Shown: positions 1-64,000 of the stretch, one piece after another
How positions within the stretch are numbered: the first letter of the stretch is position 1
Layout: every line of letters starts with the position of its first letter
Program-made: the position numbers and the translations under genes
From: Escherichia phage vB_vPM_PD112
Sequence record: NC_054928.1
DNA: 64,000 bases
Reading direction: 5' to 3' (one strand)
Notes under the pieces: model-generated
The model's input: the letters and a program-made list of their open reading frames with translations, nothing else
What the model was told of the DNA's origin: nothing
The model's database searches: none

Positions 1-650
1 TGTTTTGAATTACTACGAATTGAACTACATCCGCCAGGAGCTTGTGCTTTTCCGGATACAACCAGATATTTGAACAAGGCCAAATGCGGATAACCTTGAT
101 TAATTAAATTGAGAAATGCATACATATCTTCGCATAAATCAATTTTTCCATACCCAATTTGTTCTGTTGTAAGTTTTCCAAGGTCATACCATGTATTCGT
201 GAATCCATATGAATTTTCACGATAATTACCCCAAGATGAAGTAATTTTAAAAATAGGTAGACGAGCATGGCCATGATAATACCCGCAATCCATGGCATCT
301 TCAACGTATTGAATCAATTCATAGAACTGTTCACGAGTTAATTGATTAATTTTATCTACGCAGCGACGATCATCTTTCTTTCGCATTGAACTCATACGAA
401 TAGTAGTATCATCATCGATCATCCAAATTCGTTGACCTGCATACATATCAGTAATTGCTTTACGAGTTCCAGCAATTCCATTAACATCATCAGGAATAGT
501 TACAATTTTAGCTCTAGACCCGTAAGCGTCATAATAAGCTTTTTCTTCATGTTCACGTACTACAATATGAGGTTCATAATCAGTCGGAAACATATCAAGG
601 GCAGAAACTGCCCCTACACGTTGATAGCTTGGAATTACGAATTGAATCAT
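1..650 (-). CDS. glycosyltransferase, N-terminal ~216 codons (gene runs off window start); DxD motif; occupies the T4 beta-gt locus but does not match T4 beta-glucosyltransferase
   Basis: Hand translation of minus strand from ATG at ~648-650 (MIQFVIPSYQRVGAVSALDMF...IWMIDDDTTIRM...), open to position 3; start overlaps gene 42 stop. Confidence 0.6.
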   Translation of the reverse strand, partial: MIQFVIPSYQRVGAVSALDMFPTDYEPHIVVREHEEKAYYDAYGSRAKIVTIPDDVNGIAGTRKAITDMYAGQRIWMIDDDTTIRMSSMRKKDDRRCVDKINQLTREQFYELIQYVEDAMDCGYYHGHARLPIFKITSSWGNYRENSYGFTNTWYDLGKLTTEQIGYGKIDLCEDMYAFLNLINQGYPHLALFKYLVVSGKAQAPGGCSSIRSNSK

Positions 651-1387
651 TTCCACTCACCGTTATAATCTTTTTTCGCAATATGAGTTTCACCAGTTTT
701 CCACCAATGGTCAACTAAATAAAACTGATTTTCGTAAACATGAAGACTTCCAACGTTCCATATAATAGAACCTGCTTTATATTGCCGCGATGGGTCGCCT
801 GCATTCAAATCAGATACTAATTTATCTAGTACGTATTTTTGCCATGCATAATCATTACGATAGCCTGCCCAGCAATCATTGCTTCTCATGTTAACAACCG
901 CATTGATTTTCTTGTCACGAATCAGGTACTGTACTGTATTCGTACACATGAAATCTGACATGCCATCTTTATTGTAGTCAAACTGCATGGATGGACGAGT
1001 ATAAATCATGATACCACGTCGAGAATCAGGATTTTGACCAAGTTCAGCTAAACACATGTCATACTGAGCATAGTTATCTTCTGACCAGATAGCCCAACCA
1101 TAATTCGAGTTAATTTCACCTTTAGAAGATGCTACCTGCTGCCAAATCTTTGGTGTTTCACCTGGAATATCTTTAACAAACAGACTTTGAGACTTATACC
1201 ATTCAAGTTCACGCTGAATGTATTCATCATTAAGAGCGCCAAAAATAAACGGTTCATCTGCTACAAATGATGCGCCAATAATTTCAATAGTTTTAACGCC
1301 AGTTTTATCAACTACGAAATCTTTTTCCTTTAATGCAAGCCCCAAATGAAGACGGATTTCTTCAACTGTCATAGAGTCACTAATCAT
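647..1387 (-). CDS. 42: dCMP hydroxymethylase
   Basis: 246 aa, same length and recognisable sequence as T4 gp42; synteny next to imm/43. Confidence 0.9.
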   Translation of the reverse strand: MISDSMTVEEIRLHLGLALKEKDFVVDKTGVKTIEIIGASFVADEPFIFGALNDEYIQRELEWYKSQSLFVKDIPGETPKIWQQVASSKGEINSNYGWAIWSEDNYAQYDMCLAELGQNPDSRRGIMIYTRPSMQFDYNKDGMSDFMCTNTVQYLIRDKKINAVVNMRSNDCWAGYRNDYAWQKYVLDKLVSDLNAGDPSRQYKAGSIIWNVGSLHVYENQFYLVDHWWKTGETHIAKKDYNGEWK

Positions 1388-1540
1388 TTAAACCTCAATT
1401 GATACATTCATATTTAACTTGTAACAGTAATAAACTCCAACCTAAAACAATAGTTGGAATCATAAGAGGAACCGTTACACTATAGTATATACTTATTATA
1501 ACCATCAAGATTAAAAGCAACACTGCTATAATTTTGCTTT

Positions 1541-1792
1541 TCATTCCTTCTCTCTGATGATAATTACCTGATTTGGCTGCGCAGACTTTTTAGTTTCACC
1601 TGCAATTGACCAAATAAATGTAATAAACCAACCAATAATTGACCAGTTAAACAGTAAAGATGTGAAAAAGATTCCTACTGTCGATTTTGACCCACGCATC
1701 AAGGCGATAAACCATGGAAGCATGTATATAATAATAGCCAACACGCCTGAAACTAAAACCATAAAAATTGAACCTGCTACTAAAGTTTCCAT
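1541..1792 (-). CDS. imm: superinfection immunity membrane protein Imm
   Basis: 83 aa, two hydrophobic segments, T4 Imm length and position. Confidence 0.85.
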   Translation of the reverse strand: METLVAGSIFMVLVSGVLAIIIYMLPWFIALMRGSKSTVGIFFTSLLFNWSIIGWFITFIWSIAGETKKSAQPNQVIIIREKE

Positions 1793-1799
1793 GTTTTCC

Positions 1800-2180
1800 T
1801 CACTTAGTCAAATTTTTTACACATGAATTATAAGAATTTACTACATACTCCATCGGAGCATTTTTACCAGTACGCCATTGGTAATTATTAGCCCAATTAG
1901 CCCAAAGCTCGGCGCAGTAGTTTTCAATTTTTTCTTCGCGTGTAATTACATCCGAATTACGATATGCTTGAGCAGATTCATCTGGACGAATAGCTTCGTC
2001 AAAATTCGCCTGCATTTGTTCTACTGTCTGTTTTGGAGCTTCTTTATAACACTTGACGTTAGGATTATAAAATTTGCTTGAACAGTTTACAATTTTTCCT
2101 ACATCAGACTGATTTACTACCGGTCCTTGAGCTACACAACCAGTAAGACCCAATGCAATAACCAAAATAGCGATTTTCAT
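1800..2180 (-). CDS. predicted lipoprotein (lipobox LTGC); probable ATG at 2180, track ORF extends to 2192 with TTG
   Basis: Signal peptide MKIAILVIALGLTGC; early promoter immediately upstream. Confidence 0.55.
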   Translation of the reverse strand: MKIAILVIALGLTGCVAQGPVVNQSDVGKIVNCSSKFYNPNVKCYKEAPKQTVEQMQANFDEAIRPDESAQAYRNSDVITREEKIENYCAELWANWANNYQWRTGKNAPMEYVVNSYNSCVKNLTK

Positions 2181-2214
2181 TTCATTCTCCAAATCCGTAT
2201 CAGTAGTTGATAGT

Positions 2215-2247
2215 TGTATAGTACCATGGAATAACAGGGATGTAAAC
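2215..2247 (-). promoter_or_regulatory. T4-type early promoter (-35 GTTTAC, 17 bp spacer, TG-extended -10 TACTATAC)
   Basis: Minus-strand read ...cacaaaactGTTTACatccctgttattccatgGTACTATACA; same motif recurs upstream of many minus-strand genes. Confidence 0.6.
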
Positions 2248-2330
2248 AGTTTTGTGAAAAAATTTTTAGGGAATCCAAAGGGTCCAGAATCATCTCTTTT
2301 TCATAAGTATAGATTTATATTACTTGTATG

Positions 2331-2351
2331 AAAAAGGGACCTGGAGGTCCC
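2331..2351 (-). terminator. stem-loop terminator downstream of gene 43
   Basis: gggacctggaggtccc inverted repeat followed by T-run on minus strand. Confidence 0.55.
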
Positions 2352-2364
2352 TAGATTTATTCTA

Positions 2365-5061
2365 TCAGCCAAACAGGAAGTCTAACGAAGCTTTTTCTTC
2401 ATAGTCCATGCCAGCCGATTCACACATACCCGCAAGCGGTTTAACAAACGATTTTTGGAACAAAGTTGAGTGGTCAATCCAAGATAGCACATCAGAACGA
2501 ATTTCTTTTGGAAGTTCTGTACCCGATGGCCAAGCAATGCACTTGTCACCAAATGGATTTCCCTCACGTAATGGAAGAACCATTACCTTATTTCCATCCA
2601 AAATTGGAGCTACACCTAGACCACTAACAGCTCGACGATAAGTTAGCACCCCACGAATATGGAACGGGCATTTAAATCCTGGCCAACCTTTATCATCATA
2701 TTTCGCTATATCATTCGCAGTTTTTACTTCAGCAATAACTTTATAGTCAAGTTGACGATATTCTTTCTCGAAGTTCTTGTAATATTCTTGGACAGACTCT
2801 TCACCTTCCTGAAGAATACGACGAATACTTTCTTCGAGAGCTTCTTGCACTGCTTTTGGTGTTGAACTCTGCTGAGTTTCCATACCCATGATTTTTAGAT
2901 GTGGTTCAGCAAATCGCTTATCTTCCATATCATAAACGTTCAGAGCATAACGTTTTTTCGCTTTCCAAAATCCACCGACACCCTTTGAACCAAGCGGAGG
3001 ACAAGAAATAGCTTCACGGTCCATATGCATCAGATGCTCGCGATTATTCATATAATCACATAACTCACGATATGCAACATCAATCATAGGTTCCATCTTT
3101 TTCTTACCGAACTGATTCATGAATTCAACTAAATCATTTTGTTCTTTAAAGCGGTCAAGACCTACTTTTTCAATAACTTTATCTACACAAACATATACCG
3201 AATCAGTATCACCCGCGGCGATGAAATCTTCATCATTAGTTCCGCATACTTTATTCAGATATTCGTTAATTTTACGAGCAATCCACTGAATACCAACTTG
3301 ACCAAAAATTGTGATAGCAGTAGCATTTCGCAAATCATAGTAACGGAAATGAATGTTACCAAGAGCACCATAAAGACTGTTAATAAGAATTTTACGGTTC
3401 AGCTGATTTGTGTTAGCAAGTGTAGCTGCTTTTTCACATTCTTCAATCAGACTATTGAGAACGGATTCGGTGTAATTCGATAGTTCATTTAAGAAATCAT
3501 CATTGAACTTAACATATCGTTCAACTTCTGGTTTAGTTGAACAAGACCCTGCGCCTTTCATAATAATCTTTTTAATAGCTTCGGCATTCATTTCTTCAGC
3601 GAACATTTTCTTTTTCCAATCTTTACGCTGGAAAAATACTTTAGCGATTTCCTTTGGAATGATACCTTCTTGATGCTTATCATACATCCATCCATTCGGA
3701 GAACAAGAATATTCATCACTCGGTTTAGGAGCTGTTCCTGCAATATATTCATGAATTGGATGAACTTTAAACTGCCCACGAATAGTCTCAGGACTAATGT
3801 TAACCTGACGAATAATGCTAGGATACAGAGACGTCAAGTCAAAACTCATAATATATCGACGAGCAATTGGTTTAGGTTCAAACACAAATGCACCCGGAAA
3901 ACTTTGTTTAACGTGCGAACCCTGTTGAGGAATAACCTTATGTTCACCTTTCAGTGAGTTAAAAATAATAGCGTCCCAAGTTTTAATAGGACTCATTACG
4001 CCAGAAAAAGGCATTTTAGCGTAATAAGACATACTTAAAACTAGATCGATAAACCCACGAATTTTATCAATTGCTTGAACTGATTCTACGTCAATGATGT
4101 TATAACTAATGTATCGTTGATGATTAGTCTCACGAAGTTTATTAATAGGACCATCATACGGTAATTTACCTTTTTTGGTTTCATGCTGAGCAACTGATTC
4201 CAAAGAGAATGACGGCAAATTAGTAAATGCGAATTTCTTATACAAATCTAAATAATCAAGAATAGATACGCCATCAATAGAATAAATTTCTTTGCTACCG
4301 TACACATTTTGAATTAGTTTAGATTTTACCCGACCGATTGGAGAGAAGCGTTTCATACTACGTTCGCCAAGAACCATTTTAACACGATTCATGATATACG
4401 GAACGTCAAATCCCTCAATATTCCAACCAGTAAAAATAGCAGGTCGTTTCTGTTCCCAGAGATTAATATATTCCATGAGCATATCACGCTCATTATCAAA
4501 TGGCATATAAATTACTCGGTCAAGAATTTCTTGAGGAACTTCATCACCACCTTCACAGTCAAGCTTAGCAGCTAACTTTGCATCCCATTTTGATACTGAA
4601 CCGTACATTGAATTCAAAAGGTCGAAAACATAAAAACGGTCATCAATTGAATCGTAATGAGTGATAGCATCAATTTCATATTCTGCTTTCATTGGGTCAG
4701 GAAATTTATCACCAGTAACCTCAATGTCACAGTTAGCTACACGAACAAATTTTCGGTCATAAACAATTTCTGAACCATATGTATCACTGATATAAGCGAG
4801 TTTAAAATCGTTCATACCGAGAGCTTCGAGACCGATGTCTTCCATTCGTTTCATCCAATCTCGTGCATCTTTCATTGATGGAAATTTTTGAGGAGCGCAA
4901 TTTTTACCATAAATGTCTTTGTATTTTGATTCTTCCTTACAGTGTCTAAACATAGTCGGAATATATTCTACTTCACGAGTACGTTCCTTTCCGTTTTCAT
5001 CAATATAACGTTCAACAATGTTATTTCCGACTGTTTCAATAGAGATATAAAATTCTTTCAT
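2365..5061 (-). CDS. 43: DNA polymerase (family B)
   Basis: 898 aa, T4 gp43 length and N-terminus MKEFYISIETVGNNIVERYIDENGKERT. Confidence 0.95.
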   Translation of the reverse strand: MKEFYISIETVGNNIVERYIDENGKERTREVEYIPTMFRHCKEESKYKDIYGKNCAPQKFPSMKDARDWMKRMEDIGLEALGMNDFKLAYISDTYGSEIVYDRKFVRVANCDIEVTGDKFPDPMKAEYEIDAITHYDSIDDRFYVFDLLNSMYGSVSKWDAKLAAKLDCEGGDEVPQEILDRVIYMPFDNERDMLMEYINLWEQKRPAIFTGWNIEGFDVPYIMNRVKMVLGERSMKRFSPIGRVKSKLIQNVYGSKEIYSIDGVSILDYLDLYKKFAFTNLPSFSLESVAQHETKKGKLPYDGPINKLRETNHQRYISYNIIDVESVQAIDKIRGFIDLVLSMSYYAKMPFSGVMSPIKTWDAIIFNSLKGEHKVIPQQGSHVKQSFPGAFVFEPKPIARRYIMSFDLTSLYPSIIRQVNISPETIRGQFKVHPIHEYIAGTAPKPSDEYSCSPNGWMYDKHQEGIIPKEIAKVFFQRKDWKKKMFAEEMNAEAIKKIIMKGAGSCSTKPEVERYVKFNDDFLNELSNYTESVLNSLIEECEKAATLANTNQLNRKILINSLYGALGNIHFRYYDLRNATAITIFGQVGIQWIARKINEYLNKVCGTNDEDFIAAGDTDSVYVCVDKVIEKVGLDRFKEQNDLVEFMNQFGKKKMEPMIDVAYRELCDYMNNREHLMHMDREAISCPPLGSKGVGGFWKAKKRYALNVYDMEDKRFAEPHLKIMGMETQQSSTPKAVQEALEESIRRILQEGEESVQEYYKNFEKEYRQLDYKVIAEVKTANDIAKYDDKGWPGFKCPFHIRGVLTYRRAVSGLGVAPILDGNKVMVLPLREGNPFGDKCIAWPSGTELPKEIRSDVLSWIDHSTLFQKSFVKPLAGMCESAGMDYEEKASLDFLFG

Positions 5062-5120
5062 AGATATTCCTTAGTTTATAGCCCGAGTTATTAGGCTCTT
5101 GATATATTATACTCCAATTA

Positions 5121-5136
5121 AGGGGCCGAAGCCCCT
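5121..5136 (-). terminator. GC-rich hairpin (gggccGAAGcccc type) downstream of regA
   Basis: aggggccgaagcccct perfect stem with GAAG loop; no strong U-run. Confidence 0.4.
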
Positions 5137-5139
5137 TGC

Positions 5140-5508
5140 TTAATTACCAATCGTATATTTAGGAACGAGTTTCCATTCATGTTTTTGTTTAAAAGAAATA
5201 ACTCGGAAGTTATTAGTTAAATCTTTCATAAAAGTTCTTTGACCAGGAACGATTTCAATTAGTCCCCAATCTTCTAATAGCCATGCAATCGAATCACGAC
5301 GAACTTCATCTTCTTCTGTCATTTCAACCTGGCGACCATCCATACGAAGCATTTCTTTAAAATGAACGATATAGTATAGTCCTTTTTTCTGGAGAATATG
5401 ACAGGATTGATACAGAACTTTATCTTTATTATTAGCAATTCCCATACGAGTCAGAGTTTCTTTAACTTTCAGAAAATCTTCAGGTTTTTTAAGAGTAATT
5501 TCAATCAT
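5140..5508 (-). CDS. regA: translational repressor RegA
   Basis: 122 aa, matches T4 RegA (MIEITLKKPEDFLKVKETLTRMGIANNKDK). Confidence 0.9.
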   Translation of the reverse strand: MIEITLKKPEDFLKVKETLTRMGIANNKDKVLYQSCHILQKKGLYYIVHFKEMLRMDGRQVEMTEEDEVRRDSIAWLLEDWGLIEIVPGQRTFMKDLTNNFRVISFKQKHEWKLVPKYTIGN

Positions 5509-5509
5509 T

Positions 5510-6073
5510 TTACCATTCCAATGCTAGTTTTTTGAGTTGTTTCTGTTCTTTTACATTCTTAGTCACTTCTTTCAAAAAATCATCCGTGACTAAACCTTTT
5601 AGTTCTTTTAATACTAAAGGAAGTTTTCCATTTTTAGTAAGAATTGATTTATAGTTAATTGCATCGTTTGTATTAACTTGATACCGCTTAGCAAGTAACT
5701 TAATAATCAATACTTCAGTAGAATCTTCGACCAGTTTTGCCCATTTACCATATCTTTTACCCCGAGGAACAGCAGCCATCAGATAATTAAAATGGGCTTC
5801 ATCGCTTAAACCTGATCCAATTAAATTCATAGCATATACAGCTGGCATGCACTCAGGAAATTGTGATAATGCATTCTCAACCATGTATTTTGAATAATCT
5901 TTTTGAGCAATAGAGCATTTAGTTTTATTATTAATAGCTCCAATTATTTCAAAAAACTCATTTTCAGCTTTTTCCTTAAAAGAATCAGCAGCAGATTGGA
6001 CAGCTGTCCAATCTTTTGAATACCAAGCAACTTGATGCTCGTTTAATTGAATATCATCTTCAAATAAGCTCAT
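5510..6073 (-). CDS. 62: clamp loader small subunit
   Basis: 187 aa, T4 gp62 length, between regA and 44. Confidence 0.85.
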
Positions 6074-6074
6074 A

Positions 6075-7034
6075 TCACTTCCACTGCATTTCGCATGCCA
6101 ATTGAATGAAAAGATATGCTAAATGTAATTCCGTATTAGCCGCAATTCCATGATACTGGTTATTTTCACCAACAATTTCATACATACGAATAATACTTTG
6201 CGGAGTTACGCGTGTATAAATTTCTTCGGCAAGTTTACCAACGAACCACGAATAATCAGCCGCATATTTTGGTGCTAAAGCTCTGAGTTGTTTAACATCT
6301 TTATTTTTGAGAGACTCAAGAACATCATCAATAGCACCACGATCGTTAGTAACCAGTGATAAAATACCAGCATCCAAAACACCTTTAGATGAATAACTAT
6401 CGAGCTCACCAATAGTTTTACGAAAATCAGGAAAATTCTTTTTAACCAAAGCTGCTACAACTTTCATATCAGCTATAGCAATTCCTTCACGCTTGCAGAT
6501 TTCAGTCAATCGACGAATCATCTGCTTCATCATTTCAATTTTATCTTCATCGGTCGGTTGACCGAATGTGATAACTCGACAGCGTGACTGAAGCGGTTTA
6601 ATAATACCATCAATATTGTTAGCAGTAATAATAATACTACAGTTTGAACTATAAGCTTCCATAAAGGAACGAAGATGTCGCTGAGATTCTGCTAACCCTG
6701 AACGGTCAAATTCATCAATAACGATTACTTTTTGACGACCATCAAATGAAGCGGCGCTGGCAAAATTAGTCAAAGGACCACGAACGAAATCAATTTTACA
6801 ATCTGATCCATTCACAAACATCATATCAGCATTTACATCATGACACAATGCTTTTGCTACAGTTGTTTTACCTGTTCCTGGAGAAGGAGAATGAAGAATA
6901 ATATGTGGAATCTTACCTTTACTTGTAATAGATTTAAAGGTTTCTTTATCAAAGGCGGGAAGAATACATTCATCGATAGTAGATGGACGATATTTCTGTT
7001 CAAGAATGTGTTCTTTTTCATTTACGGTAATCAT
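6075..7034 (-). CDS. 44: clamp loader AAA+ ATPase subunit; probable ATG at 7034 (MITVNEKEH)
   Basis: Walker [11 protein letters not shown], Walker B VIVIDEFD; T4 gp44 synteny. Confidence 0.9.
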
Positions 7035-7066
7035 AATTTCCTCATTCAAGTTTTAGTGTAAATTAT

Positions 7067-7084
7067 AAAGGGCCGAAGCCCTTT
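7067..7084 (-). terminator. hairpin terminator between genes 45 and 44
   Basis: aaagggccgaagcccttt inverted repeat immediately after gene 45 stop. Confidence 0.5.
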
Positions 7085-7085
7085 A

Positions 7086-7772
7086 TTAAAAATCGTGGGT
7101 AGAATCAGCTTCAAGAGCTACCACATAATTCGCGTGTTCACCTTCAAATTTAGCAGCACCTTGTTTACCTTTTGCCCAGAGCAGAAGTTTATAATTTCCT
7201 GGTTGCATTTTCATATTTGCCATATTGATAATGAAATTAAATGTATTTTCACCATCATAATCGCCAAGAGTCAAAGAATATTTAACACGAGTCAAAGCAG
7301 AATCTTCTACTTTATTAAAACCGTTAATTACGATTTTACCTTCTTTTACCGTGATAGCAATTGTATCAATTTGCAGACCACGAGATACACGCAACAGTTG
7401 TTGAAGGTCTTCAGCTTTAATTTCAGTAACAACAGATGCTACCGGGAATGGAATTGGTTTATTAGGAGCAACTACTGTACTCGGATCGGCTGCTGGCCAA
7501 AAAATTGTTGAGCGAGCATCAGCAATTTTAATATTACCATCTTCTGACTGGGAAATTTCTGCATCATCATTAACTAGAGACAGAATACCGAGAAAACCGT
7601 TCAAATCGTAAATTGCTACATCAAAATCAATAACGTCAGAAATATTTGCTTCAGCATAAGTTGTACCATTAACTGCACGAGTCATAATAAATTGACCAGA
7701 TTTAAGCATAATACCGGAGTTAATAGTAGCGAAATTTTTCAAAATATTCAGTGTATCTTTAGACAGTTTCAT
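7086..7772 (-). CDS. 45: sliding clamp
   Basis: 228 aa, T4 gp45 length and sequence. Confidence 0.9.
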   Translation of the reverse strand: MKLSKDTLNILKNFATINSGIMLKSGQFIMTRAVNGTTYAEANISDVIDFDVAIYDLNGFLGILSLVNDDAEISQSEDGNIKIADARSTIFWPAADPSTVVAPNKPIPFPVASVVTEIKAEDLQQLLRVSRGLQIDTIAITVKEGKIVINGFNKVEDSALTRVKYSLTLGDYDGENTFNFIINMANMKMQPGNYKLLLWAKGKQGAAKFEGEHANYVVALEADSTHDF

Positions 7773-7801
7773 GTAATTTCCTTCAATTCAAATGAGATTT
7801 A

Positions 7802-7827
7802 ATTTTATAACTAATTTAATAAAGCAA
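7802..7827 (-). promoter_or_regulatory. T4 middle promoter (MotA box TTGCTTTA, 12 bp spacer, -10 TAAAAT) upstream of gene 45
   Basis: Minus-strand read TTGCTTTAttaaattagttaTAAAAT. Confidence 0.5.
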
Positions 7828-8217
7828 TTAACGATTAAAATCAGCAGCAATTGTTTCCGCAACAATTTGAGCAGCAACAATTAGACGTTCATCTGCATTA
7901 CCGCAATAACCATCTTCAAGGCGTTCACCACATGAAGTCATAATAAATTTGGCACCAGCGTTTAGGGATTCTGTAGTATGTTTGCGCATTAGTTCAATCC
8001 ATTTATCACTCACTTCACGATCGATAGCTTCATAATACGCATGACGAGCAGGTGCAGATTTAATTTTGTTCTGAATAACTTCCATTGCGTTATCAGAAAG
8101 AGACAAAACCCATGCTCGACGAATTTTATTTTGGTTTTGTGGATTTGAATCAGAACGCACGTGTTTTGGCTGAATATCTTTTACATCAACAGTATAATTC
8201 ACAGTAATTTTAGTCAT
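7828..8217 (-). CDS. rpbA: RNA polymerase binding protein RpbA
   Basis: 129 aa, T4 position between 45 and 46. Confidence 0.8.
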
Positions 8218-8226
8218 AATACACCT

Positions 8227-8415
8227 TTAGTCATAATAATCAGTAACAGTCCAAGCTTCATTTCTATTGGACATTATTTTTGTATATTCTGATTTAAATG
8301 CATTCCTAAGCATAGATTCAGTAACTATATGCTCTTCATTAGAAAAATTATTTCTCAGAATATATCGTTTTATTTCAGGAATAGTTAATAGATGCTGTCC
8401 AGTTGAATATTCCAT
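8227..8415 (-). CDS. hypothetical protein (T4 45.2 position)
   Basis: 62 aa ORF, synteny. Confidence 0.5.
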   Translation of the reverse strand: MEYSTGQHLLTIPEIKRYILRNNFSNEEHIVTESMLRNAFKSEYTKIMSNRNEAWTVTDYYD

Positions 8416-8470
8416 GTTTTTCCTCCATAGAGATTATACTCTAATAAATTAAAGCATAATCTCTTATAAA

Positions 8471-10153
8471 TTAAACCATTACAGTAAATCGACCAACTTT
8501 CTTCATTTGAAGATGCTGACCATATTCTTGCGGGTCATGGTCTTTATGCGAAATTATAAAGACATTAGTGTTTTTCATTGAATTTATAATATTAGCTACA
8601 CCTTTAATACCTTCGGCATCAAATGACCCATCAAACACTTCATCAAGAATTAATGTACTAATACTAACACCAGATACGATAGAAGCAATATCACGCCAAG
8701 TAAATAAAAGAGCAATATCAATTCGTGCCTTTTCGCCTTCACTAAATGAAGCATAACTAAAATCTTCACGACCACGGGATTTAATTGTCTCATTAAATTC
8801 TTCATCTAATGTAAACACATAATCCGCTTCCATTATTTTAAGATAATGGTTAATCTGCTTATTAAATAATGGAATGTACTTTTTAATAATAGCACCTTTA
8901 ATACCAGAATCTTTGAGCATATCAGTCAAAATTCCTCGGTGGTATTTTTCCATTACTAAATTAGTTTTTGTCTTAACAATTTTATCAAGTTCTTCTTGAA
9001 GCAGTGCTATTTCATCAGCATGGTCAATAAACTCAGAAGATGCTTTTTCTATAGCCGCTTTAACCTTTTTGGCTTTATCTACCGTCGTGATTAGAGATTG
9101 CTTTTTATTGCGAATATCATTTGCCAACGTCTGCTGGGTTTTAATATTATCTCGGTATTCATCAACAAGAACTTTTAAATTATCACGATGCGTTGAAAGC
9201 TGTTCAAATGAATGCGTACATTCAGAAACTTTATCTTTAATTTTAGAAACAACTTTATCACCGGAACTTAATTGTGACAAACAGGTTGGACATAATCCAC
9301 CTTCGTGATACATATTAATGACTTTATTATACGAATCAATTTTTGATTTAATTAAAAATGCTTCTTGACCAATTTTATTAAATGCATCAGTCGGGTCTTC
9401 ATCTAAAACAATATTAACTAATCTTTCGTTAGCTTCTTCTATTTCCGATTTTAGTGTTCTAGCTTCTTTTGCCAAATCATCATACATATTTTGCAGACGA
9501 GTAAGGTTTTCACCAGACAATTTTTTCTGGCGTTCAACATTATCGTTATATATTTTAATTTGTTGGATAATACTATCTTTTTTAACATCAAGCACTTGGT
9601 TTTGTGAATTTAATTCACGTATTAGTGCTTTATTAAGCTTATCCATTTCAGCTAATGTTCCTACTTCGAGCAGGTCTTCGACGAGTTTTCTTCTTGCAGG
9701 AGTGGATAGGCCCATAAAAGGGGTATATCCAGCCGTGCCGAGTACGACGATCTGTTTGAAACTGGCGTATGACATTCCGATAAGCTGTTCAAATTCTGCT
9801 TGGAAATCTTTACTGCTGGCAGATTCATTAAGACGTGTACCGTTAACGGTGATTTCGAAAACATTTGGTTTTTGTCCTCTTTTGATATAGTACTTTTTCT
9901 CATCATATTCCATCCACAGTTCAACTAAAAGTTCTTTCTTATTTGTGCTGTTTATTAATTGGCCTTTCTTTACATCACGAAATGGCTTGCCAAAAAGCCC
10001 AAATGTGATGGCTTCTAACATAGTAGACTTACCACCGCCATTTCGTCCAGTAATAAGAGTTTTTTGAACCTTATCTAGTTGAATGTCAATCCCATTTTGA
10101 CCAACTGACATTATATTTTTATATTTTACTCTATTAAGTTTAAAATTCTTCAC
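8471..10153 (-). CDS. 46: recombination endonuclease subunit (Rad50/SbcC-like ATPase)
   Basis: 560 aa; P-loop GRNGGGKST, long coiled-coil, C-terminal ABC signature; T4 gp46 length. Confidence 0.9.
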   Translation of the reverse strand: MKNFKLNRVKYKNIMSVGQNGIDIQLDKVQKTLITGRNGGGKSTMLEAITFGLFGKPFRDVKKGQLINSTNKKELLVELWMEYDEKKYYIKRGQKPNVFEITVNGTRLNESASSKDFQAEFEQLIGMSYASFKQIVVLGTAGYTPFMGLSTPARRKLVEDLLEVGTLAEMDKLNKALIRELNSQNQVLDVKKDSIIQQIKIYNDNVERQKKLSGENLTRLQNMYDDLAKEARTLKSEIEEANERLVNIVLDEDPTDAFNKIGQEAFLIKSKIDSYNKVINMYHEGGLCPTCLSQLSSGDKVVSKIKDKVSECTHSFEQLSTHRDNLKVLVDEYRDNIKTQQTLANDIRNKKQSLITTVDKAKKVKAAIEKASSEFIDHADEIALLQEELDKIVKTKTNLVMEKYHRGILTDMLKDSGIKGAIIKKYIPLFNKQINHYLKIMEADYVFTLDEEFNETIKSRGREDFSYASFSEGEKARIDIALLFTWRDIASIVSGVSISTLILDEVFDGSFDAEGIKGVANIINSMKNTNVFIISHKDHDPQEYGQHLQMKKVGRFTVMV

Positions 10154-10413
10154 AAAAGATTCCTTTTAATGTATCTTTTAGACCATTCTATCATATCATC
10201 ATAATCTAAAAAGTATTCATCAAATTCAGCCATGCAAACAACACCTTGTGCTGCTTTTGATGTGATATAAATTATTCCAACATATCTAGAATCTTCTTCG
10301 GTGTAATCAATATTTGCTATGAATTCATCGTTAATGTCAAATGTCGAAAACTTCACAGTATGCATCCTTAATACAAGATACAGCCATATCTCGTAATGAT
10401 TTAGGTGTGTCAT
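10150..10413 (-). CDS. hypothetical protein (46.1 position); start uncertain
   Basis: 87 aa ORF overlapping neighbour. Confidence 0.4.
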   Translation of the reverse strand: MTHLNHYEIWLYLVLRMHTVKFSTFDINDEFIANIDYTEEDSRYVGIIYITSKAAQGVVCMAEFDEYFLDYDDMIEWSKRYIKRNLL

Positions 10414-10600
10414 TATCTAAAATGTTGAAGTTAAAAGATACAGCCCAGTCAGTGCATACCGTAACCTTTTTAATACAATTATCTTCAACCTCTAGCGGTT
10501 CAAACCAATATTCAATAATTTCTTTATGCCCAATATCATCTTTTACTTCGCATTCAAAATGCTGACTCATCATAACATTTTTAAATTCATCAAAAGTCAT
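10337..10600 (-). CDS. hypothetical protein (46.2 position)
   Basis: 87 aa ORF. Confidence 0.4.
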   Translation of the reverse strand: MTFDEFKNVMMSQHFECEVKDDIGHKEIIEYWFEPLEVEDNCIKKVTVCTDWAVSFNFNILDNDTPKSLRDMAVSCIKDAYCEVFDI

Positions 10601-11616
10601 TGTGTTGCCTCTACATATAACTGATTTGCATATTGAATAAGTGCTTCGCGGTCAGAATCAGTGATGTCTGGAATTGCATTAATGTATTCTTCCATCAACG
10701 TCTGAAGAGATTGAACTTCTACTTCTTCGCTATCATCTGACTCGACAGAGTTATCAATCTTTGACACAACTCGTAATGAATGCACAACTTTTTCTAGTTC
10801 AGATTCGAACTTCGTTAGATTTTTGTCTACTTCAGTTACTATAACACGTACTGATAGATTTGTAAAATCTTTATAGTCAATTTTTCCTTTAAATGGATAA
10901 TGAATTCTACGATGCCAGGTAGTATTGTTTGGAATAAATTCCATTCGTTCTGTTTCTGTATCAAACATCCAGAACCCACGAGGGTCATTCTCGTCACCTG
11001 CAGTTAGTGTCCATGGTGTCCCAATATATCTGACGTTAGCAGCCTCAGAGATAGTATGGAAGTGACCAGACCACACTTCTTTATAAGTCTTAAGGAAATC
11101 AGGTTCAAGACCGTGAGATTTCATTCCTTTATAAAAATAAAATCCATTCAGTTCCCAGTGACCAACACAAAAGGAAGCAGATGAAGTTTTAATATGTTCA
11201 AGAATTTCACCGGTATTTTCTTCACACATCCAAGGAATTAAATCAATCAAACACCCGTCAAAATCTACTGTAGTAGGCTTATCATATACTTTAACATTAG
11301 GATATTTAGCCAAAAGCTCAGTAGAAGCATTTGGATGCATTACATTTTTATAGTGGAGATCGTGATTTCCTACAATAGTATGTAATGTGATTCCAGCGTC
11401 ATCAAGCATTTGAACTATTTCACGGGCAAACTCCATAGTTTTATGCGTGATCGCTTTTCGTACATCAAAAATATCACCGTATTGAATCCAGGTAGTAATT
11501 CCATTTTTCTTAGAATATTCTATTGCTTGTTTAATTCCATCAATTTGAATACCGCGAATCCATTCATCATCAGCTTTAACGCCTAAATGCCAATCACCTA
11601 AATTTAAAATTTTCAT
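10597..11616 (-). CDS. 47: recombination nuclease subunit (Mre11/SbcD-like phosphoesterase)
   Basis: 339 aa; metallophosphatase motifs (GDWH, GNHD); T4 gp47 length. Confidence 0.9.
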   Translation of the reverse strand: MKILNLGDWHLGVKADDEWIRGIQIDGIKQAIEYSKKNGITTWIQYGDIFDVRKAITHKTMEFAREIVQMLDDAGITLHTIVGNHDLHYKNVMHPNASTELLAKYPNVKVYDKPTTVDFDGCLIDLIPWMCEENTGEILEHIKTSSASFCVGHWELNGFYFYKGMKSHGLEPDFLKTYKEVWSGHFHTISEAANVRYIGTPWTLTAGDENDPRGFWMFDTETERMEFIPNNTTWHRRIHYPFKGKIDYKDFTNLSVRVIVTEVDKNLTKFESELEKVVHSLRVVSKIDNSVESDDSEEVEVQSLQTLMEEYINAIPDITDSDREALIQYANQLYVEATQ

Positions 11617-11777
11617 ATATCAAGAACCGTCATTGAAATGCAAAATAAAATTATTGAAATAAACCCATCTGGTGTGCTAAAGAACCCAATCCAACACGCT
11701 CTGGTGAACAAATAAAACGCGAGAAAAAGTATCACATATCCAAGAAATATCATTATATCAAACTCCGTATAAAGCTA

Positions 11778-11794
11778 AAGGGCCGAAGCCCTTT
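11778..11794 (-). terminator. hairpin at end of a-gt
   Basis: aaagggccgaagcccttt overlapping the a-gt stop. Confidence 0.45.
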
Positions 11795-12995
11795 ATTTTG
11801 TAATAATGTCAAACTGCTCTTTAAAGCAGAAGCTTGAATCTTGGTGCTGATACAAAAATTCATAAGCTTTTTCGCGTTCACGGTCATAAAGAGCTCGGTC
11901 AGATGACAGTTCTTTAATACGTTCAAATGTTGATTCCATGTCATTTTCATCAAACCAAACGATACCGCTATCGTGCGAAATTAATGGAGTATTATCAACA
12001 CGGAATTTTAAATTTTCGCCAGTAGATTTCCAAAATACTGGAATTGTTCCACATGCACCAAGCTCGAGATGAGTATATTCTAAAGAACGCTGTAGATATT
12101 TTTTATCTAATTTACTCAGCTGATAACCAAATCCGGATTTACTCATGCGTTCAAGCATTTCGCTATTTACATAACGGTCGAGAATTTGCGTCGGCAAATT
12201 AGGAGCAATTTTAATTTGGTCTACTTGATGAAGACGATAATACTCGTATGGAATTCCTTTTTCTTTAATAGGAATGAAAGCTGGAGAACGTTCCAGACCT
12301 TCCATAATAGTACTTAGTCCTGCAGGTTTAAGATGTTTTTCGTGAAAATCAAACATCTGATAAAAGCCTTTCCATGTAGTAGTACGACCAATCCAACGGT
12401 TGATATTCATGTTAATTTCAGAAACATCTTTCCAGTAGGTTGATCGAACCTTCGCAATATCCATAGGAGGCTGAAAGTTATATACGGTCGGTGCTTCTTC
12501 AATATCATCAAACAGAGAAACAGTTTCCGGATACCATTCTTTCATCAAAACTTTATTAAAGTCACCATTATCAGAATGGCTAAAAATAACATCAGCTCGA
12601 CGAACAGTTTCTTCTAATCCCAAATTTCGGCGTAAAGAAAGAGAAGAATGGTCATGCTGATAAACTACAACACGAACCGAAGGTTTAATGTTATCAATAA
12701 TTTTTTTATAGTTATTAATAGTGTCTTCTTCTACTGAAGTAGCAGGAACTGAATTGATAATTAGAATATCACAATCATTTACCAACTTAAGTGTTTTATC
12801 GTATTCTTTTGCCAATAAAACCGGAATTGAAAATGACTTATAATCATGCGCGCAATTACGAGTAAATGATTTATCTTTAGCATAAACCAAAGTTACTTCA
12901 TGACCATTTTTAATAAACCAATCACGCTGCTCAAGAGAAAATTTAGTTACACCGCAACCTTCAAGACCTCGAGCCATAAAAATACATGCTTTCAT
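11793..12995 (-). CDS. a-gt: alpha-glucosyltransferase (HMC-DNA glucosylation)
   Basis: 400 aa, near-identical to remembered T4 a-gt with a few substitutions. Confidence 0.9.
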   Translation of the reverse strand: MKACIFMARGLEGCGVTKFSLEQRDWFIKNGHEVTLVYAKDKSFTRNCAHDYKSFSIPVLLAKEYDKTLKLVNDCDILIINSVPATSVEEDTINNYKKIIDNIKPSVRVVVYQHDHSSLSLRRNLGLEETVRRADVIFSHSDNGDFNKVLMKEWYPETVSLFDDIEEAPTVYNFQPPMDIAKVRSTYWKDVSEINMNINRWIGRTTTWKGFYQMFDFHEKHLKPAGLSTIMEGLERSPAFIPIKEKGIPYEYYRLHQVDQIKIAPNLPTQILDRYVNSEMLERMSKSGFGYQLSKLDKKYLQRSLEYTHLELGACGTIPVFWKSTGENLKFRVDNTPLISHDSGIVWFDENDMESTFERIKELSSDRALYDREREKAYEFLYQHQDSSFCFKEQFDIITK

Positions 12996-13019
12996 TTAAT
13001 ATCCTCATTGTTTTGGTTT

Positions 13020-13044
13020 ATTTTACCAAAAATTTATAAAGCAA
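13020..13044 (-). promoter_or_regulatory. candidate middle promoter for a-gt (MotA box TTGCTTTA, -10 TAAAAT)
   Basis: Minus-strand read TTGCTTTAtaaatttttggTAAAAT about 25 bp upstream of the a-gt ATG. Confidence 0.4.
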
Positions 13045-13046
13045 TA

Positions 13047-13064
13047 TAGGAGCCGAAGCTCCTA
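13047..13064 (-). terminator. hairpin (ggagccGAAGctcc)
   Basis: Inverted repeat taggagccgaagctccta. Confidence 0.4.
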
Positions 13065-13238
13065 TCCACATAATACACCATACAGAGGCTCATTAGAGCT
13101 TCTAAATTTTATACGTTTATATGTTATAGTTCCTTCTGCTTTAGCTTTATCATGAGACTCTTTAAAGCGCCTCATCATTTCTACTTTAGAGGAACGAATT
13201 TTATTATAATCTATTTCAGAAGTCTGGGTGTTCATCTT

Positions 13239-13445
13239 TCACAGTTGCCACCATTTTTTGACTTGATAAGAATCAACCCACACTTTCATATTAGGGTCTG
13301 CTCTTACAATAGGAGGATTAACTTCTTTAATTGAACTATCATGGTATTCTTTTTCAGAAATTTTCACGCAAAGATGACCATTCAAAGATTCAGTAAATCC
13401 TGCATTAATTTTAAGACGCTTGAATTTTACGTGTGTAAGCATCAA
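13239..13445 (-). CDS. hypothetical protein
   Basis: 68 aa ORF. Confidence 0.35.
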   Translation of the reverse strand: MMLTHVKFKRLKINAGFTESLNGHLCVKISEKEYHDSSIKEVNPPIVRADPNMKVWVDSYQVKKWWQL

Positions 13446-13728
13446 TCATATCCTCAATCTGCGATCTAGTAGTCTTCCAAAGAATACTGATGAGTTCATC
13501 GTTATATGGCTGTTTTAGAATATCCCGACTTTTCTTGATAGCATATTCGTATTGAGCAAAATTATTATTTTCAGCTGCAATCTGAGCGTGCTTATAAAGA
13601 CGATTCAGTTCGCGTTTGTTTTTAGACAATAACTTATTTGCTTTTCTTTCTGCTTCAAGACGGTTCTTTTCTTCAATAGAAGAAATAAGCTTTTCCACTT
13701 CATCATTAATTTCGGGTTTATCAGTCAT
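13411..13728 (-). CDS. hypothetical protein, coiled-coil
   Basis: 105 aa ORF. Confidence 0.45.
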   Translation of the reverse strand: MTDKPEINDEVEKLISSIEEKNRLEAERKANKLLSKNKRELNRLYKHAQIAAENNNFAQYEYAIKKSRDILKQPYNDELISILWKTTRSQIEDMIDAYTRKIQAS

Positions 13729-13729
13729 A

Positions 13730-13948
13730 TTATTTCTCTAATATAAAATAAAAATCATCATCTGTTAAATGATACCGATAGTTTAATTCTACACCATTAG
13801 ATTTAAAAGCGGTATCATACGGATTTTCTGGATCAATATCAATGTCAAGAGCTAAAACTTCCCTGAGATACATTTTAAGTAAATAGGGAATAGCTTCAAC
13901 TTCAGGTATTTCTTCCAAGAATCCGGAGAGGTTAATCGTTAGCCTCAT
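13730..13948 (-). CDS. hypothetical protein
   Basis: 72 aa ORF. Confidence 0.4.
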
Positions 13949-14489
13949 ATAAAAAATCCAAACTAGGAGAATCGTCTACAACACTTTTCTTTTCAGCCCC
14001 CGGTGTTCTATAGGTTGATTCTTCGTAATGCGTCATTTTATCGTAGATGTCTTGAATAAAAGTTTCATCTACTAACGCAACCATATCGTCGTCACGACTG
14101 TCATAGACATTGTGAACGAAGTAACTATATTTCTTTGCAACTTCCTTACGTTCTTTTTTAATACGCTGGACGAATGCATTAAAACAAGCTTGAGTTATAT
14201 ATGCATGTGGGTTTTTATATTTCGTTTCATCAAAATTATGAAGCCCCTTAATAGAAGCTTCTATACCATCTGCAATCATTTCTTGTTTCCAAGATTGGGT
14301 GTATCCTGAAAAGTTGAAACGTTTAGATAAGCCTTCTGCAATAAGCATAATGGCTAATCCGATAGTATCATTCTGACGAACTACTTTATTTGGGTCTTTA
14401 TTATTTGCTAATTCTGTTTTCCAATCAATAATAGCTTGTAAAAGCTCTTTATTGTTTACGTAATTATATTTAGGCTTAGTTTCTGACAT
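13932..14489 (-). CDS. 55: late transcription sigma factor gp55; probable ATG at 14489 ([10 protein letters not shown])
   Basis: Matches T4 gp55 (185 aa). Confidence 0.9.
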
Positions 14490-14567
14490 TTTCACCTCTT
14501 AGCTCAATTCATAGATCTATTATATCATAATATTTTAAGATCTATCTTAAAGCATAGAGGATATCAG

Positions 14568-14837
14568 TTATCTAAGTAAACAGTATGCTTGGAACACTTT
14601 CTCCATCATCTTTTTAAATTCATGAATATCTATGTAATGATCATTAATATCAGCACGATATAAAAAGTCTAAAAACTTTTCATGTGTGCTAACATATTCA
14701 CTTTCATTTAATTCAGAAACATGGCTTTCCCAATATCCAACACCAGTCTTATTTGGGAAAAATGAAATTTTCATATATTGGTCAACATAGAAAATTCCAT
14801 AATTTTCAATAGTAATAGAAATATTAATAAATTTCAT
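14568..14837 (-). CDS. hypothetical protein (55.x block)
   Basis: 89 aa ORF. Confidence 0.4.
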   Translation of the reverse strand: MKFINISITIENYGIFYVDQYMKISFFPNKTGVGYWESHVSELNESEYVSTHEKFLDFLYRADINDHYIDIHEFKKMMEKVFQAYCLLR

Positions 14838-15055
14838 GTATTCATCAACTTAGCCGCTTCAAGAGCTGCATCTAGTGAATCAAATTGATCGACATATTCA
14901 ATCAATTCGCCGTAATTAGCGTATAACCACCATTGGCTAAATTCATACTCAAGGATGAATCCATTTCCTTCAATTTGAGTTAAACCAATGCCGTTTGTAT
15001 TTACTTCATATCCGGCAAGACGCAAATCGTTAATAAGAGCTTCGTTCATATTCAT
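14834..15055 (-). CDS. hypothetical protein (55.x block)
   Basis: 73 aa ORF, coupled stop/start. Confidence 0.4.
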   Translation of the reverse strand: MNMNEALINDLRLAGYEVNTNGIGLTQIEGNGFILEYEFSQWWLYANYGELIEYVDQFDSLDAALEAAKLMNT

Positions 15056-15378
15056 ACCTTAGCAATTTTCAGGTCAGCAAATTTTTTCTTGCGTTGATTT
15101 TTCATACGACGAATAGTTTTATCAGAAATTTCATGCTTTTGATAAGCTTTAGATTCTACGCCAAAAGCTTTAACATCAAATTCTGACAAGATATATTGAA
15201 CCAACAATTCACGAATAGTATTTCGTCCAATTTTCTGATCATTCTGTTTCATCATCTGATGAAGCTCTTTTTCCCATTTATCCAAAATTTGAGGAGTTAC
15301 AATATCGCCTTTTTCTAGCAGAGAAACTACTTTATCATATGCATAAGAATTGATGGCGTTTTTAATTTGAATAGTCAT
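15052..15378 (-). CDS. hypothetical protein (55.x block)
   Basis: 108 aa ORF. Confidence 0.45.
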   Translation of the reverse strand: MTIQIKNAINSYAYDKVVSLLEKGDIVTPQILDKWEKELHQMMKQNDQKIGRNTIRELLVQYILSEFDVKAFGVESKAYQKHEISDKTIRRMKNQRKKKFADLKIAKV

Positions 15379-15416
15379 ACATTATCCTCAATTGCGTTAA
15401 AATTTTATTATCCAAA

Positions 15417-15432
15417 AAGGGCCGAAGCCCTT
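15417..15432 (-). terminator. hairpin (gggccGAAGccc)
   Basis: aagggccgaagccctt inverted repeat. Confidence 0.4.
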
Positions 15433-15631
15433 AGCTAAACTGTTTGGCGCCCTTCCAGCCTTCGTACATCATTGCGGCTGATATTAATATTGCCCCTGAA
15501 CAGCTTGAATATTTGTGATTCCAAAACCAGTTCAGAAAAACTTCGTCATCAATACCTTGGGCTATCATATTTTCAAAGAACTGACGACGAGCTTCGGCAA
15601 TTCGTTGCGATAATTTAGATTCAGGATTCAT
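15431..15631 (-). CDS. hypothetical protein
   Basis: 66 aa ORF. Confidence 0.35.
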   Translation of the reverse strand: MNPESKLSQRIAEARRQFFENMIAQGIDDEVFLNWFWNHKYSSCSGAILISAAMMYEGWKGAKQFS

Positions 15632-15847
15632 TTAAATTTTCCAATTGCCGTTTTCATCAATGAATTTAATCCAGTCATTTACTGACCACTTGGTCGTATC
15701 ACCTTTTGGAGCAACATTTAAAGTGTATAATCCTTGTTTAAAAAGCATACGTTTGATATTCATATTTTCCTCAGCTGTAACGATAGCACTCGTTTGATTT
15801 ACGTTTAGCAACTCGTTGAGAAGTATTATAATCAAAATCGTCATCAA
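15632..15847 (-). CDS. hypothetical protein
   Basis: 71 aa ORF. Confidence 0.35.
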   Translation of the reverse strand: MMTILIIILLNELLNVNQTSAIVTAEENMNIKRMLFKQGLYTLNVAPKGDTTKWSVNDWIKFIDENGNWKI

Positions 15848-16064
15848 TGTAAACTGATTTTTTCAACTTTCTTACTTCACTACGTAATTGACGATTTAAC
15901 TCATCTTTAACTTCTGAATCAATGCCTTTCATTCTACGCCATTTATCTGAGCGAAAAATGTTTTCAACCATATCTTTATGACTTACGCCATCAGGAGCTT
16001 TGCGCTTTCCAAAATAGTCATAATCACGTACTTTTAAATCTTTACGACGATATGTTTTACCCAT
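15771..16064 (-). CDS. hypothetical basic protein; start probably internal (MGKTYRRKD)
   Basis: Lys/Arg-rich ORF. Confidence 0.4.
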   Translation of the reverse strand: MGKTYRRKDLKVRDYDYFGKRKAPDGVSHKDMVENIFRSDKWRRMKGIDSEVKDELNRQLRSEVRKLKKSVYIDDDFDYNTSQRVAKRKSNECYRYS

Positions 16065-16239
16065 GGAGTTTAATTTCCTTAGCAACTGAACTAAATACAG
16101 CACGATCACAAATCATCTGTTTATGTAACTTAAGTATAAGATAATAAACTTCAAAACCGTTTACATAAGTAACACGAACAACATTACCATTAATAAAATA
16201 ATATTGTCCCTTTTTAATTTCTTTATCAACCACAACCAT
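16057..16239 (-). CDS. hypothetical protein
   Basis: 60 aa ORF with early promoter upstream. Confidence 0.4.
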   Translation of the reverse strand: MVVVDKEIKKGQYYFINGNVVRVTYVNGFEVYYLILKLHKQMICDRAVFSSVAKEIKLHG

Positions 16240-16265
16240 ATCAATTCCTCAAAGGTAATTCATAT

Positions 16266-16299
16266 GTTAATAATACCACAGTTTGAACTTGTTGTAAAC
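16266..16299 (-). promoter_or_regulatory. T4-type early promoter
   Basis: Minus-strand read GTTTACAacaagttcaaactgtgGTATTATTAAC. Confidence 0.55.
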
Positions 16300-16380
16300 A
16301 ACTTTGTGAAAAATATTTTAGGGAATGATAAGAAAGGAACGATAGCTTAGAATGGTAATATACAGAATGTGAAAAAGAAA

Positions 16381-16394
16381 GGCCCAGAGGGCCC
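16381..16394 (-). terminator. hairpin terminator followed by U-run
   Basis: ggcccagagggccc; minus-strand downstream tttcttttt. Confidence 0.55.
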
Positions 16395-16397
16395 GTC

Positions 16398-16718
16398 TTA
16401 ATCTTCTATGATATCTCTATCATATCCAAGTGAAATGAGAGTTTCTTTGAAGTGTTTAATGTTCTTTTGTCTAGAATCATTAATGAAAATGACTGGATAA
16501 CGAATGTTAAGAGATGTGAATCCAGCGCGTTTAGCAAGAGATACAATCAGTGGACGATCATACTCAATCTTACCATTATTTGTAAGAACTTTATAGAAAG
16601 TAAAAGGAGCATTGAGCTCCTTTAGAAGTTTTGTAACTGATTGACATCCAGGACAACGACCTACTTCATCTGGAATTCCATAGACTTCAATCTTATTCTT
16701 TGAGTTCGAGTTTTGTTC
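16398..16718 (-). CDS. nrdH: glutaredoxin-like NrdH; start uncertain (GTG at 16718 suggested, track ORF extends to 16850)
   Basis: CPGC redox motif and cis-Pro region YPVIFIN typical of glutaredoxin fold. Confidence 0.6.
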   Translation of the reverse strand, partial: EQNSNSKNKIEVYGIPDEVGRCPGCQSVTKLLKELNAPFTFYKVLTNNGKIEYDRPLIVSLAKRAGFTSLNIRYPVIFINDSRQKNIKHFKETLISLGYDRDIIED

Positions 16719-17004
16719 CACGAGAAATAATTCCTTGATAAGCCCAGTATGGCGGGTTAACAGAATCATCGCCAGAATTTTCTTCAGGAAAATAAACCTG
16801 GATAACAAATCCAGATGCATCAAAGGTAAAATAAACCGTAGGCAGTTCACCTAACAATTCAGCACGAGCATTAATTTCTTCGAGATCTCGTTCACGTCCA
16901 GCCCAAAAACTAGGATTTAGACTACATTCATAGAAATAATAGTCATTACCGAACATATCAAAACCCTTCCAACTCTCTACCACATATCGCTCAAAACTAA
17001 TCAT
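16693..17004 (-). CDS. hypothetical protein
   Basis: 103 aa ORF. Confidence 0.4.
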   Translation of the reverse strand: MISFERYVVESWKGFDMFGNDYYFYECSLNPSFWAGRERDLEEINARAELLGELPTVYFTFDASGFVIQVYFPEENSGDDSVNPPYWAYQGIISRGTKLELKE

Positions 17005-17006
17005 AA

Positions 17007-17222
17007 TTAGGCCTTTTTATCAAGAACAGCATTTAGTTTGTTAGTAATTTTATCCAGACGCTCATTGAACTCGCTAGAAGATAGTCCTTTTTCTGGAGAA
17101 ATTAAGCTAATCACGAAAAATATAGCAATAAAAGGAATAAGAAAAATAGCACCAACTGCCATAAACAAAAAGAACGTTACAGTTGTAAGAAAATCAGCTA
17201 AACCTTTACGAAATTTATACAT
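17007..17222 (-). CDS. small membrane protein (two TM segments)
   Basis: 71 aa, hydrophobic hairpin. Confidence 0.45.
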   Translation of the reverse strand: MYKFRKGLADFLTTVTFFLFMAVGAIFLIPFIAIFFVISLISPEKGLSSSEFNERLDKITNKLNAVLDKKA

Positions 17223-17337
17223 ATTTTACCCTTAATTGATTAACCAAGCATTGATAAGCACTAAACTATACTGTGAATAAAATTCTGGACCAAAATGAAA
17301 AATCATATCATTTATAGTATCCATAATGTAATTCAAT

Positions 17338-17808
17338 TTAATCATGTTTCCACACCCCATCGGTATTTGACCAAAGTCGCTGATTATCTGATCCTCGCCA
17401 CAGCTTTTTGGTCGGAAGATTTTTCTCATACTTCCCATCAATAATAACATCAACATATTTAAGCATTTCTAGTTGTTTAATATCTTCAAACTTATATCCT
17501 GTCCACAACCAAATGCTTTTATTGGGATAAAGATTTTTTACTGTTTGAACAATGCAATGAACATCATCTCGGTTATCAGGATAAAGAGGGTCTCCTCCAG
17601 TTATAGTTAATCCTTCTATATAATCATTATTCAAACATTCAATTAATTGTTCTAGTGTTTCACCAGTGAATGGAACGCCATTTCTAGCATTCCATGTTGA
17701 TTTATTATAACACCCTTCACATTTATGCAAACACCCCGTAACGAAAAGAACGACCCTGCATCCAGGGCCATTTACAAAGCAGCACGGGTATATTCTGTCA
17801 TAATTCAT
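17338..17808 (-). CDS. nrdG: anaerobic ribonucleotide reductase activating protein (radical SAM)
   Basis: Cys cluster CxxxCxxC (GCLHKCEGCYN); adjacent nrdD. Confidence 0.85.
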   Translation of the reverse strand: MNYDRIYPCCFVNGPGCRVVLFVTGCLHKCEGCYNKSTWNARNGVPFTGETLEQLIECLNNDYIEGLTITGGDPLYPDNRDDVHCIVQTVKNLYPNKSIWLWTGYKFEDIKQLEMLKYVDVIIDGKYEKNLPTKKLWRGSDNQRLWSNTDGVWKHD

Positions 17809-18047
17809 AATAATATCCAATTTTTCCAAGCTTCATCAGTAGAATTACAGCGTTTTAGTATAAGATGTCTAGAAACTTTTATGGCATTTGAGCACTTTTT
17901 AATTGAATCATATTTTAATAAAGCGGCACGAATCAATGTTCCTGACCCCATATAACCGTCATTTATGTTATCGGTGCTATGCGCACCGATATATTCCTTT
18001 GAATTAATTATATTTGTTATTTTATAAATTATATAATACCTATGCAT
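17805..18047 (-). pseudogene. truncated GIY-YIG homing endonuclease remnant (segB-like N-terminal half only)
   Basis: YIIYKITNIINSKEYIGAHSTDNINDGYMGSG parallels segB N-terminus; 80 aa, no DNA-binding domain; fills nrdG-nrdD gap. Confidence 0.5.
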
Positions 18048-19857
18048 GTTTTACTCGTTTTACCATTTCTTTCATTTTACCTAAATTCCATGGAACAACG
18101 CTAGGAGTTCCAAGATATCCGCATGTTCTTCTTATGGTGTTCATCTTTTTAGGATCAGTTTCTCCACAAATAGAACAAACAAATCCGTTCTCGGTTGGAG
18201 TCATTTCATGGGTACTTCCACACGTAAAACATTTATCTACTGGCATATTAACGCCAAAATAATCTAAATGTTGTGCAGCATAATCCCATACAGCCTCAAG
18301 GCCTTTTAGGTTATTTTTCATATCAGGAAGTTCAACATAAGAAATGTGACCGCCTGTCGCGATGAAATGATATGGGGCTTCGCGAGAAATCTTTTCAAAT
18401 GGAGTAATATTTTCTTCTACTGAAACGTGGAAACTGTTAGTGTACCAGCCTTTATCAGTAACATCTTTTACACTTCCATATTTTTCGGTATCAAGTTTAC
18501 AGAAGCGATAGCACAGGTTTTCAGCAGGAGTAGAATACAAGCTAAAAGCAAATCCGGTTCTTTCAGTCCACTGCTTAAGATGAGTATTCATTTTAGTTAA
18601 AATTTCTTGTCCAATATCACGACCGACAAGAATATTCAATTCGTGAATACCAATGTATCCTAGGGACACTGAACTTCTACCATTTTTAAATAACTCAATT
18701 ATATCGTCATCAGGTTTAAGACGAACCCCGAATGCACCTTCCTGGTAAAGAATAGGAGCAACAGTAGCTTTAACTCCTTTTAAGGAACTAATTCTACACA
18801 TCAATGCTTCAAAACATAAATCCATTCGTTCATTGAACAATTCGGCAAATTTCTGTTCATTGAACTGTGTTCCAATATAAGAATCTAATGCAATACGAGG
18901 AAGATTCAGTGTTACAACACCAAGATTATTACGTCCATCAAGAATTTCATTACCAGTCGAATCTTTCCATACGCCCAAGAAACTACGGCAACCCATTGGA
19001 GAAACAGGAATAGATGAACCGGTGATAGCTTTATTGTTCTTAGCCGAAATGATGTCAGGATACATTCTTTTGCTTGCGCACTCTAAAGCAAGCTGCTTAA
19101 TATCATAGTTCGGATCGTCTTTATAAAGATTAACACCTTCTTCAACGAACATAACAAGTTTAGGGAAAATAGGAGTTATCCCATCACGACCGAGACCTTT
19201 AATACGATTTTTCAGAATTGCTTTCTGAATCATTCGTTCAGTCCAGTCAGTTCCCGTACCAAATGTAATTGTTACAAAAGGAGTTTGTCCGTTTGAACTA
19301 AAGAGAGTATTTACTTCATATTCATAAGCTTGGAACGCATCGTATACGTCTTTTTCTGTTTTAGATTGGGCATAATTCAACGCATCAGTGATTTGCCATT
19401 TTTCCGCGTCCTCAATATGTTTCGCATAGGTGCGTTTAACATAAGGAGAAAGTACTTTATCTACATTCGCAAAAGTCGTTCCGCCATATTGATGAGAAGC
19501 AACCTGTGCAGTAATTTGTGCCATAATTGCAGTAGCAACGCCAATTGATTTAGGAGTTTCAATCTGTGCATTACCGAGCTTAAATCCGTTCTCAAGCATT
19601 CCTTTTAAATCTACTAAACAGCAATTAGTAAAAGGCAATGATATACTGTAATCTAAATCATGAAAATGAATTAACCCGGCATTATGAGCATTTACAATAT
19701 GGCTTGGAAGAATACTGCAAGCGATATGTTTAGAAACAATACCGGCCATTAAATCTCTTTTTGTTGGAAAGACACGAGAATCTTTGTTGGCGTTTTCGGT
19801 ATTTAATTCTTTATCTTTATTTGAAATAAAATTTAAAACATCTTTCTCTAAAGACAT
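18040..19857 (-). CDS. nrdD: anaerobic ribonucleoside-triphosphate reductase (uninterrupted, no intron)
   Basis: 605 aa contiguous ORF, T4 NrdD length; C-terminal Zn-ribbon CxxC...CxxC and glycyl-radical region. Confidence 0.9.
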   Translation of the reverse strand: MSLEKDVLNFISNKDKELNTENANKDSRVFPTKRDLMAGIVSKHIACSILPSHIVNAHNAGLIHFHDLDYSISLPFTNCCLVDLKGMLENGFKLGNAQIETPKSIGVATAIMAQITAQVASHQYGGTTFANVDKVLSPYVKRTYAKHIEDAEKWQITDALNYAQSKTEKDVYDAFQAYEYEVNTLFSSNGQTPFVTITFGTGTDWTERMIQKAILKNRIKGLGRDGITPIFPKLVMFVEEGVNLYKDDPNYDIKQLALECASKRMYPDIISAKNNKAITGSSIPVSPMGCRSFLGVWKDSTGNEILDGRNNLGVVTLNLPRIALDSYIGTQFNEQKFAELFNERMDLCFEALMCRISSLKGVKATVAPILYQEGAFGVRLKPDDDIIELFKNGRSSVSLGYIGIHELNILVGRDIGQEILTKMNTHLKQWTERTGFAFSLYSTPAENLCYRFCKLDTEKYGSVKDVTDKGWYTNSFHVSVEENITPFEKISREAPYHFIATGGHISYVELPDMKNNLKGLEAVWDYAAQHLDYFGVNMPVDKCFTCGSTHEMTPTENGFVCSICGETDPKKMNTIRRTCGYLGTPSVVPWNLGKMKEMVKRVKHA

Positions 19858-20669
19858 AATTCTAATTTATCCTTTTGAAATTCTTCGTCTAAATATGGGT
19901 TCCAACCCATTTTAAACCTTTTGATGAAATTATCAATTCTAAATTTCGGTAAGTTTAAATCCGCAAAAATAGATGATTTACTTTTAAAATCTGGACCTAA
20001 ATAATCATATAAAATTTCTGCGTATTTTAACCATAATATATAAGTACCAGATTTAATTGCTCTCGGAGTTTTCCAAGGTTTTACACCATACATCGGATTT
20101 CCACTTCCTTTATGCCTGATAGAAGATGAAATTCCAATTTTAATTTTAGCTTCCTCTGTATGCGAAAATCCATGATGTGGATTTTCTTTCCAGTATTTTT
20201 TAGAAGCTTCTGATATTTTCTTTCTGGCTAAATTAGTATGATGCTTTCCATAAAATCCATGATTTTTACCTTTATTACGATTTCTTTTAATCATGGTTAT
20301 TGATTGCTTTTTTCTAGTTTCTTTAGAAGGAGAAACACCGTATGTTGTAAATTGACCATTAGCATATGCTAAATTAAAATACTCTTTATTCCATATATCT
20401 TTTTCTATATTCTTTTGAAATTCAGCTTCAATGCTAGTTATTTGCTCATCTCCGACTAATTGAAAATATAATATTTCAACTTTCGGCGTTTCTTTCAACA
20501 GGGCTTTTTGAAATTCGGAAGATGACGAAGACGAATAATAAAATTTACCATTTTTATCAATAATATTCGTTCCGTCAAAAGTGCAATTGGTTTTACTTCC
20601 AATATAATAATACGGCGGGGTTTTAGCATTAATTCTACTAATAAATGATAGTTTATATACTACATTCAT
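19848..20669 (-). CDS. free-standing GIY-YIG homing endonuclease with NUMOD3-like DNA-binding repeats
   Basis: N-terminal VVYKL...YYYIGSKTN; repeats GKHHTNLARKKISEASK and GFSHTEEAKIKIGIS; wedged between 49 and nrdD with coupled overlaps. Confidence 0.65.
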   Translation of the reverse strand: MNVVYKLSFISRINAKTPPYYYIGSKTNCTFDGTNIIDKNGKFYYSSSSSSEFQKALLKETPKVEILYFQLVGDEQITSIEAEFQKNIEKDIWNKEYFNLAYANGQFTTYGVSPSKETRKKQSITMIKRNRNKGKNHGFYGKHHTNLARKKISEASKKYWKENPHHGFSHTEEAKIKIGISSSIRHKGSGNPMYGVKPWKTPRAIKSGTYILWLKYAEILYDYLGPDFKSKSSIFADLNLPKFRIDNFIKRFKMGWNPYLDEEFQKDKLELCL

Positions 20670-21139
20670 TTTAAACTCTTTCTAAGCTGCTTCTTAAATG
20701 AAGCTATTAATTGTGTTTTGGTGTCAGATTCATTATATTCAAATCCTCTTTGAAGCATCTCAGCCATCATTTCCTCTTTTCCTAAACGAGAAAATTCCTT
20801 TGATTTATCTCCAACGAAGTTAGGGTGAATATTATTTTGGGTGTAATCGGATTTTAAATAAGTAAGTAAATTTTCTAACCATTCAAGATAATCAACGCCT
20901 TGTCCCTTTAAGCCAGAACGATTAAATTTGTGTTTCATTTGACCTTCTGCAGCATTACACAGATTACAAAGCAATCCACGTACCTTTCCAGCTTTCGGTC
21001 CATTTAATTCATGGTCATGGTCAAGGTGATTAGCTTGAACATCAGGATTTAGTTCTCGTTGGCAAATTAAGCATTTACCGTTTTGTGCATTATAAAATTT
21101 TTGTTTTTCTTCTTTGTATAATTTGCCAGTCAATAACAT
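20666..21139 (-). CDS. 49: endonuclease VII (Holliday junction resolvase)
   Basis: 157 aa; matches T4 gp49 (CLICQRELNP...HDHELNG). Confidence 0.9.
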   Translation of the reverse strand: MLLTGKLYKEEKQKFYNAQNGKCLICQRELNPDVQANHLDHDHELNGPKAGKVRGLLCNLCNAAEGQMKHKFNRSGLKGQGVDYLEWLENLLTYLKSDYTQNNIHPNFVGDKSKEFSRLGKEEMMAEMLQRGFEYNESDTKTQLIASFKKQLRKSLK

Positions 21140-21357
21140 AATAAAACCCTTACCTTGAATAGATAAGGGTATTTATTATTTTCAAGTATTGTAAAACATT
21201 CGATGCAATCGCTTATATTGTCGAATCATCTTTTTAGTAGGACGAGAATAAGTTCCTACACAAGTGGTCATATTAGGGTCAGTAGGACTTCCTTTAATAA
21301 AAAGTTTCCAGACTTTACCACCATTTAACTTTTCAGTATAAATCAATTCAGTTTTCA

Positions 21358-21822
21358 TTAAAATGCTCGGTCAGAAAAAGAAATTTGAGTTTCAAGCCAT
21401 TCAATATATTCTGCCGCAGCTTGCATCAAATTTCCTTCATAACCATCGTTATTTTCTTGTGCAGCTAATTTAGCTAATGCATATGAAATACGTTCACCCT
21501 GAAAAGCGGCTTTAGGTTTATGAATAGCTTGATCAACTCGTTCTACGACTTCTTCAATTTCGCCATTTTCTACTGATTCAGTGTTCCACAAGCACCAATA
21601 GGCAGTTGGCTTATCGTAGATGTTAATAATCTTTCCATCAGAAAGTTCAATTTCAATAATTCCAATATCAGGTTCTATATCATCTTCACATTCTTTTACA
21701 AGTTCACGAACTTTAAAGACAGTACCTGCACTAAGTTCCGGCCAGTAATTACACAGCTCTTTATCAGCACGATTAATTCTAAACCACTTATCTACTGCAA
21801 TCATGTCCCATCTCCATATCAA
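21358..21822 (-). CDS. pin: protease inhibitor Pin-like
   Basis: 154 aa, T4 pin position after 49. Confidence 0.6.
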   Translation of the reverse strand: MIWRWDMIAVDKWFRINRADKELCNYWPELSAGTVFKVRELVKECEDDIEPDIGIIEIELSDGKIINIYDKPTAYWCLWNTESVENGEIEEVVERVDQAIHKPKAAFQGERISYALAKLAAQENNDGYEGNLMQAAAEYIEWLETQISFSDRAF

Positions 21823-21926
21823 TTATGTCATTTATTGTAGGTTCATTATATACTGTTTCTTCATCAGTGTAAACCGGTTCTTCCGGCTCTGGCTCTACAG
21901 TTTCCCATCTAACCGCCCACCAAGGT

Positions 21927-22136
21927 TTAACCCCGAAGCTTATTAAGTTCTTCATAATCAATCCAGGATTCTAGTCCTGATGGCAAATCATATTCAATTT
22001 CCCAAAGAAGTTCTTCAATTTTCTGAAGACGATCTAATTCTTCAGCTGGAATAGTAACCATTGACGGAGCTCTTGCTACATTAATATCGTAAATCATATT
22101 TACCCCAGTTTGACCATACAATCGCCGTATTTCCAC
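21927..22136 (-). CDS. hypothetical protein
   Basis: 69 aa ORF. Confidence 0.4.
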   Translation of the reverse strand: MEIRRLYGQTGVNMIYDINVARAPSMVTIPAEELDRLQKIEELLWEIEYDLPSGLESWIDYEELNKLRG

Positions 22137-22315
22137 TTAGAAATAGACTTTTCACCGTTAGAATAATAAACTTCGAGTTTAGCACGGTTATTTTTAATTT
22201 GAATAATCTTTGCTGTCATCAAAGTTCCATACCCATAATAAACTGCAACTTCATCACCTACATATACCGCGCTTCCGCGGTAGTCATGGATATAATCAGT
22301 TCCTTCGAGCATCAT
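22100..22315 (-). CDS. hypothetical protein
   Basis: 71 aa ORF. Confidence 0.4.
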   Translation of the reverse strand: MMLEGTDYIHDYRGSAVYVGDEVAVYYGYGTLMTAKIIQIKNNRAKLEVYYSNGEKSISKWKYGDCMVKLG

Positions 22316-22575
22316 TTAAAGTATTCCCGCAATTGGTCAAATCCACCAATATGACTTCCATCAGGAGCAAATACTTGTGGCATTGTCAAACCAATTTGAG
22401 TATCACGACCTAGTTTCGTCAGAAGCTCAGCGATTTTCTCATCATCAAAAACACCTTTTTCCGGCATAATATTGATAAATTCAAACGGCTGTTTCTTCAC
22501 AGTCAAAAGACGTTTTGCATTATCGCAATACACACATTTGTGTATGTTGCTATCATAACCATATACTTTAAACAT
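22312..22575 (-). CDS. nrdC: thioredoxin/glutaredoxin NrdC
   Basis: 87 aa, CVYC active site; T4 NrdC length. Confidence 0.85.
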   Translation of the reverse strand: MFKVYGYDSNIHKCVYCDNAKRLLTVKKQPFEFINIMPEKGVFDDEKIAELLTKLGRDTQIGLTMPQVFAPDGSHIGGFDQLREYFK

Positions 22576-22643
22576 ATTATTCCTTAATTCCTAATACTTG
22601 TTTAAAAGTCTCGTCGTAATCAAGACTTTGGCCCGTTTGTTCT

Positions 22644-22865
22644 TTATGTTTGTATAATATCACTTACTTCTGATAGCATATTTTTATATGAACGAGTTAA
22701 AGCTGATTTAAGCACGCTGTATCTATCAGGAAATTTACCATGTTCATTATAATAAGCTATTGCTAATTCACGGACTGCCTTTTCAGCAGTCTCCATATAT
22801 TCTTTACGCTTGGTCATTTTCTTCTCGGTTAAATCGGTGTTTGCAATGACGACATTTATATTCAA
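22644..22865 (-). CDS. hypothetical protein; start uncertain
   Basis: 73 aa ORF. Confidence 0.35.
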
Positions 22866-23121
22866 GCTCTGGTTTACGCCAGTTAATCAATTGGACCTGT
22901 TCAGTACCACATTTTGGGCAGTTCGGAACATTCTTAGAAGCCCTTTCGCGGCGTTCAACCATAACCATAATGGCATCCCAAGCAGGAGGTTTAAAGTCTA
23001 GATCGTCACAGCCATGAATCTTTCCACGCATTTCCAGATCGTCTTCTTCACCAGCCATAATGATTTTAATTAGACTGGAATTACTTGAAGCTGCAATATC
23101 TTCTAATAGACGCTTTTTCAT
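22804..23121 (-). CDS. zinc-ribbon protein
   Basis: CPKCG...CRHCKH four-Cys motif. Confidence 0.45.
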
Positions 23122-24044
23122 TTCAATACCTCAATAGCATTACGTAAACCATTTGCTTTTGCATTAAGAGCTTTTAACAATTTGGTATGTTCGGCAATCT
23201 GGACTTCAACTTCAATCAAACGAGCATTGAGATATTCGCGTTCTTCGCTCAAGTTATCAATCTTTTCTACTTTAGGTTCTTTTACAACTGGCTTATATGT
23301 ATTAGGGTTCTTCAGTTTAATTAGAATGCGTGAACTGTATAACATTGAACCATTATCTTCGGTTTCATCATACATTTCCACTACGTCCATCATCTCCACC
23401 ATCGTGCAGAGTTTATAAGACAGCGAACGAATAGTTTTGTTATGCTTATTAATTTCTCTAGCTGTCATGGTGCCGAGATTACGTGAGTAATAATAAGGAA
23501 CCTGGATATTAATTAATACTGATGAACCACCTGGCTTGTGTGTTACTTCATCAGCAATAACCCAGTCCTTAACATGAACTGTATTTGTACGGTCATCGCC
23601 CGCGGTAAATAGTTTACGAGCATGCTTAAAAAGCATATTCACTTGGTCATTGAATTGACAAGCGAATTTATCAGCAAATTTAGTTTCAGGAATGGTAGAT
23701 AACCAATCAGCTAAATGGGTCTTTTTAACATCGTTAACAATAGTAAATTCAACCAAATCGGTTATAGATGTCGCAGTTTTAATGAATCTCGGCTTCATAA
23801 AGTTTTTAATGTTATCGCGAGCTACAGTAGAAGATAACAGACGAGAACGTTTAAACCATTGAAGCAAATTGCCTAACGAATGAGAATAAGCGTTTTGAGT
23901 ATCTTTACAGATATGATTTTCCTGGCCAACATATTGAAGGAAATCACGAAGAATATTATTGATTACTGCTCTGTGCCCAATCTGATAATTACGGTGTTTA
24001 GTAATAAGACTGTCAAAATAATCAATATAATGTTTACGAGTCAT
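23118..24044 (-). CDS. hypothetical protein with C-terminal coiled coil; probable ATG at 24044 behind GAGGAG RBS
   Basis: ORF; RBS read on minus strand. Confidence 0.5.
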   Translation of the reverse strand: MTRKHYIDYFDSLITKHRNYQIGHRAVINNILRDFLQYVGQENHICKDTQNAYSHSLGNLLQWFKRSRLLSSTVARDNIKNFMKPRFIKTATSITDLVEFTIVNDVKKTHLADWLSTIPETKFADKFACQFNDQVNMLFKHARKLFTAGDDRTNTVHVKDWVIADEVTHKPGGSSVLINIQVPYYYSRNLGTMTAREINKHNKTIRSLSYKLCTMVEMMDVVEMYDETEDNGSMLYSSRILIKLKNPNTYKPVVKEPKVEKIDNLSEEREYLNARLIEVEVQIAEHTKLLKALNAKANGLRNAIEVLK

Positions 24045-24101
24045 ATTAATCTCCTCAGTAGAAAGTAAGAACATTATACCACATCCTTGCGGCAAAGTAA
24101 A

Positions 24102-25115
24102 CTAGTTCAGTGCATTTAGTGCATTGTTCAGTTTAGAACGTTGCTTCGTGAGATTTTTGACTTTTTCTTGAGCTTTTTCTAACATCTTTTCAGCTTCTAA
24201 CACTTCATTAGTTGCTTTAACGAGTTCATCATCTACTGCCTTAAGAGACTTCTCAATCGCGTCAGCGTGCCATTTTTCTACAGGTTTAAAATTTGAATTT
24301 TCAGTAGGAAGAAAATTCACTTTATTGAATTTCCATGCATTTTTATTACCTGAACTATACATCCAAAATTTAGGATCGTTTGATAAGTAATTGGATAAAT
24401 TTAAATTTAAGTTATCTTGCACTTCCTGCTTTTTCTCTTGCGTGACTTCGTCCTTTCTCAAAAAATCGTATTTAAATGAAACGATCATATCAAGTTCATA
24501 TGTTGTGTCTAAGAAATGCTGTGAAATCTTAGACTGAACAGCGGCAACAACATCCATATACTTAAATGCTTCTGTCAACTGCGATTTAAGGCATTCACAA
24601 ATTGAAAGAGAATTTTTTGTATTAGGTTTAAAGCTAATTCGTGCAGTTCTATTATTTTCTTTTAATGGTCTTACTTCCATCTGAAGAGTATAACCATCAA
24701 ATTTCAGATTCTTTAAGTTAATATCAGAACCTTTCAATCGACTCGCAGTTGATAAAATTTGTTTTAATTGTTTACGGAATAGAGCAATAAATCTCCATTC
24801 AAGACGATAATGATTTGGATTAAAAAATCCTGTTGATAAATCGACCTTACTTTGACCAACGCCTTGAACAAATAGAGGATTTTTATAATCAATAGTTTTA
24901 CAGAAATCGGTGAGCTGCTCACGAGCCGTCATTTGCGTAATATACCCTGCTTCGCTAAAATTACGCACCCATTCACTGCTATTCGTATACTTAAAGTGAT
25001 GAATAACACGATTAACTTTATCAGGGTCTAAATTATTTTCACACAAAAATGTCATAACATCACGAGTATAACTGGCATTACGAACCATATCTTCAATTTG
25101 AGAACGAGTTTTCAT
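24102..25115 (-). CDS. hypothetical protein with C-terminal coiled coil
   Basis: 337 aa ORF, AAGGAA RBS. Confidence 0.5.
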   Translation of the reverse strand: MKTRSQIEDMVRNASYTRDVMTFLCENNLDPDKVNRVIHHFKYTNSSEWVRNFSEAGYITQMTAREQLTDFCKTIDYKNPLFVQGVGQSKVDLSTGFFNPNHYRLEWRFIALFRKQLKQILSTASRLKGSDINLKNLKFDGYTLQMEVRPLKENNRTARISFKPNTKNSLSICECLKSQLTEAFKYMDVVAAVQSKISQHFLDTTYELDMIVSFKYDFLRKDEVTQEKKQEVQDNLNLNLSNYLSNDPKFWMYSSGNKNAWKFNKVNFLPTENSNFKPVEKWHADAIEKSLKAVDDELVKATNEVLEAEKMLEKAQEKVKNLTKQRSKLNNALNALN

Positions 25116-25123
25116 GGTGTTCC

Positions 25124-26014
25124 TTAAGATTTAAGTAAATCAACAATTTTAATTAACTTTTCACGCTCAGATTTAGCTTTACTACTCAATCCAGATAGTC
25201 TGAAAATTTCATCGTCATATTGTTGAATAGAAATATTCAGCTCTTCAATTTGCTTATTAAAATAATCAATTTGTTCAGAATGTTTTTCGTTACTACGAAC
25301 TGGTACAGGTTTTGTAGGCAATTTAGTTGAACTGGATTCATCCGGGCGATAAATTAAAATACAACTTGAACCAATCGGACATTTAGCACCAGACACATAT
25401 TCTAATGTTCCGGCTTCTTTTAAAACTTCAAAAGCTAAACAGAGATGATGACCCATATTGGCATAATCTGTAGAGTGAGCTCTGATGTAATAATCATCTC
25501 CACGAGTACTAAATTTAAAGCATTTAAGGTCTTCTGTATTATTGGTCTTAAAAATCATTTGTTTATCTAGACCTTTAGCTAATCGAGCGCCTAATGCTAA
25601 TAATCGTCGTTGATTTTCCCACAAATCCGCAATCATTTGGTCAAATGATAATTTCGGCATTAGTCGACCATAAAGGTCATATCCTTTATTATAATTACGA
25701 AGGATTTCACTCGCATTAATACGAGACAACGCTCCAATTTTATTAAGGGCTTTCATAATGCGATTAGATAAACTCATTCCAGACCCGTTTGGTCGCTGTA
25801 AATGTTTTTCTAATCCAAATCCAATATCAACTTTAAACTTATCTAAAATTTCGGCATGAACATCTTTATCAATAACATTCAAATCCAAAGTTGGGTTAAA
25901 TCTATGAAAAAATTTATCTGGCTCTCCACGACGAAATACAGTCCATTCATTCATCATTTTTTTATTAACTAAAGATTTAATTACTGTATTGACATTATTA
26001 ATTACTACTGACAT
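25124..26014 (-). CDS. hypothetical protein with C-terminal coiled coil; probable ATG at 26014 (track ORF starts at a GTG at 26050)
   Basis: ORF; GAGGAA RBS before MSVVINNVN. Confidence 0.5.
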   Translation of the reverse strand: MSVVINNVNTVIKSLVNKKMMNEWTVFRRGEPDKFFHRFNPTLDLNVIDKDVHAEILDKFKVDIGFGLEKHLQRPNGSGMSLSNRIMKALNKIGALSRINASEILRNYNKGYDLYGRLMPKLSFDQMIADLWENQRRLLALGARLAKGLDKQMIFKTNNTEDLKCFKFSTRGDDYYIRAHSTDYANMGHHLCLAFEVLKEAGTLEYVSGAKCPIGSSCILIYRPDESSSTKLPTKPVPVRSNEKHSEQIDYFNKQIEELNISIQQYDDEIFRLSGLSSKAKSEREKLIKIVDLLKS

Positions 26015-26021
26015 ATTTTCC

Positions 26022-26429
26022 TCACTCAATTTCAATTTTACTAAATACACAGAATATGATTGAACAGACTACATAAGCACCACACACAGATTGAACTAAT
26101 ACCATCCCAAAGAACCAAACAATATTATCAAACAGTGTCTGTTTTACGTCGAAAGGACGTAAACTTACAGTAATATTATCACCTTTTTCTATTGAAGAAT
26201 ACATCTCTGGGGAAATATATTCACTAAATCTATAACCGTCTTTGAGTTCATATACAGCAATAAACGATAAACTAGACCCCTTTCCTTGTGTTCCTGTAAT
26301 GGTATTAACTACAGTAACATCATAATCTTTATAATGCATATAATCATTAATTGCGTAATAACCGTATGCAACTACTACACATAAACAACATATCAATAAA
26401 TTCAATCTTTTAATTATCAACTGTTTCAT
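26022..26429 (-). CDS. small membrane protein (N- and C-terminal TM segments)
   Basis: 135 aa, hydrophobic ends. Confidence 0.45.
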   Translation of the reverse strand: MKQLIIKRLNLLICCLCVVVAYGYYAINDYMHYKDYDVTVVNTITGTQGKGSSLSFIAVYELKDGYRFSEYISPEMYSSIEKGDNITVSLRPFDVKQTLFDNIVWFFGMVLVQSVCGAYVVCSIIFCVFSKIEIE

Positions 26430-26484
26430 AATAATCTCAATTAAAAGGGCTTAGAACCATTATACCATCCTTGGTATAAAGCGG

Positions 26485-27012
26485 TTATGCGAGTACCGTC
26501 TTTAACCGTTCTTCAAACTTCCGAAGAGTATTTTGGCGTTCAGCTCTTTGCTTTTTGTAAGTTTCAATACGCTCTGAAATGAGAGTGTATCGTTCATTTA
26601 CTGATTCTTTCATAAAATCAGGAATTTCACGAGAAGCTTTAATCTCATCAAATTTATCAATAACAGCTTGCTCTTCAGCAATTAAGTTATCATACATTAA
26701 AATATCTTTCTTGATGAACTCAATATCTTCTTGAGTTACACGAGATAATTTAGATGCTTTATCCTTTTTGTACTGTTCGTTAGTATCACGAGACCAGTGT
26801 AATGTACGATTTTTATTCGTATTCTTATAAATTTCTACAATACCAATCTCATCGATAATAACGATCCAATTCCAATGGGATTTGTAAATTTGTCCTCCAT
26901 CAACCGTGATTTCACCTCCAATTGAGATGTCATTAAAGAACTTGCTTTGTGCTTCAGATTTAAATTTACCATCGTTATAATTTACCAAGTTGAAAATATC
27001 TTTAGCGTTCAT
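26485..27012 (-). CDS. hypothetical protein with C-terminal coiled coil
   Basis: 175 aa ORF; early promoter upstream. Confidence 0.5.
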   Translation of the reverse strand: MNAKDIFNLVNYNDGKFKSEAQSKFFNDISIGGEITVDGGQIYKSHWNWIVIIDEIGIVEIYKNTNKNRTLHWSRDTNEQYKKDKASKLSRVTQEDIEFIKKDILMYDNLIAEEQAVIDKFDEIKASREIPDFMKESVNERYTLISERIETYKKQRAERQNTLRKFEERLKTVLA

Positions 27013-27037
27013 TTTCTGTTCCTCCGTAGTTGATAGT

Positions 27038-27070
27038 TGTATAGTACCACAGAGGAACAGTCTTGTAAAC
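27038..27070 (-). promoter_or_regulatory. T4-type early promoter
   Basis: Minus-strand read GTTTACAagactgttcctctgtgGTACTATACA. Confidence 0.6.
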
Positions 27071-27072
27071 CA

Positions 27073-27387
27073 CTAAAAGAAACTTCTTTCACAATTTTTT
27101 CCACTAAACCATGCGCTCACTGCTTTCTTAGTCTCAGGAGCAGTGTTATCCATAAACCATTCAAAGGCAGCCTTTTTATGATTCTGGAGGGCTTCTCGGG
27201 CTTTAATCTGCTCACGGTCTATTAACACTAACATATGAGCCTTTCTTGTCACCATGGGCTTCTTATGATTTTTTGAATACTCCCAGTCATTTGTCCATCG
27301 CATTGTCGTTGCGAACTGAAATACAGCTTCTTTAATCTTAGTTTCGTAAATTTCACGAGCCTTTGAGTATAACATCACTACCTCCAT
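27073..27387 (-). CDS. hypothetical protein
   Basis: 104 aa ORF. Confidence 0.4.
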   Translation of the reverse strand: MEVVMLYSKAREIYETKIKEAVFQFATTMRWTNDWEYSKNHKKPMVTRKAHMLVLIDREQIKAREALQNHKKAAFEWFMDNTAPETKKAVSAWFSGKNCERSFF

Positions 27388-27477
27388 TCACCAGTTTAAT
27401 TCTAGTCATCTTTTTAATGGCAGTCCATATAATCTATTTCTGAACTGCCTTTTTGTCTTAGAAGGCCTCTTATGAAT

Positions 27478-28446
27478 TTATTTCAGAAGAGTAACCTCAG
27501 CAATTTCTTGCCAACCGTTTTTGTCGGTCATAATAAAGTCAGCAAGATAAAGTGCAGTACGCAGTGAAACATTGCGTAAACGGTTAACATTGACTTTCAT
27601 CCATGATAATGCTTTATAAGTTTCTTCATCAGAAAGACCGCGCTTTTGCATCATGTCGGTTGAAAGAATAACATCTTCAACCCTGACCATAATTTCTTCA
27701 TTAGTGTGAACACCCAAATCCAAATAAACTGAGCGGGATACTAATGCTTGTAAATGTGGAGCAAGTTTAGTACCACGGTCTAATTCGCGGTCAATGTCAA
27801 CGTTTGTGATAAAAACAATCGTTCCTTTAAATTCAAACTCACGCTCAATGCCTTTTTCTTCTAAGTAAGAAGATGCAGTGCTCCAGCAGACTTTACGGGT
27901 CTCTCCAGTGTCCAGAGCGGCTTTTAGAAGATTAAGAATGTCCATATCAGAGAAAACATCCACATCATCAATCAAAAGGACAGAATTCTCTTCACGATTA
28001 TTCCAAAGTTGTTCATAAAGACCGATACCGGAGATTTTACCGTTAATGCTTTTATATTCAATGTATCCATTATCATTTGCTTTATTCAAAGCTTTATCTA
28101 AAGAATACGTTTTACCAATACCTGCTGCACCAGAGATAATTAATGAACGAATGTTTCCGTTAATAATACCATTCGTCATCATTCCCATAACATTAAATCT
28201 TTTATTAATGCGGGTTTTCATATCTTCATACGATTCTTTAACTTCTTCAACTTTTACACCATCATATGAAATGTCTGATTTGTAAACCCAAACACCGCGA
28301 CGTTTACCGTCAATTTCAACAAAAACTTTACCATCTCCTTGTGCATCTACCGGAGCATTATCTGGGAACCATTCACCTAAGAGCTCAAAAGTTCCAGAGA
28401 TTTCTTTACCGAAGTAGATACCCTTATTGATAGTTACAGTTTTCAT
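27478..28446 (-). CDS. P-loop AAA-type ATPase with N-terminal extra domain; probable ATG at 28446
   Basis: Walker A GAAGIGKT, Walker B VLLIDDVD. Confidence 0.6.
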   Translation of the reverse strand: MKTVTINKGIYFGKEISGTFELLGEWFPDNAPVDAQGDGKVFVEIDGKRRGVWVYKSDISYDGVKVEEVKESYEDMKTRINKRFNVMGMMTNGIINGNIRSLIISGAAGIGKTYSLDKALNKANDNGYIEYKSINGKISGIGLYEQLWNNREENSVLLIDDVDVFSDMDILNLLKAALDTGETRKVCWSTASSYLEEKGIEREFEFKGTIVFITNVDIDRELDRGTKLAPHLQALVSRSVYLDLGVHTNEEIMVRVEDVILSTDMMQKRGLSDEETYKALSWMKVNVNRLRNVSLRTALYLADFIMTDKNGWQEIAEVTLLK

Positions 28447-28477
28447 TTTATTCTCCAATTTTACATTTGTTTTGATA

Positions 28478-28512
28478 GGGTAATAGTATCACACTACTAC
28501 CCTGCTGTAAAC
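28478..28512 (-). promoter_or_regulatory. T4-type early promoter
   Basis: Minus-strand read GTTTACAgcagggtagtagtgtgaTACTATTACC. Confidence 0.6.
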
Positions 28513-28515
28513 AAT

Positions 28516-28779
28516 TTATTTTAATGTTCGCCAAATTTTTACTGCTTCGCGACGAGATACTTCTACAGCTCCAAGTTCTACAGCTTTTTGGCGTCGCCGA
28601 GCGTGTAAGTCATAATGTTTAATGCGTTTATCTTGAAACCAAGAACGTTTCATTCCTATTGCTTCTGCCATTTCGTGAAGCTCTTCAATATCTCCATCAG
28701 TGAACATATGACAATTTTTAGTTGGATGACCGCGAAGTTTCCATCCATGATTCATTAAAACATCTACGTAAACTGTCAT
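28516..28779 (-). CDS. conserved hypothetical protein
   Basis: 87 aa ORF (…KHYDLHARRRQKAVELGA…). Confidence 0.45.
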   Translation of the reverse strand: MTVYVDVLMNHGWKLRGHPTKNCHMFTDGDIEELHEMAEAIGMKRSWFQDKRIKHYDLHARRRQKAVELGAVEVSRREAVKIWRTLK

Positions 28780-28959
28780 TGATTCTTCTCCAAATAAGTT
28801 TCGATAATTTTCTGAGCGAGATAAACTGCATTATCTTCAGTTGCATCTTCTAAGAAACTTTCAAAACACTCTGAAATTTCTTCTGTGTCAATCAACTTTT
28901 TTACTTCAATTGGTGTAATTTTCATTTTGTTTTTCCGTTTAAGTGTTTGTTTTGATAGT

Positions 28960-28992
28960 TGTATAGTACCATAAAGCTTTATGCTTGTAAAC
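28960..28992 (-). promoter_or_regulatory. T4-type early promoter
   Basis: Minus-strand read GTTTACAagcataaagctttatgGTACTATACA. Confidence 0.6.
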
Positions 28993-29022
28993 CGTTTTGT
29001 GAAAAATTTTTGAAATAAAAAA

Positions 29023-29040
29023 GGGAGCCCGAAGGCTCCC
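29023..29040 (-). terminator. intrinsic terminator
   Basis: gggagcccgaaggctccc hairpin followed by T-run on minus strand. Confidence 0.65.
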
Positions 29041-29042
29041 TA

Positions 29043-30056
29043 TCATTTATAATAACTTCGGTGGTTTTCAAGATAGACCTTCTCAAGGAAGTCATCCCAG
29101 AAACTCATGTCTACTGTTTTAGGCATACCGTTCTTAGAAGCTTCAGTAGATGCTGCTTCTACTTGATCGACCACATCTTCCAAAAACTCTTGAACCGTTT
29201 TAAATGGATGTTTACCCAACTTCACGTCAAGAATAAATGGAGCGTCTTGAAGTGGATAAACCAAGTCACCAGTTTTGTAAATTTCCAATAGTTGAAGTCC
29301 ACCACGACAAGCATGGCTCAGAGCTTTCCAGTCAATACCTTCGTTGGCTTTGGCCTTACGGGCACGTTCACCATATTCAGCATCTAATTTGTTCAGTGAC
29401 TGCTTAAGCTCAATAAGAGAAAGCGTTGTCTGATATTTACGACCCAACACAGTGTAGAACATTTGCGGGCCTGTTTTCTCATAATTATGGAACACCCATT
29501 CACAGAACTCGTTTTCTGGAAGACGATGCTTAATATCTTCAACTTTAGTGCGACGAAGTCTATCAGGGATTCCTTCTTGATAGTCGACCCACTGGTCAGG
29601 GATTTGATTAACTACTTTCAATACATCACGTAATGCGGCCAAACGAGAACCCTTGACACCGTATTTAGAAGCTTGCTTACGGACATATCCTAAATAGGAT
29701 TTCATGTTAGTCGTATAAAAACGAGAACGGTTGTCTTGAATAAACTTCCACACATCAGGCAAATCAGATTTAACCACTAGCTCAGGTGGAGTGTGAAGCA
29801 TATCTAATGCTACAGTTTCACCATCTGCTGCTAATTTAAAGAAATACTTAAGACTGTATAGTTCATGGTCAATATCATCTTTAGTGTTTTTAGATGATGT
29901 GTTGTTAGTGTTTTTACTCATGTGCTCTTTAACGTTTCCAATAAGAATATCACGAGCAGGAGGAACAAAGATTTCTTTAAAATCTACATCAGATTCTGGA
30001 GTAGAAGTTCCATAAAGATGACTACCAAAATAACTTTTCATTACTGTTTTCATCAT
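29043..30056 (-). CDS. Pol-beta-superfamily nucleotidyltransferase-fold protein
   Basis: N-terminal GSHLYGTSTPESDVDF (G-S...D-x-D) with downstream acidic residue; 337 aa. Confidence 0.55.
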   Translation of the reverse strand: MMKTVMKSYFGSHLYGTSTPESDVDFKEIFVPPARDILIGNVKEHMSKNTNNTSSKNTKDDIDHELYSLKYFFKLAADGETVALDMLHTPPELVVKSDLPDVWKFIQDNRSRFYTTNMKSYLGYVRKQASKYGVKGSRLAALRDVLKVVNQIPDQWVDYQEGIPDRLRRTKVEDIKHRLPENEFCEWVFHNYEKTGPQMFYTVLGRKYQTTLSLIELKQSLNKLDAEYGERARKAKANEGIDWKALSHACRGGLQLLEIYKTGDLVYPLQDAPFILDVKLGKHPFKTVQEFLEDVVDQVEAASTEASKNGMPKTVDMSFWDDFLEKVYLENHRSYYK

Positions 30057-30062
30057 TCAGCC

Positions 30063-30515
30063 TTATATTCCAATAACAGGACACACTTTAGCTTTACGAG
30101 CTTTTAAAAATTCAACGATAATCGATTTCTTGGGTTGAATAGGAGGTAAACCTTTATACGCCCTATCAATGTTTTCTACGTGTAAAGCATAATCCTTTTT
30201 CCATTTATAATCTTTATATTTTTCACGCAAATGTGCAGGAATAACAAATGAACCGATAATAAGTAAAACAACAAAAAGCGCAAGTATAAATGCCGATGGA
30301 AGAAGAATCCATAAACTACCGAAAATAAGCCAACGTTGTAGGCTTTCTGCACAAATAATTGTTAGCCCTACGAGTATAGCACATCCAAAAATAGAAACGA
30401 AAAATGTAGGAATGGCAATAGACCAAAAATATGCGCATAGTGTCTTAGGTCGTTGCCATTCATCGTTAAACAATTTGAATAATTTATAGTGCCAAGAGTT
30501 TTCATTAATAATCAT
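30063..30515 (-). CDS. membrane protein (two to three TM segments)
   Basis: 150 aa, long hydrophobic stretches. Confidence 0.45.
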   Translation of the reverse strand: MIINENSWHYKLFKLFNDEWQRPKTLCAYFWSIAIPTFFVSIFGCAILVGLTIICAESLQRWLIFGSLWILLPSAFILALFVVLLIIGSFVIPAHLREKYKDYKWKKDYALHVENIDRAYKGLPPIQPKKSIIVEFLKARKAKVCPVIGI

Positions 30516-30517
30516 AA

Positions 30518-31039
30518 TTATCCTTTCATTGAAGGTGTAACAGTTGTTAAATACTTAATCATAGCCTCAGCTTCTGATTTTGATAATGAAATTTCTCCAT
30601 TGTTTTGACGAATAGAAATAAAATCCGGATGACGGTCACCACCAGCTTTTAAAACACACATATAAGTATCAGTTTCATCTTCAATATTTGAAATGATTGA
30701 AGCAGTTCCACATGAATGCGGTTTTTGATAAATCAATACAGCTTTTCTTCCGCCATTTGACTGTTCATAAACTTTTAATACATCAAACAAATCACTTCTT
30801 TTATCAATAGCTAAAATGTTATTTTCATCTTCAATGTTAAATCCTTCGGATACTTCATAAAGTGTCACCCATAAATCGCCAATATCAATAACAGCGTTCA
30901 CTTTTCCATGACTTTCAAGAGCATGACAAATTTTCTTGATTTCGTCATAACTCATTTTAATAATATCATCTCCTTGACTAAGAAAGATGTCATTTTTAAA
31001 TTCAACACGAATTAAACCGCTTCCACTTGAAATAAACAT
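30518..31039 (-). CDS. hypothetical protein, paralogue of the next gene
   Basis: 173 aa; shares GFNIE..., IRQ... and C-terminal A-x-x-YL-x-V-P-M motifs with 31046..31609. Confidence 0.5.
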   Translation of the reverse strand: MFISSGSGLIRVEFKNDIFLSQGDDIIKMSYDEIKKICHALESHGKVNAVIDIGDLWVTLYEVSEGFNIEDENNILAIDKRSDLFDVLKVYEQSNGGRKAVLIYQKPHSCGTASIISNIEDETDTYMCVLKAGGDRHPDFISIRQNNGEISLSKSEAEAMIKYLTTVTPSMKG

Positions 31040-31045
31040 ATTTCC

Positions 31046-31609
31046 TCACTTTGAAATCATAGTTGGAATAACAGAATCAAGATAAGTCTTTAGCGCAATA
31101 GCTTCGTCTTTGGTAAATGTGACAATATGTGCTCGAGAATCATCAATTTGACGAATAGTTAAGACATCTCCTTCTTCATAGCATTTTGATACATTTAAAA
31201 CAGTTTCATCATTCTGATCGCACTGATCGCAAGCGTTAGTAATAATAGCATTGCAATTTTTAAGCCATTTTAAACTATGTTTTCTTTCATTAGAATAATA
31301 AAAATATTTAATGTAAGTTATAAAATTATCCCAATTATTAATTGATAAGCATATTGACTCGCTTTCAATGTTAAATCCTGGGCATAAAGAATAGAAATGA
31401 ATTTTATGCTCATCATTAATGCTTACAATTTTATCAGTATAAGGATATTCAATTTGGGTTAAATGAATGATTTCACTAGGCGTAAAATATAGCATATCGT
31501 CTTCTTGCGTCAAACGATACATGTTATTTACTTTTTCTATAGCCAATTCACCAAAAAGCGGACTAACTTCTAGTACTAATCGTTTCATATTAATCCTTTT
31601 TATTGGCAC
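31046..31609 (-). CDS. hypothetical protein, paralogue of the preceding gene
   Basis: 187 aa; shared motifs as above. Confidence 0.5.
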   Translation of the reverse strand: MPIKRINMKRLVLEVSPLFGELAIEKVNNMYRLTQEDDMLYFTPSEIIHLTQIEYPYTDKIVSINDEHKIHFYSLCPGFNIESESICLSINNWDNFITYIKYFYYSNERKHSLKWLKNCNAIITNACDQCDQNDETVLNVSKCYEEGDVLTIRQIDDSRAHIVTFTKDEAIALKTYLDSVIPTMISK

Positions 31610-31868
31610 GAATTTGTTCTAAAATTTTAGAATATTCCTTTGTATCAGATTTACGTACAATTGATACACTATAAGGCATACTATCGGTGTCTTTTATAAA
31701 GCGTTCCAAATGACACTCTAACAAAATTTCTGGATTATAAATCGTGTACATCAAATTACCTGTTGCTCCACGATATTGGCAGATTTCTACTGATTGAACA
31801 CCATTCCATAATTTTGTTAAAACTAAATCACCTACTTCTAATTTAGGAAAGCCCATGTTATTCACCAA
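31590..31868 (-). CDS. hypothetical protein
   Basis: 92 aa ORF. Confidence 0.4.
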   Translation of the reverse strand: MVNNMGFPKLEVGDLVLTKLWNGVQSVEICQYRGATGNLMYTIYNPEILLECHLERFIKDTDSMPYSVSIVRKSDTKEYSKILEQIRANKKD

Positions 31869-32043
31869 TTAAAGTTTCAATATAAGAATCAAGATTTACT
31901 TTAGCTTCTTCCATAAGAGTTTTGTATTTAATCTTGTTAGCATGTCCGGAGAAAGCTGATTCATCAATAATTGTTGATGTATGAACAGCTTTACTATACG
32001 TCTCAATTAATTCTCTTAATTTAAAAGCCTGCTCACTTGTCAT
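31858..32043 (-). CDS. hypothetical protein
   Basis: 61 aa ORF. Confidence 0.35.
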   Translation of the reverse strand: MTSEQAFKLRELIETYSKAVHTSTIIDESAFSGHANKIKYKTLMEEAKVNLDSYIETLIGE

Positions 32044-32171
32044 TACATACTCCTTTGAATAATATCAATAATGTTATTCACCAGATTATAAGTAAACATT
32101 GGGTAATTATATTGAATCATCACATACACAACAAACAAAACTTTCATTCTCTTCTCCTTGGCAGTTGACAA

Positions 32172-32205
32172 GATTACTATACCATAACCTTGCCAACTTG
32201 TAAAC
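32172..32205 (-). promoter_or_regulatory. T4-type early promoter
   Basis: Minus-strand read GTTTACAagttggcaaggttatggTATAGTAATC. Confidence 0.5.
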
Positions 32206-32370
32206 CATTAAATGACGTTTTCAATAAAATTCTGAAGCTTTGTATGAGCATCAACCATGATTTTCATTTCTTCTTTGGCGAAAGCTGTACCTCTTTCCCG
32301 AGCAGAACACTCATAGTCAGAAACTGCATTAGCATATTCTTCAATTAGTTTCATTAAAAACATCTGCTTT

Positions 32371-32565
32371 TCAGTTTTCATTATTCCACCTAATCATTTC
32401 AAGATATTGAACTAACTTAGCTTTGGATTTATCCAAATCCTTTTTAGCTGCTTCTATACCGTCGTATGAATATCCTTCACAATGCTCAACTGCCAATTGA
32501 TATGAATCTATTTCAATATCACGTGCTAATTTAATGATTTTTTCAAACTGTTCGCGTGTTAGCAT
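32371..32565 (-). CDS. hypothetical small helical protein
   Basis: 64 aa ORF. Confidence 0.35.
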   Translation of the reverse strand: MLTREQFEKIIKLARDIEIDSYQLAVEHCEGYSYDGIEAAKKDLDKSKAKLVQYLEMIRWNNEN

Positions 32566-32567
32566 AA

Positions 32568-32786
32568 TTAAACTCTCGTATTATGATCGATAATTTCATC
32601 AAGAAACATATCTAACGCTTCTACAGCATTATCAACTTTAGCTTCAAGTTCTTCAATACCTGATAAGGCAAAGTTAATGCGTTCCTCATCTGCTTTACGA
32701 ATTGAAGCCACTAATTCCTTGATTTTATCCGCTTGTTCGATACTAATCATTATTCCACCACATATGAAAGAGAGAATATTGCACAC
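32568..32786 (-). CDS. hypothetical small helical protein
   Basis: 72 aa ORF. Confidence 0.35.
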
Positions 32787-32938
32787 GCCATGTGAGTTGC
32801 AACTTCATCACACATATTATAACGTTTCTTAAGAAGTTCTACAAGTTCTTCACTAGTAACTTCATCCATGTCGACGAAAAAATCACCATTAATGATGACG
32901 TAGATATTTCCTTCTTGATTGAGTGCTTCAATTTTCAT
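32750..32938 (-). CDS. hypothetical protein; probable ATG at 32938 behind AGAGGAG RBS
   Basis: ORF; track version overlaps the promoter so start moved. Confidence 0.4.
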
Positions 32939-32963
32939 GATGTTCTCCTCTTTATCCGATGGT

Positions 32964-32996
32964 TGTATAGTATCACAGCTCAAATGGAAAGTAAAC
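32964..32996 (-). promoter_or_regulatory. T4-type early promoter
   Basis: Minus-strand read GTTTACtttccatttgagctgtgaTACTATACA. Confidence 0.55.
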
Positions 32997-33011
32997 CGGT
33001 AAAATGAAAAA

Positions 33012-33029
33012 AGTCTCCCGAAGGAGACT
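33012..33029 (-). terminator. intrinsic terminator
   Basis: agtctcccgaaggagact hairpin plus T-run on minus strand. Confidence 0.6.
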
Positions 33030-33033
33030 AATG

Positions 33034-33420
33034 TTATTCGAGGGAAAGAAGATACTTACTCTGGTAAAACATTCCAGTAATATCATCTATCGTGCTTTGA
33101 ATGGCTGGAGGCATTTCTTTATAAATGCTGTTAGATTGGTCTAGTATACGATCAATCATTTTAATTGTGTCGGTAGGAAGTTTACTGGCATCCGGAATTG
33201 ACGGCGTGTATTTTCTACCAGAATACCCCAAATATTGCTCACCAAATTTATCAATCAAATCTGGCAACTCGGAGAAAATAAAATCGTATGCTTTGTGTCT
33301 AGCATAATTTTTAGTTTCAAAATGCGCAGAATGAAAATAAGCTTGTGCAGCCATTAATAAACCTAAGTATTCATCTGCCTTTGAAGGTTTTCCACTTTGT
33401 GAAAAGTCGCTGAATTTCAT
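33034..33420 (-). CDS. hypothetical protein
   Basis: 128 aa ORF. Confidence 0.4.
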
Positions 33421-33710
33421 TCAGTCTCCAATTTAATGTTCATAATTCTAGCGTATGATTGTGCCATCTCCGCGCCTCGCTCTATACATTCAAAATCGGA
33501 AGAGCACGGGTCATTTTTATAAGTCGTTCGCATAAAACTATAGAACTGTTCAGATGATTCTACGCTTTTGTTTTCAAAAAGCATATAAACGTGTCTAATA
33601 CCAGATTCCATAAATTTATCAAAATGAGGATCGACATTCGCTTCAATCGGTGGAGATAAAGCAAACGCTAATCCTAGCATGGCAAATAGTGCCGTTGCTT
33701 TTAAGGCCAT
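33417..33710 (-). CDS. rI: lysis inhibition regulator rI (periplasmic antiholin)
   Basis: 97 aa with signal peptide MALKATALFAMLG; matches T4 RI. Confidence 0.85.
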   Translation of the reverse strand: MALKATALFAMLGLAFALSPPIEANVDPHFDKFMESGIRHVYMLFENKSVESSEQFYSFMRTTYKNDPCSSDFECIERGAEMAQSYARIMNIKLETE

Positions 33711-33722
33711 AAAGGCCTCCTA

Positions 33723-33935
33723 TCATTTTTGTCCTGTATTTACTTTATGCCGATGCACGGCCTTAACTTTATCAAGGTATTTTTCAAAATTTCGCAATCT
33801 AGTATAGTCTGCCGGAGATTGGTTGAGTGATACTTCTCGACGCAAAGCTGAAATGATATTTCCAACTTCCCTACGAATTTCATCTAATTGAAGAACAGTA
33901 AGATTGCGAAGTTGCTTTTCAGTTAATTGTAGCAT
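33723..33935 (-). CDS. hypothetical protein
   Basis: 70 aa ORF. Confidence 0.4.
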
Positions 33936-33977
33936 ATATACCCCTTTAGTTAGATAAACCTATTTATAACTTTTGCA

Positions 33978-34559
33978 CTAACCGAGCTTTTTAGTTAATT
34001 CATTCCAATGTTTTCTACACAAAGAAACATAAATTTCATCACCAATACAGATTTGATTACCTTCTTTAACGGGTGTTCCATCTTCCATTAATCGAGCTGT
34101 CATAATAGCTTTTTTACCACAATGACAAACTGCCTTTAGTTCAATAAGTTTATCTGCAATCGCCAAAAGTTCTTTAGAACCTTCAAATAATTTTCCGGCG
34201 AAATCAGTCCTTAGACCATAGGCCATAACAGGAACATTATATGTATCAACAATTCGGCTCAATTGATGCACCTGTTCAGTTTTTAAAAACTGGGCTTCAT
34301 CTACAAATACGCAATGAATATCTTTTTGTGCTTCAGCCCATTTATAGAACTCGAAAATATCCATATCATCTGTAATAATATTTGCTTCCTGCTTAATTCC
34401 AATGCGAGAAACGACTTCACAGACAGAATCGCGAGTATCAATAGCAGGCTTAAGAACTAATACACTCATTCCGCGCTCTTTATAATTATGCGCAGCAGTC
34501 AAAAGAGAAGCAGATTTTCCAGCATTCATTGCTGCATAAGTAAAAATTAAACTCGCCAT
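33978..34559 (-). CDS. tk: thymidine kinase
   Basis: 193 aa; P-loop AAMNAGKS; T4 Tk length. Confidence 0.9.
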   Translation of the reverse strand: MASLIFTYAAMNAGKSASLLTAAHNYKERGMSVLVLKPAIDTRDSVCEVVSRIGIKQEANIITDDMDIFEFYKWAEAQKDIHCVFVDEAQFLKTEQVHQLSRIVDTYNVPVMAYGLRTDFAGKLFEGSKELLAIADKLIELKAVCHCGKKAIMTARLMEDGTPVKEGNQICIGDEIYVSLCRKHWNELTKKLG

Positions 34560-34568
34560 ATCACCTTC

Positions 34569-34754
34569 TTAAAGCGTATTCACATAAGCTATTAATTCGT
34601 TTTCTTTCTTATCAAACCGATCAGCAAATTCTTCCTGCTGTTCGGGAGATAGCGGGCCGTATTCATCATAAAAGGTGTTTGCTTCTGTATGCTCATCTAG
34701 AAGTTCATGGATAAGCTCAAACAATTTATCTTTTTGTTCTTTACTCAGACTCAT
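34569..34754 (-). CDS. hypothetical acidic protein (tk.1 position)
   Basis: 61 aa ORF. Confidence 0.4.
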   Translation of the reverse strand: MSLSKEQKDKLFELIHELLDEHTEANTFYDEYGPLSPEQQEEFADRFDKKENELIAYVNTL

Positions 34755-34920
34755 ATATTAATTTCCAGGAGTTTTAAAATAATTCGCTTTTGCTTAAATA
34801 TTTCCATAGTTAAATGACCAGTATCTTTTTGACCGATTCCAATGGCAAAACCTTTATTGACAGCGAGTTCAATTAAATTATCAAGCTCACGTAACACTTC
34901 ATACTGTAACTCAGAACTAT

Positions 34921-35133
34921 TCATTTCGGTTTACCTTCTTTAACGAAATCTGGATAAGGATAAAATCCCGAATAAAATCCTTCACCTTTATGATTGATGC
35001 ATCCTTTATTAGAACAATAGCACCAATAATCGAAATCACAAGCCATTTCATCGTTGCATAAAGCAAAAACAACTGGCCATTTACACTTTTCACAATGGGC
35101 ATTTTTAAGAATACTAGTTTGGCTCATAACCAT
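34921..35133 (-). CDS. Cys-rich small protein (tk.2 position)
   Basis: 70 aa with about 10 Cys. Confidence 0.4.
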   Translation of the reverse strand: MVMSQTSILKNAHCEKCKWPVVFALCNDEMACDFDYWCYCSNKGCINHKGEGFYSGFYPYPDFVKEGKPK

Positions 35134-35351
35134 GTAACCTTTAAGCAGTATTCTTCTACATGCTGTTTACGACCTTTCTTATCAATAAAGGTATATTCAA
35201 CGAATGTTCCAATGTAGTCTTTATCTACGTCATGTGGACTATTAATTGGGCATTTAGTACGGCAAATGCGTTCCCATTGACGAATAATTACTGCCTTATT
35301 CTTTGGGTCATATGGATGTGGATAATGTATATTCATAATAATGGTTCCCAA
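35124..35351 (-). CDS. hypothetical protein (tk.3 position)
   Basis: 75 aa ORF. Confidence 0.4.
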   Translation of the reverse strand: MGTIIMNIHYPHPYDPKNKAVIIRQWERICRTKCPINSPHDVDKDYIGTFVEYTFIDKKGRKQHVEEYCLKVTWL

Positions 35352-35800
35352 TCAACAATCACAATTTCTAATTTAGAGGAATATGTATCTAAAATCCCCT
35401 CAATAATATCCCAGTTCCCTTTACCTATGCCTGCACCAATCCTAGGCATATAGATTGTAGGTTTAATCAGTTTATTTTCACCAAACTCATTTAATTCTAA
35501 CATACAATTCATTAAAGCGGAATACTCAAAATTTGGCCCTGGTTGAAATTGAGTATAAAGGTTGAAGCAATACGCTTTATGAGTCCTAAAGTATTTTTCA
35601 TAGACTGAGTAAGAACCAAGTTTAGTTACATCACCCCATTCAGTCTGTAATTTATCAGCTTCCAAAATTTTAGGGAAAGCTTTGGTTAATTGACCCGCTA
35701 CGCCTGAACCCATAGTATGAAAACAATTGCATCCATGCGCAATATTTTTACCTTCAGCGAAAAGGGCGACAATATCGCCCTTGATATATTTTACAATCAT
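35333..35800 (-). CDS. macro-domain protein (predicted ADP-ribose binding/hydrolase; tk.4 position)
   Basis: Macro-domain-like signature AHGCNCFHTMGSGVAGQL and RIGAGIG glycine-rich loop. Confidence 0.55.
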   Translation of the reverse strand: MIVKYIKGDIVALFAEGKNIAHGCNCFHTMGSGVAGQLTKAFPKILEADKLQTEWGDVTKLGSYSVYEKYFRTHKAYCFNLYTQFQPGPNFEYSALMNCMLELNEFGENKLIKPTIYMPRIGAGIGKGNWDIIEGILDTYSSKLEIVIVDWEPLL

Positions 35801-36144
35801 CTAGTACTCAATCCTCGATTATAAGAATCTACCAAACGGTCAACCATTGAATGACAAGCGGCTTTATCTTTCTCCTCCGCAACTGAACATTCTAAGGTAT
35901 TCCACTTTTTAGCATATCGTTTTAATAATGTATCGTTTTTGTATCTGCTTGATTTATCTCTTTCTCCGTCTTTATATGCATATATTAATTTCTGCGCAAA
36001 TTCAGCTTGGCATGCTTTATTTTTCCCACAATAATCTGCCGCAGTGCGATTTACATACTCTCTAATTTCAGTATATGATGTATTTGCTAACGCAGAAGCA
36101 GAAAATGAAATTAATCCTATACATAAAACCAAAATTTTAGTCAT
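35797..36144 (-). CDS. vs: Vs (valyl-tRNA synthetase modifier) homologue, secreted-type N-terminus
   Basis: 115 aa, T4 vs length and position. Confidence 0.55.
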   Translation of the reverse strand: MTKILVLCIGLISFSASALANTSYTEIREYVNRTAADYCGKNKACQAEFAQKLIYAYKDGERDKSSRYKNDTLLKRYAKKWNTLECSVAEEKDKAACHSMVDRLVDSYNRGLSTR

Positions 36145-36682
36145 TTACTATTTCCAAAAGTTTATTATTTTTAAGGTAATTAGCCTTTTCTAGGACTTCA
36201 GAAGCATATTTAGAACCTGCTTTAACATTCCATCCCGAATTATAAGAGGATATTGCCTTTCTTATATCGCCCTTATGTATATTTAACCAATAAGAAAGTT
36301 CAATGTACGCCCAGGAAGCTGAATTGGACCGTTTATTCAACATTCTTTTTATTTCAGCATCGGTCATATTATAACCAAGTTCCTTAACTCTCGCTCGCAT
36401 AGTAGGCAAATAATTTTGGAACATTCCATAAGCGTGATGCTTTGGTTTAGATTTTAAATTAACTCCGGCAGAGCTTTCTTGCCATAAAATAGCAGCCATT
36501 ATATGACCTAATCCACCCTTGTGGATATTTTTATGTGTTTTATATTTTCCATCCTTAGAAAATTGTTCCCCGAATTGATACGCGTAACGCATGTTATCGA
36601 GTTGGACATTACTGAAAGTATGCTCGGAGCTATGTGCCATCATTGAAATGGCCAATAGACCAGCGAGTAGTGCTTTTCTCAT
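36137..36682 (-). CDS. secreted lysozyme/transglycosylase-like protein (vs.1 position)
   Basis: Signal peptide MRKALLAGLLAISMMAHS; 181 aa. Confidence 0.45.
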   Translation of the reverse strand: MRKALLAGLLAISMMAHSSEHTFSNVQLDNMRYAYQFGEQFSKDGKYKTHKNIHKGGLGHIMAAILWQESSAGVNLKSKPKHHAYGMFQNYLPTMRARVKELGYNMTDAEIKRMLNKRSNSASWAYIELSYWLNIHKGDIRKAISSYNSGWNVKAGSKYASEVLEKANYLKNNKLLEIVND

Positions 36683-36689
36683 GCTTACC

Positions 36690-37151
36690 TCATTGAGTTT
36701 TAATTACTGCTTTAGAAGCCTTTCCTGGTAAACGACGACTGTTGATAATTGCCATCCTACATTGAAGTGACGGGTCTTTGAACTTCGCGTTAGGTTTACA
36801 AACTGTAAATCCAAGCCAAAGATTTCCATCTGTGATTTCTAAACGTCCAGGACGATATTCAACCCCATCAATAAAATCCTCGTCAATGTCAGGACGCGGA
36901 GGCATACTCAGGAATTCATTAACTTCTAAAACATGGTCTTTTATTTTGTGGAATAATTCAAAAACATATGTCTCATCAATCTCCCGTTGAATTGCACGGT
37001 CAAGAAGATGCTGAGAATATTTTAGATGAAACGATGAGACCCCTGCTGCTTTTGATGCCTCACGAATCTCATTGTTAATTTGACGAAACTCCGACTCAAA
37101 GTGACGACGGAGCTTATTTCGACGGATAAAAACTTCTGTATTGATAGTCAT
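36690..37151 (-). CDS. regB: site-specific endoribonuclease RegB
   Basis: 153 aa, matches T4 RegB (MTINTEVFIRRNKLRRHFESEF). Confidence 0.9.
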   Translation of the reverse strand: MTINTEVFIRRNKLRRHFESEFRQINNEIREASKAAGVSSFHLKYSQHLLDRAIQREIDETYVFELFHKIKDHVLEVNEFLSMPPRPDIDEDFIDGVEYRPGRLEITDGNLWLGFTVCKPNAKFKDPSLQCRMAIINSRRLPGKASKAVIKTQ

Positions 37152-37175
37152 GTTATTCTCCTCTTAACTGATAGA

Positions 37176-37208
37176 AAAATTATACCACAGTCAAGAGGAA
37201 AAGTAAAC
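37176..37208 (-). promoter_or_regulatory. T4-type early promoter upstream of regB
   Basis: Minus-strand read GTTTACttttcctcttgactgtgGTATAATTTT. Confidence 0.6.
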
Positions 37209-37210
37209 AG

Positions 37211-37531
37211 TTATTCTTTAAATCTAATCAATTTATTCATAGACTTTGAAACTTCTGCACGAACCTCATGTAGATTTTTGAGCTGTTCAAGACGCTGCTC
37301 ATAGTAAGCAATTTCATCTTCTTCGAGACAGTCCTGTGAATCTTCTTTAAGATAACGTGCATAGTCCTGGAAAGCGTTACGGACTACTTCCTGGAAGTCA
37401 TCAAGACTTTGAATTTTCTTAGGAGCAACAGATACACGACGAGGGGCAGTATAATACTCATAACCAAACCCTGCACTTAATTGAGCCATTAATATTTTTC
37501 CTCTGGTTGGAACACAGCACGACAAGCCCAC
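37211..37531 (-). CDS. hypothetical protein (vs.3 position); start probably internal
   Basis: 106 aa ORF. Confidence 0.4.
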
Positions 37532-37755
37532 ATACTGGCTTCTTTGAGTTTCGTTTTAGCAATAGTTAACTGATCAAGACTTTCAGCATAATTCTTCGCG
37601 AATTCACAGTCTTCACAATTATCTAACGCTTCCCAAAATTCATCATATAAAGCATCAAAGATAAGTCCTAAACGAACTTCAGCGTCTTTGATAGCATTCG
37701 CTTTACTGATTTTATCGTCAGTATGTGGCTTATAACCTTTAATGTCTTCAATCAT
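37489..37755 (-). CDS. hypothetical small helical protein at the vs.4 position; possible Acb2-type anti-CBASS sponge by synteny only
   Basis: 88 aa; sixth-to-first ORF count after regB matches T4 vs.3-vs.8. Confidence 0.35.
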
Positions 37756-37969
37756 ATTTTACTTCCTCACCTGTTCCCAAATCATATTCAACTAAACGAA
37801 TAGGTTCATGAATTCCATATCCTTGAACAGAAATTTCTGTCGTAGGATAAATTCCATCAATATCGCCCATATTCCACGCTTCATTAAATTGCTGTTCGCC
37901 TGAATTACTAAACCACTCGGCGAAAGCATTTAGCACATCTTCAGAACCTTCAATAATTATCTTTGCCAT
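37748..37969 (-). CDS. hypothetical protein (vs.5 position)
   Basis: 73 aa ORF. Confidence 0.4.
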   Translation of the reverse strand: MAKIIIEGSEDVLNAFAEWFSNSGEQQFNEAWNMGDIDGIYPTTEISVQGYGIHEPIRLVEYDLGTGEEVKYD

Positions 37970-38331
37970 TACAAACTCTCAGTAAAGGTACGAGCAATAA
38001 CGTCGCGTTGCTGTTCCGGAGTCAGAGAGTTAAAGCGAACTGCGTATCCGGATACACGGATGGTCAGCTGCGGATATTTTTCCGGATGCTTAACTGCATC
38101 TTCCAGAGTTTCACGACGCAGAACGTTTACGTTCAGGTGTTGACCACCCTCAATTTTAACTGTAGGCTGTGTTTCAATTTCAATTTCACGGGCATGCAAA
38201 CCATAGAAAATTTCTGGGTCTACAAAAGAGTCCTCTTTAAAGGTTTTAGAGACAATAATTCGTGCTTGAATACCATCTTCAAAATAAATAGTACCTTTAT
38301 GTGTGCCTTCAAGAATTTGATATGCTTTCAT
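37969..38331 (-). CDS. hypothetical protein (vs.6 position)
   Basis: 120 aa ORF. Confidence 0.45.
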
Positions 38332-38338
38332 ATAAACC

Positions 38339-38719
38339 TCAATTAGAAAATAAATTTATCCAAGATTGTTCTTTAATTAAAAATGGCTCAGAATCATATG
38401 CCATTAAACTCTGTGTGATTAGTCCTTTAAAAGGCCCATCAATAAATTCCATGGTAAAGTATGGAATTTTATTCATTAATCTCGCATTAGGAGCAGTACA
38501 TAAAACTCTGCATCCTTTGAATACGCCTTTTTGCAATTTGTATTGCTTAGGATAAAATTCGCTTAAAATGTTATTTTTTGCCAAAATTTCAAAATGATTC
38601 ACCAATTTATTTTTAATAGTTTTTGGTGAAAAATAAAGATATTCGAAAAGCTGAGTGTCTGTCATCATTGCATTCCGATTACGAAAAACTGTGGACGAGT
38701 AATACCACCAATGCAGCAT
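38339..38719 (-). CDS. hypothetical protein (vs.7 position); start probably internal
   Basis: 126 aa ORF. Confidence 0.4.
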
Positions 38720-39255
38720 TTACTATTGCAGCAGTGTTGCACAGTTTCAATATGAATATCGTAAATTTTATCCATATCAGGAGATTTAACAGGCTCATCG
38801 ATTATATACAAAATTCGAGAAAGCGATAAACCTCTGAACTTGCTACCTCTATTACCAACAAAACTACGGACAGAATCAGTAAATAAACGGAATCGAATAT
38901 CATCGCTAGAATAACGAGAAAATTCTTTTTTAATGCGGCCCGCAGAAATTTTAGCGTAAGCTGAAGTATTAGAAAGAACAATAACTGTTCCACCATCATA
39001 CAACCAATTAGCGGCAAAATTAGTTACTGCAGTTGATTTACCAGATTGTCTGCCACCATCTAAACGAAGTGTACAATATTCTTTAAATAAATGCGACGAA
39101 TCAGGTACATAAAATCCACTATTACAAATTTCTTCTACTCTAGCATCAGAATGGTGTGTAAAAGCATTCATCAGGGATAGATAAGGACCAGTTAAAAATG
39201 TTCTCATTTTATTCTCTCTAAATTTGGGCCATTCCATGGCGCATGAATTGTCCAT
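38665..39255 (-). CDS. P-loop NTPase (vs.8 position)
   Basis: Walker A GGRQSGKST, Walker B ILYIIDEP. Confidence 0.5.
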   Translation of the reverse strand: MDNSCAMEWPKFRENKMRTFLTGPYLSLMNAFTHHSDARVEEICNSGFYVPDSSHLFKEYCTLRLDGGRQSGKSTAVTNFAANWLYDGGTVIVLSNTSAYAKISAGRIKKEFSRYSSDDIRFRLFTDSVRSFVGNRGSKFRGLSLSRILYIIDEPVKSPDMDKIYDIHIETVQHCCNSKCCIGGITRPQFFVIGMQ

Positions 39256-39348
39256 TTCTGTATTTACCCATTACCGCACTTGGGCTCGACCTTATTACAG
39301 GTTGGCGGGAATCCCTCACAGAATCATGAGGTCCAGGTTGTTCCCATG

Positions 39349-39822
39349 TTATTTGAACGATTTAACGTACTGAATAGAACCTTTACTATTCACGAAAGCG
39401 ATTTTACCATTTTTATTATACATGGTAGCAGTACGCTGATAACCATAAGTTTGTTTACCAGATTGATAACCAACTAATGCGAAATTATCTTCACCCATTT
39501 TATTCTGTTTAGCGCGAATACGTTCATGTCCATGCGCCATAAGAACCTTAGCATCACCAGTTGCAATGGATCGACGAGTTTTTTCATCTTCAACTGTATT
39601 AACAAAATCATCAAATGAATCAAATTTAGCATGAGATTTATTATACAGTTTTCCATCTACTGCATAATTATATCCCTGTACATCCATCTCAACTTCTGTG
39701 CCATCATCTAATACAGCAGTAATTTTCTGTCCTTTTTTAAATTTCAAAAGATCAGTAAAAGATTCAGCAATAATTTGAGAATTAATAGCTGCTTCAGTAA
39801 TAAATTCTTGATATGTTTTCAT
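39349..39822 (-). CDS. capsid internal protein (IP) with N-terminal capsid-targeting sequence
   Basis: N-terminus MKTYQEFITEAA is the T-even IP targeting leader; early promoter upstream; 157 aa. Confidence 0.7.
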   Translation of the reverse strand: MKTYQEFITEAAINSQIIAESFTDLLKFKKGQKITAVLDDGTEVEMDVQGYNYAVDGKLYNKSHAKFDSFDDFVNTVEDEKTRRSIATGDAKVLMAHGHERIRAKQNKMGEDNFALVGYQSGKQTYGYQRTATMYNKNGKIAFVNSKGSIQYVKSFK

Positions 39823-39862
39823 ATGTTTCCTTTAAATGTAAATATTTTAATTAGTAACTGTG

Positions 39863-39895
39863 AATATACTATCACAGTTCTAGGAGAAAGTAAAC
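39863..39895 (-). promoter_or_regulatory. T4-type early promoter
   Basis: Minus-strand read GTTTACtttctcctagaactgtgaTAGTATATTC. Confidence 0.55.
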
Positions 39896-39899
39896 AACT

Positions 39900-40430
<531 letters not shown>

Positions 40431-40886
40431 TTAAAAGAGGTTGTTCATTATTCGGTAAAGTGAAGGACCCATCACATATTGCCACTGAGTACGAGGAATA
40501 AGAGCAAAAGCGTCCATCTCTGGAATCATAACGCCATCTTTATTTTCAAAATAAGACTCGCAATGGCAATTTCTAAACATCTCATGCTCTACTGGAATCG
40601 TATAATAAAATAACTGTAAGTCTTTATTACTAGAATATTTAAATACACCTAGGTCTTCTAGAAGGTCTGGATTATAATTGCTAAAACCAGTCTCTTCTAA
40701 ACATTCTCTTCGTGCTGCATCTAGTACGCTTAAATCAGAATTTTCTACGCGGCCCTTTGGGATATCCCAGCGATGTGCCATCATTCCAGGCTTACGAGAA
40801 CCAGTAACCCGTCCCATGAATAAATCTTTATCTTCGGTCATAAAGATAATACCAGCTGATAGTGTTTTCATTTTAATTTCCTGCAT
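40431..40886 (-). CDS. nudE: Nudix hydrolase
   Basis: 151 aa; Nudix box GRVENSDLSVLDAARRECLEETG. Confidence 0.85.
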   Translation of the reverse strand: MQEIKMKTLSAGIIFMTEDKDLFMGRVTGSRKPGMMAHRWDIPKGRVENSDLSVLDAARRECLEETGFSNYNPDLLEDLGVFKYSSNKDLQLFYYTIPVEHEMFRNCHCESYFENKDGVMIPEMDAFALIPRTQWQYVMGPSLYRIMNNLF

Positions 40887-41356
40887 TCAGTGATAAAGTT
40901 ATTTAAATTTTGAGTATATTTCTTTTCATCAAAAATCTTTTGTTGTCTGCGTAGCCGCCATGGCATTTCAATGAACGTGTACCATATCCCAGATAATATT
41001 GCTGCTGTAAAAATATTAACAAGTATGGTTAAAAGAATCCAATCTCCTATTCTGTCCATTGGATTTTTTATAAAAAAGTAAAATACGAATGATGTCACAG
41101 GAAGACTAATAATATACCACAGAATCATAATCTTATCTGTGAACCAATCAGCGTTCGTTAATTTAGCGCGACCATTATGAATACACACGAATTTATCATC
41201 TGTTGCAGTAGATGGCTTAACTGGTTGATATCCCATTCTAAACTCCCTAATCAGCAAATTTTTCATATCTTCGGAACAGCCATTCCAGTCAACTCTATCA
41301 ACTGGAATGCCATCATCCCCATCATCTAAATCATACCAGCGAGTTTTTAAAATCAT
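40868..41356 (-). CDS. membrane protein, member of F-[IV]-x-[ED]-C-R-K tail family (e.2 position)
   Basis: Two TM segments; C-terminus NNFITECRKLK. Confidence 0.5.
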   Translation of the reverse strand: MILKTRWYDLDDGDDGIPVDRVDWNGCSEDMKNLLIREFRMGYQPVKPSTATDDKFVCIHNGRAKLTNADWFTDKIMILWYIISLPVTSFVFYFFIKNPMDRIGDWILLTILVNIFTAAILSGIWYTFIEMPWRLRRQQKIFDEKKYTQNLNNFITECRKLK

Positions 41357-41715
41357 CTGATTTTCCTACAATCACTTACAAACTCTTTCATTGATTCATT
41401 TTCAATATAAGACATGTAGTTATTATATTCTTTTAATTGTATTTTGTAATCCTTTTTTCTTTGCCAATTTATTTTAAAATTATCATAATGAAAATATAAC
41501 ATGGTACCAAAGAATGAAAATAATGAAATCGCTATAGTAAAACGAAGTTCACTCCAAACCTCTGTTATAATTGCTGAACCATCGATGTTTAAAATAATAC
41601 AGTCAATCATTAATCCAATAAGACTACCCGCAAGAGCTGTAAATACTGATACAGCAAGAATTAATAGTGCCTCAGGAAACGAATATTTGACTTTATTTAG
41701 TTTTGGCTTTTGCAT
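41353..41715 (-). CDS. membrane protein, same tail-motif family (e.3 position)
   Basis: Two TM segments; C-terminus KEFVSDCRKIR. Confidence 0.5.
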   Translation of the reverse strand: MQKPKLNKVKYSFPEALLILAVSVFTALAGSLIGLMIDCIILNIDGSAIITEVWSELRFTIAISLFSFFGTMLYFHYDNFKINWQRKKDYKIQLKEYNNYMSYIENESMKEFVSDCRKIR

Positions 41716-42089
41716 CGTGATTCCTTAACAAATTTCATAATTTCATCAAATTCATACGCAGCAAGTTTAAGCTGATGTTCTTTTTTAATCTTTTTGCACT
41801 GGGCTTTCCACTCACGTACGCGTTTACGATAATGTCTTCCTTGATACCAGTATCCTACCCAATTTACAGGTACTAATAAAAGCGGAATTATTAATGGAAG
41901 AATTAGTGTTGCTCCAAATATTGCACCAGATTCAATATCAGTCATAACGTCTATAACCATTCCAGCAATCAGCAGAATCACAAATGATACAGCTACCACA
42001 GGACCTATTAATACATCAGTAGGAATTAGCTGACGCTTTAGTTCATACTTCACAGGTTTACTTGGAAGGTATAGTGATGGCTTTGACAT
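41697..42089 (-). CDS. membrane protein, same tail-motif family (e.4 position); probable ATG at 42089
   Basis: Two TM segments; C-terminus MKFVKESRCKSQN. Confidence 0.5.
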   Translation of the reverse strand: MSKPSLYLPSKPVKYELKRQLIPTDVLIGPVVAVSFVILLIAGMVIDVMTDIESGAIFGATLILPLIIPLLLVPVNWVGYWYQGRHYRKRVREWKAQCKKIKKEHQLKLAAYEFDEIMKFVKESRCKSQN

Positions 42090-42666
42090 ATTCTCTACAT
42101 TCCTTAACAAATTTTTCTAGTAATAAATCGCTTTCAAAATTAGGATTTTCCACGAATTTATCAAAAAGATCATCAACAATAGTCAAGATATTCTTTTTAC
42201 TAAGAATACGCTTATTTTCATATTTTGTTTCAGAATCAACTATAAGAGTAAAGAAATATTTCTTTCCCTGAAATTTTACCGTAGTATCAATATAGAACAA
42301 ATTTGACTTTTGTAAATTACGTTTAAACCATGCGTCACTTAAACTATAAACGCCAAGATAATCATAATCGTCGTTTAAATAACAAACTGTCCATTCAGGA
42401 GAAATGAAATCAGTAAATTCAACATCAAAATCACACGTCAATGAATGAATTGATTCAATACTTTTAATGAGTATTCCAGGGCGTATTAAAGACTTTTTAC
42501 CTCTATAAAATCTTCCAGAAAGACTTTCATCAGTTTCATACGAAGAGCCCCAATAGTAATTACGTCCTTCTGCCATACGTTTAAGAGCATTTAGTAATTG
42601 GTCTGGAACATCAACTTGTCTTTGGAACTCTTCAAACATTGAATTGAAATCATTTTGCATTCTCAT
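42058..42666 (-). CDS. soluble protein carrying the same C-terminal motif (e.5 position)
   Basis: 202 aa; C-terminus EKFVKECREYVKAITIPSK. Confidence 0.5.
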   Translation of the reverse strand: MRMQNDFNSMFEEFQRQVDVPDQLLNALKRMAEGRNYYWGSSYETDESLSGRFYRGKKSLIRPGILIKSIESIHSLTCDFDVEFTDFISPEWTVCYLNDDYDYLGVYSLSDAWFKRNLQKSNLFYIDTTVKFQGKKYFFTLIVDSETKYENKRILSKKNILTIVDDLFDKFVENPNFESDLLLEKFVKECREYVKAITIPSK

Positions 42667-42686
42667 TCCTATTTACTCCAAGTAAT

Positions 42687-42702
42687 AGGGGCCGAAGCCC
42701 CT
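42687..42702 (-). terminator. hairpin (ggggccGAAGcccc)
   Basis: aggggccgaagcccct inverted repeat. Confidence 0.4.
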
Positions 42703-42707
42703 TATCA

Positions 42708-43301
42708 TTATTTCAGAGAATTAATATATTCCTGGACATCGGCAGAGGTGGTTTCAACCCCAGAAATATTACCATTAAAGGTTTCAACTCGAGCAAGAGT
42801 ATCTTCAATATCAACCTTGGTCAGTGCTGCAATTTCAACTACATCATCAGCAGTACTAATTCCAAGGGCATTTGCCGCACGAGTTTCACGGATATATTCC
42901 AATTTAACTGCAAGTTCTTGGCGAGCATCATCTAACTCAACTACTTTCTTGGCGATTTCAATTCGCATTTCAGCATAACCATCAGCTTTAGTAGTCAACT
43001 GCTCAGCTGTTCGACGATATAGTAAACCGAGCTTAGCATGCATTGTTACATCTTGACCTTCGGAAAGAAGTTTGCGAATTTCACGCTCTTTTGATTCGGC
43101 TTGTCGATTCTTTTCGATAACAAGTTCACGAATACGTTTTTCTTCATTAATAGATTTAACAGAAGCAGTTTTTAGGTCTTTAATTTTATCAAGAAGTTTT
43201 GCTGCTGCAGCAGTATACTGTTCTTCGACAGATAGATTTTTAGCCATAGCAGAACCAAGTTTAGTGCGAATAAACTCAACAATTTTCTTCAGTGTGTTCA
43301 T
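42708..43301 (-). CDS. coiled-coil protein, possibly PspA/IM30-like (e.6 position)
   Basis: 197 aa, predicted helical coiled coil throughout; composition resembles PspA. Confidence 0.35.
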
Positions 43302-43344
43302 AGTATTTCCTTAGGTTAATTGAGATTTAAAATCTGCGGAAGAA

Positions 43345-43875
43345 TTATATCCCATTATTTGAGAGATGTAAACTATTTTTAATTTTACAAATTCGTTCAG
43401 CTTCATCGATAGCAGCATTAATAATGCTTTTAGCTATAGGAGTACTAATACTAGTAGCTTTTACACTTAACACGATTTCTTTATCTTTACCAGGCCAACC
43501 CCACGATTTTTCACCGTGAGTGCCTTTAATTACAGCAGACACCTCAAGTGAGCATCCATTATCACATGTTTTTACATTAACAACCCAAGGGTCACTTTTC
43601 TCAATCGGTTTCTCAATCGGTTTATCCCAGTAAATATTAAGAATACGTGGAACATCAAATTTGGCAGGACAAATCTTAACCGTAAGACCTTCGCTTTCTA
43701 GCCAATTAATAAGAGGGCGTTCATACAGGCGACGATGTGGGCTTGGGATTCGACAAGCCTTATGTCCGTTGCTTGCGGCTTCACTAAGCTGTTCTAATAC
43801 CTGCTTTTGCATTATTGATAAAATACCATCAAAAGATTTTTCGGAAGTTTCATTCAGTTCAGTATAAAGAGACAT
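43345..43875 (-). CDS. hypothetical protein (e.7 position)
   Basis: 176 aa ORF. Confidence 0.45.
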   Translation of the reverse strand: MSLYTELNETSEKSFDGILSIMQKQVLEQLSEAASNGHKACRIPSPHRRLYERPLINWLESEGLTVKICPAKFDVPRILNIYWDKPIEKPIEKSDPWVVNVKTCDNGCSLEVSAVIKGTHGEKSWGWPGKDKEIVLSVKATSISTPIAKSIINAAIDEAERICKIKNSLHLSNNGI

Positions 43876-43930
43876 AACAGTTTCCTCAAGTTATAGGCTC
43901 ATAATATCTCAATCATGAGCCTGTGTAAAC

Positions 43931-44194
43931 TTATTTCATATTATTGAAATATTCTTCTGCGATTTCGTCGTTATCGTGGTAAACTTTAGAAGACAGTTTA
44001 ACATAACCTTCTGCTGTGAACATGTTAATCACAACCTTTACAGTATACCACTGACCATCTTCATTACCCATTACTGCGTAAGTTTCAAACATCGGATGGT
44101 CAGGACCGATAACTTTAATATCATTCACTGTACGACCGAAATCTTCTGAAACGCATTTCATAAAGAAGTTGAACAGCTCACCGTAATTATCCAT
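43931..44194 (-). CDS. hypothetical protein (e.8 position); probable ATG at 44194 behind GGAG RBS
   Basis: ORF; track version overlaps the promoter so start moved. Confidence 0.45.
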   Translation of the reverse strand: MDNYGELFNFFMKCVSEDFGRTVNDIKVIGPDHPMFETYAVMGNEDGQWYTVKVVINMFTAEGYVKLSSKVYHDNDEIAEEYFNNMK

Positions 44195-44234
44195 TTCATT
44201 CTCCAAGTTGTTTTCTGTATCAGTAGTTGATAGT

Positions 44235-44268
44235 TGTATAGTACCATGGAAGAACAAGGATGTAAACA
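44235..44268 (-). promoter_or_regulatory. T4-type early promoter
   Basis: Minus-strand read GTTTACatccttgttcttccatgGTACTATACA, near-identical to the one at 2215. Confidence 0.6.
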
Positions 44269-44403
44269 GTTTTGTGAAAAAATTTTTAAAAAGTTTTAGG
44301 GAATTCTAGGGCGGGGAGGGGCAATTAAAAGATAGGATAATATATTATAAAGGGTATAAACTAAATGATGCCTAGAGAGGTCCAGAAAGGCCTAGATACC
44401 AAA

Positions 44404-44427
44404 AGCCCCAACCTTTCGGCTGGGGCT
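44404..44427 (-). terminator. intrinsic terminator
   Basis: agccccaacctttcggctggggct hairpin plus U-run on minus strand. Confidence 0.6.
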
Positions 44428-44434
44428 AAGAATG

Positions 44435-44908
44435 TTATTTGATTTGTTTAGCAGACCAAATGCGGTCTTTGATAATTTTTTGGATGTCTTCAACATATTC
44501 AAGAGAGTGAACATGTGGGTTATCTTTGAAACTATAAGCACGAGCTAACTTTTGGCCTTCAGTTTTGATTACTAAAAGCTCTTTAAGGATAGCTTCATAT
44601 CTGGAGATAATTCCTTTAACGATATTTTTCTCTTGTGTGACTTTAGGATCTGCTTTAGGAGCAGGTTTACCCGAAGCCTTTGCAAAAGCAGCGCCAGTAG
44701 CAACTAAACTTTTCCAGGCCATACTAACTGCATTTCCCGTAAATCCTTCTGCTTTCATGTCGCGAGCAAACTGGAATCGTGATTCGTCAGAAGCATCTTT
44801 ATAGGAATATTTACCCGCTGCAATGGCTGCTTTTGCGACAGCTTGAATTTCGGTGCTAGATGCTTCATTTAACACCGCTTCATTTAAAAATTGAGCATAT
44901 GATTTCAT
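44435..44908 (-). CDS. internal-protein-like gene with capsid-targeting leader
   Basis: N-terminus MKSYAQFLNEA parallels the IP leader MKTYQEFI.EA; 157 aa, Ala/Lys-rich. Confidence 0.55.
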   Translation of the reverse strand: MKSYAQFLNEAVLNEASSTEIQAVAKAAIAAGKYSYKDASDESRFQFARDMKAEGFTGNAVSMAWKSLVATGAAFAKASGKPAPKADPKVTQEKNIVKGIISRYEAILKELLVIKTEGQKLARAYSFKDNPHVHSLEYVEDIQKIIKDRIWSAKQIK

Positions 44909-44960
44909 CTTATTTCCTGTTCTAATTCGTGGATTTAATATATTATATTTATACTAAAAA

Positions 44961-44982
44961 GCCCCAACCTTTCGGTCGGGGC
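44961..44982 (-). terminator. intrinsic terminator downstream of the tRNA/stable RNA cluster
   Basis: gccccaacctttcggtcggggc hairpin plus U-run on minus strand; copy of the 44404 hairpin. Confidence 0.6.
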
Positions 44983-45029
44983 TAAGCCTTGCGGCAACCT
45001 TGTAGGGGTTCCACCTGCTAAGGCAAGTG

Positions 45030-45300
45030 TTTGTACGAAACGCCGGGATTCGAACCCGGTTATTAAGTAGTTGACGCTACTCAATATTTTTAAAAGGCCA
45101 TATCTCGACCATATCCGAACGTTCCGTCAAAAACGCTACTCGGCTTACGGCAAAGATATTTCCTCGAATCGATAATTTGGTGCGCCGTTTCTGCTGTGAT
45201 GTAAGAGGGCATCAACAAATCATAAAGATTTATTAACACAATTCCTTACCCAGGGAACATCAGTCCGACGACTTACCGGTAGCGACCCGGTTTCTTGTTT
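45030..45300 (-). ncRNA. stable small RNA region (T4 species 1/2-like RNAs); boundaries approximate
   Basis: No ORF; tRNA-like T-arm GGTTCGAATCC and long complementary stems between the terminator and tRNA-Arg. Confidence 0.35.
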
Positions 45301-45377
45301 GGTCGAGGCAGAAGGATTCTAACCTTCAACCAACGGATTAGAAATCCGTTGCTCTATACAATTGAGCTATGCCCCGT
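45301..45377 (-). tRNA. tRNA-Arg (anticodon UCU)
   Basis: Hand-folded cloverleaf on minus strand, 7 bp acceptor stem, CCA encoded. Confidence 0.7.
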
Positions 45378-45379
45378 AA

Positions 45380-46045
45380 TTAAAATTTCATTTTTCGACC
45401 TTTAAACCATCCTTCTGGAATTGGGTCAGTTTTCTTAATACGTTTAGAAACTTTTTCATCTAATGAATGAATCCACATCATGCCAAATTGGGAATTCTTT
45501 TCACCTTGTTGGTGTTTATTTCTGGCGTGAGATTCTTTCATTTTATTAATAGTTTCAGGAGTATGATGCTTATTTAAAAATCTGCTATTATTTAAAAATT
45601 TTTCCCTGTATTCAGGAGTTGACCACAAGCGTTTAAATACATTTGAACCATTTTTACGATATTTTTCTTGAAGTAAAATATCATTTTTAAAACGTGACTT
45701 AAACGATTTAGCTCCTTTTAAACTAGCGTCTTTCTTCTGATTTAGCATCTCAGGAATATTTATATGATCCCATCCACCTTCACCGCCAAGTTTTAAATTA
45801 TACACATCAGGTCTATTTAAAAACTCTTCTGTGACAATATTTTTCTCGGCTTCAAGCATAGATTCTTTATCGTCAAAATATTCTAATATTTCTTTAGAAA
45901 AATTTTCTATACCATACCTGTCTTGGGCTCTTTTTAATAATTTACCAGAACCCATATATCCATCATCTAAATTTTCGGTAGAATGCACACCAATATAAAT
46001 TTTATTATTAATTTTATTTGTTATTTTATAAGCGTAATGGAACAT
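45380..46045 (-). CDS. segB: GIY-YIG homing endonuclease SegB
   Basis: 221 aa; YKITNKINNKIYIGVHST...GYMGSG; inside the tRNA cluster as in T4. Confidence 0.85.
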   Translation of the reverse strand: MFHYAYKITNKINNKIYIGVHSTENLDDGYMGSGKLLKRAQDRYGIENFSKEILEYFDDKESMLEAEKNIVTEEFLNRPDVYNLKLGGEGGWDHINIPEMLNQKKDASLKGAKSFKSRFKNDILLQEKYRKNGSNVFKRLWSTPEYREKFLNNSRFLNKHHTPETINKMKESHARNKHQQGEKNSQFGMMWIHSLDEKVSKRIKKTDPIPEGWFKGRKMKF

Positions 46046-46086
46046 AAATATCTCCTATTTCTAAGAGTATTTATGTTCCCAAAATA

Positions 46087-46160
46087 TGACCCAGACCAGA
46101 TTCGAACTGATAACCTTTCCCTTATGAGGGGACTGCTGCTAACCATTGAGCTACAGGGCC
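46087..46160 (-). tRNA. tRNA-Ile (anticodon CAU)
   Basis: Hand-folded cloverleaf; T-loop TTCGAAT; anticodon loop CTCATAA. Confidence 0.6.
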
Positions 46161-46166
46161 TTGATA

Positions 46167-46239
46167 TGCTGATTGACGGAATCGAACCGCCGACCTTCTC
46201 ATTACAAGTGAGTTGCTCTACCTACTGAGCTAAATCAGC
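46167..46239 (-). tRNA. tRNA-Thr (anticodon UGU)
   Basis: Hand-folded cloverleaf; anticodon loop CTTGTAA. Confidence 0.7.
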
Positions 46240-46246
46240 GAAATTA

Positions 46247-46333
46247 CGGAGGCGATAGGATTTGAACCTATGAGTCGCCGGAGCGACTGCCGGTTTTCAA
46301 GACCGGTGCATTAAACCACTCTGCCACGCCTCC
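46247..46333 (-). tRNA. tRNA-Ser (anticodon UGA), long variable arm
   Basis: Hand-folded; anticodon loop CTTGAAA; 87 nt. Confidence 0.7.
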
Positions 46334-46335
46334 AG

Positions 46336-46409
46336 TCTCCGTGGCAGGATTTGAACCTACGACATTCTGCTCCCAAAGCAGACGCTCTACCAAACTGAGC
46401 TACACGGAG
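46336..46409 (-). tRNA. tRNA-Pro (anticodon UGG)
   Basis: Hand-folded; anticodon loop TTTGGGA. Confidence 0.7.
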
Positions 46410-46421
46410 TAAATTAAATTT

Positions 46422-46493
<72 letters not shown>

Positions 46494-46499
46494 AAACTT

Positions 46500-46586
46500 T
46501 GGTACGAGAAGTGGGACTCGAACCCACAAGGAAATCATTCCGCAGCATTTTAAGTGCTGTGCCTTTACCAATTTGACCATTCTCGC
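46500..46586 (-). tRNA. tRNA-Leu (anticodon UAA), long variable arm, CCA encoded
   Basis: Hand-folded; anticodon loop CTTAAAA. Confidence 0.7.
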
Positions 46587-46592
46587 TCTATA

Positions 46593-47201
46593 TTATTTAT
46601 TACGTGAAAAAGATTGTTCTATCAATTCTGGACACTTTCGTTCTATCCATTTTCTAGCTTTTTGTGGGCTTATACCTATTATTTTAGCAGCTTTACTAAC
46701 CCATCCAAATTTAGAATAATCGATTTTAACTAATTCTTCGTAAATTTCATCAGTTAAAATCTTTTCATTAATATTTACCAGTAAATGATATAATTTATTA
46801 TCATTAGCAATTTTAATGAATCTTTTATAGTTTCCGCCTTTACTTAAACCTAATGAAGTAATTGCAGATGATATAGTAGCCGAATTTAATAGTGCGTTTA
46901 AAATTTCTTCATCACTAACATTATAACGCTTTTTATTATTTTTAATATTTTTACCAGCAAAAGTATCAGTTTGCGAATGGCAATTTGGACATAATAATCT
47001 TAAATTTGATTTAAGATGATTTTTGTTATTTCCATCAATATGGTCTAATTGCAGAACAATATGCTTATTTTGCCATTTTGAAATTTTACAAATTGCGCAC
47101 TCATATGGAAAAATATTTTCTTTTATTATTTTATCTTTCAGCTTTCCTGTACTAAAATTTGGATGTTTTCCTTCAAAAATTTCAGCTAATTTAGTATCCA
47201 T
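46593..47201 (-). CDS. HNH homing endonuclease (Mob-like); probable ATG at 47201
   Basis: HNH motif LQLDHIDGNNKNHLKSNLRLLCPNCH; ends 7 nt from tRNA-Leu. Confidence 0.65.
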   Translation of the reverse strand: MDTKLAEIFEGKHPNFSTGKLKDKIIKENIFPYECAICKISKWQNKHIVLQLDHIDGNNKNHLKSNLRLLCPNCHSQTDTFAGKNIKNNKKRYNVSDEEILNALLNSATISSAITSLGLSKGGNYKRFIKIANDNKLYHLLVNINEKILTDEIYEELVKIDYSKFGWVSKAAKIIGISPQKARKWIERKCPELIEQSFSRNK

Positions 47202-47311
47202 AATATGATTCCCAATTATTAACAAAGGCTCTCAAGCAAGAACCCTTGATGATAGAGGGTATTAATCAGTGCGATATGAGTTAATAATAACAAATAATTC
47301 TTAAAGCATAT

Positions 47312-47599
47312 TTACCATTTATAATAATACATATTTACGATGCATTCAAGACCCAAAGGATTCTTGAAAATATCATATTCAAGAGGACCTTTTTCCGTTT
47401 CAATAAAGAAATCAAAATTTACTGTATTAAATTTACGGTCTTCCTTCACTAATTTAACTTGAGAAGATGAACGATCAATGTAAACCTTTTCAACTTCAAA
47501 ACATGTTAAAATGCCATAATCATCAATCAAGACTTTAGCTGCTTCTTGATCATATTTATATCCATTTTCAATGGATGATACTTTCGCATAAAGAATCAT
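47312..47599 (-). CDS. hypothetical protein
   Basis: 95 aa ORF. Confidence 0.4.
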   Translation of the reverse strand: MILYAKVSSIENGYKYDQEAAKVLIDDYGILTCFEVEKVYIDRSSSQVKLVKEDRKFNTVNFDFFIETEKGPLEYDIFKNPLGLECIVNMYYYKW

Positions 47600-47601
47600 T
47601 A

Positions 47602-47985
47602 TCAGCCTTCATCAACAATAGTGTGAGTATGGGCATTTACGATTTGCCACCAGTCAAAACTATCGCCAAATCGTTTTGATTTATTGTCTTCAATAATTTG
47701 GCGTAATTCATCTTCTGTTTCAGCATACGCAATCAAATCATCATATCCACCACGAGGATAATAATTATCACCTGCAAAAAGTAAAAAGTTTGGTTTAATG
47801 TTATTGAACTCTTCAAGAGTAATAACTTTTCCTGACGGTTGAACAATCTCTACATATTTATATCCCAATTTTTGAGCAGCATCTACTGCTTCAAGCAGGG
47901 TATCATGAGCCCATCCAATTTGGCAATCTGGCTTTTCAGATGGATTAGCCTGATAATCCGCGTACACTTTATACATTCTATTCAC
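47602..47985 (-). CDS. hypothetical protein
   Basis: 127 aa ORF. Confidence 0.45.
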   Translation of the reverse strand: MNRMYKVYADYQANPSEKPDCQIGWAHDTLLEAVDAAQKLGYKYVEIVQPSGKVITLEEFNNIKPNFLLFAGDNYYPRGGYDDLIAYAETEDELRQIIEDNKSKRFGDSFDWWQIVNAHTHTIVDEG

Positions 47986-48163
47986 CTTTAGAAATTTTAT
48001 CCATAACGATAGCGATTAAACCAATTAAAAATGCTACTACAAGTGAAAAAACATTTTCTGCTGTAGTCAATAATCCGCATATAAATCCAACAAACATTGA
48101 AAAACTAAAAGCGGAAACAGAAATTGCAATAGCAACATTTCGAATTAATTCACAACGTTTCAT
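47978..48163 (-). CDS. small membrane protein
   Basis: 61 aa, hydrophobic. Confidence 0.4.
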   Translation of the reverse strand: MKRCELIRNVAIAISVSAFSFSMFVGFICGLLTTAENVFSLVVAFLIGLIAIVMDKISKGE

Positions 48164-48187
48164 TTTATTCTCCTCAGTAGTTGATAG

Positions 48188-48221
48188 GGTAATAGTATCA
48201 CAACTAAAACCCTATGTAAAC
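48188..48221 (-). promoter_or_regulatory. T4-type early promoter
   Basis: Minus-strand read GTTTACAtagggttttagttgtgaTACTATTACC. Confidence 0.55.
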
Positions 48222-48233
48222 AACTTTGTGAAA

Positions 48234-48491
48234 TTATTTTAAATCTTCTAATCGTTTCTTCATCTTAGAACCGTTCTTAGCGATTTCGCCTGCATCAGAG
48301 CATAATGCTAAAAGCGCTTTAACTTTAGTTTGGTCTCCTTTAAAAGATGAAGGATCGACTGCAGCAGCAAGTTCTTTAATACGAGAGAAAAGACGCTCAG
48401 CTTCAGCTAAAGCCATTCCAAGCTTTACTTCCATACCATGAGAAGATTCAGTAATAGTAGTTTTTGTAGCAAACTCTTTGAAAGTTTTCAT
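48234..48491 (-). CDS. internal protein at the ipI locus (leader MKTFKEF)
   Basis: 85 aa; IP-type leader; position immediately before 57B as for T4 ipI. Confidence 0.6.
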   Translation of the reverse strand: MKTFKEFATKTTITESSHGMEVKLGMALAEAERLFSRIKELAAAVDPSSFKGDQTKVKALLALCSDAGEIAKNGSKMKKRLEDLK

Positions 48492-48517
48492 TTTATTTTC
48501 CTAATTAATTTTGATGA

Positions 48518-48551
48518 GATAATAGTATCACTACCTCATCAACGTGTAAAC
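48518..48551 (-). promoter_or_regulatory. T4-type early promoter
   Basis: Minus-strand read GTTTACAcgttgatgaggtagtgaTACTATTATC. Confidence 0.55.
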
Positions 48552-48563
48552 AACTTTGTGAAA

Positions 48564-49260
<697 letters not shown>

Positions 49261-49261
<1 letters not shown>

Positions 49262-49974
49262 TATAGTACCTTTAGTGTATTTTTAATTTTAGAAAAAAGT
49301 TCTTCAAGAGAACCATCGTTTGTAATTACTAAATCGCCATCACGAATTGGCAATCCAGCTTCTGTAATATGAGTATCATTGGATTTTTGACCAGGACGAA
49401 CTACATGAATTACTGTAGCACCCATCGCCCTAGCCGCATCCATTTCATGATCTTGACGAGTATCAGGAACGATATAATAATCATAACCTGAGTTAAATTT
49501 ATCAAGATAATCTAAAGCAAATAATTTTACCCAATACATGCGGTCGAAGTTATTAACAATCAAATCCGTACCTAGGGCTTGCATCAGACGACGGACTGAC
49601 CATTGATCTTCAATATTATTTATAACGTCAGCAATCTTGTTAAATGCTACGAAATTAACTGCGTCATCAAAAACAAACACACCTTTAATTGGGCTTTTAC
49701 TATTAAGATAGCAAAATGCTTGTTCCATAATCGTAATTACTTCTAATTTAGTCAGATTTAAATTAGTCTCACGATCATAGTCAATTCCTTCAAACTCTTT
49801 ACGAGTTAAACAAGGATAGTCAGTGTTTGCTGCAAATACACCCCATGCATAAGCCAATGCATCCTTAATAGGACCAGCAAGTTGATATTTAACTGCAGAA
49901 TAATTATTCATAATAAAATCTGCAGTAGTATCTTTTCCACTACGCTTTACACCACTTAAAAAGATTAGTTTCAT
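49261..49974 (-). CDS. 1: deoxynucleoside monophosphate kinase
   Basis: 237 aa; P-loop GVKRSGKDT; close to T4 gp1. Confidence 0.9.
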
Positions 49975-50023
49975 ATGTTTCTCCTCAAATTTAGTTAAGA
50001 TTATAACACATGAAACTGAAGCA

Positions 50024-50554
50024 TTAAACTTCTGCTATAATTTTGCCATCTTTTTCTACTTGAAAATACGTATAAGGAATCGTTGCTGTACATACTAAAG
50101 CCGGGTCTGAATCTTCAGTGTAGCTAAATTCTACTTCAGACAGGTCAGAAACCCAAGGCTTATAAAAATTTATTGACATCACGATTTCAGTTTTACTATT
50201 ATCTAAAATGTAAAGCGTAATGTATTCAGGACCTGTTTTTTGGGCAGTATTTTCGCCTGTAAGATAGTTACTAGTTCCTAGCATCCATTCATACATTCCT
50301 ATCCACGACTTAAGTTCTTCATCAACTATAAATCTCACAATGAGTGGGTCGTACTCAAATGTAACACCTGGACGTTGTGCTCGGCCTAGTCCAAACGGCC
50401 CAGTCACGGTATCAGTAACAGGTATTCTAATTCCTGGAATAGGAACTGATTGAGCATTTAAAGTAAAAGCAGATGTAGTATTACTATGTGGTATTGATAC
50501 TACAAAGTTAGTTGTATTTGCTTGGTTAAAAATTTGTTGTAGTGCTTGTGACAT
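50024..50554 (-). CDS. 3: tail completion / sheath stabiliser gp3; ATG at 50554 (MSQALQQIF)
   Basis: 176 aa from the internal ATG behind GAGGAA RBS; T4 gp3 length. Confidence 0.85.
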   Translation of the reverse strand: MSQALQQIFNQANTTNFVVSIPHSNTTSAFTLNAQSVPIPGIRIPVTDTVTGPFGLGRAQRPGVTFEYDPLIVRFIVDEELKSWIGMYEWMLGTSNYLTGENTAQKTGPEYITLYILDNSKTEIVMSINFYKPWVSDLSEVEFSYTEDSDPALVCTATIPYTYFQVEKDGKIIAEV

Positions 50555-50660
50555 ATATTCCTCATAATGCTTTATAAATGTTGGTGGTATAATGGGTCTA
50601 AGTCCCTTCCATTCAATTCCAATTAGAACAAACAATAGAAAAGAATGGAAGATAATAGAA

Positions 50661-51485
50661 TTAGATATTTGACCAGACTTTGTTTGCAGAGAAACGTTTT
50701 CCTTTTGAAACGAACTGCTGAAGTGGCATCAACACAACGTTCGCCCAGTCTTTCGGGGCGATTTCAACAAGGCTACCCATAATATTACCAGGTATATATG
50801 CCTTAATCATTTGGTCTGCACCCCTAAATCCTTTCACTTGACTCCAATCAATTTTTAATTTTGTTTTATTAGTAATAGTAGGTGTATTTGAATATTGCTT
50901 TAAAAGCTCTTCTAGGAATTGCTGACGAGCTTTAGGTGGAATATAGTGCAAGTTTAATCCATACATTAAATTGTGTTTACCTAAACCGAGGTAAATTATC
51001 AAAGGAAATTTATCCCAGTAAGGAAGAGTTTCCTTGTGTTTAGCATCATAAGCAAAAGCATATATTCGTCCCGGCTGCGGGCGAACAACTTTATGTCCTT
51101 TTACCTGCTTAATAGTTTCAGCAAACCACTTTCTGGTTTTATTATTAATTGCTGCGCCTTCATTACGAATTTTATCACGCAATGTTTGTCTGAATGAATT
51201 TATCATAAGCAGTTGTCTTTCTTGCTTATTGAGTTTATTCATTGGTTTTGATTCAAGCTTTTGAATCTTTTCGGCTGTTTTAATTCCTGAAGCATATTTT
51301 GACATTGCCGAAGTAAACGTAGAGTATTTGATTCCTCTTTCTTCAGCAAATTGCTTTCCTGTCATTCCTTTTGCTTTGGCCTTTTTGTATTCAAGACCTA
51401 TCTGAATCCATTTCTTTTCGTTTAATGATTGCTTAACCTTTGGAACTTGGGGAGTGCTTTCATTAATTATTTGAAAAATAGCCAT
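50661..51485 (-). CDS. 2: DNA end protector gp2
   Basis: 274 aa, T4 gp2 length and synteny. Confidence 0.85.
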
Positions 51486-51937
51486 TATGCCCCCTTAAAG
51501 CCAAGAGCTCGTAATCCATCTTCTGTTAAAATTCTAAATTTTATTCCACGCTTTTCAGCTAAAGCTTGCGCTGCTTTCCATTTGTCAGTATTAACAGAAT
51601 ATGTATAAATTTCATTCATAAATCTTTTCTTCGCTGCAGTTGTTAGATGTGCCGGTTTAACTGGTGGTTGTGTTTCTTTTTTAGGTTTTATTTCAATAAA
51701 AAATTCTTGTCCAGAAGAATCTTTCATCCAAATATCCATGAAGTATCTACGTTTTTTCCCTTCTGCATTACAAAAATAAGGAATTACTGCTGTTTCACTA
51801 CCCCATGCAATAATTTCTGGATTTTTATCTAACCATTCAAAAAAGAATTTTTCCCAATTTGATCTATACGTAATTTTTTTAGGGTCACCTCTATATTTTG
51901 ATATATTTTTAGGAACCCATTTTCCAGAATATGCCAT
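51485..51937 (-). CDS. 4: head completion protein gp4
   Basis: 150 aa, T4 gp4 length and synteny. Confidence 0.85.
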
Positions 51938-51948
51938 TGGATTCTCCT

Positions 51949-51956
51949 TATAAATA
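51949..51956 (+). promoter_or_regulatory. late promoter TATAAATA for gene 53
   Basis: Exact TATAAATA about 30 bp upstream of the gene 53 ATG. Confidence 0.6.
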
Positions 51957-51963
51957 GATAATA

Positions 51964-51971
51964 TATTTATA
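51964..51971 (-). promoter_or_regulatory. late promoter TATAAATA on minus strand for gene 4 (divergent pair)
   Basis: Plus-strand tatttata is the reverse complement of TATAAATA, upstream of gene 4. Confidence 0.45.
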
Positions 51972-51984
51972 AACAGGAGGGCCC

Positions 51985-52575
51985 ATGCTCTTTACATTTT
52001 TTGATCCGATTGAATATGCGGCCAAAACGGTGAATAAAAACGCGCCGACTATTCCTATGACAGATATTTTTAGAAACTATAAAGACTATTTTAAACGCGC
52101 TCTTGCGGGATATCGCTTACGTACTTATTATATCAAAGGTTCACCACGCCCGGAAGAATTAGCAAATACTATATATGGAAATCCGCAGTTGTATTGGGTT
52201 TTATTGATGTGTAATGATAATTATGATCCGTATTATGGATGGATTACTTCGCAAGAAGCTGCTTATCAAGCATCTATACAAAAATACAAAAACGTAGGTG
52301 GAGACCAAATAGTATATCATGTGAATGAGAATGGTGAAAAATTTTATAATTTAATATCATACGATGATAATCCATATGTTTGGTATGACAAAGGCGATAA
52401 AGCTAGAAAATATCCTCAATATGAAGGAGCACTTGCTGCGGTCGATACGTATGAAGCTGCTGTTCTTGAAAATGAAAAACTTCGTCAAATAAAAATAATA
52501 GCAAAATCAGACATCAATTCATTTATGAACGACCTTATACGTATAATGGAGAAATCTTATGGAAATGATAAGTAA
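51985..52575 (+). CDS. 53: baseplate wedge protein gp53
   Basis: 196 aa, T4 gp53 length. Confidence 0.9.
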   Translation: MLFTFFDPIEYAAKTVNKNAPTIPMTDIFRNYKDYFKRALAGYRLRTYYIKGSPRPEELANTIYGNPQLYWVLLMCNDNYDPYYGWITSQEAAYQASIQKYKNVGGDQIVYHVNENGEKFYNLISYDDNPYVWYDKGDKARKYPQYEGALAAVDTYEAAVLENEKLRQIKIIAKSDINSFMNDLIRIMEKSYGNDK

Positions 52576-54331
52576 TAACCTTAATTGGTTTGTTGGTGTT
52601 GTTGAAGATAGAATGGACCCATTAAAATTAGGTCGTGTTCGTGTTCGTGTGGTTGGTCTGCATCCACCTCAAAGAGCGCAAGGCGATGTAATGGGTATTC
52701 CAACCGATAAATTACCATGGATGTCAGTTATTCAACCTATAACTTCTGCAGCAATGTCTGGAATTGGAGGTTCTGTTACAGGACCAGTAGAAGGAACTAG
52801 AGTTTATGGTCATTTTTTAGACAAATGGAAAACTAACGGAATTGTCCTTGGCACGTATGGTGGGATAGTTCGCGAAAAACCTAATAGACTTGAAGGATTT
52901 TCTGACCCAACTGGGCAGTATCCTAGACGTCTAGGAAATGATACTAACGTATTAAACCAAGGCGGAGAAGTAGGATATGATTCGTCTTCTAATATTATCC
53001 AAGATAGCAATCTAGACACTGCGATAAATCCTGATGATAGACCATTATCAGAAATTCCAACTGATGATAATCCAAATATGTCAATGGCTGAAATGCTTCG
53101 CCGTGATGAAGGATTAAGACTAAAAGTTTATTGGGATACAGAAGGATATCCGACAATTGGTATTGGTCATCTTATCATGAAGCAGCCAGTTCGTGATATG
53201 GCCCAAATTAATAAAGTTTTATCAAAACAAGTTGGTCGTGAAATTACCGGAAATCCAGGTTCTATTACAATGGAAGAAGCGGTAACTTTATTTGAACGTG
53301 ATTTAGCTGATATGCAACGTGACATTAAATCACATTCTAAAGTTGGCCCAGTTTGGAAAGCAGTTAATCGTTCTCGTCAAATGGCATTAGAAAATATGGC
53401 ATTTCAGATGGGTGTTGGCGGTGTAGCTAAATTTAACACAATGTTAACTGCTATGTTAGCCGGAGATTGGGAAAAAGCATATAAAGCCGGTCGTGATTCA
53501 TTGTGGTATCAACAAACAAAAGGCCGTGCATCCCGTGTTACCATGATTATTCTTACAGGCAATTTGGAATCATACGGTATTGAAGTGAAAACGCCAGCTA
53601 GGTCTTTGTCTGCAATGGCTGCTACTGTAGCAAAGTCTTCTGACCCGGCTGACCCTCCTATTCCGAATGATTCGAGAATTTTATTCAAAGAACCTGTTTC
53701 TTCATATAAAGGTGAGTATCCGTATGTTCACACAATGGAAACTGAAAGCGGTCATATTCAGGAATTTGACGATACCCCGGGACAAGAACGATACAGATTA
53801 GTTCATCCGACTGGAACATATGAGGAAGTATCACCGTCAGGAAGAAGAACAAGAAAAACTGTTGATAATTTGTATGATATAACAAATGCTGATGGTAATT
53901 TTTTGGTAGCCGGTGATAAAAAGACTAACGTCGGTGGATCAGAAATTTATTACAACATGGATAATCGTCTCCACCAAATAGATGGAAGCAATACAATATT
54001 TGTGCGTGGCGACGAAACGAAAACTGTTGAAGGTAATGGAACTATCCTAGTTAAAGGTAATGTTAAAGTAGTTATTCAAGGAACAGCAGATATAACTGTT
54101 GAACAGGAAGCATACATAACTGTTGAAAAAGACACGACTGTTAATGTTAACCAAAACGCAGACATAAGTGTTAAAAATAAAGCAACTGTTAATGCTGAAA
54201 ATATGGATGTCAACGTTGAGCAAGATTTAAATTTTTCAGCGACAAATATTAATTTAAGTGCATCTAATACTGTTCATATGGATGGCGGGGTTCTTTCTAA
54301 AGTATCAGGTGGAAACGTACAGGTTGGTTAA
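52559..54331 (+). CDS. 5: baseplate hub / tail lysozyme gp5 with divergent C-terminal beta-helix
   Basis: N-terminal OB and lysozyme domains match T4 gp5; 590 aa versus 575 in T4 and a different C-terminal sequence. Confidence 0.9.
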   Translation: MEMISNNLNWFVGVVEDRMDPLKLGRVRVRVVGLHPPQRAQGDVMGIPTDKLPWMSVIQPITSAAMSGIGGSVTGPVEGTRVYGHFLDKWKTNGIVLGTYGGIVREKPNRLEGFSDPTGQYPRRLGNDTNVLNQGGEVGYDSSSNIIQDSNLDTAINPDDRPLSEIPTDDNPNMSMAEMLRRDEGLRLKVYWDTEGYPTIGIGHLIMKQPVRDMAQINKVLSKQVGREITGNPGSITMEEAVTLFERDLADMQRDIKSHSKVGPVWKAVNRSRQMALENMAFQMGVGGVAKFNTMLTAMLAGDWEKAYKAGRDSLWYQQTKGRASRVTMIILTGNLESYGIEVKTPARSLSAMAATVAKSSDPADPPIPNDSRILFKEPVSSYKGEYPYVHTMETESGHIQEFDDTPGQERYRLVHPTGTYEEVSPSGRRTRKTVDNLYDITNADGNFLVAGDKKTNVGGSEIYYNMDNRLHQIDGSNTIFVRGDETKTVEGNGTILVKGNVKVVIQGTADITVEQEAYITVEKDTTVNVNQNADISVKNKATVNAENMDVNVEQDLNFSATNINLSASNTVHMDGGVLSKVSGGNVQVG

Positions 54332-54332
54332 T

Positions 54333-56369
54333 ATGAATTATAACGAAATTGTTGATGAATTAGTTGATACCATACAATCAGCTTGTTCAATTATTCCCGA
54401 AGGTTATTATAGACGAGTTAAATGGGAATTATACAATCCCAATAAAGAAATGATTCAACCCGATAATGGGGTTGAATGGGACACTGAAATTATTAAATTA
54501 GATACCCATCTTTACACCGAAAATCCATTTGGTCATTCTTCTGATACATTTACTGAATCATCTGATGGAGAAACCCAAACTGGTGTTTTTTGTCATAAAA
54601 TCGGCGTGTATTTTCCAACTCAAACTGCGTTAGAAGATTACGTTGAACAAATTGGTGCAACTTTACTTCCAGGTAATACTTGGTATGGTGCTGATTTATC
54701 GAAACGTGAATTTTTTAAAACTGAAATTGAATATGATATGTATCGCATTGAAAATCGCGGAGGTACATGGCATCATACGGGTCCTAGAATAGATGCTAGG
54801 ACAATGATCGGTGTTAACAATGACTATACAATGTATGTTAACTTTAACGGTTTAGGAGATTATAGAAGAGCATATTTAAAATATTATGAAGATAAACCAT
54901 GCACATATGTCGGTTTAACACTAAATTTAAATATAGATACATCAATTCCCGGTATTCCTTATTCACCTCCATCAATTATTGGAGAGCTTCCACTTAATGC
55001 AATTTCATGCGTTAATTTTACTGCCCAATTTCCATACAATGGCTTAACATCTGCAATTATTGAGGCTTGGAACACCTCAAGAGATTCATTTAAACTATAT
55101 TGGGATATGTTGCCTGGTATGCCGGCAATTAGCGGAAGTGATTTTGAAAAATATTTTAATTCGGCATATACACATTTATCTGTAGCAATGGAAGAGCTTG
55201 GAAATTCGGCAATTGCCATGTGTCAATATGTTCAGCAACAAGCCTTTATGGTTTTTAAAAATTCTGTTTCACAAGTTCTAAATATTGTCGGTGGCGGATG
55301 GGATTTATTAAAAAGTTTTTTACCTAAAATAACAATAATGGGCATATCTATTGATATTGAAGATTTATGTACATCAACAGATGGTGTTCAAAAATTGAAG
55401 GAAACCTTTGAAAATTTTAATCTGGAAGATACTATTAGTTCAATTTATTCTGCAATGGGTTCTGCATATGACTATTCTATAGAACGCGTTAAAATGTATT
55501 CGCGGGATTTAGTTGATGCAATAACAGATTTATATGATTGGGCCTGGTCAAAATTAATGATGGCCGGTGTCGCTTTATCAAAATTATGTGTTGATTTAGC
55601 ACAAATCTGGAGCATGCCACCAATTATTCCAAATCCAGTGTGGTCTGTTATCACTTTAGTGAAGGAAATGATGAAACAAATTCCTCCATTAGATATGATT
55701 ATGTCAGGTAATTTTCCTGGATTTACTGCTTCTGATGTATATCAGATGGTTATGTCTATCGTATCTGAAAAAATTAAACAAGTTTATACTAAAATAGAAT
55801 CATTAAAAACCCAAGCATTGGATGTATGGAATGAAATTAAACTAAAAACACAGGAATATAAAAAGCAAACGATTGAATTTAAACAATATTTATCAGGAAT
55901 GGCTGAAAAGGTTGAAGATGAAATAACTATAGCAAAAAAGAAAGCGTTACAAGAAGCTGAATCCGCTTTAAATGTTTTAAAGGATAAATATAACAGTATT
56001 AAAGACTTGATAAAAAATAAACAGATTTCTGTGTCTGATGTATTAGATTTAGCTTTGACTGAATTTCGAAAAATTCCATTAATTTCACAAATGGAATCAT
56101 TATTATCTTTAGCTGGAGCATCTATCGATGATATAATGAAAGTATATGAAAATAGCGTTACTAAAGCAAAATCATTATATCACGAATTCACCGATGGCGC
56201 TCGGTCAATGAAAGATCTATGCAAATCATTATACAATCAAATTTCGACTTTATGTTTGAGTAAGGTTGTGCAATGGATTAATAAAATGCTTGGAATATTT
56301 GGATTAAGTATTACATTTCCAACAGTATCAATATGCATTCCATGCTTAAAAACTCCTATGAGGAATTAA
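54333..56369 (+). CDS. unassigned large late-strand protein (678 aa) between genes 5 and 6
   Basis: ATG 2 nt after gp5 stop; stop 1 nt before gene 6 ATG; internal hydrophobic segments and a Lys/Glu-rich coiled-coil; no match to any T4 baseplate protein I know. Confidence 0.6.
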   Translation: MNYNEIVDELVDTIQSACSIIPEGYYRRVKWELYNPNKEMIQPDNGVEWDTEIIKLDTHLYTENPFGHSSDTFTESSDGETQTGVFCHKIGVYFPTQTALEDYVEQIGATLLPGNTWYGADLSKREFFKTEIEYDMYRIENRGGTWHHTGPRIDARTMIGVNNDYTMYVNFNGLGDYRRAYLKYYEDKPCTYVGLTLNLNIDTSIPGIPYSPPSIIGELPLNAISCVNFTAQFPYNGLTSAIIEAWNTSRDSFKLYWDMLPGMPAISGSDFEKYFNSAYTHLSVAMEELGNSAIAMCQYVQQQAFMVFKNSVSQVLNIVGGGWDLLKSFLPKITIMGISIDIEDLCTSTDGVQKLKETFENFNLEDTISSIYSAMGSAYDYSIERVKMYSRDLVDAITDLYDWAWSKLMMAGVALSKLCVDLAQIWSMPPIIPNPVWSVITLVKEMMKQIPPLDMIMSGNFPGFTASDVYQMVMSIVSEKIKQVYTKIESLKTQALDVWNEIKLKTQEYKKQTIEFKQYLSGMAEKVEDEITIAKKKALQEAESALNVLKDKYNSIKDLIKNKQISVSDVLDLALTEFRKIPLISQMESLLSLAGASIDDIMKVYENSVTKAKSLYHEFTDGARSMKDLCKSLYNQISTLCLSKVVQWINKMLGIFGLSITFPTVSICIPCLKTPMRN

Positions 56370-56370
56370 A

Positions 56371-58350
56371 ATGACAACTCCTGTAAATTATCAATTAACA
56401 AGAACAGCAAATGCTATTCCCGAGATATTCGTCGGGGGTACATTTGCTGAAATAAAACAAAACCTCATTGAATGGCTTAATGGCCAAAATGAATTTTTGG
56501 ATTATGATTTTGAAGGCTCAAGATTAAACGTTCTGTGTGACCTTTTAGCTTATAATACATTATACATTCAGCAGTTTGGTAATGCTGCCGTATATGAAAG
56601 CTTTATGCGTACTGCTAATTTGCGTAGTTCAGTAGTTCAAGCTGCACAAGATAATGGATATTTACCTACTTCAAAATCAGCTGCTCAAACTGAAATTATG
56701 CTAACTTGCACAGACGCATTGAATAGAAATTACATTACTATTCCTCGCGGTACTCGCTTTTTAGCATATGCAAAAGATACTTCCGTTAATCCTTATAACT
56801 TTGTATCTACCGAAGATGTTATTGCTATTCGCGATAAAAATAACCAATATTTTCCGCGTTTAAAATTAGCCCAGGGACGTATAGTAAGAACTGAAATCAT
56901 TTATGATAAATTAACACCTATTATCATTTATGACAAAAATATAGATAGAAACCAAGTTAAGCTGTATGTTGATGGAGCAGAATGGATTAACTGGACAAGA
57001 AAGTCAATGGTTCATGCTGGTTCTACATCAACAATTTACTACATGCGTGAAACTATTGATGGAAATACTGAATTTTATTTTGGTGAAGGTGAGATTTCCG
57101 TTAATGCGGCAGAAGGAGCATTGACCGCTAATTATATTGGAGGTCTTAAGCCTACCCAGAACTCTACGATTGTTATTGAGTACATCAGTACTAACGGCGC
57201 GGATGCGAATGGCGCAGTCGGATTTTCATACGCAGATACATTAACAAATATAACTGTCATCAATATTAATGAAAATCCAAACGATGACCCAGATTTTGTT
57301 GGGGCAGATGGCGGCGGTGATCCAGAAGATATTGAGCGTATTCGCGAATTGGGTACTATTAAACGTGAAACCCAGCAACGATGCGTAACTGCGACTGACT
57401 ATGATACATTCGTTTCAGAGAGATTTGGTTCTATTATTCAAGCAGTTCAGACTTTCACTGATTCTACTAAACCTGGTTATGCATTTATTGCTGCTAAACC
57501 TAAATCAGGTCTGTATTTAACTACTGTACAGCGTGAAGATATTAAAAATTATCTCAAAGACTATAATTTAGCTCCTATTACACCATCAATTATTTCTCCT
57601 AATTACCTTTTTATTAAGACTAATTTAAAAGTCACATATGCTTTAAATAAGCTGCAAGAATCCGAACAGTGGCTCGAAGGTCAAATAATTGATAAAATTG
57701 ATCGTTATTATACCGAAGATGTAGAAATTTTTAATTCATCTTTCGCTAAATCTAAGATGTTGACATATGTAGATGATGCAGATCATTCTATCATTGGCTC
57801 ATCCGCGACAATTCAAATGGTACGTGAAGTACAAAACTTCTATAAAACGCCTGAAGCGGGTATTAAATACAATAATCAAATAAAAGATCGTTCTATGGAA
57901 TCTAATACGTTTTCATTTAATTCCGGACGAAAGGTTGTAAATCCTGATACTGGCTTAGAAGAAGATGTATTATATGACGTTCGTATAGTATCAACAGACC
58001 GAGATTCTAAAGGAATTGGTAAAGTTATTATTGGTCCATTTGCTTCTGGCGATGTTACAGAAAATGAAAACATTCAGCCGTATACAGGCAACGATTTTAA
58101 CAAATTAGCAAATTCTGATGGACGCGACAAATACTATGTTATCGGTGAAATAAATTATCCAGCTGATGTTATTTACTGGAATATCGCTAAAATTAATTTA
58201 ACATCTGAAAAATTTGAAGTTCAGACTATTGAATTATATTCTGACCCAACCGATGATGTTATCTTTACTCGCGATGGTTCACTGATTGTATTTGAAAATG
58301 ACTTACGTCCACAATACTTAACTATCGATTTGGAGCCTATATCACAATGA
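56371..58350 (+). CDS. 6: baseplate wedge protein gp6
   Basis: 659 aa (T4 gp6 is 660), synteny. Confidence 0.9.
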   Translation: MTTPVNYQLTRTANAIPEIFVGGTFAEIKQNLIEWLNGQNEFLDYDFEGSRLNVLCDLLAYNTLYIQQFGNAAVYESFMRTANLRSSVVQAAQDNGYLPTSKSAAQTEIMLTCTDALNRNYITIPRGTRFLAYAKDTSVNPYNFVSTEDVIAIRDKNNQYFPRLKLAQGRIVRTEIIYDKLTPIIIYDKNIDRNQVKLYVDGAEWINWTRKSMVHAGSTSTIYYMRETIDGNTEFYFGEGEISVNAAEGALTANYIGGLKPTQNSTIVIEYISTNGADANGAVGFSYADTLTNITVININENPNDDPDFVGADGGGDPEDIERIRELGTIKRETQQRCVTATDYDTFVSERFGSIIQAVQTFTDSTKPGYAFIAAKPKSGLYLTTVQREDIKNYLKDYNLAPITPSIISPNYLFIKTNLKVTYALNKLQESEQWLEGQIIDKIDRYYTEDVEIFNSSFAKSKMLTYVDDADHSIIGSSATIQMVREVQNFYKTPEAGIKYNNQIKDRSMESNTFSFNSGRKVVNPDTGLEEDVLYDVRIVSTDRDSKGIGKVIIGPFASGDVTENENIQPYTGNDFNKLANSDGRDKYYVIGEINYPADVIYWNIAKINLTSEKFEVQTIELYSDPTDDVIFTRDGSLIVFENDLRPQYLTIDLEPISQ

Positions 58351-61300
58351 CAGTAAAAGCACCTTCAGTCACTAGTCTCAGAATTTCCAAGTTATCCGCA
58401 AATCAGGTGCAAGTACGCTGGGATGACGTTGGTGCTAATTTCTACTATTTTGTAGAAATCGCTGAGACAAAAACAAACTCGGGGGAAAATCTCCCGAGTA
58501 ATCAATACAGATGGATTAACTTAGGATATACTGCAAATAACAGCTTCTTTTTTGATAATGCTAATCCATTGACATCGTACATTATTAGAGTAGCTACAGC
58601 TGCGCAGGATTTTGAGCAGTCTGATTGGATTTATACCGAAGAGTTTGAAACTTTTGCTACAAACGCTTATACATTTCAAAACATGATTGAAATGCAATTA
58701 GCTAATAAATTCATTCAGGAAAAATTTACTCTTAATAATTCTGATTATGTCAATTTTAATAATGACACTATAATGGCTGCATTGATGAATGAATCATTTC
58801 AATTCAGCCCGTCATATGTTGACGTTTCATCAATAAGTAATTTTATTATTGGTGAAAATGAGTATCATGAAATACAAGGTTCTATTCAACAAGTATGTAA
58901 GGATATTAACCGAGTTTATTTGATGGAATCAGAAGGGATTCTATATCTTTTTGAGCGTTATCAACCTGTAGTTAAAGTATCTAACGATAAAGGACAAACC
59001 TGGAAAGCTGTAAAGCTCTTCAATGACCGCGTAGGATATCCTTTATCTAAGACTGTATATTACCAATCTGCAAACACAACATACGTTCTAGGATACGACA
59101 AGATTTTCTATGGCCGCAAATCTACTGATGTTAGATGGTCAGCTGATGATGTCAGATTTAGTTCGCAGGATATAACATTTGCTAAACTTGGCGACCAATT
59201 ACATCTAGGATTTGATGTAGAAATTTTTGCCACTTACGCGACTTTGCCAGCTAATGTATACCGCATTGCAGAAGCTATTACTTGCACCGATGATTACATT
59301 TACGTTGTCGCCAGAGACAAAGTTAGATACATAAAAACGAGTAATGCACCTATAGATTCTGATCCATTATCTCCGACATATTCGGAAAGACTTTTTGAAC
59401 CTGATACAATGACTATAACTGGAAATCCTAAAGCAGTATGTTATAAAATGGATTCTATCGGTGATAAAGTTTTCGCTCTTATTATCGGAGAAGTTGAAAC
59501 ATTAAATGCTAATCCTAGAACATCAAAAATAATTGATTCTGCCGATAAAGGAATATATGTTTTAAATCATGCCACGAAAACATGGAAAAGAGTTTTTGGC
59601 AACACTGAAGAAGAAAGAAGACGTATTCAACCTGGATATGCGAATATGTCAACTGATGGTAAATTAGTTTCTCTGTCTTCGAGTAATTTTAAATTTTTAA
59701 GTGATAACATTGTTAATGACCCTGAAACTGCAGCGAAATATCAGTTAATCGGTGCTGTTAAATATGAATTTCCTCGTGAATGGCTAGCTGATAAGCATTA
59801 TCATATGATGGCATTTATAGCAGATGAAAAATCTGATTGGGAAACTTTTACACCTCAGCCGATGAAATACTACGCTGAACCATTCTTTAACTGGTCTAAA
59901 AAATCTAACACACGCTGTTGGATAAACAACTCTGACAGAGCTGTAGTAGTTTATGCTGATTTAAAATACACCAAAGTTATAGAAAATATTCCGGAAACAT
60001 CACCGGATAGATTAGTTCATGAATACTGGGATGATGGTGATTGTACGATAGTAATGCCAAATGTTAAATTCACGGGATTTAAAAAATACGCGTCTGGGAT
60101 GCTTTTTTATAAGTCTTCTGGTGAAATAATTTCTTACTATGATTTTAACTATCGAGTGAGAGACACTGTCGAAATTATTTGGAAGCCAACTGAAGTGTTT
60201 TTAAAAGCATTTTTACAAAACCAAGAGCATGAGACTCCTTGGTCACCAGAAGAAGAGCGTGGACTAGCTGACCCCGATTTAAGACCATTAATTGGCACAA
60301 TGATGCCTGATTCTTATTTGCTACAGGATTCGAATTTTGAAGCATTTTGCGAAGCATATATTCAGTATCTTTCTGATGGATATGGAACTCAGTATAACAA
60401 TTTACGAAATTTAATTCGTAACAAATATCCACGAGAAGAGCATGCATGGGAATATTTGTGGTCAGAGATATATAAAAGAAACATTTATTTAAATGCTGAC
60501 AAACGTGATGCTGTTGCAAGATTTTTCGAATCACGCAGCTATGATTTTTATTCTACTAAAGGAATTGAAGCATCATACAAATTTCTTTTTAAAGTTCTTT
60601 ATAATGAAGAAGTTGAAATTGAAATTGAATCTGGGGCTGGTACTGAATATGATATAATCATTCAATCTGATTCTTTGACTGAAGACTTAGTAGGACAAAC
60701 GATTTATACAGCTACAGGAAGATGTAATGTTACTTATATAGAAAGAAGTTATTCTAACGGTAAATTGCAATGGACCGTAACTATTCATAATCTTTTGGGA
60801 AGATTAATTGCCGGTCAAGAAGTTAAAGCAGAAAGACTCCCTAGTTTCGAAGGCGAAATTATTCGCGGGGTTAAAGGAAAGGATTTGCTTCAAAATAATA
60901 TAGACTATATTAATAGAAGTCGATCATATTATGTAATGAAAATTAAATCCAATTTACCTTCTTCCCGCTGGAAATCTGACGTTATTCGTTTTGTTCATCC
61001 AGTAGGATTTGGATTTATAGCAATTACTCTTTTAACAATGTTTATTAATGTCGGTTTAACTCTTAAACATACAGAGACTATAATTAATAAATACAAAAAC
61101 TATAAATGGGATTCTGGATTGCCTACTGAATATGCTGATAGAGTAGCTAAATTAACTCCAACCGGTGAAATTGAGCATGATTCAGTAACAGGCGAAGCAA
61201 TTTATGAACCTGGCCCAATGGCTGGTGTAGAATATCCTCTTCCTGATGACTATAATGCTGAAAATAATAATTCAATATTTCAAGGTCAATTGCCATCTGA

Positions 61301-61445
61301 ACGACGTAAATTAATGAGTCCTCTATTTGATGCATCTGGAACAACATTTGCACAATTTAGGGATTTAGTTAATAAACGTCTAAAAGATAATATAGGAAAT
61401 CCAAGAGACCCTGAAAATCCAACACAGGTTAAAATAGATGAATGA
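58347..61445 (+). CDS. 7: baseplate wedge protein gp7
   Basis: 1032 aa, T4 gp7 length. Confidence 0.9.
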   Translation: MTVKAPSVTSLRISKLSANQVQVRWDDVGANFYYFVEIAETKTNSGENLPSNQYRWINLGYTANNSFFFDNANPLTSYIIRVATAAQDFEQSDWIYTEEFETFATNAYTFQNMIEMQLANKFIQEKFTLNNSDYVNFNNDTIMAALMNESFQFSPSYVDVSSISNFIIGENEYHEIQGSIQQVCKDINRVYLMESEGILYLFERYQPVVKVSNDKGQTWKAVKLFNDRVGYPLSKTVYYQSANTTYVLGYDKIFYGRKSTDVRWSADDVRFSSQDITFAKLGDQLHLGFDVEIFATYATLPANVYRIAEAITCTDDYIYVVARDKVRYIKTSNAPIDSDPLSPTYSERLFEPDTMTITGNPKAVCYKMDSIGDKVFALIIGEVETLNANPRTSKIIDSADKGIYVLNHATKTWKRVFGNTEEERRRIQPGYANMSTDGKLVSLSSSNFKFLSDNIVNDPETAAKYQLIGAVKYEFPREWLADKHYHMMAFIADEKSDWETFTPQPMKYYAEPFFNWSKKSNTRCWINNSDRAVVVYADLKYTKVIENIPETSPDRLVHEYWDDGDCTIVMPNVKFTGFKKYASGMLFYKSSGEIISYYDFNYRVRDTVEIIWKPTEVFLKAFLQNQEHETPWSPEEERGLADPDLRPLIGTMMPDSYLLQDSNFEAFCEAYIQYLSDGYGTQYNNLRNLIRNKYPREEHAWEYLWSEIYKRNIYLNADKRDAVARFFESRSYDFYSTKGIEASYKFLFKVLYNEEVEIEIESGAGTEYDIIIQSDSLTEDLVGQTIYTATGRCNVTYIERSYSNGKLQWTVTIHNLLGRLIAGQEVKAERLPSFEGEIIRGVKGKDLLQNNIDYINRSRSYYVMKIKSNLPSSRWKSDVIRFVHPVGFGFIAITLLTMFINVGLTLKHTETIINKYKNYKWDSGLPTEYADRVAKLTPTGEIEHDSVTGEAIYEPGPMAGVEYPLPDDYNAENNNSIFQGQLPSERRKLMSPLFDASGTTFAQFRDLVNKRLKDNIGNPRDPENPTQVKIDE

Positions 61446-62442
61446 TTCAAGTGTTATCTATCGTGCGATAGTTACTTCAAAATTTAGAACAGAAAAAATG
61501 TTGAATTTTTATAATTCAATTGGAAGTGGTCCGGATAAAAACACTATCTTTATCACATTTGGAAGATCAGAACCGTGGTCATCAAATGAAAATGAGGTGG
61601 GCTTTGCTCCACCTTATCCCACCGATTCTGTATTAGGTGTAACTGACATGTGGACTCATATGATGGGAACCGTGAAGGTTCTTCCATCTATGCTTGATGC
61701 AGTTATTCCTCGTCGAGATTGGGGAGATACTAGATATCCGGATCCATACACATTTAGAATTAACGATATTGTAGTGTGTAACTCAGCTCCTTACAACGCT
61801 ACCGAATCAGGCGCAGGCTGGTTAGTATATCGTTGTTTAGATGTTCCTGATACCGGAATGTGCTCAATTGAGTCTTTAACTAATAAGGATGAATGCCTTA
61901 AGTTAGGTGGAAAATGGACTCCTTCTGTTAGGTCAATGACTCCTCCTGAAGGTCGAGGAGACGCGGAAGGAACAATCGAACCTGGAGACGGGTATGTATG
62001 GGAATATCTTTTTGAGATTCCGCCTGATGTATCTATAAACAGATGCACGAATGAATATATCGTGGTTCCTTGGCCTGAGGAATTAAAAGAAGATCCGACT
62101 AGATGGGGGTATGAAGATAACCTCACTTGGCAGCAAGATGATTTTGGATTAATTTACCGGGTTAAGGCAAATACTATTCGTTTTAAAGCATACTTAGATT
62201 CAGTTTATTTTCCTGAAGCTGCATTGCCAGGAAATAAAGGATTTAGACAAATATCGATAATCACGAATCCTCTTGAAGCTAAAGTTCATCCAAATGACCC
62301 AAACGTTAAAGCTGAAAAGGATTACTATGATCCGGAAGATTTAATGAGGCATTCGGGCGAAATGATTTATATGGAAAATAGGCCACCTATTATTATGGCA
62401 ATGGATCAAACAGAAGAAATCAATATTCTGTTTACATTTTAA
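61438..62442 (+). CDS. 8: baseplate wedge protein gp8
   Basis: 334 aa, T4 gp8 length. Confidence 0.9.
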   Translation: MNDSSVIYRAIVTSKFRTEKMLNFYNSIGSGPDKNTIFITFGRSEPWSSNENEVGFAPPYPTDSVLGVTDMWTHMMGTVKVLPSMLDAVIPRRDWGDTRYPDPYTFRINDIVVCNSAPYNATESGAGWLVYRCLDVPDTGMCSIESLTNKDECLKLGGKWTPSVRSMTPPEGRGDAEGTIEPGDGYVWEYLFEIPPDVSINRCTNEYIVVPWPEELKEDPTRWGYEDNLTWQQDDFGLIYRVKANTIRFKAYLDSVYFPEAALPGNKGFRQISIITNPLEAKVHPNDPNVKAEKDYYDPEDLMRHSGEMIYMENRPPIIMAMDQTEEINILFTF

Positions 62443-62447
62443 ATTAA

Positions 62448-62470
62448 GGGAGCCCATGGGCTCCCTTTTT
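62448..62470 (+). terminator. intrinsic terminator after gene 8
   Basis: gggagcccatgggctccc hairpin followed by ttttttc. Confidence 0.7.
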
Positions 62471-62474
62471 TCTT

Positions 62475-62482
62475 TATAAATA
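62475..62482 (+). promoter_or_regulatory. late promoter TATAAATA for gene 9
   Basis: Exact TATAAATA about 25 bp upstream of the gene 9 ATG. Confidence 0.6.
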
Positions 62483-62506
62483 CTATAAACTCATAAGGAA
62501 ACCGCT

Positions 62507-63373
62507 ATGTTCATTCAAGAACCAAAGAAATTGATTGATACCGGCGAAATTGGTAACGCTTCTACTGGTGATATCTTATTCGACGGTGGTAATAAAATTA
62601 ATAGTGATTTTAATGCAATTTATAACGCGTTTGGCGATCAGCGTAAAATGGCAGTAGCAAATGGAACTGGAGCAGATGGCCAAATTATCCATGCTACTGG
62701 ATATTATCAAAAACACTCTATTGCAGAGTACGCAACTCCAGTAAAAGTTGGCACTAGGCATGATATTGATACCTCTACTGTAGGTGTTAAAGTTATCATT
62801 GAAAGAGGCGAACTCGGCGATTGTGTTGAATTCATTAACTCTAATGGATCAATATCAGTTACTAATCCTTTGACAATTCAAGCTATTGATTCAATTAAAG
62901 GTGTTTCAGGTAATTTGGTAGTAACTAGCCCATATAGTAAAGTTACTTTACGTTGTATTTCATCTGATAATTCTACGTCAGTTTGGAATTATTCTATTGA
63001 AAGTATGTTTGGCCAAAAGGAATCACCGGCCGAAGGTACATGGAATATTTCTACATCTGGGTCAGTTGACATTCCATTATTTCATCGTACTGAATATAAC
63101 ATGGCTAAATTGTTAGTTACATGCCAATCAGTAGATGGAAGAAAAATTAAAACGGCAGAAATAAATATTCTTGTAGATACTGTTAATTCAGCGGTCATTT
63201 CTTCTGAATATGCTGTCATGCGAGTTGGGAATGAAACCGAAGAAGACGAAATCGCTAATATTGCATTTAGTATTAAAGAAAATTATGTAACGGCGACTAT
63301 AAGTTCTTCAACTGTCGGTATGAGAGCAGCAGTTAAAGTTATCGCTACGCAGAAAATCGGGGTGGCTCAATAA
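62507..63373 (+). CDS. 9: baseplate protein gp9 (long tail fibre socket)
   Basis: 288 aa, T4 gp9 length (MFIQEPKKLIDTGEIGNASTGDILFDGG). Confidence 0.9.
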   Translation: MFIQEPKKLIDTGEIGNASTGDILFDGGNKINSDFNAIYNAFGDQRKMAVANGTGADGQIIHATGYYQKHSIAEYATPVKVGTRHDIDTSTVGVKVIIERGELGDCVEFINSNGSISVTNPLTIQAIDSIKGVSGNLVVTSPYSKVTLRCISSDNSTSVWNYSIESMFGQKESPAEGTWNISTSGSVDIPLFHRTEYNMAKLLVTCQSVDGRKIKTAEINILVDTVNSAVISSEYAVMRVGNETEEDEIANIAFSIKENYVTATISSSTVGMRAAVKVIATQKIGVAQ

Positions 63374-64000
63374 TGAAACAAAATATTAATATCGGTAATG
63401 TTGTTGATGATGGTACCGGTGACTACCTGCGTAAAGGTGGTATAAAAATAAATGAAAACTTTGATGAACTTTATTATGAACTTGGTGATGGAGATGTTCC
63501 ATATTCAGCCGGTGCCTGGAAAACTTATGATGCTTCATCTGGACAAACACTAACGGCAGAATGGGGAAAATCATATGCCATTAATACTTCGTCTGGAAGA
63601 GTAACTCTACAACTTCCTAAAGGAACTGTTAATGATTACAACAAGGTAATTAGAGCTAGAGACGTATTCGCTACATGGAACATCAATCCAGTTACTTTAG
63701 TAGCTGCTTCCGGAGATACAATTAAAGGGTCGTCATCGTCAGTTGAAATTAATATTCAATTTAGTGATTTAGAGCTCGTTTATTGCGCTCCAGGACGTTG
63801 GGAATATGTCAAAAACAAACAAATTGACAAAATTGTTAGTTCAGATATTAGTAATGTAGCTCGCAAAGAATTTTTAGTTGAAGTTCAAGGACAAACTGAC
63901 TTTTTAGATGTTTTCAATGGAACTAGTTATAATGTCAATAACATCAGAGTAAAACATCGTGGTAACGAATTGTATTACGGTGATGTATTTAGCGAAAATA
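63373..64000 (+). CDS. 10: baseplate protein gp10, N-terminal part (runs off window end)
   Basis: ATG overlapping gp9 stop (TAATG); MKQNINIGNVVDDGTGDYLRKGG; open to window end. Confidence 0.85.
   Translation, partial: MKQNINIGNVVDDGTGDYLRKGGIKINENFDELYYELGDGDVPYSAGAWKTYDASSGQTLTAEWGKSYAINTSSGRVTLQLPKGTVNDYNKVIRARDVFATWNINPVTLVAASGDTIKGSSSSVEINIQFSDLELVYCAPGRWEYVKNKQIDKIVSSDISNVARKEFLVEVQGQTDFLDVFNGTSYNVNNIRVKHRGNELYYGDVFSEN

Follow-up and report, generated by a model that had tools for sequence, protein, structure and literature searches.

A probable gentiobiosyl-hydroxymethylcytosine-forming glucosyltransferase gene (ggt) beside gene 42 of the Tequatrovirus vB_vPM_PD112

The reading frame downstream of gene 42

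The window analysed here is the whole 64,000 nt stretch of Escherichia phage vB_vPM_PD112 (NC_054928.1). The phage belongs to the T4-like coliphages (genus Tequatrovirus), and the minus strand of the window carries gene 62, regA, gene 43 (DNA polymerase), imm.1/imm and gene 42 in the order known from T4. Directly downstream of gene 42, a reading frame opens with the ATG at 650–648 and continues for 216 codons, running beyond the left end of the window, where its last 64 codons lie. The program-made ORF list omits this frame for the sole reason that the window edge cuts it off. An earlier note had described a partial ORF at this place; the frame is real, and its translation, MIQFVIPSYQRVGAV...RIWMIDDDTTIRM..., is the one quoted there. 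The features of the locus and of the associated pathway are the following.

1–664, no strand assigned: the part of the glucosyltransferase cassette within the window that lacks T4 homology (blastn of phage CE1 against T4; boundary sequences)
1–650, minus strand: ggt, also ba-gt or TAGT (beta-alpha glucosyltransferase), first 216 of 280 codons (translation; full gene in CE1; Pfam TAGT; PHROG 842; 97.5 % identity to T6 ggt)
126–131, minus strand: E174-D175 in the motif C-E-D-M-Y, candidate catalytic base (D175 invariant; start of helix 174–184)
408–416, minus strand: D79-D80-D81 (GAT GAT GAT), DxD metal/nucleotide-sugar motif (invariant in the alignment; follows predicted strand 74–78)
618–632, minus strand: P-S-Y-Q-R, codons 7–11, N-terminal strand-1 motif of the nucleotide-sugar-binding fold (P7, S8, Y9 and R11 invariant in the alignment)
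647–650, minus strand: ATGA, in which the ggt start ATG and the gene 42 stop TGA overlap (sequence and ORF coordinates)
647–1387, minus strand: gene 42, dCMP hydroxymethylase, 246 aa (94 % identical to T4 gp42; Pfam Thymidylat_synt)
11793–12995, minus strand: alpha-glucosyltransferase gene (a-gt), 400 aa (91 % identical to T4 alpha-gt; PF11440 AGT, 784 bits)

The ATGA overlap makes translational coupling of ggt to gene 42 likely, and a Shine-Dalgarno-like GGTGAG lies within the final gene 42 codons, a few bases 5′ of the ggt ATG. A scan for sigma-70 promoters around ggt returned a chance-level number (12, against 10.4 ± 3.2 and 11.3 ± 3.1 expected). Terminator-like sites in the ggt region numbered three, with 1.1 ± 1.1 expected; a 9 bp GC-rich hairpin, TAGGGGCAGTTTCTGCCCTTG, with a T-rich tail behind it, was scored as terminator-like at 596–616 on the minus strand, within ggt codons 12–19. 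It may have arisen by chance, or may act in translation or attenuation.

Over positions 1–1400 the window matches Escherichia phage vB_EcoM_CE1 (ON229909.1), the closest complete genome, at 100 % identity; no closer record was present in the phage collection searched. The CE1 gene is complete, at 843 nt and 280 codons, is annotated ‘glucosyl transferase’, and is followed on its 3′ side by a GIY-YIG homing endonuclease gene (segA), uvsX, gene 40 and gene 41. By comparison with CE1, the vB_vPM_PD112 gene is presumably also complete at 280 codons. The two are nevertheless different phages, identity being 99.4 % in the first 16.7 kb of the window and 94–99 % in the other blocks. Relative to CE1 the window has a mosaic structure, its blocks of 94–99.4 % identity being split by stretches without a megablast match; the window stretches around these gaps are approximately 16700–20700, 40900–41360, 46600–47200 and 54070–56360. 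Rearrangement also affects the anaerobic ribonucleotide reductase region, which annotated homing endonucleases interrupt in CE1.

Family, motifs and distribution of the encoded enzyme

The earlier note had proposed a BLASTP comparison with the T2 and T6 glucosyltransferases, and this comparison identifies the gene: the CE1/window protein is 97.5 % identical to the T6 enzyme over 280 aa and 98.2 % identical to that of T2, both encoded at the same locus. The Pfam family PF20691 TAGT (TET-associated glycosyltransferase; curated cut-off 27.5 bits) is matched with 39.2 bits by the window fragment and 38.0 bits by the full CE1 protein, across profile positions 2–205 of 205, and PHROG 842 matches at 1e-69. 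Homology to a non-glycosyltransferase family, which had been named as grounds for abandoning the claim, did not emerge, TAGT and PHROG 842 being the families matched. The Pfam GT2 models (Glycos_transf_2) gave no match to the protein at E values up to 1, and NCBIfam holds no model for it or for a-gt.

We therefore regard it as very probable that the ORF at 1–650 represents the Tequatrovirus gene for beta-1,6-glucosyl-alpha-glucosyl-hmC transferase, of which the window contains the 5′ three quarters. Neither the gene nor its function is new: both are already known from T2 and T6 and from hundreds of relatives with sequenced genomes. Winkler and Rueger reportedly cloned and sequenced the T2 and T6 genes in 1993. 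The names differ by author (beta-glucosyl-HMC-alpha-glucosyltransferase, ggt, ba-gt, g-gt and TAGT): T6 (MH550421) annotates the same gene in the same place as ggt, and many other records label it beta-glucosyl-HMC-alpha-glucosyltransferase. Annotation of the locus also contains errors. The T4-type b-gt of RB55 (KM607002) is called ‘beta-glucosyl-HMC-alpha-glucosyl-transferase’, gene 42 of CE1 (ON229909, extract 4647–5387) is a ‘hypothetical protein’, and gene 42 in many RefSeq records is a ‘thymidylate synthase’.

That the protein differs from T4 beta-gt had also been claimed, and rightly so. T4 beta-gt does begin with MKIAIINMGNNV, and BLASTP similarity to it is not significant: at E values up to 10 the window/CE1 protein gave no alignment at all, and the T6 allele aligned over 10 residues with E = 1.9. 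PF09198, the family of T4 b-gt, gave no match in the ggt protein.

The GT-A-type DxD motif noticed from the sequence holds up in an alignment of homologues, in which P7-S8-Y9, R11, D79–D81 and D175 are invariant down to 32 % identity, with DDD79–81 at the end of predicted strand 74–78. Across 26 sequences, DDD is kept in all but one T6 record and one frameshifted copy, E174 and D175 are kept in 25, and R11 is kept in 24, the two T2 records having H instead. The window allele has R11 intact, and none of its 216 visible codons changes an invariant position. In the predicted structure, DDD takes the canonical DxD position of a GT-A fold, after strand 4, where D79–D81 would be expected to hold a divalent metal and the diphosphate of UDP. 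By analogy with the ‘ED’ motif of GT2 enzymes, E174/D175 is likely to be the catalytic base of an inverting GT-A enzyme; a base of this kind fits the formation of a beta-linked product from UDP-alpha-glucose. The model is of moderate quality, built on a shallow alignment of nine sequences (11 relatives retrieved), and its pLDDT falls below 50 at residues 131–149, 191–212 and 242–260. A sequence search of the PDB with the full protein gave chance matches only (E above 0.7), so a solved relative is not detectable by sequence. The TAGT of T6 has itself been modelled as a GT-A enzyme, as a sister group to GT2 (PMC13216743).

The ggt protein was found by tblastn in 688 phage records. At ≥90 % identity the ggt type occurs in 471 of them, and a further 203 have a homologue of 60–80 % identity; most of these are T4-like phages that infect Klebsiella, Enterobacter, Citrobacter or Salmonella. 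The T4-type b-gt reaches ≥90 % identity in 29 records. The ggt type is thus the majority at the locus, and ggt is the normal occupant of the slot beside gene 42, T4 being the exception. Positions 1–1400 of the window are covered over at least 80 % of their length, at ≥90 % identity, by 473 phage records.

The proposed modification pathway and its alternatives

The gene content of the window points to a three-step pathway. In the proposed order, gp42 would make hydroxymethyl-dCMP, leading to hmC in phage DNA; the alpha-glucosyltransferase encoded at 11793–12995 would add a first glucose to hmC in alpha linkage; and the GT-A enzyme encoded by ggt would move glucose from UDP-glucose to the 6-OH of that first glucose, with inversion, giving gentiobiosyl-hmC. 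We hold with high confidence the model in which gp42 supplies hmC, alpha-GT adds alpha-glucose, and ggt acts as an inverting GT-A enzyme that adds beta-1,6-glucose, DDD79–81 binding metal and UDP and E174/D175 serving as base. Judged by its sequence, the vB_vPM_PD112 allele is probably active.

The T4 b-gt had no tblastn match in the window at E values up to 10, and only a chance match (E = 6) in the whole genome of CE1. It is probably absent from the rest of the vB_vPM_PD112 genome as well, as supported by a survey in which alpha-GT and beta-GT occurred together in only 6 of 753 phage genomes (PMC13216743).

Published work bears out what had been said of the T2/T6 enzyme, both in assigning gentiobiosyl-HMC formation to it and in reporting altered sensitivity to modification-dependent defence enzymes (PMC13216743, PMC13390438, PMC11078745, bioRxiv 10.64898/2026.02.25.707755). 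T2 and T6 carry alpha-GT and TAGT, the latter placing glucose on alpha-glucosyl-hmC to give the gentiobiosyl base (PMC13216743, NAR 2026). T6 with ba-gt deleted contains alpha-glucosyl-hmC only; its DNA becomes a substrate of Brig1 in vitro and the phage becomes more sensitive to Brig1 (PMC11078745, Nature 2024). The deglucosylase BapA is inactive on T6 DNA and active on DNA of T6 delta-g-gt (bioRxiv 10.64898/2026.02.25.707755, 2026 preprint). Gentiobiosyl-hmC resists BapA and, in vitro, Brig1; GmrSD-type enzymes still cut it (PMC13216743, PMC11078745, bioRxiv 10.64898/2026.02.25.707755). In Tequatrovirus isolates with alpha-GT and TAGT and without beta-GT, HPLC/MS detected hmdC, alpha-glucosyl-mdC and alpha-gentiobiosyl-mdC in two patterns, one being about 1 : 2 : 2 and the other consisting of hmdC (about one third) and gentiobiosyl-mdC (two thirds) (PMC13390438, AEM 2026). 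One of these isolates, EH2, encodes an enzyme 98.9 % identical to that of the window.

In virion DNA of vB_vPM_PD112 we would expect roughly one quarter to one third of hmC to be bare and the rest to be mostly gentiobiosyl-hmC with some alpha-glucosyl-hmC, beta-glucosyl-hmC being absent. Measured gentiobiosyl shares come to about 72 % for T6, about 5 % for T2 and, among the Durham isolates, about 40 or 67 % (PMC11078745, PMC13390438). With a spread from 5 to 72 % among enzymes at least 98 % identical, the exact mono- and diglucosyl pattern is not predictable. Because the window allele lacks the R11H substitution of T2, a high, T6-like or Durham-like gentiobiosyl fraction would be expected.

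The main uncertainty concerns the diglucosylated share of hmC, and one alternative is that the T2 pattern applies. The T2 enzyme is 98.2 % identical and yet yields only about 5 % gentiobiosyl-hmC (PMC11078745, bioRxiv 10.64898/2026.02.25.707755), so that identity at this level is no guarantee of the T6 pattern, and the Durham isolates EL, BGP and Geo show the intermediate 1 : 2 : 2 pattern (PMC13390438). A phage in which a few per cent of hmC is diglucosylated and the DNA is essentially alpha-monoglucosylated is unlikely here, however, as R11H is confined to the two T2 records among the 26 sequences, and seven Durham isolates, EH2 included, have about two thirds gentiobiosyl-mdC (PMC13390438). 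A silent loss of function, or a lesion in the 64 3′ codons outside the window, would leave alpha-glucosyl-hmC only. Lesions of ggt do occur in sequence records (T6 MH550421, T6 AP018814 and a frameshift in a CF1-like Citrobacter phage), but all 216 visible codons are open with every invariant residue intact, and the closest genome, CE1, has the complete 280-codon gene; we regard an inactive ggt as very unlikely.

With a different acceptor or donor, the enzyme would take bare hmC or beta-glucosyl-hmC as its substrate, or would attach some other sugar in place of glucose. TAGT homologues of 47–66 % identity adjoin a beta-gt homologue, and not alpha-gt, in CC31-, Merlin-, S16- and Muldoon-like phages, and TAGT is solitary in many phages (PMC13216743); acceptor specificity therefore varies within the family. 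At 97.5 % identity to the T6 enzyme, a different specificity is improbable, and T6 without ba-gt keeps alpha-glucosyl-hmC while losing gentiobiose (PMC11078745, bioRxiv 10.64898/2026.02.25.707755). The bare state of about one quarter to one third of hmC in phages with ggt speaks against direct action on hmC (PMC13390438, PMC11078745). Another acceptor or donor is thus extremely unlikely, and transfer to alpha-glucosyl-hmC is the reading that we retain.

The comparison of alleles also brought out several changes of ggt in sequence records. Both independent T2 records, AP018813 (extract 1783–2625) and MH751506 (extract 1786–2628), have R11H, corresponding to window codon 11 at 618–620, whereas R11 is otherwise invariant in 24 homologues down to 47 % identity and is present in the 32 % relative. 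As gentiobiosyl-hmC stands at ~5 % in T2 and ~72 % in T6, R11H is a candidate cause of the difference; we found no statement of R11H as an explanation of the low T2 share in the cited TAGT literature. In T6 MH550421 (ggt at extract 4138–4980), codon 10 is TAG and the CDS is annotated from M20, which would drop strand 1 of the fold; in T6 AP018814 (ggt at extract 1635–2474), one GAT of GAT-GAT-GAT is lost and DDD becomes DD. Mutation in particular stocks, amber suppression or sequencing error could account for these T6 lesions. In the Citrobacter phage CF1-like genome IMG/VR UViG_2974573174 (171,911 bp; positions 3001–3821), the TAGT ORF stops after 49 codons, through a frameshift or an assembly error.

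History of the slot and comparison with known systems

Synteny of the TAGT position with T4 beta-GT has already been stated (PMC13390438), and the boundaries of the exchanged segment can be placed precisely. In blastn, CE1 and T4 share homology only in CE1 extract 4665–9400 and 1–3830. At one edge, T4 homology begins again at window position 665, 18 nt ahead of the gene 42 stop, which explains why the last six residues and codons of gp42 differ between T4 and the window; at the other, it returns 23 nt before the ggt stop codon. Immediately upstream of segA, T4 (NC_000866, extract 4237–4263) still carries the final 23 nt of ggt, TTCATCgAATAGCAGTTGATTAA, with one mismatch and with the stop codon included, the CE1 counterpart being extract 3808–3830.

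Since T4 retains this end of ggt, its segA flank derives from a genome that had ggt, and the sequences suggest that in the T4 lineage b-gt arrived secondarily and took the place of ggt. The earlier note had proposed that T2/T6-type phages replace beta-gt with their own enzyme. The type of enzyme was correctly recognized; the replacement probably ran in the reverse direction, given the 471 against 29 records and the 23 nt remnant in T4. Our broader reading, which we advance tentatively and at slightly less than even confidence, is that the slot beside gene 42 is an exchangeable cassette with sharp limits, in which ggt is ancestral and the b-gt of T4 a secondary replacement, and that flanking homing endonucleases may have promoted the exchange. 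If true, it bears on the history of the locus and not on a new gene function.

Homing endonuclease genes are unevenly distributed around the slot. An insertion of about 632 bp resembling segD separates gene 42 from ggt in about 30 of the best 40 Tequatrovirus matches, and is annotated as a segD homing endonuclease in LR746311 (extract 2147–2788). The window, CE1, T2 and T6 are without it and have the ATGA overlap at that junction (647–650 in the window) instead. Downstream of the glucosyltransferase slot, segA is present in CE1 and T4 and absent from T2, T6 and LR746311.

Which host defences are effective against a T-even phage is decided by the sugar pattern of its hmC. A genome with alpha-gt and ggt and without beta-gt allows predictions of sensitivity to restriction and defence, and of behaviour with restriction enzymes and in the preparation of sequencing libraries, and knowledge of the gene set is useful for annotation and for the choice of phages for therapy.

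Among known systems, those of T6 and T2 are the closest, with ggt between gene 42 and uvsX; as in vB_vPM_PD112, ggt lies directly downstream of gene 42 and has a-gt as its partner. The ATGA overlap of gene 42 and ggt is common to the window, T2 and T6 AP018814. From the T2 and T6 alleles the window ggt differs by a few conservative substitutions only, and it has neither the R11H of T2, nor the amber at codon 10 of T6 MH550421, nor the Asp loss of T6 AP018814. Whereas segA follows ggt in CE1, T6 and T2 lack it. The b-gt of T4 occupies the same slot, between gene 42 and segA/uvsX, and is likewise a UDP-glucose-dependent decorator of hmC DNA. However, T4 b-gt is a GT-B enzyme (PMC13216743) and ggt is modelled here as GT-A; the T4 enzyme takes bare hmC as acceptor and gives a beta-monoglucosyl product, in contrast to the alpha-glucosyl-hmC acceptor and gentiobiosyl product of ggt.

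More distant TAGTs, of 47–66 % identity, are found in Karamvirus, Moonvirus, Gelderlandvirus and Slopekvirus-like phages, including CC31, Merlin, S16, Klebsiella T4-like phages and Serratia phage Muldoon, where they adjoin gene 42 and keep all invariant motifs. Many are paired with a beta-gt homologue (about 49–53 % identity to T4 b-gt) and not with alpha-gt, the two genes directly adjoining in CC31 (NC_014662), Merlin (NC_028857), S16 (NC_020416) and Muldoon (MN095771). Such pairing implies that these TAGTs would act on beta-glucosyl-hmC or yield a different product, a question already raised in PMC13216743. Beyond phages, the predicted structure resembles cellular GT2-type GT-A enzymes (BcsA, the chondroitin synthase K4CP, TarP, GlfT2 and SpsA), at only 8–17 % sequence identity. 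Unlike these enzymes, TAGT has as its acceptor a sugar on duplex DNA, and its C-terminal region of about 70 residues, which is poorly modelled, is without counterpart among them.

Follow-up and report, generated by a model that had tools for sequence, protein, structure and literature searches.

The short open reading frame between nrdD and nrdG in the window (the whole 64,000-nucleotide stretch analysed, a segment of a T4-type phage of the genus Tequatrovirus) is, we conclude with high confidence, an allele of the homing-endonuclease gene segH that was recently inactivated by a single in-frame deletion of 588 bp. It is an unremarkable case of decay in a known gene and not a new small protein. 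The frame, designated ORF80 or Delta-segH, extends from 17805 to 18047 on the minus strand; in the list of open reading frames it comprises an ATG start and 80 codons followed by a stop, and its translation begins MHRYYIIYKITNIINSKEYIGAHSTDNINDGYMGSG.

Genomic setting and identity of ORF80

ORF80 belongs to a cluster of minus-strand genes that consists of gene 49 (endonuclease VII, 20666..21139), a seg-like gene of 273 amino acids (19848..20669), nrdD (anaerobic ribonucleotide reductase, 18040..19857), ORF80 itself and nrdG (the activating enzyme, 17338..17808; Pfam Fer4_12, E = 2e-48). The last 8 nt of nrdD overlap the start of ORF80 (ATGCATAG), and the TGA of ORF80 shares bases with the ATG of nrdG in the tetranucleotide ATGA. 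The layout with an intact segH is the same, as in the segH genes of T6 and RB3 (GenBank AY262137, AY262138), which lie at this very locus with the same start and stop overlaps; the position between nrdD and nrdG, the 8-nt overlap at the start and the overlap of the stop with the nrdG ATG are all found in ORF80.

Two further features of this neighbourhood were noted. The nrdD gene of the window is one unbroken 605-codon ORF with no intron, whereas nrdD of T4 and CE1 is interrupted by a group I intron that carries I-TevII or a comparable endonuclease. The 273-aa seg-like gene, located between gene 49 and nrdD and overlapping both, contains NUMOD3 motifs (Pfam E = 1e-8) behind a degenerate-looking GIY-YIG N-terminus; it is absent in T4, T6 and CE1, and 47 phage records have it, some of them alongside an intact segH. 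Together with the segH remnant, this gene leaves nrdD flanked by two endonuclease-type genes in the source phage.

When the interval was compared with 50,697 phage records by megablast, the matches fell into two pieces with about 590 extra bases between them. In T6, RB3, PP01, CE1 and other phages, the slot is occupied by an 831-bp gene labelled segH or homing endonuclease, which overlaps nrdD and nrdG exactly as ORF80 does, and the alignment of the window with T6 displays one 588-column gap and near identity otherwise. A breakpoint scan showed that all 243 bases of ORF80 are identical to CE1 segH once nt 133-720 of the latter are removed, and the kept parts agree with T6 segH at 242 of 243 bases—a near-identity to described segH genes at the nucleotide level. 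ORF80 consists of segH codons 1-46 joined in frame to codons 243-276, with 588 bp (196 codons) gone and the full-length frame of 276 codons no longer present. Moreover, BLASTP against P0001, the representative of the main SegH cluster, matched SegH residues 1-46 at 46/46 positions and aligned the ORF80 tail with SegH residues 240-276 at 36/37, the sole mismatch being located at the junction.

The 5' kept segment (segH nt 1-132; 17916..18047, minus strand) encodes the GIY and YIG strands (β1 and β2) and most of helix α1, and the 3' kept segment (segH nt 728-831; 17805..17908, minus strand) encodes the last 34 codons and the stop. Between them lies the deletion junction (17909..17915, minus strand), a 7-nt microhomology, AAATATG, embedded in the imperfect direct repeat TATTAAA(A)TATG. 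The exact breakpoint may lie anywhere within ORF nt 133-139, as judged by the scan against T6 and CE1 segH. The repeat is found at both breakpoints of intact segH and can be seen in six alleles that are intact or nearly so. A tblastn search of the whole window with full-length SegH recovered the two kept pieces and the paralogue segB only; the missing block is absent, and no frameshifted continuation of the GIY-YIG domain was detected in the window.

A preliminary description of this DNA, drawn from the sequence without database searches, had interpreted the frame as a GIY-YIG fragment that reproduces the N-terminus of SegB and diverges thereafter. The resemblance to SegB is genuine: residues 4-46 match the SegB of the window at 25/43 positions (58%, E = 4e-16), and a nucleotide alignment with segB covers ORF nt 21-113 (93 nt) at 75% identity (E = 6e-15). 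It does stop at about residue 46, but the sequence beyond this point has not diverged—the tail is the authentic C-terminus of SegH, joined by the deletion. Nor does the parentage lie with segB (45380..46045, minus strand), a separate gene that is located elsewhere, in the tRNA region, and encodes a paralogous GIY-YIG N-terminus; the closest relative is SegH, a protein already described in T6 and RB3. That a decayed GIY-YIG remnant occupies the slot between nrdD and nrdG was correctly recognized, although the decay amounts to a single clean 588-bp deletion without gradual divergence, and the term fossil overstates the age of a sequence whose kept DNA is identical, base for base, to a living allele.

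The SegH protein and the parts removed by the deletion

Pfam assigns three domains to SegH of T6, i.e., SegE_GIY-YIG (residues 32-83), NUMOD3 (200-228) and I-TevI_DNA-bd (PF20987; 226-273). An AlphaFold model of SegH, built on a 50-sequence alignment of homologues, was obtained with good confidence (mean pLDDT of 85.7, with values of 93-98 across residues 1-90) and features an N-terminal β-β-α-β-α-α domain, a helical linker and a C-terminal module arranged as strand-strand-helix-helix-strand. The four best PDB matches to this model in Foldseek were the catalytic domain (1MK0, 1LN0) and the DNA-binding domain (1I3J) of I-TevI, with probabilities of 0.99-1.00; as modelled, full-length SegH has the architecture of I-TevI. 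A single-sequence phmmer search of SegH against the PDB returned noise only. A 32-sequence profile reached I-TevI 1LN0 weakly (E = 0.075), less clearly than the fold search did, in an alignment that spans the whole catalytic domain, places SegH Y84-N85 on the I-TevI 'YNI' motif and pairs E69 and N85 with I-TevI E75 and N90.

Projected onto the SegH model, the 5' part of ORF80 retains strands E4-12 and E18-25 and helix H37-46, and the 3' part retains helices H245-252 and H256-263 and strand E273-275. Among the positions invariant across the 50 homologues, Y8, T11, Y19, G21, H23, T25, D30, Y32, G34, S35 and G36 are kept, and nine of the 20 (G47, F51, L56, E69, Y84, N85, G89, G90 and G92) are deleted. 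ORF80 has the GIY motif and the YIG motif in its β1 and β2 strands (YKITN and EYIG; Y8 and Y19-I-G21), and the catalytic Glu and the conserved Asn (E69 and N85) are missing, both being located inside the deleted block. From a complete GIY-YIG fold of ~90-100 residues, β1, β2 and α1 (residues 1-46) alone are kept; β3 and α2-α3 were taken by the deletion.

The separate DNA-binding region is likewise incomplete. The deleted block takes in NUMOD3 (200-228) and, within the I-TevI_DNA-bd match, residues 226-242; nothing is left of the NUMOD3 linker or of the two strands that open the C-terminal I-TevI-like domain. Set against segH of T6 and RB3, ORF80 thus lacks codons 47-242, i.e., half of the catalytic domain, the NUMOD3 linker and the start of the HTH domain. 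The earlier remark that the frame carries no DNA-binding domain is mostly borne out, and Pfam detects none in ORF80, but the last 34 residues are in fact the tail of the I-TevI-like HTH domain, with its two helices and final strand. Pfam barely detects the catalytic family in ORF80 (SegE_GIY-YIG, E = 0.33), and a single-sequence AlphaFold model of the 80-residue product was set aside as poor and uninformative (all-helical, with a pLDDT of 64 and a pTM of 0.30).

Nuclease activity is not expected of ORF80 because the invariant Glu and Asn and several fold elements are deleted. Judging from these missing residues and elements, the product almost certainly has no nuclease activity, and we would expect it neither to adopt the GIY-YIG fold nor to cut DNA or home. 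It shares with intact GIY-YIG homing endonucleases of the I-TevI/Seg type the motifs of the first strands, without the catalytic Glu/Asn or a complete fold. Endonuclease activity of SegH was reportedly described by Sandegren, Nord and Sjoberg in 2005, in Nucleic Acids Res 33:6203. The review PMC2988022 likewise states that such activity has been reported. On sequence grounds, this activity would not be expected of ORF80.

At the nucleic acid level, the 5' kept segment contains a 9-bp perfect hairpin (17969..17991, minus strand) across the codons for YIGAHSTD. This element, UAUCGGUGC-GCAUA-GCACCGAUA, has a predicted energy of -15.8 kcal/mol (z = -4.6 relative to shuffled sequences), and its stem is unchanged in the six segH alleles compared—five intact ones, including that of Salmonella phage KM16, and the frameshift allele of phage sutha, in which a 4-nt duplication lies directly 3' of the hairpin. 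Rfam returned no RNA family across positions 16500-19500. We also considered an embedded promoter as a reason for the retention of ORF80. This option was rejected, as neither a T4 late promoter (TATAAATA) nor a MotA-box promoter was found in ORF80, and sigma-70-like sites were fewer than in shuffled sequences.

The nrdD-nrdG slot across phages

To survey the slot, we searched the phage records with a synthetic query made of the nrdD end and nrdG, and sampled the matches down the ranking. The slot has at least four states: empty, segH, Delta-segH and mobC. It is empty in most Tequatroviruses (T2, REP4 and RB18; flank identity to the window of 90-93.6%), filled by segH in CE1, RB3 and others (94.7-98%) and filled by mobC in PST, RB55 and SHFML-11 (86-95%). 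The flanks of the window are nearer to those of segH-bearing than to those of empty-site phages. In the empty sites of T2 and REP4, the nrdD TGA overlaps the nrdG ATG directly, with no ORF between the two genes.

Block-wise identities revealed that the gene ends next to the slot differ from the remainder of the flanks. Over the last ~90 nt of nrdD (18040-18130), the window and T6 are 50-65% identical to T2 and T4, as opposed to 90-98% upstream, and over the first 40 nt of nrdG (17769-17808) the identity between the same pairs is 75-78%. The nrdD C-terminus reads ...TPSVVPWNLGKMKEMVKRVKHA in the window and in segH-bearing phages, and ...NPNERGFNLGKNKEIMHRVKHQ in T2 and T4. As judged from these comparisons, segH travels with recoded gene ends, which are retained in the window and are presumably the SegH-resistant versions of the target. 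Additionally, the nine bases that open segH (ATGCATAGG, encoding MHR) are identical to in-frame MHR codons near the nrdD end of empty-site phages, which hints at how the segH cassette may originally have been built.

In T4, the occupant of the slot had been given as mobE, a gene that sits between nrdA and nrdB; it is actually mobC, an HNH gene. Table 1 of PMC2988022 also gives mobC as the T4 gene at this position. The proposal that the slot of the window records a different invasion from that of the T4 HNH gene was supported: comparison of ORF80 with the T4 nrdG-mobC-nrdD interval gave no significant match by either blastn or blastp, and ORF80 is not a member of the MobC/H-N-H group. The mobC gene of T4 (found in RB55, PST and others as well) is, like segH, a free-standing, homing-endonuclease-like gene that overlaps its neighbours in the slot. 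It belongs, however, to a family unrelated to ORF80 and is inserted a few codons inside nrdG, whereas segH is inserted at the nrdD end. In T4 (2880-3580), mobC and nrdG share their first seven codons (MNYDRIY), which implies that the mobC insertion duplicated the 5' end of nrdG and that its entry point differs from that of segH.

We found segH in 71 other phage records, in all of them as the full gene; those listed span 831 bp, except for that of sutha (PV245934, 254-1088), which spans 835 bp. In sutha, the 4 nt ATAA are duplicated in tandem behind nt 81; this shifts the frame of segH, and the split gene appears in the record as two 'homing endonuclease' CDSs. This second, independent inactivation shows that segH does decay in this population. 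The Salmonella phage KM16, of the genus Moonvirus, carries an intact segH with 91.5% identity to the T6 gene, suggesting that segH has moved between genera. Several records proved to be misannotated: those of RB3 and RB5-RB10 label segH as 'segD', the T2 record AP018813 labels nrdG as 'tail sheath monomer', and the LH2 record sets the start of segH at an internal ATG despite an open full frame.

Delta-segH, in turn, is a rare allele. With a 91-nt query centred on the junction and at least 80% coverage, none of the 50,697 phage records contained the junction, and no IMG/VR contig and no GTDB genome contig did so. One JGI metagenome hit was rejected as a chance 26-mer match in unrelated DNA. The exact 80-aa protein forms a singleton cluster among ~15 billion proteins—with no phage record holding the junction, ORF80 is not a complete, conserved small protein. 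The same junction was identified on an ENA metagenome contig (ERZ9424069 NODE_246577; 634 bp at 3.9x coverage), on which the ORF and the junction are 100% identical to the window at the DNA level. The nrdG part of this contig differs from the window at 8 sites, mostly synonymous, with a single amino acid change among them. Within its first 70 nt, the contig shows 11 G>T or C>A changes that also put an in-frame stop into nrdD and are almost certainly sequencing errors; hence, the nrdG side alone serves as evidence for a different background. The combination of an identical junction with a differing nrdG indicates that the allele is not an assembly quirk of the window genome. The Delta-segH allele is real and present in at least a second background, but rare.

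Origin and present state of the Delta-segH locus

Both replication slippage and microhomology-mediated illegitimate recombination are well known in T4. In the simplest history, the one that we propose, segH would have invaded an ancestor of the source phage as the full gene of 276 codons, which would account for the co-converted flanks, and one deletion between the two copies of AAATATG would then have removed 588 bp (196 codons) by a process that fits either of these two routes. The deletion would have fallen in frame by chance. Of the 7-mer direct repeats in segH, roughly every second pair (40-41 of 82-88) is spaced in frame, so that the in-frame outcome needs no selection, and we rejected it as evidence for selection on this basis. 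Since 243 of 243 bases match the living CE1 allele, no change would have occurred since the deletion. Both gene overlaps are intact, which implies that the remnant probably continues to yield an 80-aa peptide and to pass ribosomes on to nrdG.

The interruption of segH by a deletion was weighed against three other explanations. According to one of these, ORF80 has been kept for a function—either as a small HTH binder that shields or regulates the nrdD-nrdG junction or as a frame that keeps nrdG coupled. The DNA-binding domain of I-TevI acts as an autorepressor, and this reading could draw on the in-frame nature of the deletion, on the preservation of both gene overlaps, on the retention of two HTH helices and the terminal strand, and on the occurrence of the same allele in a second genomic background. 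Nevertheless, we regard it as very unlikely: the protein is a singleton absent from the 50,697 phage records; no substitutions have accumulated after the deletion, which leaves no time in which selection could have acted or become detectable; chance alone gives an in-frame outcome about half the time; Pfam sees no DNA-binding domain in a remnant that has lost the first two strands of the C-terminal domain along with all NUMOD3 and linker contacts; and empty-site phages couple nrdG straight to nrdD without any intervening ORF. Slighter still is the chance that the fusion peptide might serve as a small DNA-binding or dominant-negative factor, e.g., by occupying the SegH recognition region or by tuning nrdG expression. 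If so, a dead homing endonuclease would have been domesticated within a very short evolutionary time.

The short ORF could also be an artefact of assembly or sequencing, or a laboratory deletion mutant of a natural phage with full-length segH, as might be suspected from the lack of the junction in any other complete phage genome of the collection and from the short repeat that flanks the deletion in AT-rich DNA. A repeat of 7-12 nt is, however, far too short to collapse a modern assembly, and the metagenome contig, an independent source, shows this junction unaltered next to a different nrdG; this explanation is extremely improbable. The probability is next to nil that the 80-aa form is ancestral and that the full segH arose by a 588-bp insertion. 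Nothing beyond the formal symmetry of an indel speaks for such an event, whereas the 588 bp encode invariant parts of the GIY-YIG fold, together with NUMOD3 and HTH modules that SegB, I-TevI and hundreds of homologues also possess, and the full form occurs in 71 records, which extend to another genus (KM16, a Moonvirus). Deletion within a pre-existing segH is accordingly the reading that we adopt.

Shortened homing endonucleases have precedents in phages. The T4 form of I-TevIII, the endonuclease of the nrdB intron, is truncated, and its full-length counterpart is found in RB3. In Table 1 of PMC2988022, activity of the enzyme is given for RB3 alone, and I-TevIII is termed defunct in the title of PMC2790892. 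As with ORF80, the T4 gene is a shortened, inactive homing endonuclease ORF with an intact gene in relatives; unlike ORF80, it encodes an HNH enzyme within an intron. A mechanistic parallel is offered by gp174 of phage ICP1, a T5orf172 homing endonuclease that underwent an in-frame 228-bp deletion between degenerate repeats (PMC10448857). In both cases, short internal repeats recombined to yield an in-frame internal deletion. The deletion in gp174 is located inside repeated DNA-binding modules, with a proposed change of specificity, whereas that of ORF80 removes catalytic residues.

The Delta-segH locus by itself carries little weight beyond annotation, where the label of ORF80 should read truncated segH pseudogene or remnant instead of hypothetical protein or homing endonuclease. 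Within the homing-endonuclease life cycle, the locus is at the 'degenerate' stage, and it provides a clean, datable snapshot of how such genes degenerate in T-even phages—with one deletion, no later mutations and flanks of the presumably resistant type still in place. The four-state slot between nrdD and nrdG is, on a broader level, a handy natural system for the gain, decay and replacement of free-standing endonucleases.

Follow-up and report, generated by a model that had tools for sequence, protein, structure and literature searches.

SegG of bacteriophage T4 (gene 32.1) is the closest described relative of the protein analysed here. It is a free-standing GIY-YIG homing endonuclease whose gene is flanked by genes 59 and 32, and it is listed as active, its target being in the adjacent gene 32, with co-conversion (PMC2988022). 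More generally, the cut made by a free-standing T4 endonuclease lies in a neighbouring gene, some distance away from the endonuclease gene itself, and the flanks are co-converted (PMC2988022). SegA–F of T4 and, going by the title of its report, SegH of T4-related phages are also free-standing GIY-YIG genes that occur sporadically between conserved genes (PMC2988022), and their nuclease domain is joined to a NUMOD-type DNA-binding region, as in the present protein. A further member of the superfamily, I-TevII, is encoded by the group I intron of T4 nrdD and targets that same gene (PMC2988022). The table of T4 endonuclease sites in the 2010 review has no entry for the junction between gene 49 and nrdD (PMC2988022). 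At this junction we identified an uncharacterised Seg-type endonuclease gene, which adds a site outside those of the review and which we regard as an ordinary selfish gene of T4-like phages in a good state of preservation. In GenBank it is annotated as “homing endonuclease” and once as “SegG homing endonuclease”; we found no study of the gene in the searchable literature.

In the 64,000-nucleotide stretch of DNA analysed here (the window), three genes follow one another on the minus strand. Gene 49, which encodes endonuclease VII (20666–21139; Pfam Endonuclease_7 and the dimerisation domain Endonuc-dimeris), lies upstream, an ORF of 273 codons with an ATG start (19848–20669) lies in the middle, and nrdD (18040–19857) lies downstream. 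The endonuclease ATG overlaps the gene 49 stop codon by 4 nt in an ATGA junction (20666–20669), and the 3′ end of the endonuclease gene overlaps the nrdD start by 10 nt (19848–19857), with the nrdD ATG ending at 19857 and the endonuclease stop located 10 nt inside nrdD. The description of nrdD in the initial annotation, as an uninterrupted gene of 605 codons with no group I intron, proved correct: it is intact, its single ORF encodes 605 residues covered by PF13597 over model positions 1–562 of 562, and an Rfam search of positions 16500–22000 returned no group I intron at E ≤ 1. As a positive control, the same search applied to phage fPS-2, whose nrdD contains the intron, detected RF00028 with a score of 105.6 bits. 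An Rfam match to ohsC upstream of gene 49 was rejected as a chance hit (E 0.31, well under the gathering score). The source phage is T4-like (Tequatrovirus-type), and the best match of a 12-kb query in the record collection searched was 95–96% identical.

The site is empty in T4, as the insertion reading had presupposed, and also in RB69 and nine other sampled phages: there the nrdD ATG directly overlaps the gene 49 stop as ATGA (AGTTTAAAATGA). Across the junction, non-carriers read AGTTTAAAATGACAA or AGTTTAAAATGAAAA and carriers read AGTTTAAAATGAATG. In carriers the endonuclease ATG is found at the exact position of the nrdD ATG in insert-free phages, which indicates that the endonuclease gene has taken over the ribosome-binding site and start region of nrdD and, in all likelihood, the coupling to gene 49. 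The proposal that the ORF had been inserted precisely between gene 49 and nrdD is thus right as regards the two short overlaps, but it needs amending in one respect, because the ORF is not the sole insert and about 225 nt of the nrdD 5′ end have been replaced too.

The ORF at 19848–20669 is not a chance reading frame. Its best family match is PHROG 7504, “homing endonuclease” (E 9e-34 over aa 1–126), and megablast identified the gene at 97–99% nucleotide identity in 48 phage records, which include some GenBank and RefSeq copies of the same phage. By BLASTP the closest T4 protein is SegG, with 40% identity over aa 1–128 (E 5e-27); overall identity to the other T4 Seg proteins is only 15–26%, and that to I-TevII is 25%. 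With SegG the protein shares the atypical nuclease domain MNxVY...PPYYYIGSK.NC...Y.SS...E...YFN, which has a beta-hairpin insert, whereas SegA–E carry a short form of the domain (YIG.HST..DDGYMGSG). The T4 SegG gene is likewise free-standing and promoter-less, and it abuts an essential neighbouring gene or overlaps it. The two genes differ in location (49/nrdD rather than 59/32) and in their presumed target gene, and the present protein is 63 aa longer, with NUMOD3 repeats that Pfam does not find in SegG.

The N-terminal nuclease domain (aa 1 to about 105; 20355–20669, minus strand) has a predicted divergent GIY-YIG fold of the SegG subfamily. The Pfam GIY-YIG model (PF01541) does not match the 273-aa protein at E ≤ 0.1. 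The same model misses T4 SegG while matching SegA and I-TevI, which makes the missing match a property of the SegG subfamily, and a limit of the model, and not evidence against homology. A PDB sequence search with the protein gave no match even at E ≤ 10; its predicted structure has the alpha/beta GIY-YIG fold, and a fold search supports the GIY-YIG assignment. The signature itself, reported in the initial annotation, is kept when the protein is aligned (MAFFT) with the T4 GIY-YIG proteins, all taken from NC_000866: Y22, G24, S47 and N99 are invariant across it, the T4 Seg proteins, I-TevI and I-TevII. An exhaustive phmmer search returned 146 cluster representatives with this nuclease domain at E ≤ 0.001, nearly all of them with an N-terminal start, and what matters for annotation is that this SegG-type domain lies outside the Pfam GIY-YIG model.

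We analysed residue conservation in an alignment of 145 of these relatives, in which denominators vary by column. The GIY and YIG motifs correspond to VVY (Y5, 142/142) and YIG (Y22-I23-G24, with Y22 and G24 each in 144/144), the catalytic glutamate to E81 (143/145) and the downstream asparagine to N99 (145/145). These residues, together with I23, S25, K26, Y44 and S47, are invariant or nearly so. No arginine aligns with R27 of I-TevI; the aligned classical arginine is also missing from T4 SegG, which is listed as active (PMC2988022). Residues 27–50 form beta-hairpins in the predicted structure where I-TevI has an arginine-bearing helix, and the Arg27 helix of the reference GIY-YIG structure, the I-TevI catalytic domain (PDB 1LN0), is accordingly absent from the model. 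The conserved basic residues among the relatives, and candidates for the role of this arginine, are K26 (143/144) and R12 (114/127).

The NUMOD3-like repeats were also identified as first described. PF07460 matches with E 1.1e-8 in two stretches, best at aa 130–153, and the repeats extend over aa 130–195 approximately (20085–20282, minus strand), where they presumably serve as a DNA-binding linker. The motifs GKNHGFYGKHHT, HHGFSHTEEAK and GSGNPMYG can be seen in the translation, with two or three NUMOD3 repeats in the middle of the protein. I-TevII has a NUMOD3-like stretch as well. The C-terminal region (aa 196–273; 19851–20084, minus strand) is predicted at low confidence to be helical over its 78 residues (pLDDT 50–60) and is presumed to be the sequence-specific DNA-binding domain. 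It is common to one relative (P0002) and partly to another (P0004). A resemblance to the SegG tail in the MAFFT alignment is not supported as homology by BLASTP, which detects no similarity there. A third relative (P0003) combines the same nuclease domain with a different C-terminus and sits between gp5 and a 5.1-like gene, the neighbourhood in which segC of T4 lies.

For the distribution of the gene, GenBank phage records were sampled one by one; the IMG/VR protein scan gave only 2 loci, and the gp49 scan gave mostly distant phages. A 2-kb query over both flanks matches 747 records and the insert is covered in only 47, so that about 93% of related phage records lack the endonuclease gene. Wherever the annotation of a record can be used, the gene lies between the genes for the anaerobic reductase large subunit and endonuclease VII. 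The carriers span two genera, Tequatrovirus (MLP2, G8, fPS-2 and Lutter) and Mosigvirus (phage 55 and JK42). Presence and absence are therefore sporadic at one fixed site among close relatives, as for Seg-type genes, and the Seg-type layout that had been proposed for the locus is borne out by a free-standing gene, by SegG as the closest T4 relative and by this patchy occurrence (∼47/747 records).

The intron-free state of nrdD, which had been presented as part of this layout, is true of the window but is not a necessary partner of the free-standing gene, as phage fPS-2 has both the gene and, in nrdD, the group I intron with its endonuclease. We had considered mutual exclusion between the endonuclease gene and the I-TevII intron; the presence of both elements in fPS-2 led us to reject it. 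The two elements differ in kind and position, I-TevII being encoded in an intron at nrdD nt 538 and the present gene being free-standing at the nrdD 5′ end, and they are independent of each other, with only the free-standing gene found in the window.

The nrdD sequence next to the gene is itself distinctive. Nucleotides 1–225 of nrdD (19633–19857, minus strand) are at least 90% identical among all 10 sampled carriers and constitute one haplotype, which is 55–78% identical to all 11 sampled non-carriers; these share another haplotype. Beyond about nt 240 of nrdD all genomes are ∼95% identical. A megablast search with the 225-nt tract alone returned exactly 48 records, at coordinates adjoining the endonuclease gene. 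At the protein level the first 80 aa of NrdD are 65% identical between the carrier and non-carrier types, and tblastn with the NrdD N-terminus gave 48 records at 90% or more, the next best being 65%, with no intermediate sequenced phage. Compared with T4, the tract shows pS 0.75 and pN 0.28, and nt 226–537 show pS 0.21 and pN 0.004. The tract values mark an orthologous segment whose lineage of origin is much more distant, and not a lightly recoded copy. A variant neighbouring allele with a co-converted flank is typical of Seg-type genes, and the linked nrdD haplotype in two genera fits this pattern. We presume that it represents the immune allele and that the corresponding tract in endonuclease-free phages is the target region.

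Comparison of the two genera delimits the unit that has moved. The cassette is 97–99% identical in Tequatrovirus and Mosigvirus, but their gene 49 sequences are only 67–83% identical over most of their length, which implies a recent and focused transfer of just the cassette; on these identities, it appears to have crossed recently between two phage genera. Mosigvirus carriers keep the Mosigvirus base at 60–62 of 62 diagnostic gene 49 sites, none of them later than nt 360, and on the upstream side we identified no haplotype linked to the endonuclease gene. The last 114 nt of gene 49 (20666–20779) are 93–100% identical across both genera. The left boundary of the moved unit is thus the ATGA at the gene 49 stop, with the conserved gene 49 end as the left homology arm, and the right boundary falls within nrdD nt 225–278. 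The natural sequences define the extent of the mobile unit and its two homology arms, and they narrow the candidate target to a window of 225 bp.

Taken together, we consider it likely that the ORF encodes a free-standing homing endonuclease of the Seg type, that it forms, with the first 225 nt of nrdD, a single mobile cassette of about 1.05 kb and that its product cuts the DNA of endonuclease-free phages. When a carrier and a phage lacking the gene infect the same cell, the enzyme would cleave the DNA of the latter in the nrdD 5′ region or at the 49/nrdD junction; cleavage in the nrdD 5′ region is proposed as most likely, by analogy with SegG and the other free-standing T4 endonucleases. The break would be resected past the non-homologous stretch, as far as the conserved gene 49 end in one direction and nrdD sequence beyond nt 225 in the other, and repair off the carrier genome would bring in the divergent nrdD tract along with the endonuclease gene. 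Repair would have to extend to homologous sequence flanking the non-homologous block in both directions, which would explain the fixed boundaries as well as the constant presence of the divergent, presumably uncuttable tract. The many substitutions in the tract would protect the carrier from its own enzyme. Translational coupling to gene 49 is the probable mode of expression, given that the gene took over the usual Shine–Dalgarno sequence and start position of nrdD, and nrdD would then start at a new position within the 3′ end of the endonuclease gene.

Copies in various states of decay have a bearing on this reading. In phage Pu-Krd-SF4 a 1-nt insertion frameshifts the endonuclease gene, and the annotated product is cut to 245 aa. 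In Mosigvirus OLB35 (record marked UNVERIFIED) an in-frame deletion has removed the gene except for the first 7 codons (MNVVYKL), which are now joined to the linked nrdD allele at about its codon 8, and OLB35 represents an endonuclease-free phage with a carrier-type tract. A metagenomic contig (L069) from a distant T4-like phage, whose gp49 is 64% and whose NrdD core is 71% identical, contains a decayed homologue at the same site (58% identical, 68% at the nucleotide level, with stops). Upstream of this homologue lies a 55-codon stub of a different, resident nrdD 5′ end, followed by the ATGA junction; the end of the stub near codon 55 is compatible with a break in that area, which we take as a weak clue. 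The public genomes thus hold intact, frameshifted, precisely deleted and long-decayed copies, and the latter three would be the life-cycle relics expected of a homing endonuclease gene.

Such degenerate copies might also suggest that the gene in the window is itself an inactive or decaying relic, part of a cassette that entered one ancestor once from a distant T4-like phage and now spreads by general homologous recombination between the conserved gene 49 end and nrdD beyond nt 225. The missing canonical arginine, the missing Pfam GIY-YIG match and a right-hand boundary that is the same in all copies would agree with this explanation. We nevertheless judge it unlikely. Nearly all of the ∼47 carriers have an intact ORF, which is under purifying selection, with a pN/pS of 0.18 over all pairs of copies. 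The two tyrosines, the glutamate and the asparagine of the active site are invariant or nearly so across the 145 relatives, and T4 SegG, with the same atypical domain, is listed as active (PMC2988022). The cassette also stands at 97–99% identity in two genera in which the adjacent gene 49 reaches only 67–83%.

With regard to expression signals, no T4 late-promoter motif (TATAAATA) was identified within several kb of the endonuclease gene, and sigma-70-like matches occur at chance level (13, compared with 9.5 ± 3.2 in shuffled sequence). Both results fit a cassette that lacks a promoter and is expressed by read-through and translational coupling. One of the sigma-70-like matches is located in the endonuclease 3′ end (19936–19909). 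The remaining alternative, a protein still active as a nuclease or in DNA binding that has ceased to drive its own homing and may act instead in the exclusion of competing phages elsewhere or in nrdD regulation, could draw on that match, on the placement of the gene between gene 49 and nrdD translation, where it supplies the nrdD start region, and on a study of SegD as far as its title goes (Sokolov et al, 2018, as cited in PMC10448857), but we hold it to be the least probable of the three, because the strict link to a divergent segment of the neighbouring target gene is a specific signature of homing with an immune allele, promoter-like matches are no commoner than in shuffled sequence and no late-promoter motif lies nearby.

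If the homing endonuclease reading is correct, the locus may tentatively be viewed as a natural module swap. The enzyme would then operate with a non-canonical active site, in which Lys26 and/or Arg12 stand in for the classical arginine, and would cut within the first 225 bp of nrdD, driving across genera a foreign N-terminus of an essential enzyme that is 65% identical to the resident one and has no endonuclease-free source among sequenced phages; the stub in contig L069 would mark the approximate break point near codon 55. The locus is an unusually clean case in which a homing endonuclease has carried a portion of an essential gene across phage genera. Its linked-allele structure is a textbook-quality natural example and is not surprising, and the current view of homing is unchanged. 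Elsewhere in the region, a SegA–E-type gene occupies the nrdD/nrdG site in related phages, and an 80-aa remnant of it is left in the window.

The nrdD region of Yersinia phage fPS-2 (comparison locus L057, 3101–7022) carries three endonuclease genes simultaneously, either flanking or interrupting nrdD. The first is the 49/nrdD gene, as in the window, the second is an I-TevII-like ORF within a group I intron located after nrdD nucleotides 538–546, and the third is a further endonuclease gene downstream of nrdD. In the window itself, we identified a GIY-YIG endonuclease remnant between nrdD and nrdG in the form of an 80-aa ORF (window 17805–18047, minus strand). Residues 1–46 of this ORF match residues 1–46 of an intact 276-aa protein of PM136 (L061, 4892–5722), and residues 47–80 match residues 243–276 of the same protein; PHROG 314 “homing endonuclease” also matches the remnant (1.2e-15). 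The ORF is a second GIY-YIG endonuclease with an in-frame internal deletion. The corresponding nrdD/nrdG site in T4 is occupied by the HNH gene mobC.

The adjoining 3′ end of nrdD is also variant. Comparison across phages showed that its last ~78 nt (window about 18040–18117, minus strand) are about 62% identical to those of most phages versus 98–100% identical to those of fPS-2 and PM136. PM136 contains a GIY-YIG gene between nrdD and nrdG, and fPS-2 probably does as well, its gene being incomplete in the locus compared. The variant 3′ end looks like a second endonuclease-linked tract, situated at the opposite end of the same gene from the carrier-type tract, the divergent 5′ stretch of nrdD linked to the studied endonuclease.

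Two further loci point to loss and decay of the 49/nrdD endonuclease. In Escherichia phage OLB35 (Mosigvirus; L070, 2480–2720, from a record labelled UNVERIFIED), the nrdD start is an in-frame fusion of endonuclease codons 1–7 with the nrdD tract of the carrier type. OLB35 has precisely lost the endonuclease gene and kept the presumably immune nrdD allele. A distant T4-like phage on metagenomic contig Logan SRR27536177 (L069, 2188–3180) harbours a decayed homologue of the studied endonuclease at the same 49/nrdD site. Ahead of this homologue stand 55 codons left from a different nrdD 5′ end, and the stop codon of this stub overlaps the endonuclease start codon as ATGA.

The nuclease domain also occurs at another site. 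P0003, a 273-aa protein encoded on metagenomic contig ERZ13617658 (L067, 5001–5822), has a SegG-type nuclease domain 56% identical to that of the studied protein and a different C-terminal half, and its gene is flanked by gp5 and a 5.1-like gene. Such an arrangement fits a single nuclease domain combined with varied DNA-binding modules at varied sites.

The endonuclease gene contains, within its 3′ end, a sigma-70-like match (window 19909–19936, minus strand; TTGATA, 16 nt, TAAAAT; 10/12) some 50 nt before the nrdD start codon. This match could be an embedded nrdD promoter, like the one described for gene 32 within segG, but sigma-70-like matches here show no excess over shuffled sequence. A terminator-like hairpin (window 21146–21170, minus strand), with a stem of 10 pairs and a T run after it, lies between pin and gene 49, just upstream of the latter. 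An overlapping Rfam match to ohsC is weak (E 0.31) and probably due to chance; related records have a terminator annotated at the place of this hairpin.

Follow-up and report, generated by a model that had tools for sequence, protein, structure and literature searches.

What is one to make of a run of phage genes whose products look unrelated over most of their length and yet all finish in the same kind of heptad-rich helix? The question is posed by positions 23118-27012 of the window (the whole 64,000-nucleotide stretch that was analysed, from Escherichia phage vB_vPM_PD112, NC_054928.1). An initial annotation had described four proteins there, each ending in a coiled coil of 40-60 residues, with a two-TM protein among them, and had taken the shared tail on different heads as the mark of modular effectors. 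In other words, are these different proteins that acquired one tail, or one protein that became several? For three of the four we argue the latter. The likeliest reading, to which we give roughly two chances in three, is an expanded family of anti-defence paralogues, in which fast-evolving heads bind targets and conserved tails oligomerise.

The genes and their T4 counterparts

By identity and synteny, the window comes from a Tequatrovirus, and the segment carries the orthologues of T4 nrdC.3, nrdC.5, nrdC.6, nrdC.7 and nrdC.8, all on the minus strand and all with an ATG start and an SD-like motif. The features are as follows.

23118..24044, minus strand: nrdC.3 orthologue, 308 aa, Y04O/Y04P family (PF26897); ATG, GAGGAG SD motif
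23121..23255, minus strand: NrdC.3 C-terminal heptad tail, residues 264-308; heptad score, period 3.5
24025..24041, minus strand: recombination junction that deleted nrdC.4; IME537 alignment
24073..24101, minus strand: promoter-like site TTTACT-17-TATAAT with TG, now ahead of nrdC.3; consensus scan only
24102..25115, minus strand: nrdC.5 orthologue, 337 aa, DUF7235 (PF23882); Pfam match and T4 identity
24105..24275, minus strand: NrdC.5 predicted C-terminal coiled-coil tail, residues 281-337; AF2 helix, heptad score
24285..24464, minus strand: NrdC.5 predicted disordered linker, residues 218-277; AF2, conservation
25124..26014, minus strand: nrdC.6 orthologue, 296 aa, Y05B family (PF26899); ATG, GAGGA SD motif
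25127..25285, minus strand: NrdC.6 C-terminal heptad tail, residues 244-296, ending KLIKIVDLLKS; heptad score, period 3.5
26022..26429, minus strand: nrdC.7 orthologue, 135 aa, small two-TM membrane protein (Y05C, PF26908); T4 identity, Kyte-Doolittle
26485..27012, minus strand: nrdC.8 orthologue, 175 aa, Y05D family (PF26901); T4 identity
26491..26733, minus strand: NrdC.8 helical region, helix 94-126, REIPD break, helix 132-174; AF2, heptad registers
27041..27069, minus strand: promoter-like site TTTACA-17-TACTAT with TG, upstream of nrdC.8; consensus scan only

For nrdC.3 we used the 308-aa ATG call, a 325-aa TTG frame reaching 24095 being a mechanical extension; for nrdC.6, the match to phrog_2257 begins at Met13 of the mechanical ORF. 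NrdC.3 and its T4 counterpart share 60% identity across 308 aa (BLASTP, E=2e-132); the window protein is also 97% identical to IME537 gp200 and matches phrog_1435. Its assignment to PF26897 was made through the precomputed annotation carried by all of its homologues at 58-97% identity. NrdC.5 covers model positions 1-307 of 307 of PF23882 (392.5 bits, cut-off 30, E=2e-117), shares its locus with T4 NrdC.5 and is 92% identical to it over the full length, with small indels in the head (ISQHF--LDTT in the window, ILPRFERFKLDTTS in T4) and others in the linker. NrdC.6 is 96.5% identical to T4 NrdC.6 over 259 aa and 56% identical to an L004 protein flagged PF26899; it retains the tail that the T4 reference lost by frameshift. 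NrdC.7 is 90% identical to its T4 counterpart, and NrdC.8 is 98% identical to its own (82% to an L004 protein flagged PF26901). We therefore treat NrdC.3 and NrdC.6 as orthologues of the T4 proteins in Phage_T4_Y04OP (NrdC.3/NrdC.4, PF26897) and Phage_T4_Y05B (PF26899), and by these matches NrdC.3, NrdC.5, NrdC.6 and NrdC.8 are members of Y04OP, DUF7235, Y05B and Y05D, respectively, the first two over their whole length.

Unlike T4, the window has no nrdC.4. Positions 22800-24041 align to IME537 nrdC.2-nrdC.3, and 24025-25300 align to the start and upstream region of IME537 nrdC.4 together with nrdC.5, so that the crossover falls inside the shared ATGACTCGTAA: nrdC.3 and nrdC.4 recombined at their homologous 5' ends, and nrdC.4 was thereby deleted. 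Because the flank of the promoter-like site at 24073..24101 is identical to the 5' flank of IME537 nrdC.4, that site appears to have been inherited from upstream of the lost gene. Gene orientation and the consensus promoter matches suggest that the paralogues are made early, from the early-gene strand.

Four heptad-rich C-termini

Are the tails what they seem? We scored every protein with a home-made heptad score (28-residue window; a/d core, e/g charge, Pro/Gly penalties), which is not a published predictor. Among the 83 non-overlapping ORFs of at least 80 aa in the window, the C-termini of the four soluble proteins rank 1-4 (NrdC.5 12.9, NrdC.8 12.0, NrdC.3 11.2, NrdC.6 10.8; next ORF 10.2, median 5.1). 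By simple counting, the chance of the top four lying within five consecutive genes is about 1.7e-4, a clustering that paralogy explains. When the last 60 aa were shuffled with composition preserved, 500 times per protein, the observed score was reached in no trial for NrdC.5, in one for NrdC.8 and in three each for NrdC.3 and NrdC.6; by this score, the periodicity appears to exceed composition over at least four heptads. In NrdC.3, NrdC.4, NrdC.5 and NrdC.6, the L/I/V/M columns conserved across orthologues recur most strongly with a period of 3.5, and in NrdC.8 the power at 3.5 is near its maximum. To this extent, the four coiled-coil-like tails of the initial annotation are borne out.

The length given for them, 40-60 residues, holds for NrdC.3 (whose register is uninterrupted), NrdC.5 and NrdC.6, where unbroken registers run for 45-58 residues, and fails for NrdC.8. 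In the AF2 model of NrdC.5, residues 218-277 are disordered (pLDDT of about 30, no secondary structure) and are followed by a lone predicted helix at 281-336 (56 residues, pLDDT 71-87); the disordered stretch also has the lowest conservation in the protein (18-24% in distant orthologues). In NrdC.8, a single-sequence AF2 model (pLDDT 68-89 in the region) places one helix at 94-126 and a second, separated from it at REIPD, at 132-174, and the heptad registers run over 93-125 and 135-175; its "tail" is thus probably a hairpin of two helices rather than one rod. Long uninterrupted helices are accordingly predicted in the models of both NrdC.5 and NrdC.8.

Tails are more conserved than heads in all four orthologue groups (NrdC.3, NrdC.4, NrdC.5 and NrdC.6), for example 78-82% against 58-59% in NrdC.3 and 61-70% against 30-54% in NrdC.6, and those of all of the paralogues have a terminal motif, L-x-x-A-[LIV]-x-x-L-K, in common. 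From the heptads, the structure predictions being of monomers, we infer that the tails of the paralogues may oligomerise. Since the NrdC.6 of the T4 reference strain has no tail, phage growth in laboratory hosts does not require one.

A proposed single family behind three Pfam families

The heads look unrelated to BLAST, and here the earlier description was right; at the level of profiles, it was not. Full-length hhalign comparisons gave P=2.7e-14 for NrdC.3 against NrdC.4, 3.3e-6 for these two merged against NrdC.5 (over 243 colinear columns), 6.3e-6 for all three against NrdC.6 and 8.8e-9 for NrdC.5 plus NrdC.6 against NrdC.3 plus NrdC.4. With heads only, P was 3.6e-14 for NrdC.3-NrdC.4, 4.5e-4 for NrdC.4-NrdC.5 and 3.8e-3 for NrdC.5-NrdC.6; reversed-sequence controls gave P of at least 0.04. 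Window NrdC.3 is 25% identical to NrdC.4 over 271 aa even in a pairwise comparison (E=8e-8), and Pfam already joins these two as Phage_T4_Y04OP. Three sequences bridge the groups: P0107 (4e-12 to NrdC.6, 2e-7 to NrdC.5), P0111 (1e-9 and 1e-8, respectively) and P0105 (8e-5 to NrdC.5, 1e-3 to NrdC.3/NrdC.4).

Models may point the same way. Searched against BFVD, the NrdC.5 model (pLDDT 63, from an alignment that already mixed subfamilies) found with Foldseek a JS10 protein named "nrdC.6" (E=4e-6) and a 308-aa protein of Yersinia phage fPS-65, probably of the NrdC.3 type (E=5.5e-6), with global TM-scores of 0.26-0.41 for its matches. All nine matches with E of 1e-3 or less are 211-374 aa long; where a source is named, as for eight of them, it is a phage of enterobacteria, and we take these phages to be T4-like.

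Because of the profile comparisons, the bridging sequences and the Foldseek matches, we regard NrdC.3, NrdC.5, NrdC.6 and the deleted NrdC.4 as tandem, strongly diverged paralogues, colinear in head, linker and tail. The links differ in strength. By profile similarity, NrdC.3-NrdC.4 appears strong and NrdC.4-NrdC.5 good; the heads of NrdC.3 and NrdC.6, compared directly with hhalign, show no significant similarity (P=0.21), so the membership of NrdC.6 comes through merged profiles, P0107, P0111 and Foldseek. Y04OP, DUF7235 and Y05B, separate families in Pfam, are thus linked here as one proposed superfamily with a common plan: a predicted alpha/beta head (about 215-250 aa), then a linker of 20-65 aa that is poorly conserved and probably disordered, and finally a heptad helix of 45-58 residues. 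The family is narrow, restricted to T4-like phages (Tevenvirinae) and counting only 17 clusters among 1.84e9 representatives, and its divergent members retain the plan; one Kanagawavirus has a single copy at the syntenic locus. The T4 gene content was already known, and what is new is a modest unification of these families.

NrdC.8 and NrdC.7 stand apart

Is NrdC.8 then a fourth carrier of the same module, as had been supposed? Compared with NrdC.3, NrdC.4, NrdC.5 and NrdC.6, whole or by tails, it gave hhalign P values of 0.017-0.8, within the range of the reversed controls; it is an independent helical protein with a different head and lies outside the superfamily. The model suggests a beta-rich N-terminal part followed by the two long helices, and the protein is highly conserved: 740 phage records contain it, with identity nowhere under about 67%. 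In the Kanagawavirus that has a family member, NrdC.8 is not detectable.

The two-TM protein is there as described: NrdC.7 has hydrophobic segments at about 5-27 and 103-131 (Kyte-Doolittle). It is tied to the paralogues by position only, and that position varies: in RB69 the gene has moved elsewhere, and L009-L014 do not have it. In three genera, a family member has a small two-TM protein encoded directly upstream of it.

What might the paralogues do?

Srikant et al. (2022; PMC9391042) reported that T4 NrdC.5 neutralises Dsr1, a defence protein with a SIR2 domain that is still described in the literature as "poorly characterized." That report concerns phenotype only. Window NrdC.5 is the orthologue of this anti-Dsr1 protein, the activity having been reported for the T4 allele only. 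An experimental phenotype is on record for NrdC.5 alone among family members. To call these proteins effectors was, then, apt; to call them modular was not, for three of the four.

The neighbourhood is suggestive as well. Genes 49.2 and nrdC.1 adjoin the segment; Gp49.2 neutralises OLD (PMC13096335), and NrdC.1 neutralises Septu (bioRxiv 10.1101/2025.11.20.689424). Like the paralogues, they lie in the pin-nrdC-nrdC.11 accessory region on the same strand, as small to mid-sized proteins with no known domains, each neutralising one particular host defence, but they are much smaller, have no coiled-coil tail and are not related in sequence to the NrdC.3-6 family. DSAD1, by which phages inhibit the SIR2 defence DSR2 (for example PMC10981675), offers an analogy of function only (a phage protein repressing a SIR2-domain NADase defence); it comes from a different phage group, has a different target and is not claimed as a homologue.

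The family is also dispensable and variable between close relatives, as seen in the loss of nrdC.4, the frameshifts in the T4 nrdC.6 tail and in RB69 nrdC.5, the existence of an NrdC.5::NrdC.3 fusion (P0057) and the two NrdC.3 alleles, window and T4, which are 60% identical beside neighbours at >90%. This bears on the most serious competitor of the anti-defence reading, namely that the action of NrdC.5 on Dsr1 is a special case and that its paralogues serve early host takeover in some other way. We give that perhaps one chance in four: the architecture of the paralogues is that of a proven counter-defence protein, two further anti-defence genes lie in their locus, and copy-number turnover, allelic dimorphism and dispensability are typical of host-range genes.

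Somewhat less probable, and in our view unlikely, is that the tail does not self-associate but is a helix with which the proteins dock onto one shared partner (perhaps a host protein, perhaps NrdC.8, perhaps a small membrane protein such as NrdC.7 or x71), so that the heads are delivered to one place. The excess conservation of the tails and their common terminal motif would suit such a role, as would the in-frame deletions of vB_EcoM_005 (L009), which within the NrdC.4-type and NrdC.8 tails spare only the last 13-15 residues, the recurrence of the two-TM gene directly upstream and the synteny and conservation of NrdC.8. Against it, in RB69 NrdC.7 no longer lies beside the family and x71 is missing, the Kanagawavirus keeps a family member with no detectable NrdC.8, and hydrophobic residues spaced regularly, every 3.5 positions, along some 50 residues most simply mean a homo-oligomeric coiled coil. 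A bolder version, a long shot, has the tails going beyond homodimers to unite different heads in a multi-specific counter-defence complex, one that would be hetero-oligomeric and possibly anchored in the membrane. Their partners would be each other, the two-helix NrdC.8 as a hub and/or the small two-TM proteins (NrdC.7, x71) whose genes lie directly upstream of family members; were it true, one scaffold would present several defence-binding heads.

Slighter still are the prospects of the modular reading, in which unrelated globular heads gained the same coiled coil independently by domain shuffling. BLASTP sees no similarity among the heads of NrdC.3, NrdC.5, NrdC.6 and NrdC.8, the proteins fall in separate PHROGs and Pfam families, and the head of NrdC.8 is truly different; but NrdC.3, NrdC.4, NrdC.5 and NrdC.6 align colinearly and significantly in heads as well as tails, at profile level and through the bridging sequences, Foldseek links the models, and the helices of NrdC.8 resemble the other tails no more than controls do. 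Heads that prove to be homologous were among the outcomes that the initial annotation itself had named as refuting it, and for three of its four proteins that is the result. As for a role in thioredoxin-related or nucleotide metabolism, we reject it almost outright: the "thioredoxin" label of many phage and GenBank records derives from the gene names (nrdC.x meaning "next to nrdC"), and searches of Pfam and NCBIfam, taken as far as E<=1, match none of the proteins to thioredoxin or glutaredoxin.

We return, then, to an expanded family of anti-defence paralogues. They would be dispensable host-range factors made from the early-gene strand, each with a fast-evolving head that binds one particular host defence protein and a conserved tail that self-associates as a dimeric or trimeric coiled coil, lending avidity or a fit to oligomeric targets. 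The duplication, divergence, deletion and frameshifting of copies would then reflect an arms race between these phages and their hosts.

Locus and Gene Content

The DNA belongs to a Tequatrovirus, and its region 22000-28500, which is 98.9% identical to Escherichia phage vB_EcoM_CE1, has a match over at least 80% of its length in each of 490 phage records. Read against the T4 reference and phage IME537, the segment 23118-27012 contains five genes, each starting at ATG behind a Shine–Dalgarno (SD)-like motif; the longer TTG and GTG open reading frames (ORFs) of a mechanical ORF list are extensions of these same genes.

23118-24044, minus strand, nrdC.3, 308 aa
24102-25115, minus strand, nrdC.5, 337 aa
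25124-26014, minus strand, nrdC.6, 296 aa
26022-26429, minus strand, nrdC.7, 135 aa
26485-27012, minus strand, nrdC.8, 175 aa

NrdC.7, with two hydrophobic segments, is the small two-transmembrane (two-TM) protein that the initial annotation had correctly seen among four soluble ones. Beyond the segment, nrdC.10 (27478-28458) has weak P-loop matches (E 1e-4 to 3e-4, under the Pfam cut-offs) to NTPases of the AAA and STAND types, and a DUF4031-like ORF, so annotated in IME537, lies at 28516-28779 between nrdC.10 and nrdC.11.

One gene is missing. In T4 and IME537, nrdC.4 stands between nrdC.3 and nrdC.5; here, 22800-24041 corresponds to IME537 nrdC.2-nrdC.3, and 24025-25300 corresponds to the start of nrdC.4 with its upstream region, plus nrdC.5. 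The crossover site lies inside ATGACTCGTAA, which nrdC.3 and nrdC.4 have in common at their 5' ends (24025-24110, minus strand), so that the body of nrdC.3 is now preceded by the nrdC.4 promoter-like site and SD motif. Several further records match the region in one piece, so other phages probably share the deletion. The nrdC.3 locus is also mosaic, because NrdC.3 comes in two alleles of just 60% identity (one of T4/T2 type and one found in the window, IME537 and RB69), whereas its neighbors are more than 90% identical and the flanking genes 90-98%.

Probable Coiled-Coil Tails

The initial annotation had each of the four soluble proteins end in a coiled-coil, and this observation is confirmed, with two reservations, one on NrdC.8 and one on the scoring. 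Our heptad score, which is home-made, runs 28-residue windows through all seven registers, counting a hydrophobic a/d core and charged e/g positions and penalizing Pro and Gly. Of the 83 nonoverlapping ORFs with 80 aa or more, NrdC.5 (12.9), NrdC.8 (12.0), NrdC.3 (11.2) and NrdC.6 (10.8) score highest at the C terminus, with the next best at 10.2 and the median at 5.1; by counting, the chance that the top four would fall within five consecutive genes is about 1.7e-4 (317/1,837,620 subsets). The register is unbroken at 264-308 in NrdC.3, about 280-337 in NrdC.5 and about 244-296 in NrdC.6, and it comes in two stretches, 93-125 and 135-175, in NrdC.8.

Composition is ruled out as the cause of these heptads on two grounds. 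When the last 60 residues of each protein were shuffled 500 times, the score of the real sequence was reached in 0-3 of the trials, and in alignments of diverse orthologues, the strongest period of conserved L/I/V/M columns is 3.5 residues in NrdC.3, NrdC.4, NrdC.5 and NrdC.6, clearly exceeding 3.6 in power (NrdC.8 comes close to its maximum at 3.5). The AlphaFold2 (AF2) model of NrdC.5 (mean pLDDT 63) predicts an alpha/beta head up to residue 214, disorder at 218-277 (pLDDT about 30) and then one helix at 281-336 (pLDDT 71-87). The single-sequence AF2 model of NrdC.8 has a beta-rich N-terminal part of low confidence and two helices, 94-126 and 132-174 (pLDDT 68-89), split at REIPD, which are probably a helical hairpin and not one rod; on this protein, the picture of one continuous tail has to be amended. 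Weak matches of the tails to PgrA and CENP-F were set aside as noise or coiled-coil bias.

Relationship of the Heads

Are the heads of these proteins unrelated, as the initial annotation supposed? With BLASTP, a relationship can be seen just between NrdC.3 and NrdC.4 (25-28% identity over about 270 residues, E 3e-14 to 8e-8). We therefore needed diversity, and since a word-indexed search with the merged alignment yielded almost only NrdC.5 relatives and no NrdC.4, it was taken from comparison loci and an exhaustive search of representatives. The loci were RB69, a metagenomic contig (L004, NrdC.5 38% identical) and twelve IMG/VR contigs that include a more distant T4-like group (Escherichia phage vB_EcoM_005, or L009, among them), in which NrdC.6 is 42-52% and NrdC.5 27-30% identical.

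In profile–profile comparisons of the orthologue groups C3 to C6 (NrdC.3 to NrdC.6), for which reversed-sequence controls gave P≥0.04, C3 matches C4 at P=2.7e-14; the two merged match C5 at 3.3e-6 over 243 colinear columns from head through tail; all three merged match C6 at 6.3e-6; and C5 merged with C6 matches C3 merged with C4 at 8.8e-9 over the head core. With the tails removed, C3-C4 (3.6e-14), C4-C5 (4.5e-4) and C5-C6 (3.8e-3) persist, and the pairs C3-C5, C4-C6 and C3-C6 are individually nonsignificant. A heads-only profile run against 1.84 billion representatives (exhaustive HMMER) found just 17 clusters at E≤1e-3, among them divergent proteins of 328-345 aa, with the same head–linker–tail plan, that connect one subfamily with another: P0107 aligns with both C6 (P=4e-12, 227 columns) and C5 (P=2e-7, 232 columns), P0111 matches C6 (P=1e-9) and C5 (P=1e-8), and P0105 matches C5 (P=8e-5) and C3/C4 (P=1e-3). 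A 511-aa repeat protein from the representative search, P0108, was judged spurious.

The predicted structure offers an independent line of evidence, insofar as the NrdC.5 model can be trusted. Foldseek against BFVD gives nine matches at E≤1e-3, all phage proteins of 211-374 aa, and the eight with a named source come from enterobacterial phages that we take to be T4-like; they include JS10 “nrdC.6” (E=4e-6) and a 308-aa protein of Yersinia phage fPS-65 (E=5.5e-6), probably of NrdC.3 type. The merged family alignment shares the landmarks MTRxEYI (at the N terminus), FKxSRLLSxxxAxxxLxNFGK, FxxxxxxLLAxAxRLxxG and LxxALxxMxxVE, followed by a variable linker and a helix ending RxKLxxALxLLK.

The profile, bridging and Foldseek links together indicate that NrdC.3, NrdC.5, NrdC.6 and the deleted NrdC.4 are ordinary but very diverged tandem paralogues. 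Thus, the central point of the initial annotation, a common tail on unrelated heads, gives way for three of the four proteins, NrdC.8 being the exception, and its suggestion of effectors remains probable. Pfam already holds NrdC.3 and NrdC.4 as one family, Phage_T4_Y04OP, but keeps DUF7235 (NrdC.5) and Y05B (NrdC.6) separate; the novelty lies in uniting the three as one head–linker–coiled-coil superfamily, along with a pattern of conserved tails and variable heads.

Conservation, Turnover and Alternatives

That pattern is seen in all four orthologue groups alike, with identities of 78-82% in the tail and 58-59% in the head for NrdC.3, 56-69% and 39-49% for NrdC.4, 64% and 29-41% (tail) against 40% and 23-29% (head) for NrdC.5, and 61-70% and 30-54% for NrdC.6. 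The linker is generally least conserved, most clearly in NrdC.3, NrdC.5 and RB69-type NrdC.6, but not in NrdC.4.

Roughly 650-740 phage genomes carry these genes, whose number and intactness vary. In T4 reference nrdC.6 (T4 NC_000866, about 10000-10110, vs. window 25124-25260), the loss of 1 nt (GAGCTG-ATATT) shifts the frame and removes the tail, leaving 275 aa, although the rest of the tail can still be read undamaged in the next frame; the cause is a mutation of the laboratory strain or else an error in sequencing. The RB69 GenBank nrdC.5 (AY303349, L003 5976-6878) encodes 300 aa ending in an unrelated peptide, and because near-identical IMG/VR contigs (L015/L016 7974-8933) encode an intact 319-aa NrdC.5 with a normal heptad tail, the RB69 gene is frameshifted in its tail. 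In P0057, from a 167-kb contig, residues about 146-265 of NrdC.5 run in frame into the second half of NrdC.3 at a short microhomology (...KVN|MLFKH), another deletion between paralogues. One Kanagawavirus carries just one member of the family, in the syntenic position.

Less probably, the tail might instead be a docking helix that binds a common partner, such as NrdC.8, a membrane protein or a host factor. The terminal motif common to the paralogues fits this idea, as do the in-frame internal deletions within the helical tails of two L009 proteins, one of NrdC.4 type (8781-9752) and NrdC.8 (6446-6871), which keep only the last 13-15 residues (…DRLEQALELLK and …ERLKTVLA). Also in its favor, several lineages have a small two-TM protein encoded directly upstream of a family member: NrdC.7 in front of nrdC.6 in T4-type phages, and x71, a conserved 69-71-aa protein unrelated to NrdC.7 and absent from the window, in front of nrdC.5 in L004 and L009-L014 and of gp085 in the Kanagawavirus (x71 vs. 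Kanagawavirus gp086, P=2.4e-10 by hhalign). The x71 genes, sometimes overlapping the family member downstream, lie as follows.

L004, 7133-7348
L009-L014, about 7675-8044
L017 (IME523), 4457-4666

However, RB69 has its NrdC.7 moved elsewhere and lacks the 71-aa protein, and the Kanagawavirus has no detectable NrdC.8.

The paralogy of the heads contradicts pure module shuffling, in which a shared tail is set on unrelated heads, in three of the four proteins. The fourth, NrdC.8, was compared by head, tail and merged profile with every subfamily, and its similarity (P 0.017-0.8) stayed within the range of the controls, so we reject it as a family member. Unlike the family, it never falls under about 67% identity in 740 phage records, and its model, too poor in the N-terminal half, found nothing in BFVD at E≤1e-3.

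Searches of Pfam, PHROGs and NCBIfam returned only DUF or unknown families, and PDB sequence searches with the single proteins and the family profile returned nothing. A weak match of NrdC.3 residues 29-87 (23784-23960) to the XerC/XerD tyrosine recombinase N-terminal domain (E about 1e-3, 18 bits against an NCBIfam cut-off of 279) is probably noise. Many GenBank records matching 22000-28500 call every nrdC.x ORF “thioredoxin,” up to 11 per locus, an identity that Pfam and NCBIfam do not support and that we regard as a name-propagation error. Equally unsupported there are “Mur ligase domain-containing protein” for NrdC.7 in one record and “terminase small subunit” for the gene under the NrdC.8 match in another.

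Function and Implications

T4 is the best-studied phage, yet, to our knowledge, no function has been assigned to the majority of its nrdC.x genes. That these are T4 genes, one of them with a published counter-defense role, is already known: a deletion mutant can again plate on E. coli with dsr1, the SIR2-domain defense gene of ECOR17, when T4 nrdC.5 is expressed (Srikant et al. 2022, PMC9391042). Two genes of the same region encode counter-defense factors, Gp49.2 against OLD (PMC13096335) and NrdC.1 against Septu (bioRxiv 10.1101/2025.11.20.689424). Apart from PMC9391042, literature searches on nrdC.3/.4/.6/.7/.8, DUF7235 and Dsr1 with ECOR17 turned up no papers on mechanism or architecture. 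From the Dsr1 anchor and these two neighbors, we infer that NrdC.3, NrdC.4, NrdC.5 and NrdC.6 are an expanded family of dispensable host-range proteins, and consensus promoter matches at 24073-24101 and 27041-27069 suggest that the genes are early. The variable heads would each bind host defense proteins, and the conserved tails would oligomerize, adding avidity or matching oligomeric targets.

If the anti-Dsr1 protein NrdC.5 has paralogues in NrdC.3, NrdC.4 and NrdC.6, all with heads that evolve fast and a coiled-coil tail that is conserved, then each of the three is a candidate inhibitor of another host defense or of a Dsr1 variant, a prediction directly testable by existing knock-out and defense-library assays. 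The division into a head for specificity and a tail for oligomerization would also offer a structural way into how the poorly understood Dsr1 is neutralized. Rather than revealing a novel type of system, this adds to an established class, the counter-defense accessory genes of phages, and corrects the widespread “thioredoxin” misannotation; the unified superfamily and its pattern of conserved tails and variable heads together yield testable predictions.
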